From the NCBI GenBank assembly GCA_937900435.1, contig CALCEG010000006.1, positions 1 to 36,958 on the forward strand: 36,958 nucleotides of DNA, in the 5' to 3' direction. The translations under genes were made by a program, and so were the position numbers. Shown here piece after piece: positions 1-36,958 of this stretch. The DNA comes from an uncultured Alphaproteobacteria bacterium (GTDB taxonomy: Bacteria; Pseudomonadota; Alphaproteobacteria; Rs-D84). How positions within the stretch are numbered: the stretch's first letter is position 1; each line of letters starts with the position of its first letter. The notes below the pieces were generated by a model. It had not been told where the DNA came from, ran no database searches, and was given only the letters and a program-made list of their open reading frames with translations.

Positions 1-33
1 TGGCGCGGGCGATGGTTCCACAACCTTTAATTT
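1..33 (+). repeat. IR-L: left 33-bp inverted repeat of the putative invertible tail-fibre segment (also present as 36904-36936)
   Basis: TGGCGCGGGCGATGGTTCCACAACCTTTAATTT is the exact reverse complement of 701-733. The match extends to 38 bp with one mismatch. It encodes GAGDGSTTFNL of the tail-collar motif. Confidence 0.95.
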
Positions 34-55
34 ACCGAATAAATCCCCAGAAAGA
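1..55. repeat. Window-end overlap, copy 1 (identical to 36904-36958); seam of a circular assembly of about 36,903 bp
   Basis: The 55-mer tggcgcgggcgatggttccacaacctttaatttaccgaataaatccccagaaaga is at both window ends. It lies inside one uninterrupted reading frame (tail fibre), so it behaves as a k-mer-sized assembly overlap, not a biological terminal repeat. Confidence 0.95.
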
Positions 56-430
56 ACAATTATCGAAACACAAGAGCCAACAGCAGAAAACAATTATACT
101 TGGTATCGTTTGTATAGTGATGGTTGGGTTGAACAAGGTGGTATACAAACAGGCGTAGGAAGTTATGGAAGAGTAGCTATAATATTACCGGTCACAATGG
201 TAGATAATAACTATCAAGTGTTTGCCGGTATGCGAGATTTGGGGAATAGTTGGTATACAAATAACTCAAATTTTGTATCGCTTGCAGGCGGAACCGATGT
301 CGCAGGAACGGTGTCCGATGCCTCGGCAACAGGCTTTCAAGTTCAAAAGCAATCGCTTCATACTTGGTATGTATGCGGAAAATCAGCACGCGGTGCTTCA
401 CAACAGGGGATTATTTGTATTAAATATTAG
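2..430 (+). CDS. Tail fibre, 3' part (continuation of 35561..36958 across the seam): end of the collar motif plus the currently expressed tip V1
   Basis: The frame of bases 2,5,8... is open from the window start to TAG 428-430 and is in phase with the ORF that runs off the window end. The tip contains Y-x-x-Y-S-D-G-W-V-E-Q-G-G ... P-V-T-M ... T-G-F ... W-Y-V-C-G-K, resembling common phage fibre C-terminal tip domains. Confidence 0.9.
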   Translation, partial: GAGDGSTTFNLPNKSPERTIIETQEPTAENNYTWYRLYSDGWVEQGGIQTGVGSYGRVAIILPVTMVDNNYQVFAGMRDLGNSWYTNNSNFVSLAGGTDVAGTVSDASATGFQVQKQSLHTWYVCGKSARGASQQGIICIKY

Positions 431-700
431 TATTTGATACATACGATAGCCTGTGCACCTGTTGCTTGGGTTAAATCGACATATAAATTAGATGGGTAGT
501 AATAGTTTCCCGGTTCTGCAACAGTGCCACCAATTCCATAAACTTTTGTCGAACCATAAACAGCCAATAACGTTTTGCTTGGCGCGCCCCCATTGTTTGC
601 TTTCAACATATGTAATGGCTCTCGAACGCCAGTAAATGTATCGTTCGAGCTAGTTTTAACCGCTGCTATTGTTCCAAGCGGTAAAACAGATTGTGTCGGC
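34..700. other. Putative invertible segment (667 bp) carrying two convergent tail-fibre tips, V1 (+) and V2 (-)
   Basis: Bounded by the perfect IRs 1-33 and 701-733. Both IR copies are in frame with a downstream tip-coding segment. The two tips meet stop-to-stop at 427-430. Confidence 0.6.
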
Positions 701-733
701 AAATTAAAGGTTGTGGAACCATCGCCCGCGCCA
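427..733 (-). other. Silent alternative tail-fibre tip cassette V2 (no start codon, RBS or promoter of its own)
   Basis: The minus-strand frame reads GAGDGSTTFNLPTQSVLPLG...AQAIVCIKY-stop, starting exactly at IR-R. The 61 codons upstream in the track ORF (to 915) are AT-rich junk and overlap the start of gene 907 on the other strand. Confidence 0.75.
701..733 (-). repeat. IR-R: right 33-bp inverted repeat of the putative invertible segment
   Basis: aaattaaaggttgtggaaccatcgcccgcgcca is the reverse complement of bases 1-33. Confidence 0.95.
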
Positions 734-906
734 ACTACAAAAAAACTATTGATTTTTCTACTGTTATTATAAATAATATAAATGTTAAAAAAGGATTTTT
801 TTATGTTATTTGAAAAAACTAAACTTTTCGTAAAAACGACACTTGTAAAATCGCAAGCGTTGTTTGTAAAACAGCCCCAAATAACAAAATAACAAAAGAG
901 GTCAAT

Positions 907-1485
907 ATGTCGCACAAACTAGAACTTGATACATTATATAAAATCGTTGCCATCGACAGGATTGCACCCCAGGGTGGAATCGAAATTATATCTGCAAAAA
1001 AGGACGTAACGATTCGTGCAACCACAGACAGCCATTTTAGCGGAACATATAGCGATTTACCATCTGTTATTACAGACGCAGCACAGGGCGATTTTTATAA
1101 ATCAGACGTATTATCGGTAATTAAATATATTTCTGTATCTTGTGCAGACACAGACGCAGAAATTATTTTATCTGGTTGCTCTGTAAAAGATATGAATCTA
1201 ACCGCAACGGTGGTATTTACACCAAATACGATTTCTTGCTCTGGTAATGATTTTATAAGCACAATGTTAGATTTATTCCCAGGTATCGAATTAAAACGTA
1301 TCGCAGAGGGGACGATGGAATACTTGGAAGCAGGCGATTTATGGAAAATGATTATATGCGATATGAACGGTAAAACGCTTGGAACATACCAACAATATAC
1401 GGCTGATTGGGAAAGCAAAGGATTTACATTTACAGGAACACCACACGATGGCGACATAGTGGCGTTTGAATGCAACATAAAGTAA
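907..1485 (+). CDS. Hypothetical 192-aa protein flanking the invertible segment (possible fibre accessory protein; function unknown)
   Basis: ORF track. AAGAGG lies 6 nt upstream of the ATG. No motif recognised; in particular there is no serine-recombinase N-terminus. Confidence 0.75.
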   Translation: MSHKLELDTLYKIVAIDRIAPQGGIEIISAKKDVTIRATTDSHFSGTYSDLPSVITDAAQGDFYKSDVLSVIKYISVSCADTDAEIILSGCSVKDMNLTATVVFTPNTISCSGNDFISTMLDLFPGIELKRIAEGTMEYLEAGDLWKMIICDMNGKTLGTYQQYTADWESKGFTFTGTPHDGDIVAFECNIK

Positions 1486-1507
1486 CCACTAACAAAGGAG
1501 TAAAAAA

Positions 1508-1540
1508 ATGCCTTGTAAAGGAAAAGGAAAGAAAAAATAA
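1508..1540 (+). CDS. Candidate 10-codon mini-ORF MPCKGKGKKK
   Basis: AAGGAG (1495-1500) sits 7 nt upstream of ATG 1508. The ORF lies between gene 907-1485 and the terminator at 1604. It is too short for any statistical support. Confidence 0.25.
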   Translation: MPCKGKGKKK

Positions 1541-1569
1541 TTGACAATTAAATCCTAAATTGTAACAAT
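1541..1569 (+). promoter_or_regulatory. Promoter-like boxes TTGACA-17-AACAAT
   Basis: Perfect -35 at 1541-1546 and a 4/6 match to -10 at 1564-1569. Any transcript would meet the terminator at 1604-1635 after about 60 nt. Confidence 0.25.
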
Positions 1570-1603
1570 TATATTACCTGTTTTTTGTGAACAGAATCCC
1601 TCC

Positions 1604-1635
1604 GACCTGAATTTTAATAGTTCAGGTCTTTTTTT
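1604..1635 (+). terminator. Rho-independent terminator
   Basis: Stem GACCTGAA (1604-1611) / TTCAGGTC (1621-1628), 9-nt loop, then a T7 run (1629-1635). Confidence 0.8.
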
Positions 1636-1648
1636 AACAAAAAAAATC

Positions 1649-1681
1649 TTGACATAAATATTTGATATATGTGATCATAAT
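1649..1681 (+). promoter_or_regulatory. Possible capsid promoter (TTGACA, poorly spaced -10)
   Basis: TTGACA at 1649-1654. The best -10 (CATAAT, 1676-1681) is 21 nt away, which is too far for a canonical promoter. It is followed by a C/A-rich unstructured leader up to the capsid ATG. Confidence 0.25.
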
Positions 1682-1776
1682 AATGACCGGTGCGATGGAC
1701 AATCGAGAGAACCCATCAAACAACACCGACAACACCCCAAACTTTAACTTTAACCATTAAAACAAAAGGACAAAAA

Positions 1777-2682
1777 ATGGACCCAGTAACAACAGGGTTG
1801 TTAAACATAACCCACTTTGTGGCAGAAGTTCAACGTTTATTGCTGAACTCCACACATGGTTTGCGTAACGTTGTCAATAACAAGGGTATCGTTGTCGGTA
1901 ACGAAATCAGATTCCCATTGGTTGACATTGATGGCGAAGCACAACCAATCAACGACGGTGCAGATACCGTTCCAACCGACTTGTATGCAGATACAGCAGT
2001 TGCTAATATCACGTTATTTGAAGCAGCGACAAAATTGAATCGCACTGTTATCAATGCGACCAATTCCGCGGCTCCATTGCGTGCACAAGCAGCGGCAAAA
2101 GTCGTTCACTTTATGGAAAACCGCTTTACACGTTCAATCTTGGACGCGTTGATGCAATATGACGATACAAATATGGAAGTTGGCGATAACGCAACTCCAT
2201 TTACTGTCGACACAATGCACGAAGTTGGTTTATTGGCAGGTAAAAACAACTGGGGCGAAAATGACCGCTACTTGTTGTTGCCACGTGAAGCCGAATTTAC
2301 ATTGAAACAAGACCAAAAATTCTATGAAATCTGGTCTATTTACAATGGCGGAAACGCAGTAAACGGCTTTACAAAACCGAACGATATGGACGACAGCATT
2401 CGTTGGATTCCATACAACGGCTTTATGGTTGCGTTTATGAACACCAAAGACGCTAACAATGCAGTTGGCTTGCCAGTTGCTGTGGACGGTGCTTTGATGG
2501 GCTTTGCGTTCAAGGGCTCTCGTGTTGGCTTTGGTATGAACCAAGCGATGGAAACTCGCATCTTCGAAGACAAGACCAAACAAGGTAACCCAATTATCTT
2601 TAAGACAAATGGTTCTTGCGGTGCTTCAATTATCGACACTCGTGGCGTAATTGGTATCAAAATGGACCCATCTGTTGCCTAA
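1777..2682 (+). CDS. Major capsid protein (301 aa from the internal ATG)
   Basis: ATG 1777 is preceded by ACAAAAGGA with a 6-nt gap. Size, composition, isolation between terminator and hairpin structures, and its position in the structural module all fit a capsid gene. The 29 upstream codons of the track ORF start at GTG with no RBS. Confidence 0.65.
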   Translation: MDPVTTGLLNITHFVAEVQRLLLNSTHGLRNVVNNKGIVVGNEIRFPLVDIDGEAQPINDGADTVPTDLYADTAVANITLFEAATKLNRTVINATNSAAPLRAQAAAKVVHFMENRFTRSILDALMQYDDTNMEVGDNATPFTVDTMHEVGLLAGKNNWGENDRYLLLPREAEFTLKQDQKFYEIWSIYNGGNAVNGFTKPNDMDDSIRWIPYNGFMVAFMNTKDANNAVGLPVAVDGALMGFAFKGSRVGFGMNQAMETRIFEDKTKQGNPIIFKTNGSCGASIIDTRGVIGIKMDPSVA

Positions 2683-2700
2683 CAGATAATGTATAACTCG

Positions 2701-2720
2701 TTCCCAGGGAAACCTGGGGA
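2701..2720 (+). promoter_or_regulatory. Stable GAAA-tetraloop hairpin just 3' of the capsid gene (no U tract)
   Basis: TTCCCAGG-GAAA-CCTGGGGA: 8 bp including one G-U pair. A possible RNA processing or stabilising element. Confidence 0.5.
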
Positions 2721-2741
2721 CATAACTAAAAAGGATTTACT

Positions 2742-2996
2742 ATGGCATACACAGTAAAAAATTTATGTTGCTTTGGCGGTCAGGTCGAATCTGGCAATCC
2801 GAAATTGTGGAAATACACAGTGCCATCTGGCGATACAGTAACCACAGCAGGTTATTTTGACCCTAAATGTGGTTTGGTCGCTGGCGATATTGTGTTGGCT
2901 ATCTCAACAGCATTGGAATTTTTGGTTATTTCCGAAGCCGATGGTGTTTTGACAGCAACAGCAATCGAATTGGCGTCAGACAACATACCGTCCTAA
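2742..2996 (+). CDS. Hypothetical 84-aa protein downstream of capsid (possible head accessory protein)
   Basis: ORF track. AAAGGA lies 6 nt upstream of the ATG. Confidence 0.75.
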   Translation: MAYTVKNLCCFGGQVESGNPKLWKYTVPSGDTVTTAGYFDPKCGLVAGDIVLAISTALEFLVISEADGVLTATAIELASDNIPS

Positions 2997-3001
2997 TAGA
3001 A

Positions 3002-3038
3002 CGATTACCCTGCCCTCTTTTTGAGGGTTGGGCAATCG
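3002..3038 (+). promoter_or_regulatory. Long imperfect hairpin between the capsid operon and the lysis genes
   Basis: Arms cgattaccctgccctc / gagggttgggcaatcg with a TTTTT loop; 13-14 of 16 positions pair. There is no trailing U tract. Confidence 0.45.
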
Positions 3039-3056
3039 GTTGAAAGGGAGGTATGA

Positions 3057-3248
3057 ATGCCAACAGAATATATCGCAGTAGGAATCTCGATTGTTACCAT
3101 TTTAATATCAGTGGGTATTTCATACGGAATTATGAAAGCCAAAATGAATTATATGGAACAGAAACTCGAAAAACACGACAAGGACCACGATTTGCTGGTC
3201 GAAGTCAATACCAAGGTTGATATGTTGTTAGAACGGAGTAAGGAATGA
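3057..3248 (+). CDS. Small membrane protein with one N-terminal TM helix and a charged coiled tail (holin/antiholin-like)
   Basis: GGAGG lies 6 nt upstream of ATG 3057. The TM segment is YIAVGISIVTILISVGISYGIM. It is the first gene of the lysis cluster. Confidence 0.6.
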   Translation: MPTEYIAVGISIVTILISVGISYGIMKAKMNYMEQKLEKHDKDHDLLVEVNTKVDMLLERSKE

Positions 3249-3526
3249 CAAACAAGAAACCTGAATTTTGGTATTCAATGTTACGCGACGACGATGGCGA
3301 TTTTTGCTTGTGTCGTTTTTTACTTTTATTGTCCCCTTTGTTTGGTTTGGCGACTATGTGTATATATTGTTATTTCTTTAAGAACGCAACAACAGAAACG
3401 AATATGTGGGATGCAATTATTGCTTGCTCTGGAATGTTAGGACCCGTAATAACATTCTGTGTTATGAGAATATATGAAAGTCGTGAATGGATTGCAGAAC
3501 AGGCGAAAAAATGGAAAAAATCGTAA
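3245..3526 (+). CDS. Holin candidate (two TM helices, lysine-rich C-terminus)
   Basis: TM segments are FCLCRFLLLLSPLFGLATMCIYCYFF and MWDAIIACSGMLGPVITFCVM. The tail is EQAKKWKKS. It overlaps the upstream gene (ATGA) and lies just upstream of the endolysin. Confidence 0.6.
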   Translation: MTNKKPEFWYSMLRDDDGDFCLCRFLLLLSPLFGLATMCIYCYFFKNATTETNMWDAIIACSGMLGPVITFCVMRIYESREWIAEQAKKWKKS

Positions 3527-3575
3527 TAGCAGATGTGTATTTTTGGATTTTTATAACAGACCAAAAGGTGCCAGT

Positions 3576-3797
3576 ATGATAAAAAAGCCAGTAAAAAAAC
3601 AATTCTTGAAAACTTGGTGTATTGGAAATTTTTACAATTACCAAATATTCGAAGTTGACGCTGGCGGCGAAAAATGGTTGGAAGCAACACCAATAACAAA
3701 AGGCGTAACGCGAACGGCTGAAAATGAAAAAATTCTAAAAATCATACTAGAAAACGATGCTATAAATCTAAATAAATTTTGGGCAAAGGTGCGATAA
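3576..3797 (+). CDS. Hypothetical 73-aa protein
   Basis: Internal ATG of track ORF 3474-3797, preceded by AAGGTG with a 5-nt gap. The upstream part of the track ORF overlaps the holin gene. Confidence 0.5.
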   Translation: MIKKPVKKQFLKTWCIGNFYNYQIFEVDAGGEKWLEATPITKGVTRTAENEKILKIILENDAINLNKFWAKVR

Positions 3798-3798
3798 A

Positions 3799-4233
3799 AT
3801 GACTGGATTTGAAATTGTTAAAAAGTTCGAGGGTTTAAGTTTATCAAGTTATCGTTGTCCTGCTGGCGTATGGACAATAGGGTATGGAAGCACGCGTGAC
3901 AAAAACGGAAACCCAATCAAACCCAATATGAAAATAACCAAAGAACAAGCCGAAGCCCTTTTAATTCGGGATTTCAATGCTTGCAAAGACGAATTGAAAA
4001 AAGATAAAAATTTATCGAAATTATCAGAAAATGCGATTGACGCGTTGACGTCATTATGTTATAACATTGGTATAGGGGCATTCAAGCGTTCAAAGTGTTA
4101 TAAAGCGATTGTTGCGAACGACCTTGAAACCGTCTGCAAAGAGTGGGATTGGTTCAAAGCAAACGGTAAATTTATGAAAGGTTTGGCAAGACGTCGCATA
4201 GCAGAATTGGGAGTGTTTTTAGAAAATGTATAA
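3799..4233 (+). CDS. Endolysin, T4-lysozyme-like muramidase (GH24)
   Basis: FEGLSLSSYRCPAGVWTIGYG gives the E11-x8-C20-x5-T26 catalytic triad spacing of the T4 lysozyme/P21 R family. There is no N-terminal signal-anchor. Confidence 0.85.
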   Translation: MTGFEIVKKFEGLSLSSYRCPAGVWTIGYGSTRDKNGNPIKPNMKITKEQAEALLIRDFNACKDELKKDKNLSKLSENAIDALTSLCYNIGIGAFKRSKCYKAIVANDLETVCKEWDWFKANGKFMKGLARRRIAELGVFLENV

Positions 4234-4570
4234 AATGATTATAGCAATTTTATCAGTATTTATTTTGGCTGGGTGCGGTGCTAAATCGCCAACGCAGTCA
4301 ATCGTTGATTCTGGTGTTGCACAAATCGAACGGTCCCAGGCAATAATTAAAAACACAGAAACATTGGTCCAATGCAAAGAGAACGCAGATAATTCATTAC
4401 AGACCGCCAAGGAATCTTTGGTTGCTGCTGGCGAATCTTGCAAAGCCGAAGTATCGAATCTTGAAAATGATTTAATACGATGGAAAAGTTATTTTGGAGT
4501 TTTGGTATTCGTAATTGGCGCAATAATATACTTTGGAATAATAAATAAATTAAAAAAAGGAATTATATAA
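4226..4570 (+). CDS. Unimolecular spanin (u-spanin) candidate
   Basis: N-terminal lipobox L-A-G-C (Cys17) plus a C-terminal TM helix YFGVLVFVIGAIIYFGII in a 114-aa protein immediately after the endolysin. This is T1 gp11-type architecture. Confidence 0.65.
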   Translation: MYKMIIAILSVFILAGCGAKSPTQSIVDSGVAQIERSQAIIKNTETLVQCKENADNSLQTAKESLVAAGESCKAEVSNLENDLIRWKSYFGVLVFVIGAIIYFGIINKLKKGII

Positions 4571-4586
4571 AGAAAGGAGTTTTGTT

Positions 4587-5135
4587 ATGGCAAAATGGTA
4601 TAAACCAAGCACTTGGATAAATAAAGCCGAAGATGTTGCAAAAAACATAGGAAAAACTGTTGTTGCACCTTTTGAGGGATTGTATCATGCTGGCGAAGCA
4701 GGAGTTCATTTATTAGAGGGCGACCTTAAAGGCGCATCAAAATCGATTGCAAAATCTGTTGGCGATATTAGTTATGCTGGTGTTAGTAGCATAACAGGAG
4801 GTTTAACTCCTAGTGTAGCAGAATTTAGCAAAAACATTGCCTCTGCTGGAACATCTTATGTGTCCGGAAATTTTAATCGTGGAAGTGAATATTTAGAAAA
4901 AGCAACCAGTTGGGACATTGATAATTCTATTGCCGAAGCACAAGAAGCCCAAGCCCAAGCAGAATACCAAAAACAAGTAAATGAAGCAAATGAAATATCT
5001 CAAAGAAATTTGCGCGCCAACCTGTTGTCTTTGCGTAAAAACTTACAAAAAACTTATACAAAATCAACACAAGGCGGTGGTGCTGGATTGATTTCAAATA
5101 ACAATACAGCAACAGGCGGAGTAATCTTGGGTTAA
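4587..5135 (+). CDS. Hypothetical 182-aa protein (Gly/Ser-rich ends, central QAQAE coil)
   Basis: ORF track. AAAGGAG lies upstream of the ATG. Confidence 0.75.
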   Translation: MAKWYKPSTWINKAEDVAKNIGKTVVAPFEGLYHAGEAGVHLLEGDLKGASKSIAKSVGDISYAGVSSITGGLTPSVAEFSKNIASAGTSYVSGNFNRGSEYLEKATSWDIDNSIAEAQEAQAQAEYQKQVNEANEISQRNLRANLLSLRKNLQKTYTKSTQGGGAGLISNNNTATGGVILG

Positions 5136-5150
5136 AAATGGAGTAAGTAT

Positions 5151-6710
5151 ATGCTGAATCAAACAGAATTATCACGTATTCGTGGAAAAGCCAGCACTGA
5201 AAAGCAGGCGTGGAACAGTGAATATTTCGAAGCGATGGCATATACACAGCCAGAACGCAACGAAATATGGCGTGTCAAAGGTGGATTCCCTGGGAATTTG
5301 AAACAAATCCCTTTATTTACGACTGCCGGTAAAATTGGGACAGATGTTTTTGTTGCGCGAATCCAAAACAAATTGACACCATATGAAAAACCATATTTCA
5401 GTTTTAAGCCGAAAGAAAGTTTTGTAAGTGAATATGAAGCCGAGTTGCGTGATTTGTGTGCGCAAATTTCAAGTCGCGTCAATGAACGGAAAAACGAATT
5501 GCGTTTAGACGATACTTTGAACGAGGCGTATTATGATTTGGCGGCGGGAACTGCGGCAATTGTGCGCGAAAACACAATCCATGGTATTCAATTCAAAAAA
5601 CTTCCAATAACCGAATATATGCTTGGAACCGAACAACACCAAACAATATGTCGCACAATTAAAATAGCACCGAATATGGTTGGGGTTTATTTCCCTGAAT
5701 TGCGCGGATTGAAACAAATTGGCGGGCGGGAAACCACAGGACCAAGTTCCAAAGAGGAAATGACCTTAGAGGACACACTGTATTACAACGAACAGACGGC
5801 GCGTTGGGAATATTACCTGCAATGCAACAGCAATATTATTTTGACACGCGACTATGGTAAGCGTTGCCCTGTTCATATATTCCACTGGACACGCGCATCT
5901 GATATGCCTTATGGGACTGGTGTTGCTATGAAAGCAAAACCTGCAATTAAAAGATTAAATTCATACGTGAAATGCAAATTGGAACTGATACCGTTTGCGT
6001 TCCCAATGTTTTTATCGACAGCAGGTAATTTCTTGGACCGCAACGTCAATTTCAAGCCAGGCGGACGTATGTTTGTGCGTGATATTCAAGGCGTTCAACC
6101 AGTTCAATTATCGCAGGCAAAGAATGATTTTATATTGGAAATTCAGTCAGAGGAATTGGCAATCAAACAGATTATGCTTGATTATACATTGCCAACAGAC
6201 CCAAGACAAATGACCGCAGCCGAAGTTTATGCGCGTTCTAACCCACAAGACGAAATGGTATCAATTGCAGTTGCTAAAATGACTGCAACGATTCGTGAAA
6301 TTGGGTGGGATTTGTTTGATGATGTTTATGCGCGCGAATTAGCCGGTATTACTGATATATCTTTGGAGCAGTTGCACGAAATCTTGGAATGCGAAGTGAA
6401 TAACGACGCACAAATGGACACACAAGCCATCAACAAGATATTGCAGTATATTCAAACAGTCGGTATGTTTGACCCACAGGCAATATATCAGTCATTAAAT
6501 CGTGGTCGCACGCTTGAAAAACTTGAAAAGGCTTATAACTTGCCAATAGAAATCACGCGCACATCACAAGAAATTGACGATGCAGCGAACGAATCGGCAC
6601 AAGCGCAAGCACAAGCCCAAAACGACGCTATGCAAGCGCAAATGATGGTCGACCAAAACAAAGAACAAGCCAAAGCGGCAGCACAAATTGAAATAAACGA
6701 TAACAAATAA
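5151..6710 (+). CDS. Portal (podovirus head-to-tail connector type)
   Basis: 519 aa. Its overall layout and segments such as PYGTG and RQMTAAEVYARS parallel T7 gp8 (SYGRS, ERVTAEEIRYVAS), with a Q/A-rich C-terminus. It lies upstream of adaptor- and nozzle-like genes. Confidence 0.7.
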   Translation: MLNQTELSRIRGKASTEKQAWNSEYFEAMAYTQPERNEIWRVKGGFPGNLKQIPLFTTAGKIGTDVFVARIQNKLTPYEKPYFSFKPKESFVSEYEAELRDLCAQISSRVNERKNELRLDDTLNEAYYDLAAGTAAIVRENTIHGIQFKKLPITEYMLGTEQHQTICRTIKIAPNMVGVYFPELRGLKQIGGRETTGPSSKEEMTLEDTLYYNEQTARWEYYLQCNSNIILTRDYGKRCPVHIFHWTRASDMPYGTGVAMKAKPAIKRLNSYVKCKLELIPFAFPMFLSTAGNFLDRNVNFKPGGRMFVRDIQGVQPVQLSQAKNDFILEIQSEELAIKQIMLDYTLPTDPRQMTAAEVYARSNPQDEMVSIAVAKMTATIREIGWDLFDDVYARELAGITDISLEQLHEILECEVNNDAQMDTQAINKILQYIQTVGMFDPQAIYQSLNRGRTLEKLEKAYNLPIEITRTSQEIDDAANESAQAQAQAQNDAMQAQMMVDQNKEQAKAAAQIEINDNK

Positions 6711-6725
6711 CCAATGGAGGCAAAT

Positions 6726-6983
6726 ATGGAAAAAGAAGTTATGAACGTATCACGGATTCCAACGCCGCGCGAATTAAAACCTAATTACTGGGGTGCTGAA
6801 AAAATCGCTGGTGTGATTAAAAAAGAATCCGAAGTTTTAGAGGACGTTATGGAATGTTTGAGTTGTATGGACAGACAAGAGGACGCTGGCACTATCAAAC
6901 AAATAAGCGAAATTGCGTCTGGTGTTAAAAGACATATTGAAACATTGCAAACAATTATGAAAGCATACGATGGAATAAAATAA
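6726..6983 (+). CDS. Hypothetical 85-aa protein (alternative start 6714)
   Basis: GGAGG (6716-6720) lies 5 nt upstream of ATG 6726, and the track ORF starts at 6714. Confidence 0.7.
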   Translation: MEKEVMNVSRIPTPRELKPNYWGAEKIAGVIKKESEVLEDVMECLSCMDRQEDAGTIKQISEIASGVKRHIETLQTIMKAYDGIK

Positions 6984-6992
6984 GGTGTTAAA

Positions 6993-7619
6993 ATGGCGGA
7001 CACAACGGCACGCGACAATCTTTTAGTTGAAATGTTTTTGCAATACTGGAAATACCCAGTAAAACCAACATTTCAGGACGGTCAAGGACAAGACCTCGAC
7101 GATAATTCGGTTGAGGCGTTGACTTTGGCTATGTATGAAACAACCAAAAACGAAGCGTTGATGGTGTATCCGTGGCGTTCCGCACAAAAGTTCGTATTCT
7201 TGAACAATCCACAACCAAATGAAACTGGCGATGGAAAATACAAATATGTATTCACATTGCCAGAGGATTTTTTGACCGCAAACGGATTTTGGCGCGACCA
7301 ACAGCGCAACCAACCAATCCAAAATGGCGTTGATATTATCGGGAATTTAGCAAAGACAAATCAACAAGCATTTTTACTACAATACACAGCCAATATGAAA
7401 GAGGAAGAATCTAAACTTGACCCTTGGGTTATTGACTGGATTAAATTATATCTTGCAACAAATTTGGCTGATATTGGCGGATTAGACCCAAACACCAAAA
7501 ACTTTTTGATTCAGGATTTGCAATTCAGGGAACCAGTCCTGAAAAACAAAGATTTTGAAATGTCTCATCACGATGAAACAATCGGGAACGAGGACCAGTT
7601 TTTACACGATTGGTATTAA
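6993..7619 (+). CDS. Tail adaptor / tail tubular protein A-like (T7 gp11 position)
   Basis: 208 aa, directly between the portal module and the gp12-like gene. The call rests on size and synteny only. Confidence 0.4.
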   Translation: MADTTARDNLLVEMFLQYWKYPVKPTFQDGQGQDLDDNSVEALTLAMYETTKNEALMVYPWRSAQKFVFLNNPQPNETGDGKYKYVFTLPEDFLTANGFWRDQQRNQPIQNGVDIIGNLAKTNQQAFLLQYTANMKEEESKLDPWVIDWIKLYLATNLADIGGLDPNTKNFLIQDLQFREPVLKNKDFEMSHHDETIGNEDQFLHDWY

Positions 7620-7631
7620 AAGGTGGATTAA

Positions 7632-10163
7632 ATGACGCTAAAAAGAAAAATTATTACTTGTTCAAAGGGTCAAATATCGCCTGAGTTGATAGAACGAACC
7701 GATATAAATATTTTAGATAAATCAGGTCAAAAGATATTAAATTATTACAATTCTAAATACGGCGCGTTAAAATCCGCCCCTGGAACTAAATTGACTGTTG
7801 CTTGGACGGGTATAAAAAAGATTAAATTACAAAAAATAAAACTGGCAAACTTAAAAGAGGGTTTTATTGCTTTCAATGGAACAGACCAGACAATATCAGT
7901 TTATAATAACCAAGCCGAATTGTTGTCAAATATTTTAAGCGTAAATTGGTTAACTGAATCTAATGTTGAAAATGTTATTTTGGCACAAAACCAAGATTTG
8001 ATTTTGGTTGCAACTGGAAACACCCCAATAATACAAATAAATATTGACAATCTATCTGCAATAACAGCAGAAGTGTTTTCGATTGCAATGTCAAATATAA
8101 TGAAAGCATCGAATATCACAATTCCAGGGTTAAATCCAATTGTATTTCGTATGGGTAATGCAGGATTGCCCGCAGACCCCGCAAGCGTAGGTCTAGGCGT
8201 TGGGAGTTTAGTTTATCCAAACTCTGGAACAGGAACACCAGGCACATCGTTTCCTTGGGCTGTGCAAAGATTAGACCAAATTGGAAGTTCGGCAGAGTGG
8301 AATATCACAAGCGTATCCATCAATAATGCTGGAACCGATTATGTTGACGGCGATATTGTGGAACTTGATAACGGTGCACAATTCGAATATAACAACGGTT
8401 CATTGACAATTGTAGATTCCACAGCGATTTATTATACAGACCCAGCAGGAACAAATCTTGCGGTTAGTGGCGGAAGTGGGACTGGTATGACTGTTGATAT
8501 TACCAGTGCAAACACACAAAATATATGGACGCCAGTAAATTATACGGCACAAACAGACGATGAAATCCAAGATTTATTCGATAATACTTTTTGGATATAT
8601 TCGGGTTCTGGGTGGAGTCGCCCATCATCAAACCAAGATGTCGAATACAATACAAAGTGGTATAATTCTGCAACAAGCGGGGTTATAAAAATCATAGGAC
8701 AAAATAACGGAGTTTTGTTTTCTGTAACCGCCCCTGCTGGACTTGACCCAACAAATTATGCGAAAAGTATATTATTAGGGGTAAATTTTGATGGTCTTGA
8801 CGCAATTGGGATTATACAGATTCAAGCAATCAATGGGACTGTATTAGGACAAACTTATAGTGTGACGAGTATTGACGGTTTAACACTCGTTTCGTTTGAT
8901 AAAACTTATACAAACAGTTCACCAGCACAAGGCTTTAAGATAGAATTTTCGGCTCAACCTGTGTTTTCTGGGGATTTTCCTTTCACTGCATCAAATCCAA
9001 CAGAACAAAACAATTACCCGACATCAATCCTATTTTATCAACAACGCCTGATTATCGGGGGAACAACCTATAATCCGTCCCAAATTGTATTTTCGGAGGT
9101 TGGGGTATATAACTCTTTCAAAGATGAATACTTAAACAATTCGGGATTTCAATTGGTTATCGGTTCAACAGAAAAAGAACAGATTAAACGAATCTTATTA
9201 AACCAAGGTATTCAAATATTCACTTCGAATAATGAATGGATTATGAACGACCAAGCAATAACTCGTAATTCTGGGTTTATTCGTAATTCATCTATGGGGA
9301 CATCTGGTGTAGAACCTGTTATTGCTGCAAACGGAACCACATTATTCGTCCCAAAGAACGGAAAAGGTTTGATTGGATTTACCTATAATTTCCAAACCGC
9401 CAGTTATTCAACACCGTATATTTCATTATTTACTGATTTGTTGGACAATCCTATTGTTGATATATGCCAGAAACGCGGATTAGATTCCACAGACGACACA
9501 CTGTTATATATCTCAATGGCTGATGGTTCGCTGGTAATTGGAAACTATTTGCAAGAACACGAAATTCAAGCGTTTTGTAAAAGAGCAAATCCAAGCGCGG
9601 TATACAAACAAACGATTCAATGCGACGACCAAGTGATTCATTTGGTTGACCGCAATGGAAATACAGGTTTTGAACTGATTGACGAAACAAAATATACCGA
9701 GGCTTCACCTTATTCCTTTACATACAATACGAATACAGGTATAATAACACTGACAACACCGACATCATACAATGGTCAAACATTAAATGTATATGATGGA
9801 AATCACAAATTTATTGGGGCGTATGAAGTTGTCAATGGCACAATCACATTGCCAGCAGATAATAGACCGTCTGTTGTCTTGGAAGTTGGGTATAATATTT
9901 CAAGTGAATTTATCAGCAATCCACAAAATATAAATGCCCAGACAAAGACGATTTATAAATCCATCACAGCGATTCGTTTGGCACTGACAACTGATTCTAA
10001 CCCTGATTATTTGAAAGTCGAAAACAAATCGGCAAGTTGGGTAAAAGACAATTTGGCTGAATATCGTCGTTTAATCCGTCCAACGCGCGACGCAAGATTC
10101 CACATAACGAACGACATATATCCAGTCGAAATACTATCGATAGAAATTGAAATAGAGGCGTAA
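7632..10163 (+). CDS. Tail nozzle / tail tubular protein B-like (T7 gp12-like)
   Basis: The N-terminus SKGQISPELIERTD...GQKILNYYNSKYGALKSAPGT parallels T7 gp12 LKGGISQQPDILRYPDQGSRQVNGWSSETEGLQKRPP. At 843 aa it also fits by size and synteny. Confidence 0.55.
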   Translation: MTLKRKIITCSKGQISPELIERTDINILDKSGQKILNYYNSKYGALKSAPGTKLTVAWTGIKKIKLQKIKLANLKEGFIAFNGTDQTISVYNNQAELLSNILSVNWLTESNVENVILAQNQDLILVATGNTPIIQINIDNLSAITAEVFSIAMSNIMKASNITIPGLNPIVFRMGNAGLPADPASVGLGVGSLVYPNSGTGTPGTSFPWAVQRLDQIGSSAEWNITSVSINNAGTDYVDGDIVELDNGAQFEYNNGSLTIVDSTAIYYTDPAGTNLAVSGGSGTGMTVDITSANTQNIWTPVNYTAQTDDEIQDLFDNTFWIYSGSGWSRPSSNQDVEYNTKWYNSATSGVIKIIGQNNGVLFSVTAPAGLDPTNYAKSILLGVNFDGLDAIGIIQIQAINGTVLGQTYSVTSIDGLTLVSFDKTYTNSSPAQGFKIEFSAQPVFSGDFPFTASNPTEQNNYPTSILFYQQRLIIGGTTYNPSQIVFSEVGVYNSFKDEYLNNSGFQLVIGSTEKEQIKRILLNQGIQIFTSNNEWIMNDQAITRNSGFIRNSSMGTSGVEPVIAANGTTLFVPKNGKGLIGFTYNFQTASYSTPYISLFTDLLDNPIVDICQKRGLDSTDDTLLYISMADGSLVIGNYLQEHEIQAFCKRANPSAVYKQTIQCDDQVIHLVDRNGNTGFELIDETKYTEASPYSFTYNTNTGIITLTTPTSYNGQTLNVYDGNHKFIGAYEVVNGTITLPADNRPSVVLEVGYNISSEFISNPQNINAQTKTIYKSITAIRLALTTDSNPDYLKVENKSASWVKDNLAEYRRLIRPTRDARFHITNDIYPVEILSIEIEIEA

Positions 10164-10165
10164 AA

Positions 10166-11011
10166 ATGGCATTGACATACACAACAGACGATTTTTATTC
10201 AACAATGAATAATTTAATGTCATCGGTTCAACGACCGACTCCGCCAAATATGACTTTGATTCCAAATTCATCAAAACAGGAATTATTACCGAATTTGGCA
10301 CCAAAGACCAAAGGCCCAATGACTGTACAAACCGCAAGCGGTGCACTAATGTCAGTTCCAGAGGGCACACCTTTAAATAAGACCAGCATACCTGCAACAA
10401 CACCGACAATTACAGAATCCGCGCCCACAACAACTATTGACGCGTCCAGTGCTTATTCTATGTTTGATGTTGAAAAATTGGGAAAATTCCGCGCAATATG
10501 GGGAACGACTGGCAACGATTCAAAAGATTGGCAAAGATATATTGATATGGCAGGAAAGGCAAAAGTTGCATCGGCGACATTGACTGCGGCTGGTGGTATT
10601 GCCGGAAGTATTTTAGATATAAGTGCAGCGCATAAATTAGTCAAAGATACCGAAGCAACAAAGAGTCAATACGAAACCCAAAAGAAAATTATTGATACAA
10701 ATGTCGCGGATACTACATCGGCTTTAACTGAAAACTTGCAAGAAAATATGGCTAATCTTGACGTTATGGCGGCTGCAAAAAATGTCGACCTTTCTTCCCA
10801 AGCGATTGTTGGCGATAAAACCAAGGGCGCAATGGATTTGGGACAAGATATTGAAAAAATGCAAAGAGAGAGTTCTTTACAAAAGGCAGCACTTGATTTA
10901 CAATATGCAAGAAGTGTTAGAGCAGCAAAACAAGCCAGAATAGACACAACGATAAATTCAATTTTAAGTAGTGCTGGTGCTGTGGCAACTGGTGCTTTAA
11001 TGTTAGTCTAG
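10166..11011 (+). CDS. Internal virion/ejection protein candidate (gp14 position)
   Basis: 281 aa with a Pro/Thr-rich N-terminus, coiled middle and hydrophobic C-terminus AGAVATGALMLV. The call rests on synteny after the nozzle gene. Confidence 0.4.
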   Translation: MALTYTTDDFYSTMNNLMSSVQRPTPPNMTLIPNSSKQELLPNLAPKTKGPMTVQTASGALMSVPEGTPLNKTSIPATTPTITESAPTTTIDASSAYSMFDVEKLGKFRAIWGTTGNDSKDWQRYIDMAGKAKVASATLTAAGGIAGSILDISAAHKLVKDTEATKSQYETQKKIIDTNVADTTSALTENLQENMANLDVMAAAKNVDLSSQAIVGDKTKGAMDLGQDIEKMQRESSLQKAALDLQYARSVRAAKQARIDTTINSILSSAGAVATGALMLV

Positions 11012-11021
11012 GGAGTAAAAT

Positions 11022-12716
11022 ATGGCAAAACTTTACCAAAAACAAAATATCGGTTTATCGCGCGGTTCTATTTTGCAACCTTTACAGCCGACAAGTTATG
11101 GTTCTGTGGTTCGTGATGCTACAAAAACAGCCACTACTGCACTTGATAAAGTTGTTGTTGAAAACTGGACTTTGGGACACGCGAATCTTGTAAATGACAT
11201 TTTAACCCAAGCATACGAACAAAATCCAAATAATCTTGCCAGATTTAATGAAATGGTTGAATCGGGGGTATTGAAAGCAACAGAAAAATTACCTGAATCC
11301 TTGGCGCGTAAATTGCGTGCAGGTGCTGAAAGTAAAGCGTCTGCATTTCAAACCAAGATTAAAAATAATCAAATGGACGCTTTCGATGCAGAGCAAAAAC
11401 AAAAAATCGGCATAATGCAAGATGCTTTAACTGGCGATACACCGCTTGGGGTTGCCGGATTGCAAAAAATGATTTACGACGGTTTGATAAACAAAGACGA
11501 AAATCAAGTAATTCAAGCAAAGAAAAATCTTGATGCCGCACGTAAACAGTTATCAAATTTAGCCGAAGTCAAAAACAGTCGCGGAAATTATGTTATCGGC
11601 ACAGCAACCGAACGCAACGCATTGAAACAAGGCGAATTTGGTATGATGGACGCTTTTAGAACAAATATCGAAAGCCTGCCAAAAGACGGATTGGTTGATT
11701 TTTATAATAATGTTTTCCAAGACAAAAAGAAATATATGGAAAATACAGGGGTTAGTTTTGAATCTTATGACAAACAAGATAAAATCATAACGGACCGCAT
11801 CAAGGCATTTGATATGAAAGATAAAATCGAAATGCGCGACCAAGATTTTTTTGAAGCATCGCGTATATCGAAAGTTGACCCTGCTGTATGGGAAGATATT
11901 AAATCTCACGGCACATTAAAACAAGAAACCATAGATACAATTGACAAGGCTATCAAGGAAGCAGGAAAGAAAGGCGACCCTGATAAAGTATTCTTTACAG
12001 ACCAAAATCAAGGATTTCTTGCGGGATTGGCAGAATTACAAAATGCAATTTCAACTGACACTGGTGCACCCGATTATAACGACAACCTATTACAAACAGC
12101 AGCAAAAGTTGATATGAATATTGCACAAATGCACAGAAACGGACTTGGGGACGAACAAACCGAAATATTGCGTCGTGCGTTATCTGGTGTTGTTAGCGAC
12201 CAAAACTTTGCTGATGTCTTAAATATGAACGATGATTCATTTTTCAGTGAAATTGTGCGTGGTGCCAACAATGATTATCGTAAATCCGTGGAAAGTGCCG
12301 CCGAATCGATTCGTGCAAAATATGCAAACAATCCAAATCCAATGGCACAAAGACAAATGGAACAAGAATTAAAAGATTTGGAATTAAATAAATGGGCAAA
12401 TCCTTATTTGCGGAATGTTAGAACAGAATTTACAGACCAAACCAAAACTGCCTTAAATGAATTGGCGGGTCGTTATTCTGCACAAATTGTCGCATTGGAA
12501 CAAGCAGGACAACACGAACAAGCAATGCAATTAAAACACGATGCAAACAAAGAATTGATTTTCTTGAAATATAGTGATTGGATTCCACGTCAAGAATTTG
12601 CTAGACTTGAAAATGCACTGGCAAACGGTAAAAAAGCATATACCCAAATCGGCGGGTCTATGTTTGAATACAAAGGTTTAACTCAAAACGGCATAGCAGT
12701 AGAGGGGGTATTTTAA
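11022..12716 (+). CDS. Internal virion/ejection protein candidate (gp15 position)
   Basis: 564 aa, helical composition. The call rests on synteny. Confidence 0.4.
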   Translation: MAKLYQKQNIGLSRGSILQPLQPTSYGSVVRDATKTATTALDKVVVENWTLGHANLVNDILTQAYEQNPNNLARFNEMVESGVLKATEKLPESLARKLRAGAESKASAFQTKIKNNQMDAFDAEQKQKIGIMQDALTGDTPLGVAGLQKMIYDGLINKDENQVIQAKKNLDAARKQLSNLAEVKNSRGNYVIGTATERNALKQGEFGMMDAFRTNIESLPKDGLVDFYNNVFQDKKKYMENTGVSFESYDKQDKIITDRIKAFDMKDKIEMRDQDFFEASRISKVDPAVWEDIKSHGTLKQETIDTIDKAIKEAGKKGDPDKVFFTDQNQGFLAGLAELQNAISTDTGAPDYNDNLLQTAAKVDMNIAQMHRNGLGDEQTEILRRALSGVVSDQNFADVLNMNDDSFFSEIVRGANNDYRKSVESAAESIRAKYANNPNPMAQRQMEQELKDLELNKWANPYLRNVRTEFTDQTKTALNELAGRYSAQIVALEQAGQHEQAMQLKHDANKELIFLKYSDWIPRQEFARLENALANGKKAYTQIGGSMFEYKGLTQNGIAVEGVF

Positions 12717-12717
12717 T

Positions 12718-15700
12718 ATGGAAAAAGATTTTTTAACAGACCAAACGCTTTCATTGGACGATGCAATTGCAAAAGCCCAAAGCATAACCCCTGATGATGA
12801 CCCACAATTTGACCCTGTGTTGCCATCACAGTTAAATACTGCCGAAAAAACACCTAGCAAACACACAATGTCTATGGACGATGCGTTAAAAACATATCGT
12901 CTAAAAATGGACTCTATCGAGGGGTTGACCCGAATCGCTAATGGCGATATAACCACGCATTTTTGGGGAAATCTAGCAAAAGGCGCAGGTGATTTTATTC
13001 AAGAAATGAAAATGCAACCCGCCAAATTTGACGGTATGGTTTATCGCGCGTTTAATGGGCACGTCTGGCCGAACATGACAGAGGACGAAGCGGTTCGTTT
13101 AATGGATTCTGCCACTTCTTATGTTGCCAATCAGGAAAGATTACGCAACATTATCGTGCAATCCCAAGGCGGTGCCGATTCGCTTGTGCGTCCGCTTGGC
13201 TCTGGTGCATTGCAAGTATTATCGCTTGGTGTTGTTGGTTTGATGACTGGGGGTGCCGGAATTGGTGCGCTGGCAGGATTACAAGAAGCCAGTGATATAT
13301 CCCAAGAATTTGCAGAAAAAGCAATGGATGAAAACGGCGGAACATTACGCGGTTATGATAATCGCGAGGACGCTTTATACGCTGCATTACACGGTATTAT
13401 ATCTGGTTATATTGAAACTAAACTCGGTGTTGAAAATTTATTTACTGGTGCGGCTAAAAATACATTTGCAAGCAGACTTGGAACACAAATACTAAAATCC
13501 GCTGCGGGCGAGGGTGCCGAGGAATTTTTGCAAGAGGGTTCTAAGTTCTTGTTTGAAAATATGGCAGGTAAGAACAATCGCACAGGCGGGGAGTTCTTAA
13601 AAGACGCTTTAACAAATGCTGTTTATGGTGCCATTTTAGGCGGTGCGTTCAGTATTCCAATGTATCAAGTGAATAAATTACGCATCAACAAAGCATTACG
13701 CGCACAAGGTTTTACTGATGTTGAAGCGGACGAAATGACAAATGACATGATTGATAACGCGAAAAAATCAATCTTGCAAGAAGTCGATACTCGTTCTCAA
13801 TTACGCGAACACTATGGCGAACAATGGACAGGATTAAAAAATAAAGTCATTATCGCTTTGGAAAATGCAGGTTGGAAAGAAACACACCCAGAAATTGACT
13901 TGGAAAAATATGCAGCAGACAACGCGGACGATATCGTAAGACCGTTGTTTAATATGTCAAATAAATTCGGTATTGATACGCGAGATTTGTTGCAATTGGC
14001 AGATATTGATGTTATTGACAATGCGATTTACTTAAAACCAATGAATCTTGGTTCTGCGGAAGTTATTGCAAATAGAATCCGTGAAAAGAAAGAACAGGTC
14101 AAACGGTTAAATATTTTGGCGCGGACTGGTGCAGGCAATCCAGAAACCAAACGCACATTAAATACCCAAATTGAATTGTTGCAAAAATATTATGAAAAAT
14201 TGACTGGCGACAGATTGAATTTGGCGCGCCGGACTCGTGCTGGAAAAGCCAGATTGGATGCAGAAGTTTTAGCCAGTACAGCCCCAGCCGTATCAGAAAC
14301 AATCGCAAATATAGATATATCGCAAATGTCCAGTGGCGAACCAACAACACAAATACGTGAAAAATTGGACGGTCAACCGTTTGTTTATGTTGGCGATAAG
14401 CAATTACCAGTTGAATATAAAGTGGTTCCTATGGACGAAGTTATTGCGTCCCACATAGGTCAAGATATAAATACAAATTATTCATTAAAAGAATTGCAGA
14501 ATCGGGCACAGCGTGGAAGCAGAACCGACGTGTCAATCTTGCAATCCAGGGCAGCAAAGATTCAACCTGAAAACCTTGGAATTGCGTATAACACTCAAAA
14601 CGGCGCACCAGTTGTCAATGACAAAGGCGAAGTGATTGCTGGAAATGGTCGTTATGAAGTATTGCGTATGACGGACGAAAAAGGTCGTGCCAGATACAAT
14701 AAATACCTTGAATCACTTGGTTTAGATTTGACAGGCATAAAAGACCCAATCTTGGTCCGCGTTATGCACAATTTGACACCAGAACAGCAAATCGCAGTTG
14801 CAGACGCAAGTAATGTATCGGCAACGTCTGCATTTGATAACGCCAGCCAAGCCGCACAAGACGCAAAGTTATTGAAAGGCACAACAGGCGTAACGGATTT
14901 CTTAAATAAGATTCCAATCGAATCACGCCAGGGTTTATTTTTGGCAAATGACCGCGTAAATAAAGTTGCTTTGGACCGCAGATATAATGACGCTTTAATG
15001 ATGTGGTTGTTGAATAATGATACCGAATTATACGAGGAATTGTATTTGATGGGTGGAATCACACAAAAGATTCAAAGTGCATTGAATCAGTCAATACCGC
15101 AATTGATGTCATTAGAAAACCAATATCCAGATGTTGGTTTGCGTCAAGATTTAGCAAACGCATTAAAACGGTTGCCACAAATTTCACGTCAAGCAGATTT
15201 TGCATTTGCAATATCACAGGTTGAAATTGACGATGGCAGACCTGATTTATTCAATGAAAACGCTTTGTTGTATGTGTTGAATTTTGGAAAGAATACAAAA
15301 ACCTGGGAGGGAACAGGTGCAGATAGATTACAGGTCGGTTTGACATTACCTGAATTTTTTGACACATACACCCAGAAAGCGACAACCAATCAGGAAAATA
15401 TCGGTCAGGTCGATATGTTTGGACAACCGCTGGCAGTGGAACAAAGCAGAGGGGATTTGCTTGCTGAAACTTTGACGCTGGCATTCCCACGTGAATTTCA
15501 AGATGGTGCAGCAACCAGCCGTGATATGAAAGCGGTATTCTTGACACGTGCCCAGACAGCACCAACACAATTAAATCAGATGGATTTACTGGACACAGTA
15601 CAACCGTCATTATTTGCAGACGATACGTCAACAGCCAGTGCAGTAAGAAACTTGCCTTGGGAAACACCAGTCAACGTATCAAATCCAACATTCTTTAATC

Positions 15701-18700
15701 GTATGCCAGACGCAAACGACATTGAAATCGCACGCAACAATGGCATAGATTCATTCTTGATACTTGATAAAAACGAAGTTCCATCGAAACTTGTATTGCT
15801 GGACGGTTCGGTTGTCGGTCTTAAACCTGGTGCAAAAGTTCCATCAGGAAAAGATTTGTATAAACCATCGACACCACGTCAATTATTCCAAACAGAGGAA
15901 AGAAATCTTGTTGTAACACACGGTATATCGCTGCGTAATCTGCAAAAGGTTCTTGACCTTGGTGGAATGGCTGCACCGTCAATAGCGATTTCAAGTATAA
16001 ATGAACCTTTGACTGATTTTGGCACAATTACATTGGTTGGTAACAAAGATATTATCGACCCAGCCAAATCAGCAAATCGTGTTTATGACCGTGATATTTG
16101 GTCGCCAACAATGCCGTTCAAAACATACCCAAAGGCAAAGACCAAATCGGCAAATGCTTTCCGTGATAAATTCAAAAGCACATTTGTAAAAGCAGACGAC
16201 GAAGCAAACTTGGGCGAAGTGTTATATTATGCACAAAATTCAGCAAGACCAGAACAGGCAGTGCAAAAGTTCGAATGGTCCAGAGGTGCAAAACTATATT
16301 ATGTTGAAAACGTTTTGGGTAAAAAAATAGATATTCCAACACGTTCAGTCAACAAAGACGATATTTGGGGATTGCACCCAGACCAAGAATTTATCGACGC
16401 ATTAAAAGACGTTGATTCGATGGCACCTATGGACGAGGTTATAAAAAAAGTAACCGACGCTGCACGTGCTTTGATAAACCGCACTGATTACGGTAAATAT
16501 ACGAAAGAATACAGGGAAACATTTTTAAGTGATTACCCAGAGGATTATTCAGGTAATTTTAATCGTATGGACAGTATTTTATATCAAACCAAAAAATATG
16601 CACAAAATATAGGCGAAACCGAAGTCGATACAAGTGCACTTGGTAGAATCTTGGACGAATATGCAAACAACGACCAAAATTATCAGAAATGGGCAGAATC
16701 ACAAATTGAGGAAATGTTAGGTTCGCCAAAAGTCGAAGTCGGTAAAAAATTGCTTGACTGGAATCTTGAAAACGTAACAAAAGCAATGTTAAAAGCAGGC
16801 ACAGTGAACGGTCAAAATTCATTGGTTTATGGTGTTGGTAAAGTAATCTCTGCTGGTTCCACAAGATTTACGTCAATCAAAGGTATCAAAGAAGCAGCAA
16901 AGAATCTTAAAACAAAGAAAGACGCAGCCGAATTGACCGACGCACTTGGTGCAAGAATGCAGGATTTCACAAATAAATTTATGTCCGATTCGGATTTCAC
17001 AAATTCGATGGAACAAAAAGAAGCAGCATTTAGGGCTTTGGGAACATTGGCTGCAAGTGGCAATCCAACAAAAGAAAGATTGCAAAGCGTTCTGAACTAT
17101 GAATTGGCAAACAAAGAAAAATACCCAGACGAATTATTGCAAGAGGGTGTCGATATTGCCAAGGCAACCAAAGAAGTTGTGCGTTATTACTTTGAAGCGA
17201 AACCACAACGTTCAGTTTTATTGACCGAGTTTTCTGGTGCAGTAATGCCAGACGATTCGTCATACGACGAAATGGCACAAAAATTAAAAGACCTTGGTTT
17301 GCAAGTTGAACGCACAGACAATTTACAACAAGGTATTCGCAACATTGAAAATTCAGTTGGGGGTGTATTATTCCAGGGACGCAAAGTCAATGGATTTTAT
17401 GACCCAGAACTTGAAGTAATTGTTTTGGGACGCAGTTCTAATACTGGAACATTGCCACACGAAATGTCGCATTACTGGGCAAACACCATATTCAACCTGG
17501 TTAAATCAGGCAAATATAACAATAATCCTGATTTTATGGCACAGGCGATGGGAATGTTTAGAATGTTGGGCGTTGGTATGAACCAAGATACATTGACACG
17601 CGACCAACAAGAAATGTTTGCGTCAATGACCGAATCATATATCTTTGGAATGGCAAGAGTGCCAGAGGGAATAAAATTACCAATGACAGCATTCTTTAAT
17701 TGGGTTCCTGCAAAATACAAATCATTCCAAGACATAGGTTATATCAATTCCGAGGGGAAAGTTATAAACCCTATATTTGATAAATATGCTGTTGAATGGT
17801 TTAATGCGTGGTATGCAAATGGAACATTGCCGTCCATCGACGCTTCGCCTTTAATGATGGAAAATTCAAATGGCGAACAAGATGGTCGTATAATTCCATC
17901 AACAGCAGAAGTTATGAAAACGCGTGAAGCCGAAATGACAGCAGAAGCCGATAGATTAAAACGCGCACGCACAGACCAAACAACCGAAGCAATGGAATCA
18001 ACACCTTTGAGTGAACGCGCCGCAGCCGCAGCCGCCGAGGTTGAAATCGAATCCAAACCAGATAATTTGAAATTGAGTGAACCGCCGGCAGAAAAGAAAA
18101 AGAACATTGTGTCCTATTTGATTCCAGGGCGTGGAACAAACACACGCGAGGGAATGTTCCAAGTAGCGCGCGATTATCTTAAAAAAGAACCAGAACATGC
18201 ACGCGAAATCGCTTTTGGCAATCCTGCACTGGTTCAAAATGATACAGGAGTTGATAGGGCTATCTTGATTCGTGCGTTGATGGAGGAATACAAACAAGGC
18301 GACCCAGAATATGCAGAATTGTATCATAACCTGGCTGAAACAGTATCATTGGCTGGTAAAACCCCAGGTTTATCAAATGATATGAATTTCCAATATTATC
18401 GCGTTGCAATGGACCGTATAAGAAACGGCATGGAAGCAAAAGCAGCGATTAAATATGCAGGCACACGCAACCTAAACAAAGCCAGACGGACATTCAATGC
18501 TGATATTGACGCATTTATACAAGAACACGCGGCAAAGATATTGAATACAGCACCTGATACAGATAAACGCGAAATGCTGATAAAGCAAATGTTAGCAGAG
18601 GCAACCCTTAAATTCGGTGGGGAAACAGCAACCCAATTGAATCAAGAGGATTTGCGTCGTGGTCGCGGTATCAAATCAGGCGAAAGAGAGGTATTTACTG

Positions 18701-20196
18701 AATGGGCAAATCGTGAAATTCGCAAAAAGTTGAAAGCGGAACCTGATATAAATACCATAAATAAAACTATGGAATTATCAGAAAAAGCACAAAAAGCCCT
18801 TAAATCAGTCAATTCAGACGATTTAGCGGAAGCACAAGCAGCAGTAAAACAAATCCGCGAATGGCAAATGTTTGTTGCCGACCAAGATGTACCTGCAACT
18901 TGGTATTCAAAATTGATTGGTTCGTGGTATCCAAAAGCAATGTTGTATAACATCAATACGCATAGCGTGAATATCTTGGGAACGGGTATAAACTATGCTG
19001 TGGTCGAGGCTGCACTCGAAATTCAATATGGGAAAGGGAAAGTATCAAAAAGCGCAGTGGATGCAGAAAAAAAGCGTTTGCGTGCATTATACGATTCTAA
19101 TTTGGTAAGTTTAGCGGGTATGATGGACCCAACAAGCCCAACATTATTACATGGTGAACAATACAATCCACGCGAGGGTAGAGGTTTAGGCGCAAAGGCT
19201 GTAAACTTTTCAATGGATTTATTGGGTAAAGAAGATAACTGGTTCAAGGTCCAAGTATATGTTGATGCATTAAATCGTATTGCCACCGCAGACGCAGCAA
19301 AAACAGGCGAAAGTCCAACAGAATTATTTAGACTTTACAAGCGTTTAGATAATCCAAAAGACAGTCGTGCATACAAAGCGCATCAAGAAGCAGTTGTAAT
19401 AGCCCAGACAGCAGTATTTCAACAGACAGGAGTATTATCAACAGCATTGAAAAAAGGTCGTGATGCTTTGAACAATTTAACTATATTTGGATATAAAACC
19501 GAATTGGGAACATTGTTAGCACCATTTGTCAAAACACCAGCGAACATCGTGGAACAAGGCGCACGTGCAATCGCCGCCCCGATAAGAGTCGCAAATCACG
19601 CAATAAAAAGCGATTGGAAAAATTGGTCTGTTCAAGATACCTTGGATGTTGGGTATTTTGTATTAGGTTGTGCGCTTGGTGCGATTGCTATGATGACGGA
19701 CTATGAGCCGCCCTATGAAGCACCACACAAATACGACCCGAATAAACCTTATGATTCAATAAAAATCTTTGGTGGAGCGTGGATTAAACTTGATACATTT
19801 GGTATCGCGGCGGTTCCAATGCGTGTCATGGCGTCTTTAATGACCGGAAAAGGGCTTGGTGTAGCCGGAACACTGAACGATATACCTTTGGTAGGAGATT
19901 TAGCGGAATCTTATCAACAAGCGGCACAGATAGAACAAGCCCCATACACCAAAGGAACAAGATTTATTGCAAATCTGGGGTATAATCGTATCAATACAGC
20001 AGTTCCAGCAATAGCGCGTTATACTATCGCAGCGATGCACCCAGCGGACATCGGTTTGGAAAATGTGGATTTTGGATTGCCAAAAACAGGCATCGGTCGT
20101 AAGATTAAAAGACAATACGGATTGGACGGTGGCGACACAACCACGAACGATATATTGCGTATATTCTTTAACAGATTGAAGATTGCTGAGGAATAA
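12718..20196 (+). CDS. Giant 2,492-aa virion-associated polyvalent/ejection protein candidate (gp16 position)
   Basis: A single uninterrupted ORF with ATG directly after the upstream stop. It has Gly-rich hydrophobic segments near both ends, a ParB-like GNGR segment, and an HEMSH zincin motif. It is the last gene before the double terminator. Confidence 0.6.
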   Translation: MEKDFLTDQTLSLDDAIAKAQSITPDDDPQFDPVLPSQLNTAEKTPSKHTMSMDDALKTYRLKMDSIEGLTRIANGDITTHFWGNLAKGAGDFIQEMKMQPAKFDGMVYRAFNGHVWPNMTEDEAVRLMDSATSYVANQERLRNIIVQSQGGADSLVRPLGSGALQVLSLGVVGLMTGGAGIGALAGLQEASDISQEFAEKAMDENGGTLRGYDNREDALYAALHGIISGYIETKLGVENLFTGAAKNTFASRLGTQILKSAAGEGAEEFLQEGSKFLFENMAGKNNRTGGEFLKDALTNAVYGAILGGAFSIPMYQVNKLRINKALRAQGFTDVEADEMTNDMIDNAKKSILQEVDTRSQLREHYGEQWTGLKNKVIIALENAGWKETHPEIDLEKYAADNADDIVRPLFNMSNKFGIDTRDLLQLADIDVIDNAIYLKPMNLGSAEVIANRIREKKEQVKRLNILARTGAGNPETKRTLNTQIELLQKYYEKLTGDRLNLARRTRAGKARLDAEVLASTAPAVSETIANIDISQMSSGEPTTQIREKLDGQPFVYVGDKQLPVEYKVVPMDEVIASHIGQDINTNYSLKELQNRAQRGSRTDVSILQSRAAKIQPENLGIAYNTQNGAPVVNDKGEVIAGNGRYEVLRMTDEKGRARYNKYLESLGLDLTGIKDPILVRVMHNLTPEQQIAVADASNVSATSAFDNASQAAQDAKLLKGTTGVTDFLNKIPIESRQGLFLANDRVNKVALDRRYNDALMMWLLNNDTELYEELYLMGGITQKIQSALNQSIPQLMSLENQYPDVGLRQDLANALKRLPQISRQADFAFAISQVEIDDGRPDLFNENALLYVLNFGKNTKTWEGTGADRLQVGLTLPEFFDTYTQKATTNQENIGQVDMFGQPLAVEQSRGDLLAETLTLAFPREFQDGAATSRDMKAVFLTRAQTAPTQLNQMDLLDTVQPSLFADDTSTASAVRNLPWETPVNVSNPTFFNRMPDANDIEIARNNGIDSFLILDKNEVPSKLVLLDGSVVGLKPGAKVPSGKDLYKPSTPRQLFQTEERNLVVTHGISLRNLQKVLDLGGMAAPSIAISSINEPLTDFGTITLVGNKDIIDPAKSANRVYDRDIWSPTMPFKTYPKAKTKSANAFRDKFKSTFVKADDEANLGEVLYYAQNSARPEQAVQKFEWSRGAKLYYVENVLGKKIDIPTRSVNKDDIWGLHPDQEFIDALKDVDSMAPMDEVIKKVTDAARALINRTDYGKYTKEYRETFLSDYPEDYSGNFNRMDSILYQTKKYAQNIGETEVDTSALGRILDEYANNDQNYQKWAESQIEEMLGSPKVEVGKKLLDWNLENVTKAMLKAGTVNGQNSLVYGVGKVISAGSTRFTSIKGIKEAAKNLKTKKDAAELTDALGARMQDFTNKFMSDSDFTNSMEQKEAAFRALGTLAASGNPTKERLQSVLNYELANKEKYPDELLQEGVDIAKATKEVVRYYFEAKPQRSVLLTEFSGAVMPDDSSYDEMAQKLKDLGLQVERTDNLQQGIRNIENSVGGVLFQGRKVNGFYDPELEVIVLGRSSNTGTLPHEMSHYWANTIFNLVKSGKYNNNPDFMAQAMGMFRMLGVGMNQDTLTRDQQEMFASMTESYIFGMARVPEGIKLPMTAFFNWVPAKYKSFQDIGYINSEGKVINPIFDKYAVEWFNAWYANGTLPSIDASPLMMENSNGEQDGRIIPSTAEVMKTREAEMTAEADRLKRARTDQTTEAMESTPLSERAAAAAAEVEIESKPDNLKLSEPPAEKKKNIVSYLIPGRGTNTREGMFQVARDYLKKEPEHAREIAFGNPALVQNDTGVDRAILIRALMEEYKQGDPEYAELYHNLAETVSLAGKTPGLSNDMNFQYYRVAMDRIRNGMEAKAAIKYAGTRNLNKARRTFNADIDAFIQEHAAKILNTAPDTDKREMLIKQMLAEATLKFGGETATQLNQEDLRRGRGIKSGEREVFTEWANREIRKKLKAEPDINTINKTMELSEKAQKALKSVNSDDLAEAQAAVKQIREWQMFVADQDVPATWYSKLIGSWYPKAMLYNINTHSVNILGTGINYAVVEAALEIQYGKGKVSKSAVDAEKKRLRALYDSNLVSLAGMMDPTSPTLLHGEQYNPREGRGLGAKAVNFSMDLLGKEDNWFKVQVYVDALNRIATADAAKTGESPTELFRLYKRLDNPKDSRAYKAHQEAVVIAQTAVFQQTGVLSTALKKGRDALNNLTIFGYKTELGTLLAPFVKTPANIVEQGARAIAAPIRVANHAIKSDWKNWSVQDTLDVGYFVLGCALGAIAMMTDYEPPYEAPHKYDPNKPYDSIKIFGGAWIKLDTFGIAAVPMRVMASLMTGKGLGVAGTLNDIPLVGDLAESYQQAAQIEQAPYTKGTRFIANLGYNRINTAVPAIARYTIAAMHPADIGLENVDFGLPKTGIGRKIKRQYGLDGGDTTTNDILRIFFNRLKIAEE
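14411..14870 (+). other. ParB/sulfiredoxin-like segment inside the giant protein (tentative)
   Basis: VVPMDEVIASH...PENLGIAYNTQNGAPVVNDKGEVIAGNGRYEVLR resembles the ParB N-terminal-domain pattern (hydrophobic-x-G-x-x-R after a PxxL...P-hydrophobic-hydrophobic segment). Confidence 0.3.
17377..17650 (+). other. HExxH zincin-like metallopeptidase signature inside the giant protein
   Basis: NGFYDPELEVIVLGRSSNTGTLPHEMSHYW (HEMSH at 17458-17472), followed by QEMFASMTESYIFG, which supplies a possible third ligand Glu. Confidence 0.4.
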
Positions 20197-20201
20197 TTTA
20201 T

Positions 20202-20226
20202 AATCGCCAAGGTTGGCGATTTTCAA
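20202..20226 (+). terminator. Late-operon terminator 1
   Basis: Stem AATCGCCAA / TTGGCGATT around GG, followed by TTTTC. Confidence 0.55.
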
Positions 20227-20287
20227 GGAATCCGCGGGGTTATTGTCGCCAAGGTTGGCGTTTTTCCAGAATTCCGCGGGTTTCAGG
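20204..20287 (+). repeat. Tandem 42-bp repeat (2 copies); each copy is a hairpin, a T-run and a CCGCGG palindrome
   Basis: TCGCCAAGGTTGGCGATTTTCAAGGAATCCGCGGGGTTATTG versus TCGCCAAGGTTGGCGTTTTTCCAGAATTCCGCGGGTTTCAGG, about 33/42 identical. Confidence 0.85.
20247..20265 (+). terminator. Late-operon terminator 2
   Basis: CGCCAA-GG-TTGGCG followed by TTTTT. Confidence 0.7.
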
Positions 20288-20349
20288 TTGACAAAATAAG
20301 CAAAACCAAATACACCAAGGGATTTAGAGTGTGTTTTTGGTTTTGTCAA
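20288..20349. repeat. Large hairpin / inverted repeat with two alternative registers
   Basis: CAAAACCAAA (20301-20310) pairs with TTTGGTTTTG (20336-20345). Alternatively, TTGACAAAA (20288-20296) pairs with TTTTGTCAA (20341-20349). Confidence 0.7.
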
Positions 20350-20353
20350 CATA

Positions 20354-20400
20354 AAATTGCTTTAATTTGATATTATGACGATATTATATTAAAGCAATTT
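20354..20400. repeat. 13-bp perfect inverted repeat with a 21-bp spacer that holds GATATTAT twice
   Basis: AAATTGCTTTAAT (20354-20366) and ATTAAAGCAATTT (20388-20400); the spacer is ttgatattatgacgatattat. Confidence 0.85.
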
Positions 20401-20473
20401 AGGCGGAAAGTAGGCGAGATTCCAGAAGCCGAAATCACGATAAAGGGCTTTAACATCAGTAATCGACGGATTA

Positions 20474-20518
20474 CCGCAATCGCAAAATGAACGGACACGA
20501 AGCCGATTGGGTTTTTTT
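20474..20518 (+). terminator. Weak terminator-like element ending a GC-richer island
   Basis: CC(G)CAATCG pairs with CGATTGGG (8 bp with one bulge, 21-nt loop), followed by a T7 run (20512-20518). Confidence 0.3.
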
Positions 20519-20625
20519 ATACTATAAGAATCAGGAATAAAAATCATTATTATCAAAAATAAGGTCTGGACATATTGGAAATCTGGGAAAAGTATATTTT
20601 TGATAGAAATAATGGCATAAAACCG

Positions 20626-20673
20626 TATGGAAAGATATATGGAATGTATGATGGATTCAAATATGGAATAAGT
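20626..20673. repeat. Four tandem 12-bp iteron-like repeats (core ATGGA at exact 12-bp phase)
   Basis: The units are tatggaaagata, tatggaatgtat, gatggattcaaa and tatggaataagt. ATGGA starts at 20627, 20639, 20651 and 20663. Confidence 0.8.
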
Positions 20674-20678
20674 CGTCA

Positions 20679-20741
20679 ATATGTTAAAAAAACTATAATT
20701 ATTTAACATATCGCAAAAATAACTATAAAGTTTTAACATAT
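20679..20741. repeat. TTTAACATAT motif three times (one inverted), including a 21-bp direct repeat 30 bp apart
   Basis: ATATGTTAAA is at 20679-20688. AACTATAATTATTTAACATAT (20691-20711) and AACTATAAAGTTTTAACATAT (20721-20741) are 18/21 identical. Confidence 0.8.
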
Positions 20742-20759
20742 TTTGAAATTATGTTTTAC

Positions 20760-20768
20760 ATTATACCA
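20760..20768 (-). promoter_or_regulatory. Possible extended -10 promoter (TGGTATAAT) reading leftward into the non-coding region
   Basis: The reverse complement of attatacca is TGGTATAAT. There is no good -35. It is divergent from the rightward promoter at 20826. Confidence 0.35.
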
Positions 20769-20825
20769 GGAATACGTAAAAGATAATTTACATTTATCGA
20801 TTTTTTCCATTTTGGAAATAACCAC

Positions 20826-20855
20826 TTGACATTATATGATGGTCTGTGTCATATT
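20826..20855 (+). promoter_or_regulatory. Early promoter P-A (TTGACA-18-CATATT with TG extension)
   Basis: TTGACA at 20826-20831, TGtCATATT at 20847-20855. It shares CTTGACATTATAT with the promoter at 25813. Confidence 0.6.
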
Positions 20856-20861
20856 ATATAT

Positions 20862-20945
20862 GAAGCAAATTTTTTCATGTTTTTTCATGCTTTCTGTGCA
20901 AACCCCCAGTTTCTCTCTCCTCATTTTAACTGGGGAATTTTTTTT
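20862..20945 (+). ncRNA. Candidate ~85-nt promoter-to-terminator transcript (sRNA or attenuated leader)
   Basis: The predicted start lies just after P-A and the end is at the terminator 20904-20945. There is no RBS-preceded ORF. The terminator loop is CU-rich (tctctctcctcatttt). Confidence 0.35.
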
Positions 20946-20952
20946 ATTTTTT
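20904..20952 (+). terminator. Rho-independent terminator between the two early promoters
   Basis: CCCCAGTT (20904-20911) / AACTGGGG (20928-20935), 16-nt loop, then AA plus T8 and a second T6 run. Confidence 0.7.
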
Positions 20953-20955
20953 CGC

Positions 20956-20983
20956 TTGACTATTATAAAATGTATGTTATAAT
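20956..20983 (+). promoter_or_regulatory. Early promoter P-B (TTGACT-16-TATAAT)
   Basis: TTGACT at 20956-20961, TATAAT at 20978-20983. About 45 bp are nearly identical to the promoter at 25229. The leader holds a 9-bp hairpin, GGAATCCTG/CAGGATTCC (21021-21045). Confidence 0.7.
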
Positions 20984-21068
20984 ATGTATACATAAAGGTC
21001 ATAAGGGGGCTAAAAAGTTTGGAATCCTGCCCTTATCAGGATTCCATCAAACTATAAGGGAGTTTGAA

Positions 21069-21281
21069 ATGAGATATACAACTAAACTTTATATTATAAT
21101 CGTTATTTTAACGACAGTGTTGTTTTGGCGTGAATGTGTTCATGCGAATCGTTTAACTTATATAATTCAACACACTAATAATTTTTGTGAAAATCAAGTT
21201 GCAGACGCGATTCAATCAACAAGTGATGAATTGTTGGTTGCTTGCGAAGCGCGTATCGACCAAATCTTATTAAATAAATAA
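21069..21281 (+). CDS. Small membrane-anchored protein (70 aa)
   Basis: Internal ATG preceded by AAGGGAG. The TM segment is LYIIIVILTTVLFW. The upstream part of the track ORF covers promoters and a terminator. Confidence 0.65.
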   Translation: MRYTTKLYIIIVILTTVLFWRECVHANRLTYIIQHTNNFCENQVADAIQSTSDELLVACEARIDQILLNK

Positions 21282-21292
21282 AAGGTGTAAAT

Positions 21293-21559
21293 ATGATTAT
21301 TAAAATAGTTCAAGAGCAACATTTTATCGAGGGCGATAGATATAAAGCGTTTTTATATCAAAACAACGAATGTCTTTGCTGTTTGGTATCTGGCGTAAAA
21401 GCAAAGGATTATTTAGATATGTGCGAAAAATTAGACGGGTTAAAAATTAGGTTAGAGCAACTTGGTAATTCTGTTGATATTATTACAAAGTTCGAACCAG
21501 ACCCAAATTTCGCAACAGAAGCCGAAGCCAATGAATGTATAATGAATAAAGGTTATTAA
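21293..21559 (+). CDS. Hypothetical 88-aa protein
   Basis: ORF track. AAGGTG lies upstream. Confidence 0.75.
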   Translation: MIIKIVQEQHFIEGDRYKAFLYQNNECLCCLVSGVKAKDYLDMCEKLDGLKIRLEQLGNSVDIITKFEPDPNFATEAEANECIMNKGY

Positions 21560-21560
21560 A

Positions 21561-21689
21561 ATGATTAAAGTTGTTGGTTATATAAACGGAAAAAGCATTT
21601 GTGATTATTTGCCTGATACACCAGAAAACAGGCGTTTAATCCAAACTGCGATATCTTATGGTTTAACCGCAGCAATTGTGAGGTTATAA
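21561..21689 (+). CDS. Hypothetical 42-aa protein (below the track cutoff)
   Basis: ATG 21561 follows AAAGGT. It reads MIKVVGYINGKSICDYLPDTPENRRLIQTAISYGLTAAIVRL, and its stop overlaps the next start (TAATG). Confidence 0.5.
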   Translation: MIKVVGYINGKSICDYLPDTPENRRLIQTAISYGLTAAIVRL

Positions 21690-22546
21690 TGAAAAAGAAA
21701 AAACAAACTTTACCGGCAGAAAAAATATCAATTACAAGCATGTCTGGATTGATTCATAATGATTCCCCAGAATTGCCTTGGCGCAACGAACAAACAGGCG
21801 AATTAGAAAACTGTCGTAAAAAATTGATTTACGCGGAGGAGTTATACGAAGCGTTGGGATTGGCTAAATCACATCGTGCGCGTTCTATTGCGAAATGGAA
21901 ATCGTGCGGATTTGAAAATATAGACTGGAACGAACGCGAAATTGTTGGAAAAAAACGCAATACAACATCTGCTTATTTGCGTGTTGAATTTGCAAAAAAA
22001 ATATGTATGCAAATACAAACCCCGATAGCAGACGCAGTGCGCGATTATCTTATTAAAGAAACAGCGGCGTTTTGGGCTGCTGCAAAGCGTCAAGCCCTTG
22101 CGGTTGCCAACCCAACAATTCAACCCCAATTTTCATTATCAGATGCGGTTCGTCAAGTTGTGGAAAAAGCCGTTAAAGATGCTGTGGAAATTGCGGTTGC
22201 TGAAACAAATCAACGCAATCAAACAGCGTCTAGGGAATTGTTTAATCAAAAATTTGCACTGTTGGAAGATATGAAAACTGAACACGTGGACGAAAGAAAC
22301 AAAGCAAATTTACGCGCGCATATATCAAATATGGTACGAAAACATTGTTTTGAACATGGTGAGGATTATAAAACTTTTTGGGAAAAATGTTATAACTCAT
22401 TCAAGATTCGTCATAAATCTTGCGATTGGTATTGGGCTTTTTCTAAATCCACAAATAAAGTTGGGTTTATTGCTGAAAATTTACCAATAAAATATTTGCA
22501 AGAGTTCCAGCAGATAGTAACATCTTTTATACTAGAATACAAATAA
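21689..22546 (+). CDS. AntA/antirepressor-like DNA-binding protein (function tentative)
   Basis: LIYAEELYEALGLAKSHRARSIAKWKS ... YLRVEFAKKICMQIQTPIADAVRDYLIK resembles the AntA/KilAC-type pattern. Confidence 0.45.
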   Translation: MKKKKQTLPAEKISITSMSGLIHNDSPELPWRNEQTGELENCRKKLIYAEELYEALGLAKSHRARSIAKWKSCGFENIDWNEREIVGKKRNTTSAYLRVEFAKKICMQIQTPIADAVRDYLIKETAAFWAAAKRQALAVANPTIQPQFSLSDAVRQVVEKAVKDAVEIAVAETNQRNQTASRELFNQKFALLEDMKTEHVDERNKANLRAHISNMVRKHCFEHGEDYKTFWEKCYNSFKIRHKSCDWYWAFSKSTNKVGFIAENLPIKYLQEFQQIVTSFILEYK

Positions 22547-22566
22547 AGCACAGAAAGGAGTAAAAT

Positions 22567-23064
22567 ATGCAGAAAAAACAATATAATTACAAGTCGCTTG
22601 AAAAAGCCACCAAAGCAGAATTGCAAGCGTGGATTTCAGAAGTGTTGTCATATTTGCGAACACTGCCACAAAATAATTACGAAGTAAGTCCCGAAACAAT
22701 AGATGCATTTTGTAATGACTGGACAGGTAAAAGCACCGACGCGGTTGCTGTAACCAATGATTACTTTGCTGAATTTTGGCGTTTATACCCACGCAAAGTC
22801 GGTTCCAAAGCAAAGGTCAAACAAGCATTCAATAACGCGGTTATTCGCGGTTCCACACCAGAACAGATACTGAATGGGACCGCTATGTATGCACGAATCC
22901 GTAATGAAATTACCAAAAAAGACCCATCAAAAGAATGTTTTACGGCACACCCGACAACATTCTTGAATCAAGATAGATTCTTGGCGGTTGATTCAATGCG
23001 TAAGGAATTACTGGGTTTAATCGGTAATACGCCAATGGCGATTGCCACTGTAACAGGATTTTAA
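22567..23064 (+). CDS. Hypothetical 165-aa protein with the FW-x-x-YP-x-K-x-G-x-K motif common in phage early regions
   Basis: FAEFWRLYPRKVGSKAKVKQAF ... AHPTTFLNQDRF. AAAGGAG lies upstream. Confidence 0.7.
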   Translation: MQKKQYNYKSLEKATKAELQAWISEVLSYLRTLPQNNYEVSPETIDAFCNDWTGKSTDAVAVTNDYFAEFWRLYPRKVGSKAKVKQAFNNAVIRGSTPEQILNGTAMYARIRNEITKKDPSKECFTAHPTTFLNQDRFLAVDSMRKELLGLIGNTPMAIATVTGF

Positions 23065-23075
23065 GAGGTGGAAAT

Positions 23076-23285
23076 ATGTATGGTTCAAAATATGCAGCCA
23101 GAAATTACCCATACTGGAAAGACAGAAAATGCGAACTTTGCGGGAAAAACGTATGCAATTCAGTATTTGAATTTGAGATAAGTTGGTTCCGTGGGGAGGA
23201 CATTTGTGTTGGTGTATGCAAAGATTGCGAACACAAAATAGAACAAATTAAAAAACTTGCAAAATCAAAAATAGAAAAGGATTAA
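23076..23285 (+). CDS. Small Zn-ribbon protein (CxxC ... CxxC)
   Basis: CELCGK ... CKDCEH. GAGGTGG lies upstream. Confidence 0.75.
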   Translation: MYGSKYAARNYPYWKDRKCELCGKNVCNSVFEFEISWFRGEDICVGVCKDCEHKIEQIKKLAKSKIEKD

Positions 23286-23287
23286 AA

Positions 23288-23557
23288 ATGGAAAATGCAC
23301 CTGATTTAGTAATGACAAACCCAACCGCTGGATTGGACAGCCAACAATTATTATCGTTCGTTCAAAGAATCGAAAAATTGAACGAGGACAAAGCCGCCAT
23401 CGAAGCTGATTTGAAAGAGGTTTTAGACGAGGCAAAGTTCGCTGGATTCGATAAAAAATACGTCAAAGAGATTGTTAAATTGCGTAAATTGGATTCGGAC
23501 GAATTGGACGAACAGGACGAACTGATGGCTATGTATAGACGTGCGGCAGGTTTATAA
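23288..23557 (+). CDS. gapR: GapR-like protein (DUF2312/UPF0335 family)
   Basis: QQLLSFVQRIEKLNEDKAAIEADLKEVLDEAKFAGFDKKYVKEIVKLRKLD..ELMAMYRRAAGL aligns along its length with Caulobacter GapR ([50 protein letters not shown]...ILDLYLSAIG). Confidence 0.85.
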   Translation: MENAPDLVMTNPTAGLDSQQLLSFVQRIEKLNEDKAAIEADLKEVLDEAKFAGFDKKYVKEIVKLRKLDSDELDEQDELMAMYRRAAGL

Positions 23558-23682
23558 TGCGTAAAACTCATAGGGTTGTTTTTGAATTTATGGAACCTGA
23601 TAAGTTAGAAAGGCAGGTGGTTATAAAGTATATGACAACCCGTGAATTTAATAAATTTATGAAAGGAAAAACAAATGAGTAA
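23557..23682 (+). CDS. Hypothetical 41-aa protein (below the track cutoff)
   Basis: It overlaps upstream by TAATG and downstream by the AATGAGTAA junction. Confidence 0.45.
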   Translation: MRKTHRVVFEFMEPDKLERQVVIKYMTTREFNKFMKGKTNE

Positions 23683-24001
23683 AACTTTACATTTGGTATT
23701 AAAAAGTAAATGGTATGATAAAATAGAATCTGGCGAAAAGACAAGTGAATATCGCGCGTGCACACCATATTGGAATAAAAGATTTTGTGGTTGGGCAGAC
23801 ATAACAAATATACACGGACCGAATTTACAACATAATTGGTATTCGTCCGTTGTGTTCCATCGTGGTTATACCAACAAAACAATGGAATTTAAAATAAGAG
23901 ATTATATCGATATAACCACCGAACCGAATGATTTGGGTTTGGATAAATGTTGGGAAATTAAACTTGGACAACGCATAACCAAAGGTGGCAACAATGAGTA
24001 A
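23675..24001 (+). CDS. ASCH-domain-like protein
   Basis: The N-terminus LHLVLKSKWYDKIESGEKTSEYRACTPYWNKRF matches the ASCH/PUA-like pattern common in phages. Confidence 0.6.
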   Translation: MSKTLHLVLKSKWYDKIESGEKTSEYRACTPYWNKRFCGWADITNIHGPNLQHNWYSSVVFHRGYTNKTMEFKIRDYIDITTEPNDLGLDKCWEIKLGQRITKGGNNE

Positions 24002-24311
24002 ACTTAAATGTCCGTTCTGTCAGCAGAAATTACAATATGATGACCTGCTTTGCAATTGCATAAATGAACATTGTGAAGAAAGTTTTGATATGGTCGGGAC
24101 AGAAATGCTTTGGCAAAAAGTTATAGACCTAAAACAAGAAATAGACAGCACACGCAAGGCATTAGATGTCGCTGTTGATGCGATTAAAAACGCAACAGAA
24201 TATCTGGGCAACCAAGAACCACTTGTTGATGTTATGGCAATGAATCTACACACAGATTTATCAAAAGCACTAGAACAAATAACAGCACTAGAACAAAAGG
24301 AAGAACAATGA
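23994..24311 (+). CDS. Zn-ribbon/coiled-coil protein, paralog 1 of 3
   Basis: ATG 23994 follows AAAGGTGG (the track start is GTG 23985). It carries CPFCQQKL...CNCINEHC...MVGTEMLWQKV and ends in EQITALEQK. Confidence 0.75.
   Translation: MSKLKCPFCQQKLQYDDLLCNCINEHCEESFDMVGTEMLWQKVIDLKQEIDSTRKALDVAVDAIKNATEYLGNQEPLVDVMAMNLHTDLSKALEQITALEQKEEQ
24270..24301 (+). repeat. 32-bp perfect direct repeat, copy 1 (3' end of paralog 1)
   Basis: CTAGAACAAATAACAGCACTAGAACAAAAGGA is identical to 24724-24755. Confidence 0.95.
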
Positions 24312-24484
24312 TAACAGATAAAGACAGAGTTATAAAAGTTAGTTTTTATTATCAACCAACAGATGATATATTTGATGCTGATGATATGCGTAATGCTTTA
24401 TATAACTTTTTAGATAGTTTTAAGATGTATGATTTACAAGTCAAAGACACAACGATAGAACACGAACAAAAGGATGTAAAATGA
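24308..24484 (+). CDS. Hypothetical 58-aa acidic protein (below the track cutoff)
   Basis: ATGA overlaps at both ends. It reads MITDKDRVIKVSFYYQPTDDIFDADDMRNALYNFLDSFKMYDLQVKDTTIEHEQKDVK. Confidence 0.55.
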   Translation: MITDKDRVIKVSFYYQPTDDIFDADDMRNALYNFLDSFKMYDLQVKDTTIEHEQKDVK

Positions 24485-24759
24485 CAGATAAATTACTTTG
24501 CCCGTTTTGCAACAAACCATTACAGCCAACACATCGTATAGAAGATGAGTATTTTTGTGAAAATTATGATTGCCCCCAGACAAGTCTTACTTGGGTTGGC
24601 ACAAGTTCATTATGGAAAGCATTTGCAGACACAAAGAAGAAACTTGATGTCGCTATTGATGCGTTGAAAATAGCAAGAGATTGTTGCAGTGATTATAGTA
24701 TTGAGTGTTTAGCACACGAAACCCTAGAACAAATAACAGCACTAGAACAAAAGGATTAA
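24481..24759 (+). CDS. Zn-ribbon/coiled-coil protein, paralog 2 of 3
   Basis: CPFCNKPL...CENYDCPQ...WVGTSSLWKAF...LDVAIDALK...EQITALEQK. Confidence 0.8.
   Translation: MTDKLLCPFCNKPLQPTHRIEDEYFCENYDCPQTSLTWVGTSSLWKAFADTKKKLDVAIDALKIARDCCSDYSIECLAHETLEQITALEQKD
24724..24755 (+). repeat. 32-bp perfect direct repeat, copy 2 (3' end of paralog 2)
   Basis: Identical to 24270-24301. Confidence 0.95.
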
Positions 24760-24906
24760 ATGATGTGGTGGAAATTAAAACAATTATTTTGTTTGCACAA
24801 ATGGGTATTTTTTACCGAATATGACGAATCAAATAATCGTAATTCGCATCATTATACAATTTGGCAATGCGACAAATGCGACAAAGTAAAAATTACAAGA
24901 AAGTAG
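24760..24906 (+). CDS. Small Cys-rich protein, C-x-H-K-W ... C-x-x-C type (DUF1660-like), 48 aa
   Basis: MMWWKLKQLFCLHKWVFF...WQCDKCDKV. The same pattern occurs in 29815-30177. Confidence 0.5.
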   Translation: MMWWKLKQLFCLHKWVFFTEYDESNNRNSHHYTIWQCDKCDKVKITRK

Positions 24907-24946
24907 TAGAACAAAAGGAATAAAACAACAACCAAAAGGAAAGGAA

Positions 24947-25225
24947 ATGAAAATAAAAAATTTGCGTTATGGTGTGTTTTATAGACCCATAGATACACCG
25001 ATGGGAAAGCAAGGTTGGTGTGGCGATATACATTATGACGAATTTACGCCACACAGAAATAATAAGAACAGTAGTCGGGACAACCGCCATGTTATCGCTG
25101 CAAACTGGACCCATCGTGAATTACACTTTGGTCCGTGTGATAACGAATCGGAATTGAGAGAGATTTACCAGCCAGAAGTCGAAAGATTGCAAGAGATAGA
25201 AAAAAATCCAGTTTATGAAAAATAA
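24947..25225 (+). CDS. Hypothetical 92-aa protein
   Basis: ORF track. AAAGGAAAGGA lies upstream. Confidence 0.75.
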   Translation: MKIKNLRYGVFYRPIDTPMGKQGWCGDIHYDEFTPHRNNKNSSRDNRHVIAANWTHRELHFGPCDNESELREIYQPEVERLQEIEKNPVYEK

Positions 25226-25228
25226 CAC

Positions 25229-25257
25229 TTGACTATTATAAAAATGTTAACTATAAT
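25229..25257 (+). promoter_or_regulatory. Promoter P-C (TTGACT-17-TATAAT), near-duplicate of P-B
   Basis: TTGACT at 25229-25234, TATAAT at 25252-25257. It is followed by a ~115-nt GC-richer leader containing the hairpin TTGCGA-N18-TCGCAA. Confidence 0.75.
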
Positions 25258-25378
25258 ATATATACATAAGAAGGCAGATAGTCGGCAATTTTGCGAGATA
25301 AACCGATAATCCGGTCGCAAACGGAGGGATACGGGCAAACTGTATTACCAGCCCTCGCCAAAGATAAGGACGAACAAT

Positions 25379-25816
25379 ATGCGCGAATTACAATCATACG
25401 ACGACATAGACCAAACGAACCCGGCGGACAGAATCCGCGCCGCCGCACCTGCATTCTTTGTTGATGCTATGAAAAAATATCTGGCTCGTAATTCGATTCG
25501 GACAACTGCCCCAGAGTTCGCGTTTTATTGTGCGTGCACCTGGGACGAACAGAAAGATTGGTTATCAGCAGACAATATAAATGACGTGCTGCGTGAAATT
25601 GTTTGTAATTTACAATACCCACGCTTGCCAGCCGATACGGACTGGGTCAAACCACGCGGGGAATACTATGTTGAAAAGCATAGACAAGAGCAAGAACTGG
25701 AATATCAAAAGAGTAAAGCACTTGAAAAGCCACGTTCTAAACCAACACCAGAACAGATTGCACGTGTAGAAAAGATTTTAGGCGGTTGTATCAAACCGTT
25801 AAACTTAAATTCTTGA
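25379..25816 (+). CDS. Hypothetical 145-aa protein
   Basis: ORF track. TAAGGA lies 8 nt upstream. Confidence 0.75.
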   Translation: MRELQSYDDIDQTNPADRIRAAAPAFFVDAMKKYLARNSIRTTAPEFAFYCACTWDEQKDWLSADNINDVLREIVCNLQYPRLPADTDWVKPRGEYYVEKHRQEQELEYQKSKALEKPRSKPTPEQIARVEKILGGCIKPLNLNS

Positions 25817-25840
25817 CATTATATTATAAGGGGGTATAAT
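25813..25840 (+). promoter_or_regulatory. Promoter P-D (TTGACA-16-TATAAT) dedicated to the homing endonuclease gene
   Basis: TTGACA at 25813-25818, TATAAT at 25835-25840. Only 6 nt separate the -10 from ATG 25847. Confidence 0.65.
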
Positions 25841-25846
25841 AAAACT

Positions 25847-26425
25847 ATGAAAGAAATTTGGAAACCTGTTTATATAAAAGAATTTGCGGACCTTTATCAA
25901 GTGTCTAATCTTGGTCGTGTTAAAAGATTACAACATACCATCACAAGAAAAACTAGATATGGTTATATTAGAGATTTTGTTTTTCAAGAAAAAATTATTA
26001 AACCGCATATATGGGGAACTTATTATCACTTAGGATTACATAATAACGGAAAAAACAAATGGGTTTATTTGCATAGGTTAGTTGCGATGGCGTTTGTTGA
26101 TAATCCTAATGTATTGCCACAAGTAAATCATAAAGACGGAAACAAATTTAATTGTTGTGCCGATAATTTAGAATGGGTATCGGCTTCTAACAACATTAAA
26201 CACGCTTACGATATTGGATTAAACAAAAACAGTAAAAAAGTTCAATGTATTGAAACAGGCAAAATATATAATTCTATAACAGAAGCAGCGAAAGAGTTAA
26301 AAACAAGTCCGAAATATATAAGTGCTGTCTTAAATAAATTAAAATATAAAAACAAAGCAACAAAAACTGGTTTTTATACACCAAAAACCGTAAAAGGCAA
26401 TCATTTTAAGTTTATAAAGGAGTAA
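25847..26425 (+). CDS. Free-standing HNH homing endonuclease (NUMOD4 + HNH_3 type)
   Basis: EIWKPV...YQVSNLGRVKR is a NUMOD4-like N-terminus. VNHKDGNKFNCCADNLEWVSASNNIKH is the HNH motif, followed by a C-terminal helix-turn-helix-like module. Confidence 0.85.
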   Translation: MKEIWKPVYIKEFADLYQVSNLGRVKRLQHTITRKTRYGYIRDFVFQEKIIKPHIWGTYYHLGLHNNGKNKWVYLHRLVAMAFVDNPNVLPQVNHKDGNKFNCCADNLEWVSASNNIKHAYDIGLNKNSKKVQCIETGKIYNSITEAAKELKTSPKYISAVLNKLKYKNKATKTGFYTPKTVKGNHFKFIKE

Positions 26426-26431
26426 TATACA

Positions 26432-27178
26432 ATGAAAAGTGAAAATCGCCATTTCTGGCAACTTCGCCAACATTTCTACGGGGACGCAGGAACGTTTGAT
26501 ATACAAACAAATCCTGAATGGTTAGCGGTCCGTCGTGGTAAATTCACAGCGTCCGAGGCAGCCGATATGTTGTCCAGTTCACGCAGCAAAGACGAAGTTC
26601 TTGGTAAAACAGCCAAGGCAGTATGTCGTCGTGTATTGACAGACAGATTTACAAGTTTTGAACGTCCGGCAGACAAAGACGCTTGGGCATTAAAAGATTC
26701 TGTTGCTCGTGGATTGCAGTTAGAACCACGTGCTCGTGAATTATACGAATCACAAACAGGATTCGAAGTAAAAGAATGTGGATTTGTGGAACATTGCAGC
26801 GGTTGGTTTGGTTTTTCGCCAGATGGAATTGTTGAGGACGAAAATATGGGAATTGAAATCAAATGCCCAGAACCAGACAACGCACAACGCCTGATTGAGG
26901 AAGTTGGCGACCCAGACCACTTAAAACAAATTGCCTTTGCAATGTGGGTTGATGGTCTTGATTGTTATGATTATGTTGTATATTCGCCTGAATTATGTCA
27001 AGGTTTAGAACTGGACGACCAAGTGTTTATATTCAGTTTTTCAAGGGACGAATTACAGGAATATATAGATGAAATCGACAAACGTGCACCGATATTACTG
27101 GAATACGTAAATAAATCTGTATCGAACCTTAAAAAGATTGGTAAAAAACGTCAATTTATACATGCACGGAGTAAATAA
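26432..27178 (+). CDS. YqaJ-type (lambda Exo-like, PD-(D/E)xK) recombination exonuclease
   Basis: WLAVRRGKFTASEA ... GLQLEPRARELY ... FSPDGIVEDENMGIEIKCP matches the YqaJ viral recombinase pattern. Confidence 0.8.
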   Translation: MKSENRHFWQLRQHFYGDAGTFDIQTNPEWLAVRRGKFTASEAADMLSSSRSKDEVLGKTAKAVCRRVLTDRFTSFERPADKDAWALKDSVARGLQLEPRARELYESQTGFEVKECGFVEHCSGWFGFSPDGIVEDENMGIEIKCPEPDNAQRLIEEVGDPDHLKQIAFAMWVDGLDCYDYVVYSPELCQGLELDDQVFIFSFSRDELQEYIDEIDKRAPILLEYVNKSVSNLKKIGKKRQFIHARSK

Positions 27179-27179
27179 T

Positions 27180-27647
27180 ATGATTGAACGCAAAAAACAA
27201 TTTGGGTCTAGTTTGCATAACTTGTCCAAAAAACGTTTGGCTGAAATGCAGAATGGAACATATAAACCAAAGAAACCAAAACCGATTCGCAAAGTATCGT
27301 CCAAGATGGCAAAACGCGTCAAGGATTATAGGGAGGTTGCATTTAGAACCTGGGGGGAACGCTGTTTTATTTGTGGACGCCCTGCACCACGCACAGAACT
27401 TGACGTGCACCACCCATTCTTGCGTGGCAATGGCGATAACGTGGTTATTCCATTGTGTAAGAAAGGTTGCGGTTGCGGTGCTCATAACCACACAGGAAAC
27501 GATAAAAGATTACTGGAAATCAACAAAGTAATCTATAACAAACTGTATATGATGGGACAGGCATACGTATTCAACAATGAATCCAAGCGTTTATATGGTG
27601 TTGATTACCCAACATATTACAAACAAGCACAAGGAACCAACAAATGA
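27180..27647 (+). CDS. HNH/Zn-finger nuclease-like protein (NinG/DUF968-like, tentative)
   Basis: CFICGRP...ELDVHHPFLRGNGDNVVIPLCKKGCGCGAHNH. ATG 27180 lies just after the upstream stop. Confidence 0.45.
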   Translation: MIERKKQFGSSLHNLSKKRLAEMQNGTYKPKKPKPIRKVSSKMAKRVKDYREVAFRTWGERCFICGRPAPRTELDVHHPFLRGNGDNVVIPLCKKGCGCGAHNHTGNDKRLLEINKVIYNKLYMMGQAYVFNNESKRLYGVDYPTYYKQAQGTNK

Positions 27648-27754
27648 AAACATTACTGATAATTTTAATAGTTTTGATTCTGTTTATTTTGTGCCACGGC
27701 ATAAAAATAACCATTAAAATCGATGATGAACCAGAAAAAAAGGACGAAAAATGA
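27644..27754 (+). CDS. 36-aa single-TM peptide (below the track cutoff)
   Basis: MKTLLIILIVLILFILCHGIKITIKIDDEPEKKDEK, with ATGA overlaps at both ends. Confidence 0.5.
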   Translation: MKTLLIILIVLILFILCHGIKITIKIDDEPEKKDEK

Positions 27755-27951
27755 ACGAATTACATATATCGCCTTTGGAACGATTATTTACATTTGCCAA
27801 ACAAAACGGCATAACAAAACGTCAAATTGGGATTGTATGTTATGGCAAAAATTGGCGACTAATATATCGTTTATCTGATGCACGCATTATAGAAAGAAAT
27901 AAAAAAATCGAAAATGCAATCCGTAAAATTATGGAGGCAAACAATGCTTAG
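27751..27951 (+). CDS. Hypothetical 66-aa protein (possible small HTH)
   Basis: ORF track. AAGGA lies upstream. Confidence 0.7.
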   Translation: MNELHISPLERLFTFAKQNGITKRQIGIVCYGKNWRLIYRLSDARIIERNKKIENAIRKIMEANNA

Positions 27952-28099
27952 TTGTGAGCAAAAACTAGAACAAAGAGAATCGTTTATTGATGAAATATAT
28001 CAAATTCTAATGAATAGTTCTAGTAAAGCCTTTACAGTATTACGATTACAGGACTTAATAAAAGAGCAAATAGAACGCCAAAAATTAGGATTGGTTTAA
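27944..28099 (+). CDS. Hypothetical 51-aa protein
   Basis: Internal ATG of track ORF 27914-28099, preceded by GGAGG. Confidence 0.55.
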   Translation: MLSCEQKLEQRESFIDEIYQILMNSSSKAFTVLRLQDLIKEQIERQKLGLV

Positions 28100-28145
28100 A
28101 AAAAGGAGCGTAAGGTGACAGGGCTGGTAATATTGTAGCGGGTCT

Positions 28146-28172
28146 TTGATTATTTATTTCCGCTGGTATTAT
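28146..28172 (+). promoter_or_regulatory. Possible promoter (TTGATT-15-TATTAT with TG extension)
   Basis: TTGATT at 28146-28151, TGgTATTAT at 28164-28172, in a 130-bp gap before gene 28233. The spacer is short. Confidence 0.3.
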
Positions 28173-28232
28173 CCTGCAAACACTCCGCCAGTAGTGCGCC
28201 CAAAACTGGCACAACAAACAAAAGGACGTAAA

Positions 28233-28493
28233 ATGAGATGCCCATACTGTAATAAAACACTAAAAACAATGAAATTTAATGATACTTTCACTTGTTTAAA
28301 CCCAAATTGCAAACAGAGTTTAGGTATGATTGGCACAGAATTTATGTGGGAAAAGGTTGCGAGTTTGGCAAAAATACGCAACGCAAGCAAAAAATATACC
28401 ACAAAGCCAGAGATAAAAGAAAAACGAACAAAGTATATGCGAAACTATCGCAAAAAACATTTTGCCAATGCCAGCAAAAAGGTAGAAAAATAG
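28233..28493 (+). CDS. Zn-ribbon protein, paralog 3 of 3 (basic C-terminal tail)
   Basis: CPYCNKTL...CLNPNCKQSLGMIGTEFMWEKV. ATG 28233 is preceded by ACAAAAGGACGTAAA. Confidence 0.75.
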   Translation: MRCPYCNKTLKTMKFNDTFTCLNPNCKQSLGMIGTEFMWEKVASLAKIRNASKKYTTKPEIKEKRTKYMRNYRKKHFANASKKVEK

Positions 28494-28502
28494 GGGAATA
28501 AA

Positions 28503-28919
28503 ATGGAAAAATGGAAATTGGTTGAAACGACAGAAAACGGCAGATGGCGTATTTATAAAAGAGAAAAACCATTAAAATTTGCGCCAAGCTTTCTTGGTGA
28601 AAAAATTATTCCTATGGAAGAATGGTATAAAGAATCAAATGGTCTTACACCAAAGGATTATCTTGAACACTTGCCACAAACATTTGATACGGTTATTGTA
28701 AGCGATGCCCGTACCCATCCGGAAAGATTGTGTTTTTTGGCAGACAGGTGGAAAGACACGAGGGACGGTAGAGAGTTTTGGGAAATAAACAAATCGTTAT
28801 GTGGTCGCAACACAGGAATGTATTATAATTTTGGTGGCGATGACACCGCTATTAAAGACGACAAGGTATATTTGAGATTTTTAGATTTAATACAAACCAA
28901 AGGTGGTGACAATGAGTGA
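28503..28919 (+). CDS. Hypothetical 138-aa protein
   Basis: ORF track. It ends TKGGDNE-stop, with the same AAAGGTGG-N-ACAATGAGT junction as gene 23675-24001. Confidence 0.75.
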   Translation: MEKWKLVETTENGRWRIYKREKPLKFAPSFLGEKIIPMEEWYKESNGLTPKDYLEHLPQTFDTVIVSDARTHPERLCFLADRWKDTRDGREFWEINKSLCGRNTGMYYNFGGDDTAIKDDKVYLRFLDLIQTKGGDNE

Positions 28920-29058
28920 TATTACACTTACTTATACATCAGATGGACAGATTCAAACATTTTATGCTGATGCTGTCTATTACGGCGTTAAATTCATAGC
29001 AGACCAACCGTTGCCGCGTGGTTGGAAAATACAAATAAAGGTAATAAAAGATGAGTAA
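28912..29058 (+). CDS. Hypothetical 48-aa protein (below the track cutoff)
   Basis: ATG follows AAAGGTGG. It has junction overlaps at both ends (ATGAGTGA and GATGAGTAA). Confidence 0.5.
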   Translation: MSDITLTYTSDGQIQTFYADAVYYGVKFIADQPLPRGWKIQIKVIKDE

Positions 29059-29242
29059 TTCATTTAGTGAAACGGTTTTAATGAAAACTGATTTGATTAA
29101 AAAATTAGAAAACGCAGTAAATAAATTTGCTAATAAAAGTGATACAAAAAATAGGTTTGAGATGTTTTACGAATTTCAACCATTATTACACGAAGCAATA
29201 AATGCAACAAAACGATATTTAGAACAAAAGGATGTAAAATGA
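29051..29242 (+). CDS. Hypothetical 63-aa protein
   Basis: ORF track. It ends YLEQKDVK and overlaps the next gene by ATGA. Confidence 0.7.
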   Translation: MSNSFSETVLMKTDLIKKLENAVNKFANKSDTKNRFEMFYEFQPLLHEAINATKRYLEQKDVK

Positions 29243-29646
29243 AATTGTGGTGTTGTGGTTGTAATGATTATGTGGAAGCGGAATTGTGCGGTGGCAACAT
29301 CATATACCCACACCGTCCAGACCTGTATAAATTAAAATTTTATCGGTGTCCGCATTGTAAAAACTATGTTGGCACGCATAAAAAATGGGGTATGGGAACG
29401 GACGGCAGAAAACATAATATTCGTGCGTTCGGTTGTATTCCAACACCCGAACTTAAAATCGCACGTCACAAGATACACGAAATACTTGACCCGTTGTGGC
29501 AGGGCAACAAACCGTCAGGAACACGCAAAAAAATCTACAAGCGATTGTCTGATGCGTTGGGTTATGAATACCACACAGGCAACACAAGAACAATAGAAGA
29601 GTGCCGAACCGTATATCGTTTGGTAAAAGCAATGTATAACAATTAA
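29239..29646 (+). CDS. Zn-ribbon protein (DUF3268-like pattern)
   Basis: CCGCNDYVEAELCGGNIIYPHRPDLYKLKFYRCPHCKNYVGTH ... HKIHEILDPLW. Confidence 0.55.
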   Translation: MKLWCCGCNDYVEAELCGGNIIYPHRPDLYKLKFYRCPHCKNYVGTHKKWGMGTDGRKHNIRAFGCIPTPELKIARHKIHEILDPLWQGNKPSGTRKKIYKRLSDALGYEYHTGNTRTIEECRTVYRLVKAMYNN

Positions 29647-29668
29647 AACAGAACAAAAGGATTAAGCG

Positions 29669-29818
29669 ATGACGATAGAAAAAACACCTATTACTGATAA
29701 CTGTCGCTTTGCGTTAGGATTTTCTGTTTGGAAATATAAAAAATTCAAATGCACGAATCTCTATCTTGGAAAATTGTTAATACAAATAATAAAACAAAAA
29801 AAAGGAGGAAAAAATTGA
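29669..29818 (+). CDS. Hypothetical 49-aa protein (below the track cutoff)
   Basis: ATG follows GAACAAAAGGAT. Its stop overlaps the TTG start of the next gene (TTGA). Confidence 0.4.
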   Translation: MTIEKTPITDNCRFALGFSVWKYKKFKCTNLYLGKLLIQIIKQKKGGKN

Positions 29819-30177
29819 AAATACTTTGTTTTTTAGGATTCCACAAATGGAAAAAAATTGAATCAGAATCATACGGAACGCATACTGTTATATTACGGTG
29901 TGAACGCTGCAAATCTGAAATACGGTTTGAATATACGGACGCTGGTGCACAACATATCAGCGGTCAAGTATCTTGGATTAAACCACGAACCAGCAAACAA
30001 AAAGCAGCGGTCCGTAAGTATTTCAAGGCAATACTGAAAAAGCATAAGATTCTTGAAATGGCTGGATTGCCAAAGCGTGATAAAAACGGTTTTTCTTATT
30101 CGTTGGGGAACAGAAAGCAAAGACGGGCAACCGCAAGAAGTTATAACAGATACAAACGGAGTATAAAAAATGGTTGA
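29815..30177 (+). CDS. Cys-rich C-x-x-G-F-H-K-W ... C-x-x-C protein with a basic tail; probable TTG start
   Basis: AAAGGAGGA (29801-29809) lies 5 nt before TTG 29815. It carries LKILCFLGFHKW...LRCERCKS. The track ORF start at 29749 lacks an RBS. Confidence 0.55.
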   Translation: MKILCFLGFHKWKKIESESYGTHTVILRCERCKSEIRFEYTDAGAQHISGQVSWIKPRTSKQKAAVRKYFKAILKKHKILEMAGLPKRDKNGFSYSLGNRKQRRATARSYNRYKRSIKNG

Positions 30178-30316
30178 TTTTTGGTTTGGATTTTTTATCG
30201 CTTTGATTCTTGCGTATTTTTGGCATTTAGGCGATAGTGCCGAAAAAGCAAAAGAGGACGCAGAGTATGAAAAAGAAATAGTTCGCAAACAAATTGAAAA
30301 ACGCGGAGGTTTATAA
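30170..30316 (+). CDS. 48-aa single-TM protein (below the track cutoff)
   Basis: MVDFWFGFFIALILAYFWHLGD... Its stop overlaps the next start (TAATG). Confidence 0.5.
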   Translation: MVDFWFGFFIALILAYFWHLGDSAEKAKEDAEYEKEIVRKQIEKRGGL

Positions 30317-30753
30317 TGGCACGTCCAAGATTATCAGACGAGGAAAGGGAAAAGCGCAGGGCTGCGTCAATCGCCAGATACACATTAAAAAAAGGTCATA
30401 TTCCAGGTGCAGTCGGAAAACCACCTGCCAATATTGACCGTCAAAAAGAAGTTGTGGCTGGCAACCTATTTGTAAAAGAAAGCCCACGACGCGTCAAAAT
30501 GCCTCTATTACCAACAAATCCAACACCACAGGATTTGAAAGATTTTATTCTTGCGTTGGCAGAGGAAGCCGCACGTTCTGGGAGTGCGCCAGCAATGATT
30601 GCAGCAGCCAATACATTACAAAAAGAGATTGACCGATTCGAACGAACAAATCCACCGAAAGCGGAACCGCCTAAACCGCGTCCACGTATTCCAGTGGAAG
30701 TTGAAATCGAAACGGTTATTTGTCCACATTGCCACAAATCATTTGAAGTATAA
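30316..30753 (+). CDS. Hypothetical 145-aa basic/Pro-rich protein with a C-terminal CPHC (small terminase candidate by position only)
   Basis: ORF track. The N-terminus is MARPRLSDEEREKRR. It lies two genes upstream of the large terminase. Confidence 0.3.
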   Translation: MARPRLSDEEREKRRAASIARYTLKKGHIPGAVGKPPANIDRQKEVVAGNLFVKESPRRVKMPLLPTNPTPQDLKDFILALAEEAARSGSAPAMIAAANTLQKEIDRFERTNPPKAEPPKPRPRIPVEVEIETVICPHCHKSFEV

Positions 30754-30778
30754 TCAAAAAAAACAAAAGGAGTAAAAA

Positions 30779-31084
30779 ATGGCTAAAAATTACGCAATAG
30801 GCAGACATTTATCGACCTGGTGGAACGAGGGTCAAGATGGCAAACAAGGGTATCGTAACGTCGTTATCAGACGCAGATACAAAGACAAGGCAGGTTTAGA
30901 CGCAGAGGAAAAGATTACTTTGTTTGTATCTGAATTTTTAGAATTGTGTGCTGAAATGGAAGCAATGAAAAACAAAATCTTATTGCTGCCACGCGAAATC
31001 GTTAAAAAAGAGGACAACACCCCAGAACCCAGTTTAGATGTATCGGGTGTGCCAGACGAAATACCTTTTAACAATGACCGCTAG
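30779..31084 (+). CDS. PC4/YdbC-like ssDNA-binding protein (tentative)
   Basis: GYRNVVIRRRYKDKAGLDAEEKITLFVSEFLELCAEM follows the PC4-fold pattern (hydrophobic-IR-x-x-Y-x-D/K-x-G ... K-G/I-hydrophobic-x-L ... E-F/W-x-x-L). The C-terminal region contains PDEIPF. Confidence 0.45.
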   Translation: MAKNYAIGRHLSTWWNEGQDGKQGYRNVVIRRRYKDKAGLDAEEKITLFVSEFLELCAEMEAMKNKILLLPREIVKKEDNTPEPSLDVSGVPDEIPFNNDR

Positions 31085-31131
31085 CCGAGTCGGTCGTTAA
31101 AAATAACTTGACTTAGAAAGGAAAGAAAAAA

Positions 31132-33561
31132 ATGCCTATGACTAATGTTTTATCAGTAAATGATGTTATGGCGGACTGTCCAGAGAAATTGCTGCGGTAT
31201 GTGCCGTGGCTATTAAATGGACTTGAAGCACGTAAAAAAGCACGCGAACGCGGTGTTGACCCAGATAATATGCCACCATTGCCTATACTGGCAATCAAAG
31301 GTTGGCGTTTTTCTGGGAAAGAATTACAGTGGGACGCTTATGTAAAAACCCCCAACGGTAATATTTTTATTCAAGATTGTGTGCCTGGAACAAAAATATT
31401 TGGTGTTGATGGAAAAATTTATACTTGCACGGGTCATTTTCCGCAAGGGAAAAAACCTTTGTATAAAGTCAGTTTTAATGACGGAACAAGTGTAATTGCC
31501 GGATTAAATCATTTGTGGTCTGTCTATACCAGCAAAGATAATTTAATAGTAAAAACAACGCAAGATTTAATTAATAGCGGTGTTGCTAAAAAACATCAAA
31601 ACGGAGGTTTTAAGCATAAATTCCGTATTCCAATATGTAAACCTGTTGAATTTACAAAAAAAGAATTACCAATACACCCATATGTTCTTGGGGTTTTACT
31701 TGGTGATGGCAGTTTGTGTGGTGAACATATACATATATCAAACTGTGATATGGAAATTTATAGTAAAATCAAAGCATTGGGCTATAAATTATCAGCACCA
31801 AAAGAATATATAAACCCAAAAGGCAAATGTATTCGCTATGATTTATTAAACCGTCCACATAGTTATAACAAAGATTTAGAAAAGTTAAAACTAAAAGTTC
31901 ATGGACATAATAAATTCATACCAGATATATATTTACAGGGCAGTATAGAACAAAGACTTGAATTATTACGCGGTTTGATGGATACAGATGGTTCAATATC
32001 AAATGGTAGTGTAAGTTTTTCAACAAGTGCCCCCAGATTAAAAAATGATATTTGTGAACTGGTTCGTTCATTGGGCGGACTTGCAAAAATTCACAATTAT
32101 GTAGACAAACGGCGGGAAACAGAAAATTATACAATAAGAATAAAAACACCAGAAAACCCATTTTGTTTACCAAGAAAAGCAAATAAATGGGAATATAAAA
32201 AATTATCTAAAAGAATAACCAGTATTGAATACGATAACGATAATGAGGCGTATTGCATAACAACAGATGCGCCAGACCACTTATTTTTAACAGATGGTTA
32301 TATTGCAACGCATAATTCCCAGTTTGGCGTTCGATTTCAAGTGGGTGCGATTCTTGATGGGTGGGCAACGTCTGGTATGATTGCTGCAATTACGTCCGAT
32401 GGTGCAAAAGATACAATGCAGTTGTTGGACAAGGTTTTAGAGGAAGCCGAGGAACCGACACAGTTCCAGCGTCAATCAGACCACCCGATTCGTATTTTAT
32501 CGCAAGGCGAACCTATTTATATCGAATACCTGAATAAAGTCGATTCCAAAGCACGTCAAACGTCCGCTGATATGCTTATGATTGAGGAATTGGAAAAGTG
32601 GAACGAAACCGCAGGTAAAGCGTCGTTATTGACAATGATTCGACACTTTGACTGTATTATCGCATTATCAAATGATTTCCCACGCTGGGTTAAAAAACTA
32701 TTCGAATCGTTTGGTGCTGTGTTTATCGAAGTTACATATATGGACAATAAGAAGTTGGAAAAGTCCATCAAAGACGGTTTGGAACGTCAACGTATTGAAG
32801 ACCCCGACGGTTGGGCACGCGACGTCGCATATTTACCAACAGGTGGTTCGAATCGTGTGTTTTCAGAACGTGCCATCGCAAACGCATTCGCACCAAAGAA
32901 TCCAAAGTTCCAACGCAAAACGTCTATTCTTGCAATCGACGTTGGTGCTGGTGGTCCTGATAATTCTGTTATTATTCGGTGTGATTTTGATGGTTATGCT
33001 ATCGAAGCCGAGATATTGACAGACGAATCCATAGATTCCGTTGCTTTGTGTCGCAGGGTAAGTGATTATCGTGTGTCCCAGCGTTGCGACGAGGAAGTAT
33101 GGGATTCACAGGGCGTCGGGTTAGGAATAATGCCACAGCGCGCACCGCGTGAAATGTGGGCAACGTCAGGTATCGTTCCGTTCGGTGGTGCAGCAGTTGA
33201 TAAATCCGCGTATTTCAACGCCAGGGCAGAAGCAATGTTGCTAACAGCCAATGGTCTTATGAAAGGAAATATCAAACTGATTGGACTAACCGAAACCCAG
33301 AAAGCCCAATTTGAAGCCGAATGTCGTGCCCATACTATCAAACCAAGCGAACTTGCGCGCACAAATACGCACGCAATACAGTTAGATAGTAAGGAAATTG
33401 TCAAAAAACGCCTTGGCGGTTTATCGCCAAACATTCTTGACGCTTTATCGATGGGTGTGTGGCGGTTATTGACATACACGATTCATAATGATAACATATT
33501 ACCGACGAACAATTTTTATGGTTCGTCTGGTGCAGACGATACAGGAGTACCCGGACTATGA
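31132..33561 (+). CDS. terL: Terminase large subunit, interrupted by an intein (477 aa after splicing)
   Basis: Walker A is reconstituted as GWRFSGK|S across the intein. Walker B-like DMLMIEE is present. The RNase H-like nuclease part contains SILAIDVGAGGPDNSVII. Confidence 0.85.
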   Translation: MPMTNVLSVNDVMADCPEKLLRYVPWLLNGLEARKKARERGVDPDNMPPLPILAIKGWRFSGKELQWDAYVKTPNGNIFIQDCVPGTKIFGVDGKIYTCTGHFPQGKKPLYKVSFNDGTSVIAGLNHLWSVYTSKDNLIVKTTQDLINSGVAKKHQNGGFKHKFRIPICKPVEFTKKELPIHPYVLGVLLGDGSLCGEHIHISNCDMEIYSKIKALGYKLSAPKEYINPKGKCIRYDLLNRPHSYNKDLEKLKLKVHGHNKFIPDIYLQGSIEQRLELLRGLMDTDGSISNGSVSFSTSAPRLKNDICELVRSLGGLAKIHNYVDKRRETENYTIRIKTPENPFCLPRKANKWEYKKLSKRITSIEYDNDNEAYCITTDAPDHLFLTDGYIATHNSQFGVRFQVGAILDGWATSGMIAAITSDGAKDTMQLLDKVLEEAEEPTQFQRQSDHPIRILSQGEPIYIEYLNKVDSKARQTSADMLMIEELEKWNETAGKASLLTMIRHFDCIIALSNDFPRWVKKLFESFGAVFIEVTYMDNKKLEKSIKDGLERQRIEDPDGWARDVAYLPTGGSNRVFSERAIANAFAPKNPKFQRKTSILAIDVGAGGPDNSVIIRCDFDGYAIEAEILTDESIDSVALCRRVSDYRVSQRCDEEVWDSQGVGLGIMPQRAPREMWATSGIVPFGGAAVDKSAYFNARAEAMLLTANGLMKGNIKLIGLTETQKAQFEAECRAHTIKPSELARTNTHAIQLDSKEIVKKRLGGLSPNILDALSMGVWRLLTYTIHNDNILPTNNFYGSSGADDTGVPGL
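31321..32316 (+). mobile_element. 332-aa intein with a LAGLIDADG homing endonuclease, inserted in the terminase P-loop
   Basis: Block A-like ELQWDAYVKTPNG. Block B is GTSVIAGLNHLW. The two LAGLIDADG motifs are YVLGVLLGDGSL and LLRGLMDTDGSI. Block F is EAYCITT and block G is GYIATHN, followed by Ser+1. Confidence 0.8.
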
Positions 33562-33875
33562 GTGAAAGAAACGAAGAACACGAACTTTTTTTATACTATT
33601 ATGTCTTTGGAACAGACCAAGCCAAAGAATTATTGAATATTTGGATTGAGGACATTATGAATACGTCCCATTTCCAACCACAACTTGACCCCAATAATAC
33701 AAAAACCATACGCGATATGGGGGTGCTTGAATTTATTCAAGGCATAAGAAATCGCGTAGACGAGTTCATAGAGAAAGGAGTAAAAGATGGACCCACAAAA
33801 CAATCAACCGACCAACCAACCAGCAACACCGACGAACACGCCAATAGAACCGACACAGGGCAACCAACCCTCTAA
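33558..33875 (+). CDS. Hypothetical 105-aa protein
   Basis: ATGA overlap with terL. Its 3' end overlaps the next gene by 89 nt in a low-complexity Q/P/T-coding stretch. Confidence 0.55.
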   Translation: MSERNEEHELFLYYYVFGTDQAKELLNIWIEDIMNTSHFQPQLDPNNTKTIRDMGVLEFIQGIRNRVDEFIEKGVKDGPTKQSTDQPTSNTDEHANRTDTGQPTL

Positions 33876-34644
33876 TGTCGTTGTTGATGGTGGCGGTCAA
33901 GGTGGTGCAGCCACTATCGACTTGTCTTTGTATTTCAAAGACGGGGAACCAGGCGTTTATGACCCAGAAAAGATTACCGCACTTGTAAAAGAACGCGATA
34001 ACAAAGCGAAATCTGCGTCATACTTTCAATCGCAATTTATGCAAAAGAACGAAGTGCCACAATCCATCGACGGTTATGCGGAACATTTTAAGGCGGATTC
34101 TGCTTATGAAAAGTTTATGGACAAGCAAGAAGTTCAAGACGCTTTGAAAGAAATCCGCGAATGGGGTTTAAAAAATAACATTGGACCAAATGCAGTTAAT
34201 TCATTTTCAGATATGATTTTGAAAAAATTGGTTGCTGATGGTGTTTTGGATTCACGGACCCCAGAACAAATCGCAGAAGCAGAAGCCAAGAAAACAGCCG
34301 AAGCCAAGGAACAATTAAAGCCTTTCTTGGACACAGTGCATCGTTCTTTCGAGGACCAAACAAACTTATTGAATAAATTCTTTGATGCACCATCTGTATT
34401 TACAAATGACCCAGAAACCAAATCTTTCTTGCAACAGATAGCAAACGATTCGGCAACTGGTTATAAAATTGTGTCTATGCTGATTGATGCAATTGAATTT
34501 GGTGGTTATAAGGCATTACCAACCCAAAGCGAATCAATGGGAGTGGGCGCGGCTGAATTTTGGAACAAATACAATGCTGAACCAGACCCAATGAAGCGCG
34601 ATGCAATGTTAGCGGAATTTGAAAAAATGAACCCAACAAAATAA
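33787..34644 (+). CDS. Scaffolding-like or internal head protein candidate (285 aa, acidic, helical)
   Basis: AAAGGAG lies 6 nt upstream. The call rests on composition and position in the morphogenesis module only. Confidence 0.35.
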   Translation: MDPQNNQPTNQPATPTNTPIEPTQGNQPSNVVVDGGGQGGAATIDLSLYFKDGEPGVYDPEKITALVKERDNKAKSASYFQSQFMQKNEVPQSIDGYAEHFKADSAYEKFMDKQEVQDALKEIREWGLKNNIGPNAVNSFSDMILKKLVADGVLDSRTPEQIAEAEAKKTAEAKEQLKPFLDTVHRSFEDQTNLLNKFFDAPSVFTNDPETKSFLQQIANDSATGYKIVSMLIDAIEFGGYKALPTQSESMGVGAAEFWNKYNAEPDPMKRDAMLAEFEKMNPTK

Positions 34645-34658
34645 GAAAGGAGTGAATT

Positions 34659-35465
34659 ATGGCTAAAAACTGGTTTATTGAAGCCAATAAATCCCAAGAC
34701 CCAGAAGTCAAGGATTTGTTAAAACAGTATAACGAATTGGACGCAAACGCGGACGATTATGCAGAAAAGAAAGCTGAATTGGTTGCGACCATCAAAGCAA
34801 AATTGGAAAGTTCTGTTGAACCTGAAACACCAGAAGTCAAAGCAGAAATGGACAAGGTTGCGGACGAAGTGGTTGCTGCTGAAAACGCTGATACCGCTGC
34901 CATCGACGCTGAATTAGACGGTCAAAACGATTCGGAAAAACCGAATAGTCAAGCAGAACCAGAAGCAGAACCTGAATCAGAGGAAATGCCATCTGGTTTT
35001 TATTATACCGAAACGGACGCAGCAAAGGCAAAAACCATTGATGAACTTGTTGTAATGAAAAAAGCATGTCGTGAAGAAATTGCTCGTCTTGAAAAAACAC
35101 GCCTGAAACATGGAACATACAAACAAAACCGCGAATTAGATATGGCAATTTGGAAAGTGCGCCGTATTATCAGTGTTGCATTTAAGCGTGAATTAGCGTT
35201 AAAAGAACGCGCACGCCGCATCAGGAACGCAGGTCGCGTGTCGAGCATTGCGTTAAAGCGTGCCAGATTCGTAAAACTTATGCGTCAGGGCATTTCTATC
35301 ACAAACATAACAAGCCACCCAGAGGGTGTGAAAAAAGAGGAATTGGTGGACGTTTTAGACGAAGCAACCATCGAAGCGTGCCGTAAAAATAATTCACGCT
35401 TTCCTGCTATGTGGTTGAGATGGAAAGAAAAATTTATTGACAAGAAAGACGGTAATAAGCAATAA
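34659..35465 (+). CDS. Hypothetical 268-aa bipartite protein (strongly acidic N-half, Arg/Lys-rich C-half)
   Basis: ORF track. AAAGGAG lies upstream. Confidence 0.75.
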   Translation: MAKNWFIEANKSQDPEVKDLLKQYNELDANADDYAEKKAELVATIKAKLESSVEPETPEVKAEMDKVADEVVAAENADTAAIDAELDGQNDSEKPNSQAEPEAEPESEEMPSGFYYTETDAAKAKTIDELVVMKKACREEIARLEKTRLKHGTYKQNRELDMAIWKVRRIISVAFKRELALKERARRIRNAGRVSSIALKRARFVKLMRQGISITNITSHPEGVKKEELVDVLDEATIEACRKNNSRFPAMWLRWKEKFIDKKDGNKQ

Positions 35466-35510
35466 TCTTGTTGAGTAGTCTTGCATCTCCTAAGCATCCT
35501 CACTGTGCGT

Positions 35511-35543
35511 TGCCGGTCGCACACTCAAAACCGGCATTTTTTT
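35511..35543 (+). terminator. Rho-independent terminator upstream of the tail-fibre gene
   Basis: TGCCGGT (35511-35517) / ACCGGCA (35530-35536), 12-nt loop, T7 run (35537-35543). Confidence 0.8.
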
Positions 35544-35560
35544 GAAAGAAAGGACTATCG

Positions 35561-36958
35561 ATGAATCTAAATTTCTTATGTTGTATCGGTGCAGAATTAA
35601 AAAATAGCACACAACAAACAACACGTATGACCCAAGTTTATTTGTATCGTGCATTTGAAAGTGAAACAATCGCCGATATGTTGTCGACTGGATTTTTCAA
35701 TCAAGCCCTTGGAATTATACGGCAAGACGATTTACTGTTATTATATAGTCCAAATGAAACGAATCCACGTTGGGTTTATGCTCGTGTATCAAGCGCGACG
35801 CGTGATGGCATTGAAATTTCAAAAGTCGATGTCCAAGCACAAGATATATCAGTTGATACAACAGGTTATTCCAATTTATCAGGAAATAATTTACAGGAAA
35901 TATTAAATAATCTTGATACAACCATAACCACAATAAACGATACCTTTGTCCGCAAAGACGGAACTTCGATAATGTCCGCCCCATTAAAATTTATTGCGGG
36001 CTCTTTTCGCGGGGCTGTTGGTCCATATTTGAACGGTGTGGAATTTTATAATGTTGGTAGTGATGGTGCTTTGGGTTCTGCTATTGCTAGATTGACATCA
36101 ACAAATGGTTTAACGCCAAACACTGACAATGTTTTAGATATAGGTTCTGCAACCAAAAGATTCAAAGATTTATATATTGCACGTGTTATCACAGGTGTAA
36201 TCAATAACGGTTATGATATTGCAGTTCCAGCGACAGCGCAACCCGAAACATTGGCATTAAAGAGTGAAGTGGATTTAGCGGCTAATTCTGGTCGTATGAT
36301 TACAGACGAGGGCGTATGGTTTGCCAAAATGTATGCAGCAAGCACAGTGCCAACTGGTGCCGAATATGATGGCAAAAACTATGCGGACTTTTCACAGGTT
36401 GACGGTGATAATAATCCAGTAATTAAAATATACACAGGTGCTAGCGGGGCTTGGACACTGACAGAAACAATCACACCGCCAGCGGATTATGACGGTTATG
36501 TTCCAATTACAAGTAAAATATGGGACATTATAGACCAAACAGGTCAGCAAGGCGGACGTGTATTGTGGAACCATCAAACAAAAACATTTACACCGTATCC
36601 GCAGATTATATCGCTTGATAATCAACAGATTACAAACAGTTCTTTTTCTGGCGGAACAATTACAAGTTCAACATTTGATGGAGAAGCGACTTTAAGCGGT
36701 GTATCAACAGCACCAACGCCAACTGCAAGTTCGCCGAATAACCAAATAGCAAATAAAGAATATGTTGCACAAATAGCAGTGCCAGCAGGAATGATAGCAC
36801 CATTTGCGGGTTCAAGCGCACCTGCCGGCTGGTTGGTTTGCGATGGTTCGGCGGTATCAAGAACTGAATATGCGGACTTGTTTGCGGCAATTGGAACAAC
36901 TTATGGCGCGGGCGATGGTTCCACAACCTTTAATTTACCGAATAAATCCCCAGAAAGA
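35561..36958 (+). CDS. Tail fibre, N-terminal and constant part (open at the window end; continues at base 56; 590 aa on the circle)
   Basis: ATG 35561 follows AAAGGA. There are 466 codons with no stop up to the window end (under-called in the ORF track because no stop is reached). Near the end it carries the Phage_Tail_Collar-type motif PAGWLVCDGSAVSRTEYADLFAAIGTTYGAGDGSTTFNLP. Confidence 0.9.
   Translation, partial: MNLNFLCCIGAELKNSTQQTTRMTQVYLYRAFESETIADMLSTGFFNQALGIIRQDDLLLLYSPNETNPRWVYARVSSATRDGIEISKVDVQAQDISVDTTGYSNLSGNNLQEILNNLDTTITTINDTFVRKDGTSIMSAPLKFIAGSFRGAVGPYLNGVEFYNVGSDGALGSAIARLTSTNGLTPNTDNVLDIGSATKRFKDLYIARVITGVINNGYDIAVPATAQPETLALKSEVDLAANSGRMITDEGVWFAKMYAASTVPTGAEYDGKNYADFSQVDGDNNPVIKIYTGASGAWTLTETITPPADYDGYVPITSKIWDIIDQTGQQGGRVLWNHQTKTFTPYPQIISLDNQQITNSSFSGGTITSSTFDGEATLSGVSTAPTPTASSPNNQIANKEYVAQIAVPAGMIAPFAGSSAPAGWLVCDGSAVSRTEYADLFAAIGTTYGAGDGSTTFNLPNKSPER
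36904..36958. repeat. Window-end overlap, copy 2 (identical to 1-55); includes the IR-L sequence at 36904-36936
   Basis: See the 1-55 feature. Confidence 0.95.

Follow-up and report, generated by a model that had tools for sequence, protein, structure and literature searches.

Inversion switches that exchange the tips of tail fibres are a textbook means of host-range bet-hedging in temperate phages and, to our knowledge, have always been described together with their own invertase. In Min of p15B, and in the simpler P1 C/Cin, Mu G/Gin and e14 P/Pin systems, alternative fibre 3' ends without promoters lie in opposite orientations, and short crossover sites inside the open reading frame (ORF) mark the boundary between its constant and variable parts. 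The Mu inverted repeats are 34 bp long. In the R64 shufflon several C-terminal tips, there of PilV, are likewise exchanged by inversion between short repeats within the ORF, the enzyme being the tyrosine recombinase Rci and its targets 19-bp sfx sites. Some invertases also act across elements: PinQ (Qin) inverts the e14 P segment, PinE inverts Mu G and Fin (Fels-2) inverts the H segment; each time a tail-fibre or flagellin segment is flipped by the invertase of another element that shares the cell (PMC12529663). We propose this mechanism for the locus described here. Those targets, however, have an adjacent invertase gene of their own, whereas we infer trans action for a genome that has none. 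With the adjacent gene, the enhancer comes along as well.

According to the survey by Milman et al. 2023, tail-fibre, phage tail and tail-collar genes are recurrent inversion targets, partner coding sequences are asymmetric and truncated, and some invertible regions have no recombinase gene nearby (PMC9881135). The survey deals with bacterial genomes and prophages, whereas our locus lies in a complete free phage genome, and in its available text it describes neither a recombinase-free phage switch nor a ruminant-gut shufflon family at collar sites (PMC9881135).

The window (the whole 36,958-nt stretch analysed here) shares the design of the Min and Gin-type systems, with promoterless fibre 3' ends in opposite orientations and short crossover sites at the constant/variable boundary within the ORF; its inverted repeat (IR) measures 33 nt. 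The features are collected in Table 1. The preliminary description had read positions 1-733 as a tip-inversion cassette of the Mu G, P1 C or e14 P type, with an in-frame repeat, two convergent tips and a second tip (V2) lacking a promoter, in a complete 36.9-kb circle, and our analysis agrees on each point. The contig ends overlap by 55 nt, which indicates a circular assembly and, because of that overlap, a true length of 36903 nt. The arms at 1-33 and 701-733 are perfectly complementary, as claimed, with an extended match of 45 nt at 91%, while the longest perfect inverted repeats in 30 shuffles of the genome reached only 14-22 nt. Both arms encode GAGDGSTTFNL in frame, again as described.

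Table 1. Features of the fibre switch and related elements in the window.
Feature	Position	Strand	Remarks
Tail-fibre gene, constant part	35561..36903, on into 1-33	+	From translation; Collar domain at residues 410-461
IR-L	1..33	+	Same bases as 36904-36936; codes for (Y)GAGDGSTTFNL, with which the collar motif ends
Crossover-site core, V1 side	22..36	+	AACCTTTAATTTACC; identical to the L044 site at 14784
V1, expressed tip	34..430	+	131 aa after FNL; stop TAG 428-430
Palindromic convergent junction	411..447	.	...CIKY* from both sides; stops overlap at 427-430
V2, silent tip	427..700	-	90 aa beyond FNL, then a TAA stop at 429-427 (minus-strand reading)
Crossover-site core, V2 side	698..712	-	AACCTTTAATTTGCC; same 15-mer at L044 positions 16045 and 19025
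IR-R	701..733	-	33-nt arm; 33-mer identical in sister contigs L022, L023 and L024
Outer flank	734..785	+	47-49 of 52 nt identical in L022 and L024; outside the invertible segment
Terminator-like hairpin upstream of V2	839..860	-	Between V2 and anything further upstream
YqaJ/RecE-like recombination exonuclease	26432..27178	+	Pfam YqaJ 7.6e-16; PHROG exonuclease 1e-27
Assembly overlap	36904..36958	+	Equals 1-55; IR-L plus the first 22 nt of V1
Predicted inverted-isomer junction, constant-IR-V2			GGAACAACTTA + IR + GCCGACACAATCTG
Predicted inverted-isomer junction, flank-IR-V1			TTTTTTTGTAGT + IR + ACCGAATAAATCC

The fibre ORF (35561..36903, then 1..430) encodes 590 aa, of which residues 1-459, ending in GAGDGSTTFNL, form the constant part and contain a Collar domain (Pfam PF07484 at residues 410-461; E = 2.5e-23, 82.2 bits against a cut-off of 24). 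Its N-terminal ~400 aa are common to a large family of uncultured podovirus-like phages of ~36-37 kb (P0001-P0120 among the matches listed). The tip lengths given earlier hold: V1, put at about 130 aa and fused to the constant part, continues for 131 aa after FNL, and the 89 aa counted for V2 after LP are the same as 90 aa after FNL (700 down to 430, stop at 429-427). Translation also upholds the prediction that inversion of 34-700 fuses V2 in frame; such an inversion would swap V1 for V2 and turn the 590-aa fibre into one of 549 aa with a different receptor-binding end. In its present orientation V2 lacks a start codon (no ATG), a ribosome-binding site and a promoter, with no minus-strand promoter-like site upstream, and the minus-strand hairpin (860 to 839) argues against its expression by read-through.

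Both tips end in (I/V)CIKY with overlapping stops, and their junction forms a symmetric hairpin (dG -19.2, z = -3) that inversion leaves unaltered. This palindrome is likely to be both a terminator and a hot spot of cassette exchange; a junction of the same type occurs in L021, L025 and L027, and contigs L022 and L023 end exactly there. On the far side of the segment, the outer flank holds a sigma70-like promoter (749-777) for the downstream plus-strand genes, so an inversion would leave both this promoter and the terminator hairpin untouched.

The carrier also sets the window apart. Mu/P1-type switches are carried by temperate myoviruses, whereas the window is a ~37-kb podovirus-like phage with a T7-type portal and no integrase, probably a non-temperate podovirus, whose 36.9 kb fits many members of the 36-37 kb family among the matches listed. 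The Pfam scan found a GapR-like protein, which we take to be typical of Alphaproteobacteria of the Ca. Enterousia clade and of their phages. A Megablast comparison of 25 kb of its sequence with GenBank phages gave no match, and an exact-protein look-up of the two genes flanking the switch returned no record.

Unlike the Min and Gin-type systems, the window has no invertase of any kind. The preliminary description had recognised no recombinase among the ORFs and had proposed a search with recombinase profiles; all searches made are negative. A Pfam scan found no Resolvase or other recombinase in 49 sequences, which comprised the predicted proteins together with the V2 frame and a pair of minus-strand ORFs, and no predicted protein matched Phage_integrase at E <= 0.01. 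An HMM built from 17 invertases gave a best E of 0.05 against 476 ORFs, compared with 8e-109 for the positive control, and tblastn with the cognate invertase described below found nothing at E <= 10. Nor does a tail-fibre chaperone, of the kind that accompanies the tips of Mu and P1 (U/U' in each), lie in or beside the segment: neither Phage_tail_APC nor Caudo_TAP was detected in the window, and tblastn with the L025 chaperone was negative. Two other kinds of diversifying system, a diversity-generating retroelement and a tyrosine-recombinase shufflon of the Rci/R64 kind, were rejected because neither enzyme is present, with no reverse transcriptase family among the Pfam matches of the window and no Phage_integrase-family enzyme; the sole long repeat at the fibre, moreover, is inverted and of 33-45 nt. 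The only recombination enzyme recognised in the genome is the YqaJ/RecE-like exonuclease, a candidate helper for homology-driven exchange, and no annealase partner for it was recognised with PHROGs.

The enzyme missing from the window is found elsewhere. In unrelated ruminant-gut phages and prophages, some of them binned with Alphaproteobacteria, we find shufflons of two to four cassettes with a small serine invertase. One of them, in L025-L028, has four sites: the constant part of the fibre ends in GAGDGSTTFNLP, and one fused tip is accompanied by three silent ones, among them V1-like and V2-like cassettes, by a tail-fibre chaperone and by a 198-aa PF00239 recombinase (motif YxRVSSxxQ) whose stop codon falls inside one of the crossover sites. 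The best PDB match of this enzyme is the Gin DNA invertase (4m6f, 3e-13), in keeping with the small serine invertases of Min and Gin-type systems, but its identity to Cin and Pin amounts to just about 33%. PF00239 serine recombinases lie near the switch in L025-27, L043, L044 and L046, and the chaperone adjoins the cassettes in L025-28, L047 and L049; L046, L047 and L048 are further shufflons of the L025/L044 kind. The switch regions of these relatives gave no Phage_integrase match; in contrast to R64, their recombinase is of the serine type. Inversion is directly visible, at the level of assembled sequence, in L027, where bases 1-119 belong to the constant part of that contig and lead, in frame, into a stretch identical at 330 of 330 positions to the V2-like tip; this recombinant junction indicates that the V2-like cassette does invert there.

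Both tips of the window are homologous to cassettes of the L025 shufflon. V1 has 87.8% nucleotide identity to the silent V1-like cassette of L025-L028 (417 nt), and C-terminal modules similar to the V1 body occur in P0001, P0113 and P0124-127. V2-type tips are expressed on the full-length fibres P0245, P0248, P0249, P0251, P0252 and P0267, one of which (P0248/L051) has the same N-terminal family as the podovirus-family fibres. The preliminary description had also suggested looking for Hin/Gin-family invertases in candidate hosts, and relatives of the invertase at 53-63% identity do occur in ruminant-gut metagenome-assembled genomes (MAGs), most of which carry the label Alphaproteobacteria or Ca. 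Enterousia; some of these relatives are on contigs of 76-595 kb.

The crossover sites also tie the window to this family. In the shufflons they sit where the Collar motif ends, in its final codons (TFNLP), and have the core (G/C)AAC-N-TTTAATTT-(A/G)-CC, 15 nt long and common to 13 sites among four shufflons that carry an invertase. Exactly two such sites are present in the window; the V1-side core, AACCTTTAATTTACC, fits the consensus, and both 15-mers are exactly the sites used by L044. A Collar-type (PF07484) fibre with its site in the TFNLP codons is unlike the Mu, P1, e14 and p15B systems, and by eye the core has no obvious resemblance to the gix, hix and cix sites. A gix/hix-like dyad symmetry within the site was looked for by eye, found unconvincing and dropped.

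Where the window departs from the family is in the reach of its repeat. Leftward of TTTAATTT the arms remain identical for 25 nt into the constant part, whereas in the invertase-bearing shufflons expressed and silent sites share 4-5 nt left of the core, and any pair at most 11. By comparison with other collar genes, this arm identity far exceeds what coding the same peptide would require, because one fetched gene with an identical GAGDGSTTFNL (L007) differs at ~9 of the 33 bases; the GVGDGSTTFNL genes of L001 and L009 use other codons as well.

Among close relatives of the window, the same 33-mer is present in L022, L023 and L024, which answers the earlier suggestion that related phages be searched for it. 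An exact scan of IMG/VR with the 33-mer gave zero matches, and a scan with its 23-nt core gave one JGI metagenome match (L024) and none in IMG/VR or GTDB genomes. In each of the five lineage contigs (the window, L021, L022, L023 and L024) a V2-type cassette is the silent one. V2 is intact in four alleles from four window-type lineages, with conserved ends and no frameshift or stop, and the differences between lineages (4-6 at the N-end, 4-5 at the C-end) are all synonymous. The flank and repeat are 94-100% identical between lineages, compared with 78-85% for the V2 N-end; because they are so much more alike than V2, selection in place is a weakened reading, and the synonymous-only pattern may instead reflect import of alleles from a functional shufflon pool. 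The orphan V2 homologues P0121, P0122 and L024 have the same ends as V2. A protein search with V2 alone returned two orphans and nothing else, and IMG/VR yielded no V2 relatives. A search of a 5.8-billion-cluster protein database with the predicted fusion of constant part and V2 found no close fusion among the 120 best matches, and a second, reversed collar motif was found in no other relative from the fibre searches (L001-L020).

One further observation comes from the assembly itself. The start of the circular contig coincides exactly with that of IR-L, and the overlap of 55 nt consists of IR-L plus 22 nt of V1. If positions 1-55 are read as a de Bruijn vertex (k = 55), a second incoming edge would arise only with reads joining flank, IR and V1, that is, from inverted molecules; the chance of a contig break at the outer edge of the IR is about 1e-4. 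Together with the intact V2 and the V2-type tips expressed elsewhere, this is circumstantial evidence that the window switch still flips.

We conclude that positions 1-733 and the 3' end of the fibre gene are very probably a two-cassette derivative, without invertase, of a tail-fibre shufflon of the serine-invertase kind. The Mu G segment proposed earlier, with its simple two-site layout, is not the best model; a multi-site shufflon of the Min/p15B type, whose multi-cassette form resembles that of the window's relatives with 3-4 sites, is closer. The label of orphan switch, likewise given in the preliminary description, suits the window genome, which has no enzyme, but not the system, which belongs to a widespread family of invertase-bearing shufflons. 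The module would have been acquired by a sub-lineage of the podoviruses from invertase-bearing phages infecting the same cells, and the invertase, chaperone and other cassettes would have been lost or never acquired, plausibly through recombination at the palindromic CIKY-stop junctions.

Because the phage encodes no recombinase, we assign flipping to an enzyme in trans, a small serine DNA invertase from a resident prophage or a co-infecting shufflon phage, and hold this step tentatively, at a little less than an even chance. Such an invertase would recognise the window sites, which are identical to sites that these enzymes evidently use. Three sources of recombination had been put forward previously: a host or prophage invertase in trans, an unrecognised phage enzyme and homology-driven exchange. 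The first of these is the best supported, because a cognate invertase and identical 15-nt cores occur in the same kind of samples. Counting against it, V2-type tips are silent in all five lineage contigs and no constant-V2 fusion was found among the 120 best matches. Invertases of the Gin/Hin type depend on a cis-acting recombinational enhancer that usually lies within their own gene; with that gene missing from the window, trans action would be less likely if the present family has the same requirement. The 25-nt leftward extension of the repeat, which an invertase does not need, points to a different origin or mechanism. For the statement as a whole, a reduced shufflon derivative flipped by an invertase in trans, we regard the case as evenly balanced.

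The extension bears on two other readings. Because the repeat reaches 25 nt into the constant part, compared with 4-5 nt elsewhere, homologous exchange across these unusually long 33 nt may contribute. Taken as the whole explanation, inversion through a RecE/YqaJ-type pathway or host RecA would proceed without a recombinase at low frequency and maintain a standing V2-tipped minority. The phage does encode a recombination exonuclease, the extension would be neither needed nor maintained by an invertase, the perfect arms, set against ~9 of 33 differences in an unrelated collar gene, suggest ongoing gene conversion, and the contig break fits equally well. Nevertheless we think this improbable: the exonuclease lacks a recognised annealase partner (PHROGs), 33 bp is barely enough for recombination of the RecA or Red type, conservation of the site cores matches that in invertase-using systems, and the extension could be the mere stub of a capture event. 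We judge it similarly improbable that extension of the repeat to 33 nt turned a site-specific switch into a recombinase-free, homology-driven one. Such a stub would also suit a silent relic, in which the constant stub and V2 are a captured partial shufflon or second fibre 3' end that never inverts, V2 persisting through recency or through repeated overwriting of alleles by shufflon phages. Much of the lineage evidence is compatible with this: the genome has no recombinase, the five lineage contigs keep V2-type tips silent, the 120 best matches hold no close fusion, a single forward tip is present in L010, the nearest relative among the podoviruses, and in L001-L009, relatives of the Collar type, near-identical flank and repeat beside divergent V2 ends fit allele import, and the stub of constant sequence is truncated differently in the window (33 nt) and L021 (20 nt). 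A relic would not be expected, on the other hand, to keep V2 open in four alleles, the 33-mer perfect between arms and across the window, L022 and L024, and both site cores intact, nor to have its contig break precisely where the IR ends on its outer side, which would be expected with inverted molecules among the reads; we consider a relic rather unlikely.

The remaining explanations fare worse. A real genome with a larger shufflon and its invertase, which the assembler cut short through repeated sites or junctions, is very unlikely. Shufflons do break or mis-join assemblies, as the chimeric end of L027 and the ends of L022 and L023 at the junction illustrate, and the window contig breaks inside the switch; but the same direct convergent adjacency of V2 and V1 occurs in L021, an independent assembly of another sample, the shared junction sequence of ~26 nt is shorter than k = 55, and 36.9 kb fits the 36-37 kb family. 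It is hardly credible that minus-strand expression yields V2 by itself, as a separate small protein. Gene callers did annotate the orphan ORFs P0121 and P0122, from fortuitous starts, yet V2 has neither an ATG, a ribosome-binding site nor a minus-strand promoter-like site, a terminator-like hairpin lies upstream, the region beyond the IR is a plus-strand promoter region that differs between lineages, and the product would have, at its start, no more of the Collar domain than the final strand. Whether the window holds a working switch without a recombinase of its own, functional in nature by (a) hijacked prophage invertases or (b) homology, is in our estimate a question poised midway, and either route would be a previously undescribed way of programmed phage tip variation.

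The window is thus a complete phage genome that has the substrate of a switch and no enzyme, whereas other phages, from samples of the same kind, have both the sites and the enzyme that fits them. Its switch is very probably a stripped-down version of a known host-range switch, and its enzyme would most likely be borrowed. The comparison also defines a collar-site (TFNLP) shufflon family, widespread in ruminant-gut phages and searchable by its 15-nt core, the hosts of which are probably Alphaproteobacteria. If the switch is inactive, it offers a snapshot of receptor-binding modules moving between unrelated phages, with shufflon fragments captured at the conserved Collar motif. If it is active, phage host range can depend on the recombinases of other mobile elements in the cell, a three-way interaction relevant to genome-based prediction of host range and to 'orphan' invertons in metagenomes. 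Under the proposed hijack, progeny host range would depend on the other elements resident in the previous host, and the receptor specificity of the progeny on the lysogenic status of that host.

The contig is circular, positions 1-55 being repeated at 36904-36958, which gives a genome of 36,903 bp. The switch is bounded by a perfect 33-nt inverted repeat, its arms IR-L and IR-R, which extends to 45 nt at 91% identity; 30 shuffled versions of the genome had longest perfect inverted repeats of 14-22 nt. The fibre consists of a 459-aa constant part ending in GAGDGSTTFNL and a 131-aa tip, V1, with a Pfam Collar domain at residues 410-461 (2.5e-23). The eleven codons for this motif recur on the minus strand, where they lead in frame into V2, a tip of 90 aa with a stop codon overlapping that of V1, and inversion of 34-700 is predicted by translation to yield a fibre of 549 aa instead of 590 aa. 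V2 lacks a start codon; on its own strand, the upstream sequence shows no promoter-like site and contains a terminator-like hairpin. Both tips terminate in (I/V)CIKY, and their convergent junction is a symmetric hairpin (-19.2 kcal/mol, z = -3) that inversion would leave unaltered. The preliminary description, which had reported the 33-nt repeat, its in-frame coding in both copies, a fused V1 opposite a silent, startless and promoterless V2, and the shortened fibre upon inversion, is thus correct in all material points. The sole fetched collar gene with an identical GAGDGSTTFNL peptide, from the relative L007, differs at about 9 of the 33 bases, and the codons of the GVGDGSTTFNL collar genes of L001 and L009 (n = 2) differ too; the perfect identity of the arms is therefore no by-product of coding.

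Features of the switch and of the surrounding genome
Feature	Coordinates	Strand	Size	Remarks
IR-L	1-33			left repeat arm
V1	34-430	+	131 aa	expressed tip
V2	427-700	-	90 aa	silent tip
IR-R	701-733			right repeat arm
Promoter-like site	749-777	+		within conserved outer flank
Terminator-like hairpin	860->839	-		upstream of V2
2492-aa ORF	12718-20196		2492 aa	one fifth of genome; ddrB-like ParB domain 561-683, PBECR5 nuclease domain 1060-1267
116-aa gene	20389-20739	-	116 aa	among very few plausible minus-strand genes
GapR-like DNA-binding protein gene	23288-23557			PF10073, 2.6e-23
Terminase large subunit	31132-33561		809 aa	PHROG terminase matches, 2e-44
Fibre gene	start 35561, across assembly junction, stop 428-430	+	590 aa	constant part plus V1

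By its recognisable genes the phage is podovirus-like: a T7-type head-tail connector, a capsid protein, a lysozyme, a 2492-aa polyvalent protein with ParB-like and PBECR5 domains, a GapR-like protein, an HNH endonuclease, a YqaJ/RecE-type exonuclease, and a terminase large subunit apparently split by a LAGLIDADG intein. None of 49 scanned sequences (the predicted proteins, the V2 frame, and two minus-strand ORFs) matched Resolvase, Phage_integrase, transposase, or reverse transcriptase families at E <= 0.01. An unfiltered HMM of 17 cognate-family invertases, run on every stop-to-stop ORF of 40 aa or more in the circularised genome (476 in number), gave a best E value of 0.05, for a 41-aa fragment, against 8e-109 for the positive control; tblastn of the window with the cognate invertase and chaperone returned no match at E <= 10. 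The orphan status of this genome, in the sense that its assembled sequence holds no recombinase, is confirmed.

Uncultured phages of ~36-37 kb, mostly from ENA and Logan assemblies, form a large family defined by the N-terminal ~400 aa of the fibre; their tips vary. Collar-type members (L001-L009) have a single forward tip, followed in some by a chaperone, and no reversed cassette was found among these nine. The closest backbone relative, L010 (87-90% aa identity in terminase and capsid), carries a different single tip. As the backbone relatives have single tips, the switch is a recent acquisition of a sub-lineage.

A search with V2 alone yielded just two proteins, both orphan ORFs; these and a DNA scan for the core of the repeat led to four further contigs, L021 to L024, of which L022 and L023 come from two samples. 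The same repeat, which the preliminary description had proposed seeking in related phages, recurs as an identical 33-mer with a reversed V2-type cassette in L022, L023, and L024, and ~50 nt of outer flank is common to these and the window (47-49 of 52 nt identical). In L021 the flank is different and only 20 nt of the repeat are present; the L021 assembly runs over the palindromic junction and on into a V1 end in reverse complement (90.6% identity), which confirms direct V2-to-V1 adjacency in an independent assembly. L022 (at 1295) and L023 (at 1197) end at the same base, the V2-type stop codon of the palindromic CIKY-stop junction. This suggests that strains differ in their neighbouring cassettes at this junction, which would make it a hot spot where cassettes are exchanged or deleted.

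The first 9 residues are common to four V2 alleles and the last 17 to the three complete ones (window, L021, L022), while their middles diverge to about 41% identity. All nucleotide differences in these conserved ends are synonymous (4-6 over 9 codons at the N-end and, in comparisons with the window, 4-5 over 17 codons). As proof of translation in the window lineage this is weakened by the comparison between lineages, in which flank and repeat are 94-100% identical but the V2 N-end only 78-85%, a pattern that fits V2 alleles swapped in from elsewhere.

A search with the collar plus V1 found P0123, a 106-aa ORF 85% identical to V1, on contigs L025-L028, which hold a complete shufflon, an invertible array of several tip cassettes with crossover sites A-D. 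Its fibre constant part (minus strand, ending in GAGDGSTTFNLP) is joined to a tip of a fourth type through site D, and a silent V1-like cassette starting at site C (87.8% nucleotide identity over 417 nt) converges on this tip. There follow a chaperone gene (Phage_tail_APC) and a recombinase gene (PF00239) whose stop codon lies within site B, where a third silent tip starts and converges on a silent V2-like cassette starting at site A. The sequence common to these four sites is (G/C)AAC(A/G)TTTAATTTACC; directly upstream of the silent cassettes there is a stop codon. The recombinase (198 aa counted from MIYCYLRVSSLAQ) best matches Gin DNA invertase (3e-13) and gamma-delta resolvase among solved structures and, among deposited phages, the invertase of Bacteroides phage B124-14 (44%) and P1 Cin / SJ46 Pin (about 33%). 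The first 119 nt of L027 repeat the end of its own constant part exactly, up to and including the site core, beyond which 330 of 330 nt are identical to the L025 V2-like cassette, in frame; molecules joining the constant part to the V2-like cassette therefore existed in that sample. Site B (L025 2616-2634) holds the invertase's last codons and stop (…WNV-stop), and recombination there would therefore alter the invertase C-terminus. A 192-aa protein encoded just downstream of the window's switch (907-1485) has its homologue, at 44-54% aa, in the N-terminal portion of the long shufflon fibre (L025 5408-5570; L026 4285-4537); judged by homology, one fibre in L025-L028 corresponds to two separate window genes. 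The L010 copy of this gene (8384-8971) is apparently frameshifted.

Relatives of the invertase at 53-70% identity lie on three IMG/VR contigs and 13 GTDB genome contigs, most of the latter ruminant-gut MAGs labelled Alphaproteobacteria or Ca. Enterousia, and a fourteenth genome locus has only 36% identity. Four of the 13 are on contigs of 63-595 kb. Further shufflons of this kind are seen in L043 (four tips), L044 (three cassette tips mapped, four sites listed), L046 (a 36.8-kb contig with the invertase 3 kb from the fibre), L047 (four sites), and L048 (three sites). The site core is (G/C)AAC-N-TTTAATTT-(A/G)-CC (13 sites in four invertase-bearing elements); the L044 sites AACCTTTAATTTACC and AACCTTTAATTTGCC are exactly the window's two 15-mers, and the window has these two sites and no others. 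In L047 (198-800) and L048 (796-1061), tandem cassettes point the same way, and the next site follows directly on the tip stop (...CIKY-stop, then AACATTTAATTTACC); direct site repeats in such arrays would permit deletion besides inversion. In the cultured Burkholderia phage Mica (GenBank MT701586 / NC_054148), the collar-plus-V1 query matches three separate genome places, and its genes may form an analogous multi-tip arrangement.

The collar and tip modules, plus a distant YqaJ, are all that the invertase-bearing elements have in common with the window, and these elements are therefore different phages. V1 and the ends of V2 are 88-94% identical in nucleotides between the two phage types, which thus exchange DNA and so encounter each other inside the same cells. 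An exhaustive profile search found V2-type tips C-terminal on full-length fibres with several backbones (P0245, P0248, P0249, P0251, P0252, and P0267), so that the V2 type is a functional receptor-binding module. P0248 shares its type of N-terminus (MFNKSNFCH...) with podovirus-family fibres P0058 and P0113, and at its locus, L051, there is no tip besides the V2-type one.

The window's repeat differs from these sites in its length. Site pairs in invertase-bearing shufflons share 11-19 nt of perfect identity, except for one pair of similar tips that shares 42 nt by extension rightward; leftward of TTTAATTT, expressed and silent sites share only 4-5 nt, and any pair at most 11. The window's arms have 25 nt in common leftward of TTTAATTT, and 33 in all, and its V2-side site therefore carries a stub of the constant region. 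Such a stub would be neither made nor maintained by an invertase reaction. In L021 the stub has another end point. Capture in inverted orientation, whether of a shufflon fragment or of a fibre 3' end, would fit such a stub; the perfectly identical arms suggest that gene conversion between them has taken place as well.

Whether the switch flips is addressed by the assembly itself. The contig starts at the first base of IR-L, and its 55-nt overlap (IR-L plus 22 nt of V1) is consistent with the k-mer size of a k = 55 de Bruijn assembly. In such a graph, the overlap would be a vertex common to constant-IR-V1 and flank-IR-V1 paths, and it would branch, ending a unitig, only with reads from inverted molecules, because the 33-nt repeat alone is too short at k = 55. 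With a chance of ~1e-4 for a random break there, the break at the IR-L edge is a strong circumstantial clue of inverted molecules. That the convergent arrangement is an assembly shortcut is unlikely, V2-to-V1 adjacency being present in L021 too.

The best-supported mechanism is one in which a serine invertase would act on the switch in trans, its source being a prophage resident in the cell or a shufflon phage that co-infects it. Enzymes of the Gin/Hin type require a cis enhancer, normally within the invertase gene, and this requirement would be the weak point of action in trans. Prophage invertases do act in trans on segments of other elements, as with PinQ/e14, PinE/Mu G, and Fin/H (PMC12529663), and programmed tail-fibre inversions are described as widespread, some invertible regions having no nearby recombinase (PMC9881135). 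It is possible, if rather unlikely, that the switch is a silent relic; V2 lies in the silent position in all five contigs (window and L021-L024). Inversion driven by homology over the extended repeat, with help from the phage exonuclease, seems improbable. Expression of V2 on its own is unlikely as well, given the lack of any start or promoter-like site and the minus-strand terminator-like hairpin upstream.

Elsewhere in the genome, the uninterrupted L010 TerL is matched almost contiguously by terminase residues 1-63 and 381-809 (81-87% identity), a LAGLIDADG homing-endonuclease domain occupies residues 273-335, and ~317 aa appear to be an intein. An HNH/NUMOD homing-endonuclease gene lies at 25847-26425, and a second ORF with weak HNH matches (27138-27647) overlaps the exonuclease gene end; its L013 homologue also adjoins an exonuclease homologue, at the expected annealase position. 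The 2492-aa protein, kept at 34% in L007, looks like a polyvalent, possibly injected protein. Directly after its gene, two tandem 42-nt repeats, each with the hairpin ATCGCCAAGGTTGGCGAT, are followed by a 20-nt inverted repeat (20354-20400) and then by the 116-aa minus-strand gene; this region (20198-20400) looks like a terminator/operator at the late/early gene boundary. A ~20-37-nt motif (AGCACTAGAACAAAAGGA...; GAACAAAAGGATGTAAAATGA) is repeated at 24265-24924 and at 27734, 28216, and 29222, before several small early genes, and may be a common translation-initiation or regulatory element. A ruminant-gut alphaproteobacterial host is hinted at by the GapR-like protein, taken with the occurrence of invertase relatives in MAGs of Alphaproteobacteria / Ca. 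Enterousia.

Of the proposed Mu G-like orphan switch, the architecture and the absence of a recombinase stand, but it is not an isolated oddity, as an invertase-bearing family exists (L025-L028, L043, L044, L046). In its logic the switch is closest to Min/p15B and likewise close to the Gin, Cin, and Pin systems, yet the window lacks an invertase. It is a reduced, invertase-less member of a widespread family of collar-site serine-invertase tail-fibre shufflons.

What the first reader, a model, noticed from the sequence alone, without database searches (positions are those of the whole stretch)
12718..20196. 2,492-aa giant protein occupies 20 percent of the genome: a polyvalent ejection protein with ParB-like and zincin-like modules
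Seen:
- A single 7.5-kb ORF sits at the gp16 (internal core/ejection protein) position of a T7-type tail and core gene block.
- Gly-rich hydrophobic stretches occur near the N-terminus (LGSGALQVLSLGVVGLMTGGAGIGALAGL) and the C-terminus (VGYFVLGCALGAIAMMTDY, FGIAAVPMRVMASLMTG).
- A ParB-like segment is centred on VIAGNGRYEVLR (about 14641).
- There is an HEMSH motif (17458-17472) with a downstream E-rich helix.
- The rest is long helical stretches with no motif I can name, including a THGISLRNLQKVLDLGGMAAPSIAIS block near 15910.

Established knowledge: phages and conjugative elements deliver very large polyvalent proteins into the recipient cell. These combine ParB-like, peptidase and other effector domains to counter host defences (DarB-type and related proteins).

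Inference: this protein may fuse the channel-forming ejection function with injected anti-defence or host-takeover effectors. Most of its length is uncharacterised.
Basis: partly seen in the sequence, partly recalled or inferred. Interest (0 to 1): 0.7.

Follow-up and report, generated by a model that had tools for sequence, protein, structure and literature searches.

The report
Giant injected phage protein, swappable weapons
One gene fills a fifth of this small gut-phage genome and most likely encodes a protein that is injected with the DNA: it has fixed end pieces resembling those of phage N4's injected giant polymerase, and a middle stretch of enzyme modules that close relatives swap.

Summary
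ORF 12718-20196 (2,492 aa, 20% of a circular ~36.9-kb genome) is real and has about 84 intact close relatives. It is the last gene of the late operon, after a T7-type portal, adaptor, nozzle and two small Cys-free proteins.

- The ParB call is correct (Pfam ddrB-ParB, E 1e-19).
- The unnamed "THGISL" block is a PBECR5 RNase (E 1e-24).
- The HEMSH domain hits no Pfam zincin family and no solved zincin fold. Its HExxH is invariant in 191/191 relatives. It aligns by hhalign with the HExxH region of N4 virion RNA polymerase (prob 87-89%).
- An N-terminal EGxEExxQ segment also matches N4-like vRNAPs.
- The protein has 1 Cys in 2,492 residues; six vRNAPs checked have none.

Found here, and not mentioned in the papers I read:
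- aa 1059-1553 is a recombination hot-spot cassette, 6-763 aa long in relatives. It is 99% identical to ours on a backbone only 70-78% identical, and absent from a backbone 97% identical.
- Every module boundary carries a hydrophobic-aromatic-Gln motif (LFQ, LYQ, NIYxQ).

Best reading: an N4-gp50/DEV-gp71-like ejection protein whose polymerase cargo is replaced by exchangeable effectors. Processing at the Gln motifs is a hypothesis. This is a new member of the known polyvalent-protein class. Packaging and cleavage are untested.

The parts
12718..20196 (+). Giant ORF, 2,492 aa; last gene of the late (structural) operon
   Evidence: about 84 intact homologues
10166..11011 (+). 281-aa upstream protein: Cys-free, P/T-rich N-terminus, two Gly/Ala-rich hydrophobic segments (aa 134-152, 263-281). 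Candidate gp14 / N4 gp52-like ejection protein (inferred).
   Evidence: conserved synteny
11022..12716 (+). 564-aa upstream protein: Cys-free, no hydrophobic segment. Candidate gp15 / DEV gp72-like periplasmic-tunnel protein (inferred from position and size only).
   Evidence: PMC11445570 for the analogue
13075..14157 (+). N-terminal frame (aa ~120-480), conserved in 173 of the 246 proteins held, 89 of them distant representatives. Includes the EGxEExxQ...GG segment (aa ~254-309) that aligns with N4-like vRNAP aa ~380-435.
13195..13281 (+). Gly-rich hydrophobic segment, aa 160-188 (KD peak 1.78); hydrophobic and small-residue character kept across the family
14398..14766 (+). ddrB-like ParB domain, aa 561-683; VIAGNGR motif identical in 81/84 relatives
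15877..15891 (+). Junction motif 1, RQLFQ|T (Gln at aa 1058); end of the conserved N arm
15895..16518 (+). [quoted passage not shown]
16576..16587 (+). Junction-like motif 2, ILYQ|T (Gln at aa 1290), just after the PBECR5 domain
16588..17361 (+). Unassigned module, aa 1291-1548; travels with PBECR5 (in P0002, P0003, P0085-89, and weakly in Acinetobacter phage Ab9)
17365..17376 (+). Junction motif 3, VLFQ|G (Gln at aa 1553), 28 aa upstream of HExxH. The same position is occupied in 175/190 relatives. It is disordered in the model.
17377..17877 (+). HExxH (zincin-like, N4-vRNAP-clade) domain, aa 1554-1720. HEMSH is at 17458-17472. Glu1632 is invariant and Glu1639 at least 90% conserved.
17878..18087 (+). 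Poorly conserved acidic/Ala-rich linker, aa 1721-1790
18088..20193 (+). C-terminal frame, aa 1791-2492. It always follows the HExxH domain in the 179 held proteins that cover the full C arm; 487 clusters match the C-arm profile at E<=1e-3. Invariant GxxxxPFxxTxAN and DYEPPY motifs. No hit in Pfam, PHROGs or PDB sequences.
19639..19848 (+). C-terminal hydrophobic segments, aa 2308-2329 (KD 1.69; holds the only Cys, C2318) and aa 2361-2377
20203..20268 (+). Two tandem terminator-like hairpins (CGCCAAGGTTGGCG followed by a T run) immediately after the stop codon. They mark the end of the late operon.

Best explanation
The gene encodes a virion-packaged protein that is ejected with the DNA. It occupies the gp16 slot of a T7-type ejection operon (281 aa, then 564 aa, then 2,492 aa). 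It follows the plan of the giant ejection protein of N4-like phages (N4 gp50 / DEV gp71).

Parts:
- A conserved N-terminal frame with a hydrophobic Gly-rich helix and an EGxEExxQ segment.
- A central cargo region.
- A conserved HExxH zinc domain.
- A conserved helical C-terminal frame with hydrophobic segments.

N4 carries an RNA polymerase as cargo. This family instead carries effector enzymes. All close relatives have a ddrB-type ParB domain. In this phage it is followed by a PBECR5 RNase plus one unassigned module.

The cargo slot just upstream of the HExxH domain is a recombination hot spot. Related phages exchange, add or lose modules there.

Every module ends in a hydrophobic-aromatic-Gln motif (LFQ, LYQ, NIYxQ). 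The same motif sits in a disordered linker about 28 residues upstream of HExxH throughout the wider family.

I infer that after ejection, or inside the capsid, the HExxH domain cuts at these Gln sites and releases the effectors. The effectors would then act on host or competitor nucleic acids. The end frames would serve packaging, membrane passage and perhaps part of the DNA conduit.

Shown here: the domain identities, the mosaicism, the motif, the Cys depletion, and the similarity to vRNAPs.
Inferred: packaging, ejection, membrane insertion, proteolysis and the effectors' targets.
For: Position and operon:
- The gene follows the portal (PF12236), adaptor-like and nozzle-like genes and two small proteins. 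It is the last late gene, followed by two terminator hairpins.

Domains:
- ddrB-ParB, E 1e-19; PBECR5, E 1e-24; both well above the Pfam cut-offs.
- GNGR is kept in 81/84 relatives. His1068 is conserved.

HExxH domain:
- HExxH is present in 191/191 relatives. Glu1632 is invariant and Glu1639 at least 90% conserved.
- Sub-threshold hits go to SprT-like, DUF6782, ATLF, M78 and M91, all metallopeptidase or zincin-type families.
- hhalign against N4 vRNAP aa 2130-2448 gives prob 88.7, score 44.5. Shuffles that keep the HExxH block score 23.8 +/- 1.5.
- A profile-profile comparison with six vRNAPs gives prob 87%.

N frame:
- hhalign against the vRNAP family gives prob 67%, score 43.8. Column shuffles score 10.9 +/- 1.9.

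Cys depletion:
- The giant has 1 Cys in 2,492 aa. The two upstream proteins have 0 in 845 aa. Other ORFs have 1.2%, P = 2e-12.
- Six vRNAPs have 0 Cys each. PMC11445570 notes the same for DEV gp71 and N4 gp50.

Cassette:
- Lengths range from 6 to 763 aa, in 23 architecture clusters.
- It is 99% identical to ours on a 70-78% identical backbone, and absent from a 97% identical backbone.
- An extra module in P0002 is inserted exactly at the LFQ.

Junction motif:
- 61% of homology breakpoints lie within 3 aa of the motif, against 6.6% for random positions.
- It is present upstream of HExxH in 175/190 relatives, against a 17% background.
- It is disordered in the model.
- The two window copies share only 9 nt.

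Precedents:
- DEV gp71 is an ejection protein with TM helices in gp71-N and a Zn motif in gp71-C. gp71-C binds the tunnel protein (PMC11445570).
- JC1's 4,515-aa giant is 22% of its genome and is found in virions by mass spectrometry (PMC9144972).
- Iyer et al. proposed metallopeptidase processing of polyvalent proteins (PMC5512222).
Against: - No direct evidence of packaging exists. The lineage is uncultured; the portal and the 564-aa protein have no tblastn hit in GenBank phages.
- The HExxH domain has no Pfam family above threshold. Foldseek against the PDB gave only E>2 (anthrax lethal factor at rank 3, a Zn-peptidase at rank 5) despite pLDDT 80.5.
- According to Iyer et al. (PMC5512222), N4 vRNAP is packaged unprocessed even though it has the homologous domain. 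That domain need not be a protease.
- Metallopeptidases more often select P1' than P1 (my own knowledge). The Gln motif may therefore be a linker or a docking element.
- The C frame shows no similarity to the vRNAP C-terminus.
- There is no lytic transglycosylase domain and no sequence similarity to T7 gp16.
- The hydrophobic segments are only moderately hydrophobic when averaged over the family (about 1.05).
Confidence: 0.62

Rival explanations
1. The giant protein is packaged and ejected but is never cleaved. The HExxH domain is a zinc-binding structural or encapsidation module, as described for N4 vRNAP. The Gln motifs are flexible linker or docking elements, or footprints of how modules are inserted. 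The effector domains act while tethered to the membrane-embedded frame.
For: - According to Iyer et al. (PMC5512222), N4 vRNAP carries the homologous HExxH region, is packaged unprocessed, and needs that region for encapsidation.
- N4 has GNIYGW (no Gln) at the equivalent place.
- Foldseek finds no significant solved zincin.
- An extra module in P0002 sits exactly at the motif, and the motif is duplicated on both sides of it, as an insertion footprint would be.
Against: - HExxH plus the distal Glu are kept in all 191 relatives. That fits catalysis, though metal binding alone could also explain it.
- The motif is kept at the protein level, with only 9 nt shared between the two window copies.
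- It lies in a disordered linker and flanks every unrelated module. This is the layout of viral polyprotein cleavage sites.
Confidence: 0.28
2. The protein is not packaged. It is a late-expressed cytoplasmic polyvalent enzyme, for example for host shut-off, superinfection exclusion or inter-phage competition, that merely happens to lie at the end of the structural operon.
For: - No proteomic data exist.
- The central modules in relatives (ART, RNase) are toxin-like.
- There is no sequence match to any characterised internal virion protein.
Against: - The three consecutive proteins share Cys depletion, as do the N4-like vRNAPs that are ejected.
- Synteny with the portal, nozzle and small-protein genes is conserved.
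- There are two co-linear similarities to vRNAPs.
- Analogous giants are found in virions by mass spectrometry (PMC9144972, PMC11445570).
- An RNase made late in the cytoplasm would hit the phage's own late mRNAs.
Confidence: 0.07
3. The variable giant protein is the receptor-binding or tail-fibre protein. No fibre gene was recognised elsewhere in the genome, and its variable centre would reflect host-range switching.
For: - No tail fibre or spike was identified among the ORFs scanned in the window.
- The centre is hypervariable among close relatives.
Against: - The variable modules are intracellular-type enzymes (ART-PolyVal, PBECR5, HTH), not binding or depolymerase folds.
- P0061 has no cassette at all yet occurs on 8 contigs.
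- In Ab9 and Carin1 a separate tailspike follows the giant gene.
Confidence: 0.02
4. The ORF is an assembly or annotation artefact that fuses several genes.
For: - The window itself is a single contig.
- Two relatives (P0094, P0246) carry the C arm as a shorter ORF on full-length contigs.
Against: - About 84 intact homologues exist.
- An identical protein was recovered from independent assemblies.
- Base composition is similar along the ORF.
Confidence: 0.01

Closest known systems
N4 gp50 / DEV gp71 virion RNA polymerase (giant ejection protein of Schitoviridae)
   Same: - It is the largest gene, placed third after two smaller ejection-protein genes.
- It has an N-terminal helical region with hydrophobic helices.
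- It shares an EGxEExxQ segment (hhalign prob 67%) and a homologous HExxH zinc domain (prob 87-89%), in the same N-to-C order.
- It has virtually no cysteine.
(PMC11445570)
   Different: - It has no RNA polymerase core. The centre holds ParB, an RNase and exchangeable modules.
- The C-terminal ~700 aa show no detectable similarity.
- The phage is a ~37-kb T7-type podovirus, not a ~72-kb schitovirus.
- N4 lacks the Gln of the junction motif and is reported as unprocessed.
Polyvalent proteins of phages and conjugative elements (Iyer, Burroughs, Anand, de Souza, Aravind 2017)
   Same: - Several unrelated enzymatic domains lie in one polypeptide (ddrB-ParB, PBECR5, HExxH peptidase-like).
- The gene sits in a virion-gene context.
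- Relatives show extensive mosaicism.
(PMC5512222)
   Different: - The conserved N and C frames, the single insertion hot spot next to the HExxH domain and the Gln junction motif were not found by term searches of that paper.
- The HExxH domain is not captured by any Pfam model above threshold.
Phage P1 DdrB (with DarA/DarB head proteins)
   Same: - It has a ddrB-type ParB domain followed downstream by an HExxH region.
- P1 DdrB is a head-packaged, proteolytically processed protein.
(PMC5512222)
   Different: - DdrB is 995 aa with ParB at its N-terminus.
- Its HExxH region matches ours only at the motif itself (hhalign score 23.5, which is background level).
- The methyltransferase/helicase domains that define DarB are absent from our protein.
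T7 gp16 internal core / ejection protein
   Same: It has the same slot after nozzle, gp14-like and gp15-like genes, and it is the largest protein of the block.
   Different: - There is no sequence or profile similarity.
- No lytic transglycosylase domain was found.
- It is twice the size and carries enzymatic effectors.
Giant DarB-like virion proteins of Bcep22-like podoviruses (JC1 gp69, 4,515 aa)
   Same: - It is a single gene of about 20-22% of a podovirus genome, at the end of the morphogenesis module.
- The JC1 protein is shown in virions by mass spectrometry (PMC9144972).
   Different: - The domain content differs; those proteins are DarB-type.
- They were not among the seven records returned by tblastn of the giant against GenBank phages.
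2.8-kaa 'hypothetical proteins' of Acinetobacter phage Ab9 and Cobetia phage Carin1 (gp32)
   Same: - They occupy the same position after nozzle and internal-protein genes.
- They share PBECR5 and the HExxH domain (E 1e-19 to 1e-20), and have an FFQ or LFQ motif upstream.

   Different: - Neither the N arm nor the C frame is shared.
- They carry other modules (GNAT, LPD22) and about 1,200 aa after the HExxH domain.

Membership tests
Polyvalent proteins (Iyer et al. 2017) | Two or more unrelated effector or enzymatic domains in one polypeptide of a phage or plasmid | tested here: met
   ddrB-ParB, PBECR5 and an HExxH domain are all in one phage ORF.
Polyvalent proteins (Iyer et al. 2017) | Delivered into the recipient cell together with the DNA | not testable with these tools
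   Only indirect support: gene position, Cys depletion and similarity to vRNAPs.
ddrB-like ParB (PF18763) | Profile match above the curated cut-off | tested here: met
   71.2 bits against a cut-off of 27.6, aa 561-683. P1 DdrB itself scores 134.8 bits.
ddrB-like ParB (PF18763) | Conserved active-site arginine of the ParB/Srx pocket | tested here: met
   VIAGNGR is identical in 81/84 relatives. That this Arg is the pocket Arg follows from the family description in PMC5512222 and was not checked on a structure.
PBECR5 RNase (PF18814) | Profile match above the curated cut-off | tested here: met
   88 bits against a cut-off of 25, aa 1060-1267.
PBECR5 RNase (PF18814) | [quoted passage not shown] | tested here: inconclusive
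   His1068 is conserved in at least 85% of 24 relatives. A conserved Pro-Ser at 1087-1088 exists, but the C-terminal alcoholic residue could not be assigned without a structure.
Zincin-like metallopeptidase of polyvalent proteins (MPTase) | HExxH plus a distal third ligand (Glu) | tested here: met
   HExxH is present in 191/191 relatives. Glu1632, 47 residues after the second His, is invariant, and Glu1639 is at least 90% conserved. Its role as a metal ligand is inferred.
Zincin-like metallopeptidase of polyvalent proteins (MPTase) | Significant match to a curated zincin profile | tested here: not met
   Only sub-threshold hits: SprT-like (best E 0.0077, 10/11 members), DUF6782, ATLF, M78, M91. 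Pfam also finds nothing in the HExxH regions of N4 vRNAP and P1 DdrB, so this test has low power.
Zincin-like metallopeptidase of polyvalent proteins (MPTase) | Zincin fold (strand, HExxH helix, Glu helix) matching solved structures | tested here: inconclusive
   The model has pLDDT 80.5, with a beta-hairpin, the HExxH helix and the Glu helix. Foldseek against the PDB gave a best E of 2.7; anthrax lethal factor ranked 3 and a Zn-peptidase ranked 5, both non-significant. BFVD hits were only unannotated giant phage proteins.
Zincin-like metallopeptidase of polyvalent proteins (MPTase) | Homology to a region that Iyer et al. assigned to the MPTase superfamily | tested here: met
   hhalign against N4 vRNAP aa 2130-2448: prob 88.7, E 2.6e-6, score 44.5. 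HExxH-keeping shuffles reach at most 29.8. The profile-profile comparison gives prob 87%. P1 DdrB matches at the motif only.
N4 gp50 / DEV gp71-type giant ejection protein | Third gene of an operon with two smaller ejection proteins | tested here: met
   The order is 281 aa, 564 aa, 2,492 aa, conserved in relatives. RWG, a relative of DEV, has gp52-like, then 521 aa, then 3,398 aa.
N4 gp50 / DEV gp71-type giant ejection protein | Central T7-like RNA polymerase core | tested here: not met
   No polymerase profile hit was found. hhalign similarity is limited to the N-terminal segment and the HExxH domain. It is therefore not a vRNAP.
N4 gp50 / DEV gp71-type giant ejection protein | Absence of cysteine | tested here: met
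   1 Cys in 2,492 aa against 1.2% in other ORFs, P = 2e-12. The family mean is 0.06%. Six vRNAPs have 0 Cys.
N4 gp50 / DEV gp71-type giant ejection protein | Presence in virions and ejection into the host | not testable with these tools
   The lineage is uncultured.
T7 gp16 | Sequence similarity and an N-terminal lytic transglycosylase domain | tested here: not met
   No Pfam, PHROG or PDB-sequence match of that kind was found. Only the position is shared.
P1 DarB | DNA methyltransferase plus helicase domains | tested here: not met
   Neither domain was detected.

The most novel reading that the evidence does not exclude
The protein is a self-processing cargo polyprotein of the ejection apparatus.
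- An N4-vRNAP-type carrier has lost, or never had, the polymerase.
- It has a defined docking slot where any effector module can be inserted, provided the module ends in a hydrophobic-aromatic-Gln motif.
- The adjacent HExxH domain would cut at each Gln site after injection, and each module would then be released into the host cell.

If this holds, there is a simple sequence rule (the frames, the slot and the Gln site) for what a podovirus can inject. It would also be a natural chassis for delivering chosen proteins into bacteria.
Probability: 0.3. Interest if true: 0.7.

Novelty: new member of a known kind. Interest (0 to 1): 0.5.

Why it matters
- It links two separate lines of work: the computational class of polyvalent proteins, and the structurally studied giant ejection protein of N4-like phages. 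The same end pieces appear to carry either a polymerase or a changing set of nucleases and toxins.
- It gives concrete, cheap tests for the long-standing suggestion that metallopeptidase domains process such proteins. The predicted cut sites are after Q1058, Q1290 and Q1553. The predicted fragments are aa 1-1058, 1059-1290, 1291-1553 and 1554-2492.
- The sharply bounded cassette differs between phages whose backbones are 97% identical. That marks it as a fast-evolving interface with host defences or competing phages in an uncultured, probably gut or rumen, lineage.

Tried and rejected
1. Megablast of the gene against GenBank phages found no match. tblastn gave only weak domain-level hits.
2. 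The whole protein, and later the deep profiles A2, A3 and A4, found nothing meaningful in PDB sequences.
3. A first AlphaFold run of the HExxH domain with 11 close sequences gave pLDDT 52, and its Foldseek matches were meaningless. A 56-sequence alignment raised pLDDT to 80.5, but the PDB search was still non-significant. BFVD returned only unannotated giant phage proteins.
4. A second word-indexed homologue search, using the C-arm profile, returned only 9 proteins.
5. An attempt to align 60 full-length giants failed inside the tool.
6. I tested whether the whole C arm resembles the N4 vRNAP C-terminus. Only the HExxH domain aligns.
7. I tested P1 DdrB as the source clade of the HExxH domain. 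The match is limited to the motif.
8. NCBIfam gave nothing for the giant or its neighbours.
9. I looked for proteomic data on Carin1 gp32. The tailspike paper does not mention that protein.
10. I rejected the idea that DNA homology maintains the junction motif. The two window copies share only 9 nt, and the left crossover in P0002 lies upstream of the motif, inside the conserved arm.
Full report
**1. Observation**

The window is a circular assembly: its first and last 55 bp are identical. All long ORFs lie on the + strand. ORF 12718..20196 is uninterrupted and encodes 2,492 aa, 20.2% of the genome.

HEMSH (aa 1581-1585) is the only HExxH in the protein. Strong hydropathy peaks occur only at aa 160-185 and 2308-2329.

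Upstream lie these genes:
- an endolysin;
- a portal (phrog_332; PF12236 in the orthologous locus);
- a 208-aa phrog_394 tail protein;
- an 843-aa phrog_376 tail protein;
- ORFs of 281 and 564 aa with no family assignment.

Two terminator-like hairpins follow the stop codon. A 630-bp AT-rich non-coding stretch comes next, before the replication-type genes begin. The giant gene is therefore the last gene of the late operon, in the gp16 slot of a T7-type block.

It is not an assembly fusion. About 84 relatives of 1.8-2.7 kaa are intact on 35-37-kb contigs. P0002 was recovered from two independent assemblies. P0061 was found on 8 contigs.

**2. Domains that can be named**

- Pfam gives ddrB-ParB at aa 561-683 (E 1e-19, 71 bits against a cut-off of 27.6).
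- Pfam gives PBECR5 at aa 1060-1267 (E 1e-24, 88 bits against a cut-off of 25).
- VIAGNGR is identical in 81/84 relatives.
- His1068, in the N-terminal helix of PBECR5, is conserved in at least 85% of 24 aligned relatives, including Ab9 and Carin1.
- PHROGs adds only a ParB-like hit. NCBIfam and PDB sequences add nothing.

**3. Architecture from comparison**

BLASTP of the query against its relatives splits it cleanly:
- an N arm, aa 1-1058, conserved;
- a C arm, aa ~1554-2492, conserved;
- a stretch between them, aa 1059-1553, that is replaced.

The central stretch is 6 to 763 aa long in relatives and falls into 23 architecture clusters. Its content includes ART-PolyVal, DUF3990, LPD3, or nothing at all. 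An HTH_17 domain in P0080 and P0081 lies in the C arm, not in the cassette.

The mosaicism is recent:

| Relative | N arm identity | C-terminal identity | Cassette identity |
|---|---|---|---|
| P0004 | 96.7% | 96.9% | no similarity |
| P0002 | 77.7% | 70.5% | 99.0% |
| P0003 | 81% | 66% | 96.2% |

At the DNA level P0002 carries a further 256-aa module. It is inserted exactly at codon 1552/1553.

An exhaustive HMMER search with the C arm found 487 clusters (at 50% identity) with E<=1e-3.
- Full-length matches place the C arm at the C-terminus of giants of 1.8-3.2 kaa.
- The giants scanned carry ART-PolyVal, PBECR5, ddrB-ParB, MuF_C, LPD22 or LPD23.
- The N-terminal region, aa ~120-480, is also kept in 89 of the distant representatives.

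The family therefore consists of two constant frames around variable cargo.

**4. The junction motif**

All module boundaries carry a hydrophobic-aromatic-Gln motif.
- In this protein the boundaries read RQLFQ|T (Q1058), SILYQ|T (Q1290, just after PBECR5) and GVLFQ|G (Q1553).
- In relatives they read PNQLFQ, TPNIYYQ, SQFLQ and similar.
- P0061, which has no cassette, joins the two arms through a single ...GNIYNQ|GRRVNGFYD.
- 61% of N-arm homology breakpoints lie within 3 residues of such a Gln, against 6.6% of random positions.
- [LIVM][FY]Q occurs 6 times in the protein, against 1.8 expected.
- The motif occurs 25-35 residues upstream of HExxH in 175/190 relatives, including 91/106 distant ones. 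The background for windows of the same size is 17%.
- The two junctions in the window share only 9 nt, so conservation is at the protein level.
- The motif lies in the only disordered part of the domain model, residues 1-8 with pLDDT below 50.

**5. The HExxH domain**

- HExxH is present in 191/191 relatives that cover the region.
- Glu1632 is invariant and Glu1639 is at least 90% conserved in the deep alignments.
- Pfam gives only sub-threshold hits. All are to metallopeptidase or zincin-type families: SprT-like (10/11 members), DUF6782, ATLF, M78 and M91.
- An AlphaFold model from 56 diverse sequences reaches pLDDT 80.5. It shows a beta-hairpin, the HExxH helix, a second helix and the Glu helix.
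- Foldseek against the PDB found nothing significant. Anthrax lethal factor and a putative Zn-peptidase were among the top five, at E of about 4.
- BFVD matched only the same domain in unannotated giant phage proteins, with TM 0.55-0.65.

Profile comparison is more informative.
- Against N4 vRNAP aa 2130-2448, the region Iyer et al. unified with zincins, hhalign gives prob 88.7%, E 2.6e-6 and score 44.5. The strand, HExxH and the Glu helix all align.
- 100 shuffles score 12.8 +/- 2.0. Shuffles that keep the HExxH block score 23.8 +/- 1.5, maximum 29.8.
- Against an alignment of six Schitoviridae vRNAPs the probability is 87%.
- P1 DdrB matches only at the motif, with score 23.5.
- Pfam detects neither the N4 nor the DdrB HExxH region. 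Its silence on our domain is therefore weak evidence.

I conclude that this is a divergent zincin-like domain of the N4-vRNAP clade. Catalytic activity is not shown.

**6. Link to giant ejection proteins**

Lokareddy et al. (PMC11445570) showed the following for the N4-like phage DEV:
- The 3,398-aa vRNAP gp71 is co-transcribed with gp73 and gp72.
- gp72 and gp73 form the outer-membrane and periplasmic-tunnel part of the ejection apparatus.
- gp71 is present in virions.
- gp71-N has predicted transmembrane helices.
- gp71-C has a zinc motif and binds the tunnel protein.
- gp71 lacks cysteine, like N4 gp50.

Our locus has the same layout: 281 aa with two hydrophobic Gly/Ala segments, then 564 aa soluble, then the giant.

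The giant has 1 Cys in 2,492 residues. The two upstream proteins have none in 845 residues. The other ORFs of the same genome have 77 Cys in 6,334 residues, binomial P = 2e-12. The six vRNAPs I fetched each have 0 Cys in about 3,500 residues.

Besides the HExxH domain, a second segment aligns with vRNAPs, and the two segments are co-linear. The most conserved part of the N frame is aa ~254-309, consensus EGxEExxQ followed by GxxxGG. It aligns with N4 aa ~380-435 at prob 67%, E 5e-5, score 43.8. Column-shuffled controls score 10.9 +/- 1.9, maximum 17.1.

The C frame shows no similarity to vRNAPs. There is no polymerase core.

**7. Mechanism proposed**

Shown:
- a constant N frame and C frame;
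- a ParB domain;
- an exchangeable cargo slot;
- a conserved HExxH domain next to that slot;
- Gln motifs at every module boundary;
- Cys depletion;
- a late-operon position.

Inferred from the DEV/N4 precedent, and from virion mass spectrometry of an analogous 4,515-aa giant in the podovirus JC1 (PMC9144972): the protein is packaged and ejected. The frames would mediate incorporation, passage and perhaps part of the inner-membrane conduit.

Inferred from the Iyer et al. proposal and the polyprotein-like layout: the HExxH domain cleaves at the Gln motifs and frees the effectors. I give about 0.3-0.35 to this step. According to Iyer et al., N4 vRNAP is packaged uncleaved, N4 has GNIYGW without the Gln, and a P1-Gln preference would be unusual for a metallopeptidase (the last point is my own knowledge).

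The targets of the RNase and the ParB domain are unknown. Iyer et al. suggest host or competitor RNAs and DNA, and counter-defence.

**8. Comparison and novelty**

The protein is a member of the polyvalent-protein class. It is not DarB-like, because no methyltransferase or helicase domain was found. It is not a homologue of T7 gp16, because no similarity and no transglycosylase domain were found.

By domain content it is nearest to P1 DdrB (ParB plus HExxH). By plan, and by two alignable segments, it is nearest to N4 gp50 / DEV gp71.

Cultured phages Ab9 and Carin1 have 2.8-kaa "hypothetical proteins" in the same slot. They share PBECR5 and the HExxH domain but not the frames.

I found no mention of three features in the papers I could read: the two-frame scaffold, the single hot spot and the Gln junction motif. 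These are refinements of a known theme rather than a new kind of system. I rate the finding as a new member of a known kind, with moderate interest. Its value is that it gives exact, testable cleavage sites and links polyvalent proteins to the ejection-motor model.

**9. Limits**

- There is no experimental material. The lineage is uncultured; the portal and the 564-aa protein have no tblastn hit in GenBank phages.
- The host is suggested only by one relative labelled as a Bacteroidales MAG.
- hhalign probabilities of 67-89% with small template alignments are supportive, not conclusive.

Noticed in passing
window 31132-33561 (+): The 809-aa terminase-large-subunit-like ORF appears to be split in its P-loop by an intein-like insert of about 330 aa. 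The sequence reads ...GWRFSGK | ELQWD...LAGLIDADG_3 (PF14528, E 1.6e-8)...GYIATHN | SQFGV.... Removing the insert would restore GWRFSGKSQ. The insert ends in the classical His-Asn followed by Ser, but it does not start with Cys or Ser. It may be a class-3-type intein or a non-canonical one.
   Followed up: partly
window 1-55 and 36904-36958: There is an exact 55-bp direct overlap of the two ends. The contig is therefore a circular (or terminally redundant) complete genome of about 36.9 kb, and every long ORF is on one strand.
   Followed up: yes
window 20197-20825: A 630-bp AT-rich (GC ~0.34) non-coding region follows the giant gene. It begins with two near-identical hairpin units (A/GTCGCCAAGGTTGGCG plus a T run, each followed by GAAT(T)CCGCGGG). 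It holds the best sigma-70-like promoter match of the scanned region (20956-20983, 11/12 with TG). It is probably the late-terminator / early-promoter switch, and possibly also the origin.
   Followed up: partly
window 10166-12716 (+): The two proteins upstream of the giant (281 and 564 aa) contain no cysteine at all. So do the 208-aa adaptor-like, the 182-aa and the 285-aa (33787-34644) proteins. Non-structural ORFs average 1.2% Cys. Cys depletion may mark the set of proteins that leave the capsid.
   Followed up: partly
whole window: No tail fibre, tailspike or receptor-binding protein was recognised by Pfam, PHROGs or NCBIfam among the ORFs scanned. Candidates are the unassigned ORFs 33787-34644 and 34659-35465, or the 281- and 564-aa ORFs.
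   Followed up: no
P0080 and P0081 (relatives), position equivalent to window aa ~2290-2300: A second, rarer insertion site exists in the C frame. An HTH_17 domain (PF12728) of about 55 aa is inserted just before the hydrophobic segment.
   Followed up: no
P0094 (36.4-kb contig) and P0246 (35.2-kb contig): In two full-length relatives the ART module plus the C arm is a separate ORF of 1,139-1,447 aa. The giant gene may be naturally split there, or frameshifted, or read through by programmed recoding.
   Followed up: no
L007, L009-L013 (Schitoviridae vRNAPs): All six virion RNA polymerases fetched (3,398-3,760 aa) contain zero cysteines, and each has an HExxH at about aa 2,090-2,520. Roseovarius Plymouth podovirus 1 has a second HExxH at aa 1291.
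   Followed up: partly
window 25847-27178 (+) and 21689-23064 (+): An HNH endonuclease (phrog_59) lies next to a YqaJ/RecE-like exonuclease. An Ant-like anti-repressor lies next to a DnaD-like replication initiator. No integrase or repressor turned up among the ORFs scanned.
   Followed up: no

Follow-up and report, generated by a model that had tools for sequence, protein, structure and literature searches.

Why is a circular phage contig cut open at exactly the first base of an inverted repeat that lies inside its tail-fiber gene? The window, by which we mean the whole stretch of 36,958 nucleotides analyzed here, starts and ends on the same sequence: bases 1-55 are identical to bases 36904-36958, and because 55 bp is the longest exact terminal overlap, the circle measures 36,903 bp. 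That sequence opens with the 33-mer TGGCGCGGGCGATGGTTCCACAACCTTTAATTT, whose forward copy is at 1 (= 36904) and whose reverse complement occupies 701-733, with no other copy in the window. A seam at this base could be an accident of assembly, or it could be the trace of a second orientation of the DNA between the two repeat arms.

36904-36958, no strand: terminal copy of bases 1-55, exactly identical; a k-length overlap of a closed circular de Bruijn path

The circle is genuinely closed, and the seam does not mark a physical end of the genome, since the tail-fiber open reading frame (ORF) and its Collar domain both continue across it without a break. The longest exact repeat in the genome is 33 bp, so that there is no exact repeat of at least 55 bp able to make a false cycle, and the size of the circle is in line with that of relatives (36.0-36.9 kb). 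An overlap of 55 bp is in keeping with an assembler that goes up to k=55, and SPAdes, which auto-selects k of 21-55, keeps start/end overlaps on circular replicons (PMC5481147). The first-pass annotation had described one 55-mer at both contig ends, starting on the first base of the 33-bp inverted repeat, and had read the overlap as that of a k=55 de Bruijn circle; the first two statements were borne out by the coordinates above, and the third fits the SPAdes k range of 21-55 (PMC5481147).

Two other accounts of the seam position were set aside. A rule that rotates the circle to its smallest k-mer is ruled out by the rank of the seam word, 35,610 of 36,903 in lexicographic order. A family habit or a hot spot in the fiber gene is ruled out by the seams of relatives, which are elsewhere: two complete relatives have theirs outside the fiber gene, far from the fiber 3' end.

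The genome itself looks like that of a lytic podovirus, with a T7-type connector, capsid, lysozyme, intein-split terminase and YqaJ exonuclease, and with no integrase. Neither megablast of 25 kb nor a portal tblastn returned a cultured relative, and exact products of two window genes had no counterpart on record.

Candidate fiber-tip cassettes between the repeat arms

The fiber ORF begins at 35561, crosses the seam and ends at 430, encoding 590 aa. The elements around the repeat are as follows.

35561-36903, + strand: constant part of the tail-fiber gene, continuing over the seam into V1; it has a large family of homologous fibers
1-33, + strand: left arm of the 33-bp inverted repeat, encoding (Y)GAGDGSTTFNL, with which the Phage Tail Collar domain ends
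1-430, + strand: V1, the fiber C-terminal cassette expressed in the assembled orientation, with its stop at 428-430
410-441, no strand: imperfect palindrome where the cassettes converge, with stop codons overlapping at 427-430; the same junction sequence occurs in the phage contig L026
427-733, - strand: V2, a putative silent alternative cassette, predicted to give an in-frame 549-aa fiber after inversion
701-733, - strand: right arm of the 33-bp inverted repeat, an exact match
734-789, + strand: conserved outer flank of the module, 89-95% identical in contigs L019, L020 and L021; the module ends at about 789

The inverted repeat is perfect, no exact repeat on either genome strand is longer, and its arms are 667 bp apart. 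Its outer boundary is sharp: the 5' base is A on the fiber side (36903) and T on the other side (the complement of 734), and beyond it the two upstream contexts have no similarity. At the inner boundary, imperfect similarity goes on (45 nt at 91%). With slashes for repeat boundaries, the arms in the window read ...ACAACCTTTAATTT/ACC and /GCC, and the junctions predicted for the flipped state are T/TGGCGCGGGC...ACCGAATAAA and ...CTTA/repeat/GCCGACACAA. In a comparison made by eye only, agreement of the repeat with the consensus of the classical 26-bp hix/gix dyad was poor.

Inversion of 34-700 turns the 590-aa fiber into one of 549 aa with a different tip, V2, and leaves the Collar domain (PF07484) at fiber residues 410-461 in both orientation states. 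V1 ends in ...ICIKY and V2 in ...VCIKY, and the two cassettes have in common only the repeat-encoded motif and this ...CIKY end. An open antisense frame alone is not strong evidence for a second cassette, since 2% of antisense stop-free runs reach at least 102 codons. The argument for the cassettes is carried instead by homology to expressed fiber tips. The core of V1 (QEPTAENNYTWYRLYSDGWVEQGG...) is found again as the C-terminal domain of other phage fiber proteins. V2 has 40-47% identity with the tips of bona fide short collar fibers whose genes have fiber-chaperone genes following them (P0124-P0128), and 43% identity with one cassette of the resolvase-linked locus L026. With the flipped-state fiber as a protein query, no full-length fiber of this lineage carrying V2 was returned, the closest protein having 79% identity. 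Two collar-type relatives, P0053 and P0054, were dropped as comparators; they have no repeat at that place. On this sequence evidence, the repeat appears to flank a real tail-fiber tip switch consisting of two convergent cassettes, each predicted to be in frame after inversion.

The window offers no candidate enzyme for such a switch. Pfam found no match to a serine (PF00239) or tyrosine (PF00589) recombinase in 40 ORFs, PHROGs found no recombinase in 10 ORFs, and six-frame tblastn of the window with Gin and the L026 resolvase gave only hits with E of at least 1. A possible hidden recombinase, ORF192 (907-1485), was rejected: it matches no family, and its homologues adjoin retroelements in relatives that have no switch. 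With no recombinase in the phage, inversion would need either a trans-acting enzyme or recombination at short homology.

Origin and relatives of the module

Similarity to the fibers of the family stops at 36,600-36,622, and homology to a near relative, L034, starts at 790. These limits indicate that a module of about 1.07 kb (collar domain, repeat, V1, V2, repeat and flank) has recently replaced the Mtd-type tip and retroelement that its relatives carry. The putative import takes in the last ~280 bp of the constant part (the collar domain, from ~36,620) and arrived without an enzyme. In L034 the slot of the module is held by a retroelement, and the product of the neighboring gene is 99% identical to that of the window. 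An RVT_1 reverse transcriptase is present in L032 through L036; a Pfam search of the window ORFs found no reverse transcriptase downstream of the fiber gene. The 192-aa ORF that follows the switch has a 99% identical copy beside the reverse transcriptase in L034 and 57% identical homologues similarly placed in L035 and L036, and it is therefore not specific to the switch. The outer flank contains a weak sigma70-like match (749-777) reading away from the switch, in a scan whose matches are no commoner than in shuffled sequence.

The closest relatives of the window thus place in the same slot, and for the same purpose of tip diversification, a diversity-generating retroelement of the type known from the Mtd fiber tips of BPP-1: the fiber contains an mtd_2nd domain, and downstream of its gene lie an RVT_1 reverse transcriptase and a 97-aa partner. 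The window, by contrast, has no reverse transcriptase and would diversify its tip by two-state inversion, not by mutagenic retrohoming. Since the module is a recent import, the perfect repeat is no proof of ongoing use: the perfection of the repeat and the intactness of the cassettes may reflect youth and not use.

Loci of the same type were found in other phages. The 54.7-kb phage contig L026 (Logan SRR16606035_9561) encodes a Gin-like resolvase that matches PF00239 (E=9e-32) and has 31% identity with Gin (E=3e-17). Its ten sites homologous to the window repeat define five pairs of convergent cassettes, each pair 600-710 bp long, and a V2-type cassette is present in one pair. The window repeat is identical at 26 of 35 positions to the expressed L026 site, with the common core AAC-N-TTTAATTT-RCC; sites of the L026 type lie on G-x-x-T-F-N-L-P codons, and the window repeat has both this placement and the core. 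Like the pairs in L026, the window unit consists of two convergent cassettes (733 bp in all) that meet at a ...C(I/V)KY-stop palindrome, whose center is 89-94% shared with L026. Where L026 has five units, ten sites and a Gin-like resolvase of its own, the window is limited to a single unit with two sites and lacks the enzyme.

Two further contigs, L028 and L029, are 98% identical to each other, and their 1.5-kb constant fiber parts lie in opposite orientation, each connected to a different cassette, so that the two contigs are natural isomers of such a locus; this fiber locus also holds a V2-type cassette. Three otherwise unrelated contigs, L019, L020 and L021, carry the exact 33-bp repeat and the same outer flank of ~50 bp by V2-type cassettes, and L020 and L021 end exactly at the 410-441 junction. 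Around the repeat, these three share 36-45 bp of exact sequence with the window and continue into other cassettes, so that they do not contain the 55-mer of the window's seam. Taken together, L026, the L028/L029 pair and L019 to L021 indicate that this type of module is real and mobile, and that in other phages it goes together with an invertase and occurs in more than one state.

A flipped example of the window's own unit was not found among these contigs: in L019, L020 and L021 the cassette on the flank side is V2-type, as in the window. The search for an assembly in the other orientation gave no match to the exact 33-mer in IMG/VR and one match in JGI metagenomes, which is in a different phage. 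The repeat core had no match in GTDB genomes, and the outer flank had none in IMG/VR; across these public collections, no contig of the same species came to light.

Branching vertices and the cause of the seam

Branching vertices of the double-stranded de Bruijn graph were computed for the genome in one orientation and for the same genome together with its flipped isomer. The single-orientation genome has no branching vertex at k=55 or at k=77, and at k=55 the seam of its cycle would therefore be arbitrary. When the flipped isomer is added at k=55, branching occurs at exactly four positions, 36882, 1, 679 and 701, which correspond to the following words.

36882-36936, + strand: branching 55-mer composed of the end of the constant part and the repeat, with an out-degree of 2 in the mixture (graph calculation)
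1-55, + strand: seam 55-mer, composed of the left repeat arm and the first 22 nt of V1 (graph calculation)
679-755, no strand: third and fourth predicted branching 55-mers, 679-733 and 701-755 (graph calculation)

In the mixture, the 55-mer at 1-55 has in- and out-degrees of (2,1), and its incoming base is A or T. The first-pass annotation had proposed that this word is a branching vertex in a mixed population, entered from ...ggaacaactta and from ...gtttttttgtagt, and that an arbitrary cut would fall on such a boundary about once in 10,000; the calculated in-degree of 2 agrees with the first proposal, both contexts are correct by sequence check, and the estimate is right, because a random seam would lie on any of the four predicted vertices with a probability of 4/36,903 = 1.08e-4 and on this vertex alone with one of 2.7e-5. 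The tie between the seam and the repeat is logically sound and statistically strong. The interpretation given in that annotation is supported in part, with an active switch as a possible cause: reads carrying the alternative junction could reflect enzymatic switching, but they could equally be chimeras made at the repeat or come from two fixed isomers.

At k=33 the pure genome branches only at 1 and 701, without any inversion. The length of the repeat, 33, is also a standard intermediate k. Since the repeat already branches at k=33, contigs built at lower k break off at base 1 and are no help in bridging k=55 coverage gaps that span the repeat.

The observations are consistent with the following model. 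The contig would trace a k=55 de Bruijn circle through a podovirus-like phage genome of 36,903 bp, in which arm-to-arm recombination at the collar-motif codons GAGDGSTTFNL would swap V1 for V2 (590 versus 549 aa). In the sample, a majority of genomes would have had V1 joined to the fiber, and a minority would have been flipped; the junction of the minority (outer flank, repeat and V1) would have supplied a second incoming edge at the 55-mer 1-55. The assembler would have dropped this weak branch, and the vertex, unmergeable on a loop, would have become the cut point of the circle. In such assemblers, a vertex that loses its final side branch on a loop cannot be merged away and stays as a cut point. 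Inversion would be catalyzed in trans, with the host or a co-resident prophage supplying a Gin-like serine invertase that acts on the collar-motif site; recombination at short homology is an alternative route that we rank as less likely. We infer that flipped reads existed in the sample, and likewise that the acting enzyme is a Gin-like invertase provided in trans. Of the causes considered for the seam, a scar left by a minority inversion of the 733-bp segment, that is, by orientation heterogeneity, is the most likely, and we regard it as probable.

The same branching vertices could be generated in the library. Template switching or fold-back priming between the 33-bp arms would give chimeric reads that mimic the flipped junction with no inversion in vivo, and where such a chimera arises inside the repeat, its junction is exactly that of a genuine inversion. 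That no exact repeat in the genome is longer than this one, that its arms are only 667 bp apart and that no recombinase is encoded all suit this account. Chimeras of this kind are usually rare, however, and assemblers discard low-count k-mers early. The module is moreover a bona fide type of switch, of which other phages show alternative states, and we consider a library artifact unlikely; nothing specific on repeat-driven chimeric reads at short repeats was found in the literature searched. The vertex could also owe its role to assembler internals that are linked with the repeat but independent of inversion. With several k values in one run (21, 33, 55), a junction 56-mer might be missing and be gap-closed later, anchoring the loop at base 1, since the k=33 contigs start at that base and patch k=55 gaps everywhere except across the repeat. 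Simulation gave such a junction gap a frequency of 0.2-5% at coverage that is barely sufficient (10-20x), but a probability near zero above about 20x, and an additional gap-closing event would also be needed. Against this account stands also the overlap itself, which is 55 bp and not 33 bp. In SPAdes, lower-k contigs enter as graph edges and add no false junctions, and the provenance of k-mers is not kept at the next k. An undocumented assembler rule could act at base 1 in the same way as gap closing, and together we judge these internal causes quite unlikely.

A second genome in the sample could supply the branch if a co-occurring phage had the same repeat and an identical V1-type start in another upstream context. 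Phages that are unrelated in the rest of their sequence (L019, L020 and L021), from similar samples of apparently ruminant-gut origin, do pass this repeat and outer flank around, and the module of the window is itself a recent import. Yet the known carriers of the repeat lack this 55-mer, sharing only 36-45 bp of exact sequence before continuing into other cassettes, and a third genome would need all 55 bases as well as divergence exactly at the first base of the repeat; this makes an inter-genome repeat very unlikely. That an unbranched cycle was cut on this base by coincidence must be weighed because the seams of such cycles are arbitrary and the feature was noticed after the fact. The chance is 2.7e-5 for this vertex or 1.08e-4 for any of the four, and the match is at the exact base predicted by graph theory, so that coincidence is the most improbable of the causes considered.

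Inversion in a minority of genomes is accordingly the reading carried forward here, and the position of the seam is good but indirect evidence that a phage with no invertase of its own has an invertible host-range switch.

Relation to known fiber switches and implications

The arrangement recalls the Din-family systems of phage Mu (G segment and Gin), phage P1 (C segment and Cin) and e14 (P segment and Pin), in which an inverted repeat likewise lies at the junction of the constant and variable parts of a fiber gene, and inversion likewise swaps C-terminal receptor-binding parts coded in opposite orientation. The repeat of Mu is about 33-34 bp long, like that of the window. In contrast to these systems, the window has no invertase gene, its segment holds two cassettes only (733 bp) with no fiber-assembly genes, its site lies in the collar motif and, compared by eye, agrees poorly with the hix/gix dyad, and its backbone is that of an uncultured, lytic-looking podovirus. 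The Min system of plasmid p15B is a known multi-cassette fiber shufflon; the locus in the window would work like Min but has no invertase in cis.

Invertible regions without a nearby recombinase are on record, as are tail-fiber and collar genes as targets of inversion (Milman et al. 2023, PMC9881135). The putative event in the window is of the same class as the gene-altering programmed inversions described there (PMC9881135) and as invertons of the PhaseFinder type, in that a repeat-flanked segment would coexist in two orientations. It differs from PhaseFinder-type invertons in its evidence, which is the position of a contig seam and not a count of reads. No description of a contig seam or graph signature as evidence for inversion was found in the literature searched.

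We tentatively propose a broader interpretation, in which the module would be an orphan fiber-tip switch in an uncultured podophage of lytic type, with its flipping left to a host or prophage invertase acting in trans, or else to recombination at short homology. The host range of a particle would then be set by the last cell in which its genome replicated, and cut points marked by k-overlaps would be scars of inversion that can be read without reads. Several observations count against inversion in a minority of genomes, namely the lack of a recombinase in cis, the youth of the module, the absence of a flipped example among L019 to L021 and the lack of a same-species contig in the public collections searched. 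A genome of lytic appearance also implies that each infection leaves little time for slow switching of the invertase type.

Should chimeras or assembler internals prove to be the cause of the seam, the locus would be a caution against over-reading contig ends. If the seam is the scar of a flipped junction, seams that fall on inverted-repeat boundaries would give a read-independent signal of invertible DNA for which millions of assemblies could be screened. In that case, too, a tail-fiber host-range switch would be working without an invertase of its own in a lineage that has no cultured relative, and one phage family would be swapping its devices for fiber diversification, retroelements in some members and inversion cassettes in another, in the same genomic slot.

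Cassette boundaries, assembly breaks and crossover sites

About 50 bp beyond the right repeat arm of the inversion switch was 89-95% conserved across otherwise unrelated phage contigs, and the silent V2-type cassette always adjoined this outer flank. A weak sigma70-like match, pointing away from the switch, lies at 749-777 of the window flank. L020 and L021, independent assemblies of another phage, both end exactly at the cassette stop codon, the centre of the ...CIKY-stop palindrome, which suggests that the cassette-cassette junction is a further break point of assemblies.

Outer flanks, contig ends and inverted fibre segments
Window 734-789: conserved outer flank
L019 192-238: conserved outer flank
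L020 922-973: conserved outer flank
L020 1295: contig end at cassette stop codon (equivalent to window 427-430)
L021 1197: contig end at cassette stop codon (equivalent to window 427-430)
L028 3096-4619 versus L029 4903-3380: inverted fibre constant part

The repeat-like sites of L026, a phage contig with a Gin-like resolvase, read AAC-N-TTTAATTT (7864-13271), with base N common to both sites around each convergent cassette pair; by site pair, N is A/A, G/G, C/C, G/G and G/A. This base may mark the crossover dinucleotide and restrict which sites pair. Comparison of the MAG contigs L028 and L029, which share 98% identity and come from bins of unrelated taxa, revealed the fibre constant part in opposite orientations and joined to different cassettes. 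Their crossover sequence, AAACGGTGGTTTACC, which encodes NGGLPNIT, looks Din-like.

Probable mobile elements, the low-GC region and host signals

Elsewhere in the window, the terminase large subunit comprises 809 aa, versus 477 aa in relatives, and its coding sequence carries a probable intein, an insertion of about 1 kb (about 31320-32314) with a LAGLIDADG domain. An HNH/NUMOD homing-endonuclease gene lies among the early genes of the window but between the capsid gene and the homologue of ORF192 (the window ORF downstream of the switch) in the relative L035; the endonuclease is apparently mobile. A fifth of the window genome is occupied by the gene for a single 2,492-aa protein, and a 42-bp tandem duplication (20198-20281; 83% identical) lies at the end of that gene. 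The lowest GC of the genome (0.34) follows in the region 20000-22000, where there are few convincing ORFs; this stretch, with its duplication, may have a regulatory role or hold an origin.

Window 12718-20196: 2,492-aa protein with ParB-like (ddrB-ParB) and PBECR5 nuclease domains
Window 25847-26425; L035 7039-7668: HNH/NUMOD homing-endonuclease gene
Window 31132-33561: terminase large subunit

Strong AAAGGAG Shine-Dalgarno motifs, which argue against a Bacteroidota host, precede many window genes (e.g., 22552-22569, 30766-30789 and 34644-34661). Even so, a Bacteroidales MAG bin includes the whole genome of one relative.

The fibre-tip slot in close relatives

In close relatives of the window phage, a fibre with an mtd_2nd domain is directly followed by an RVT_1 reverse transcriptase and a 97-aa partner, a probable diversity-generating retroelement.

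RVT_1 reverse transcriptase slot (equivalent to window 1-900)
L032 6585-7628
L033 2957-4000
L034 435-1478
L035 4326-5369

The retroelement occupies the same slot as the inversion cassettes of the window; therefore, fibre-diversification devices have been swapped within one phage family.
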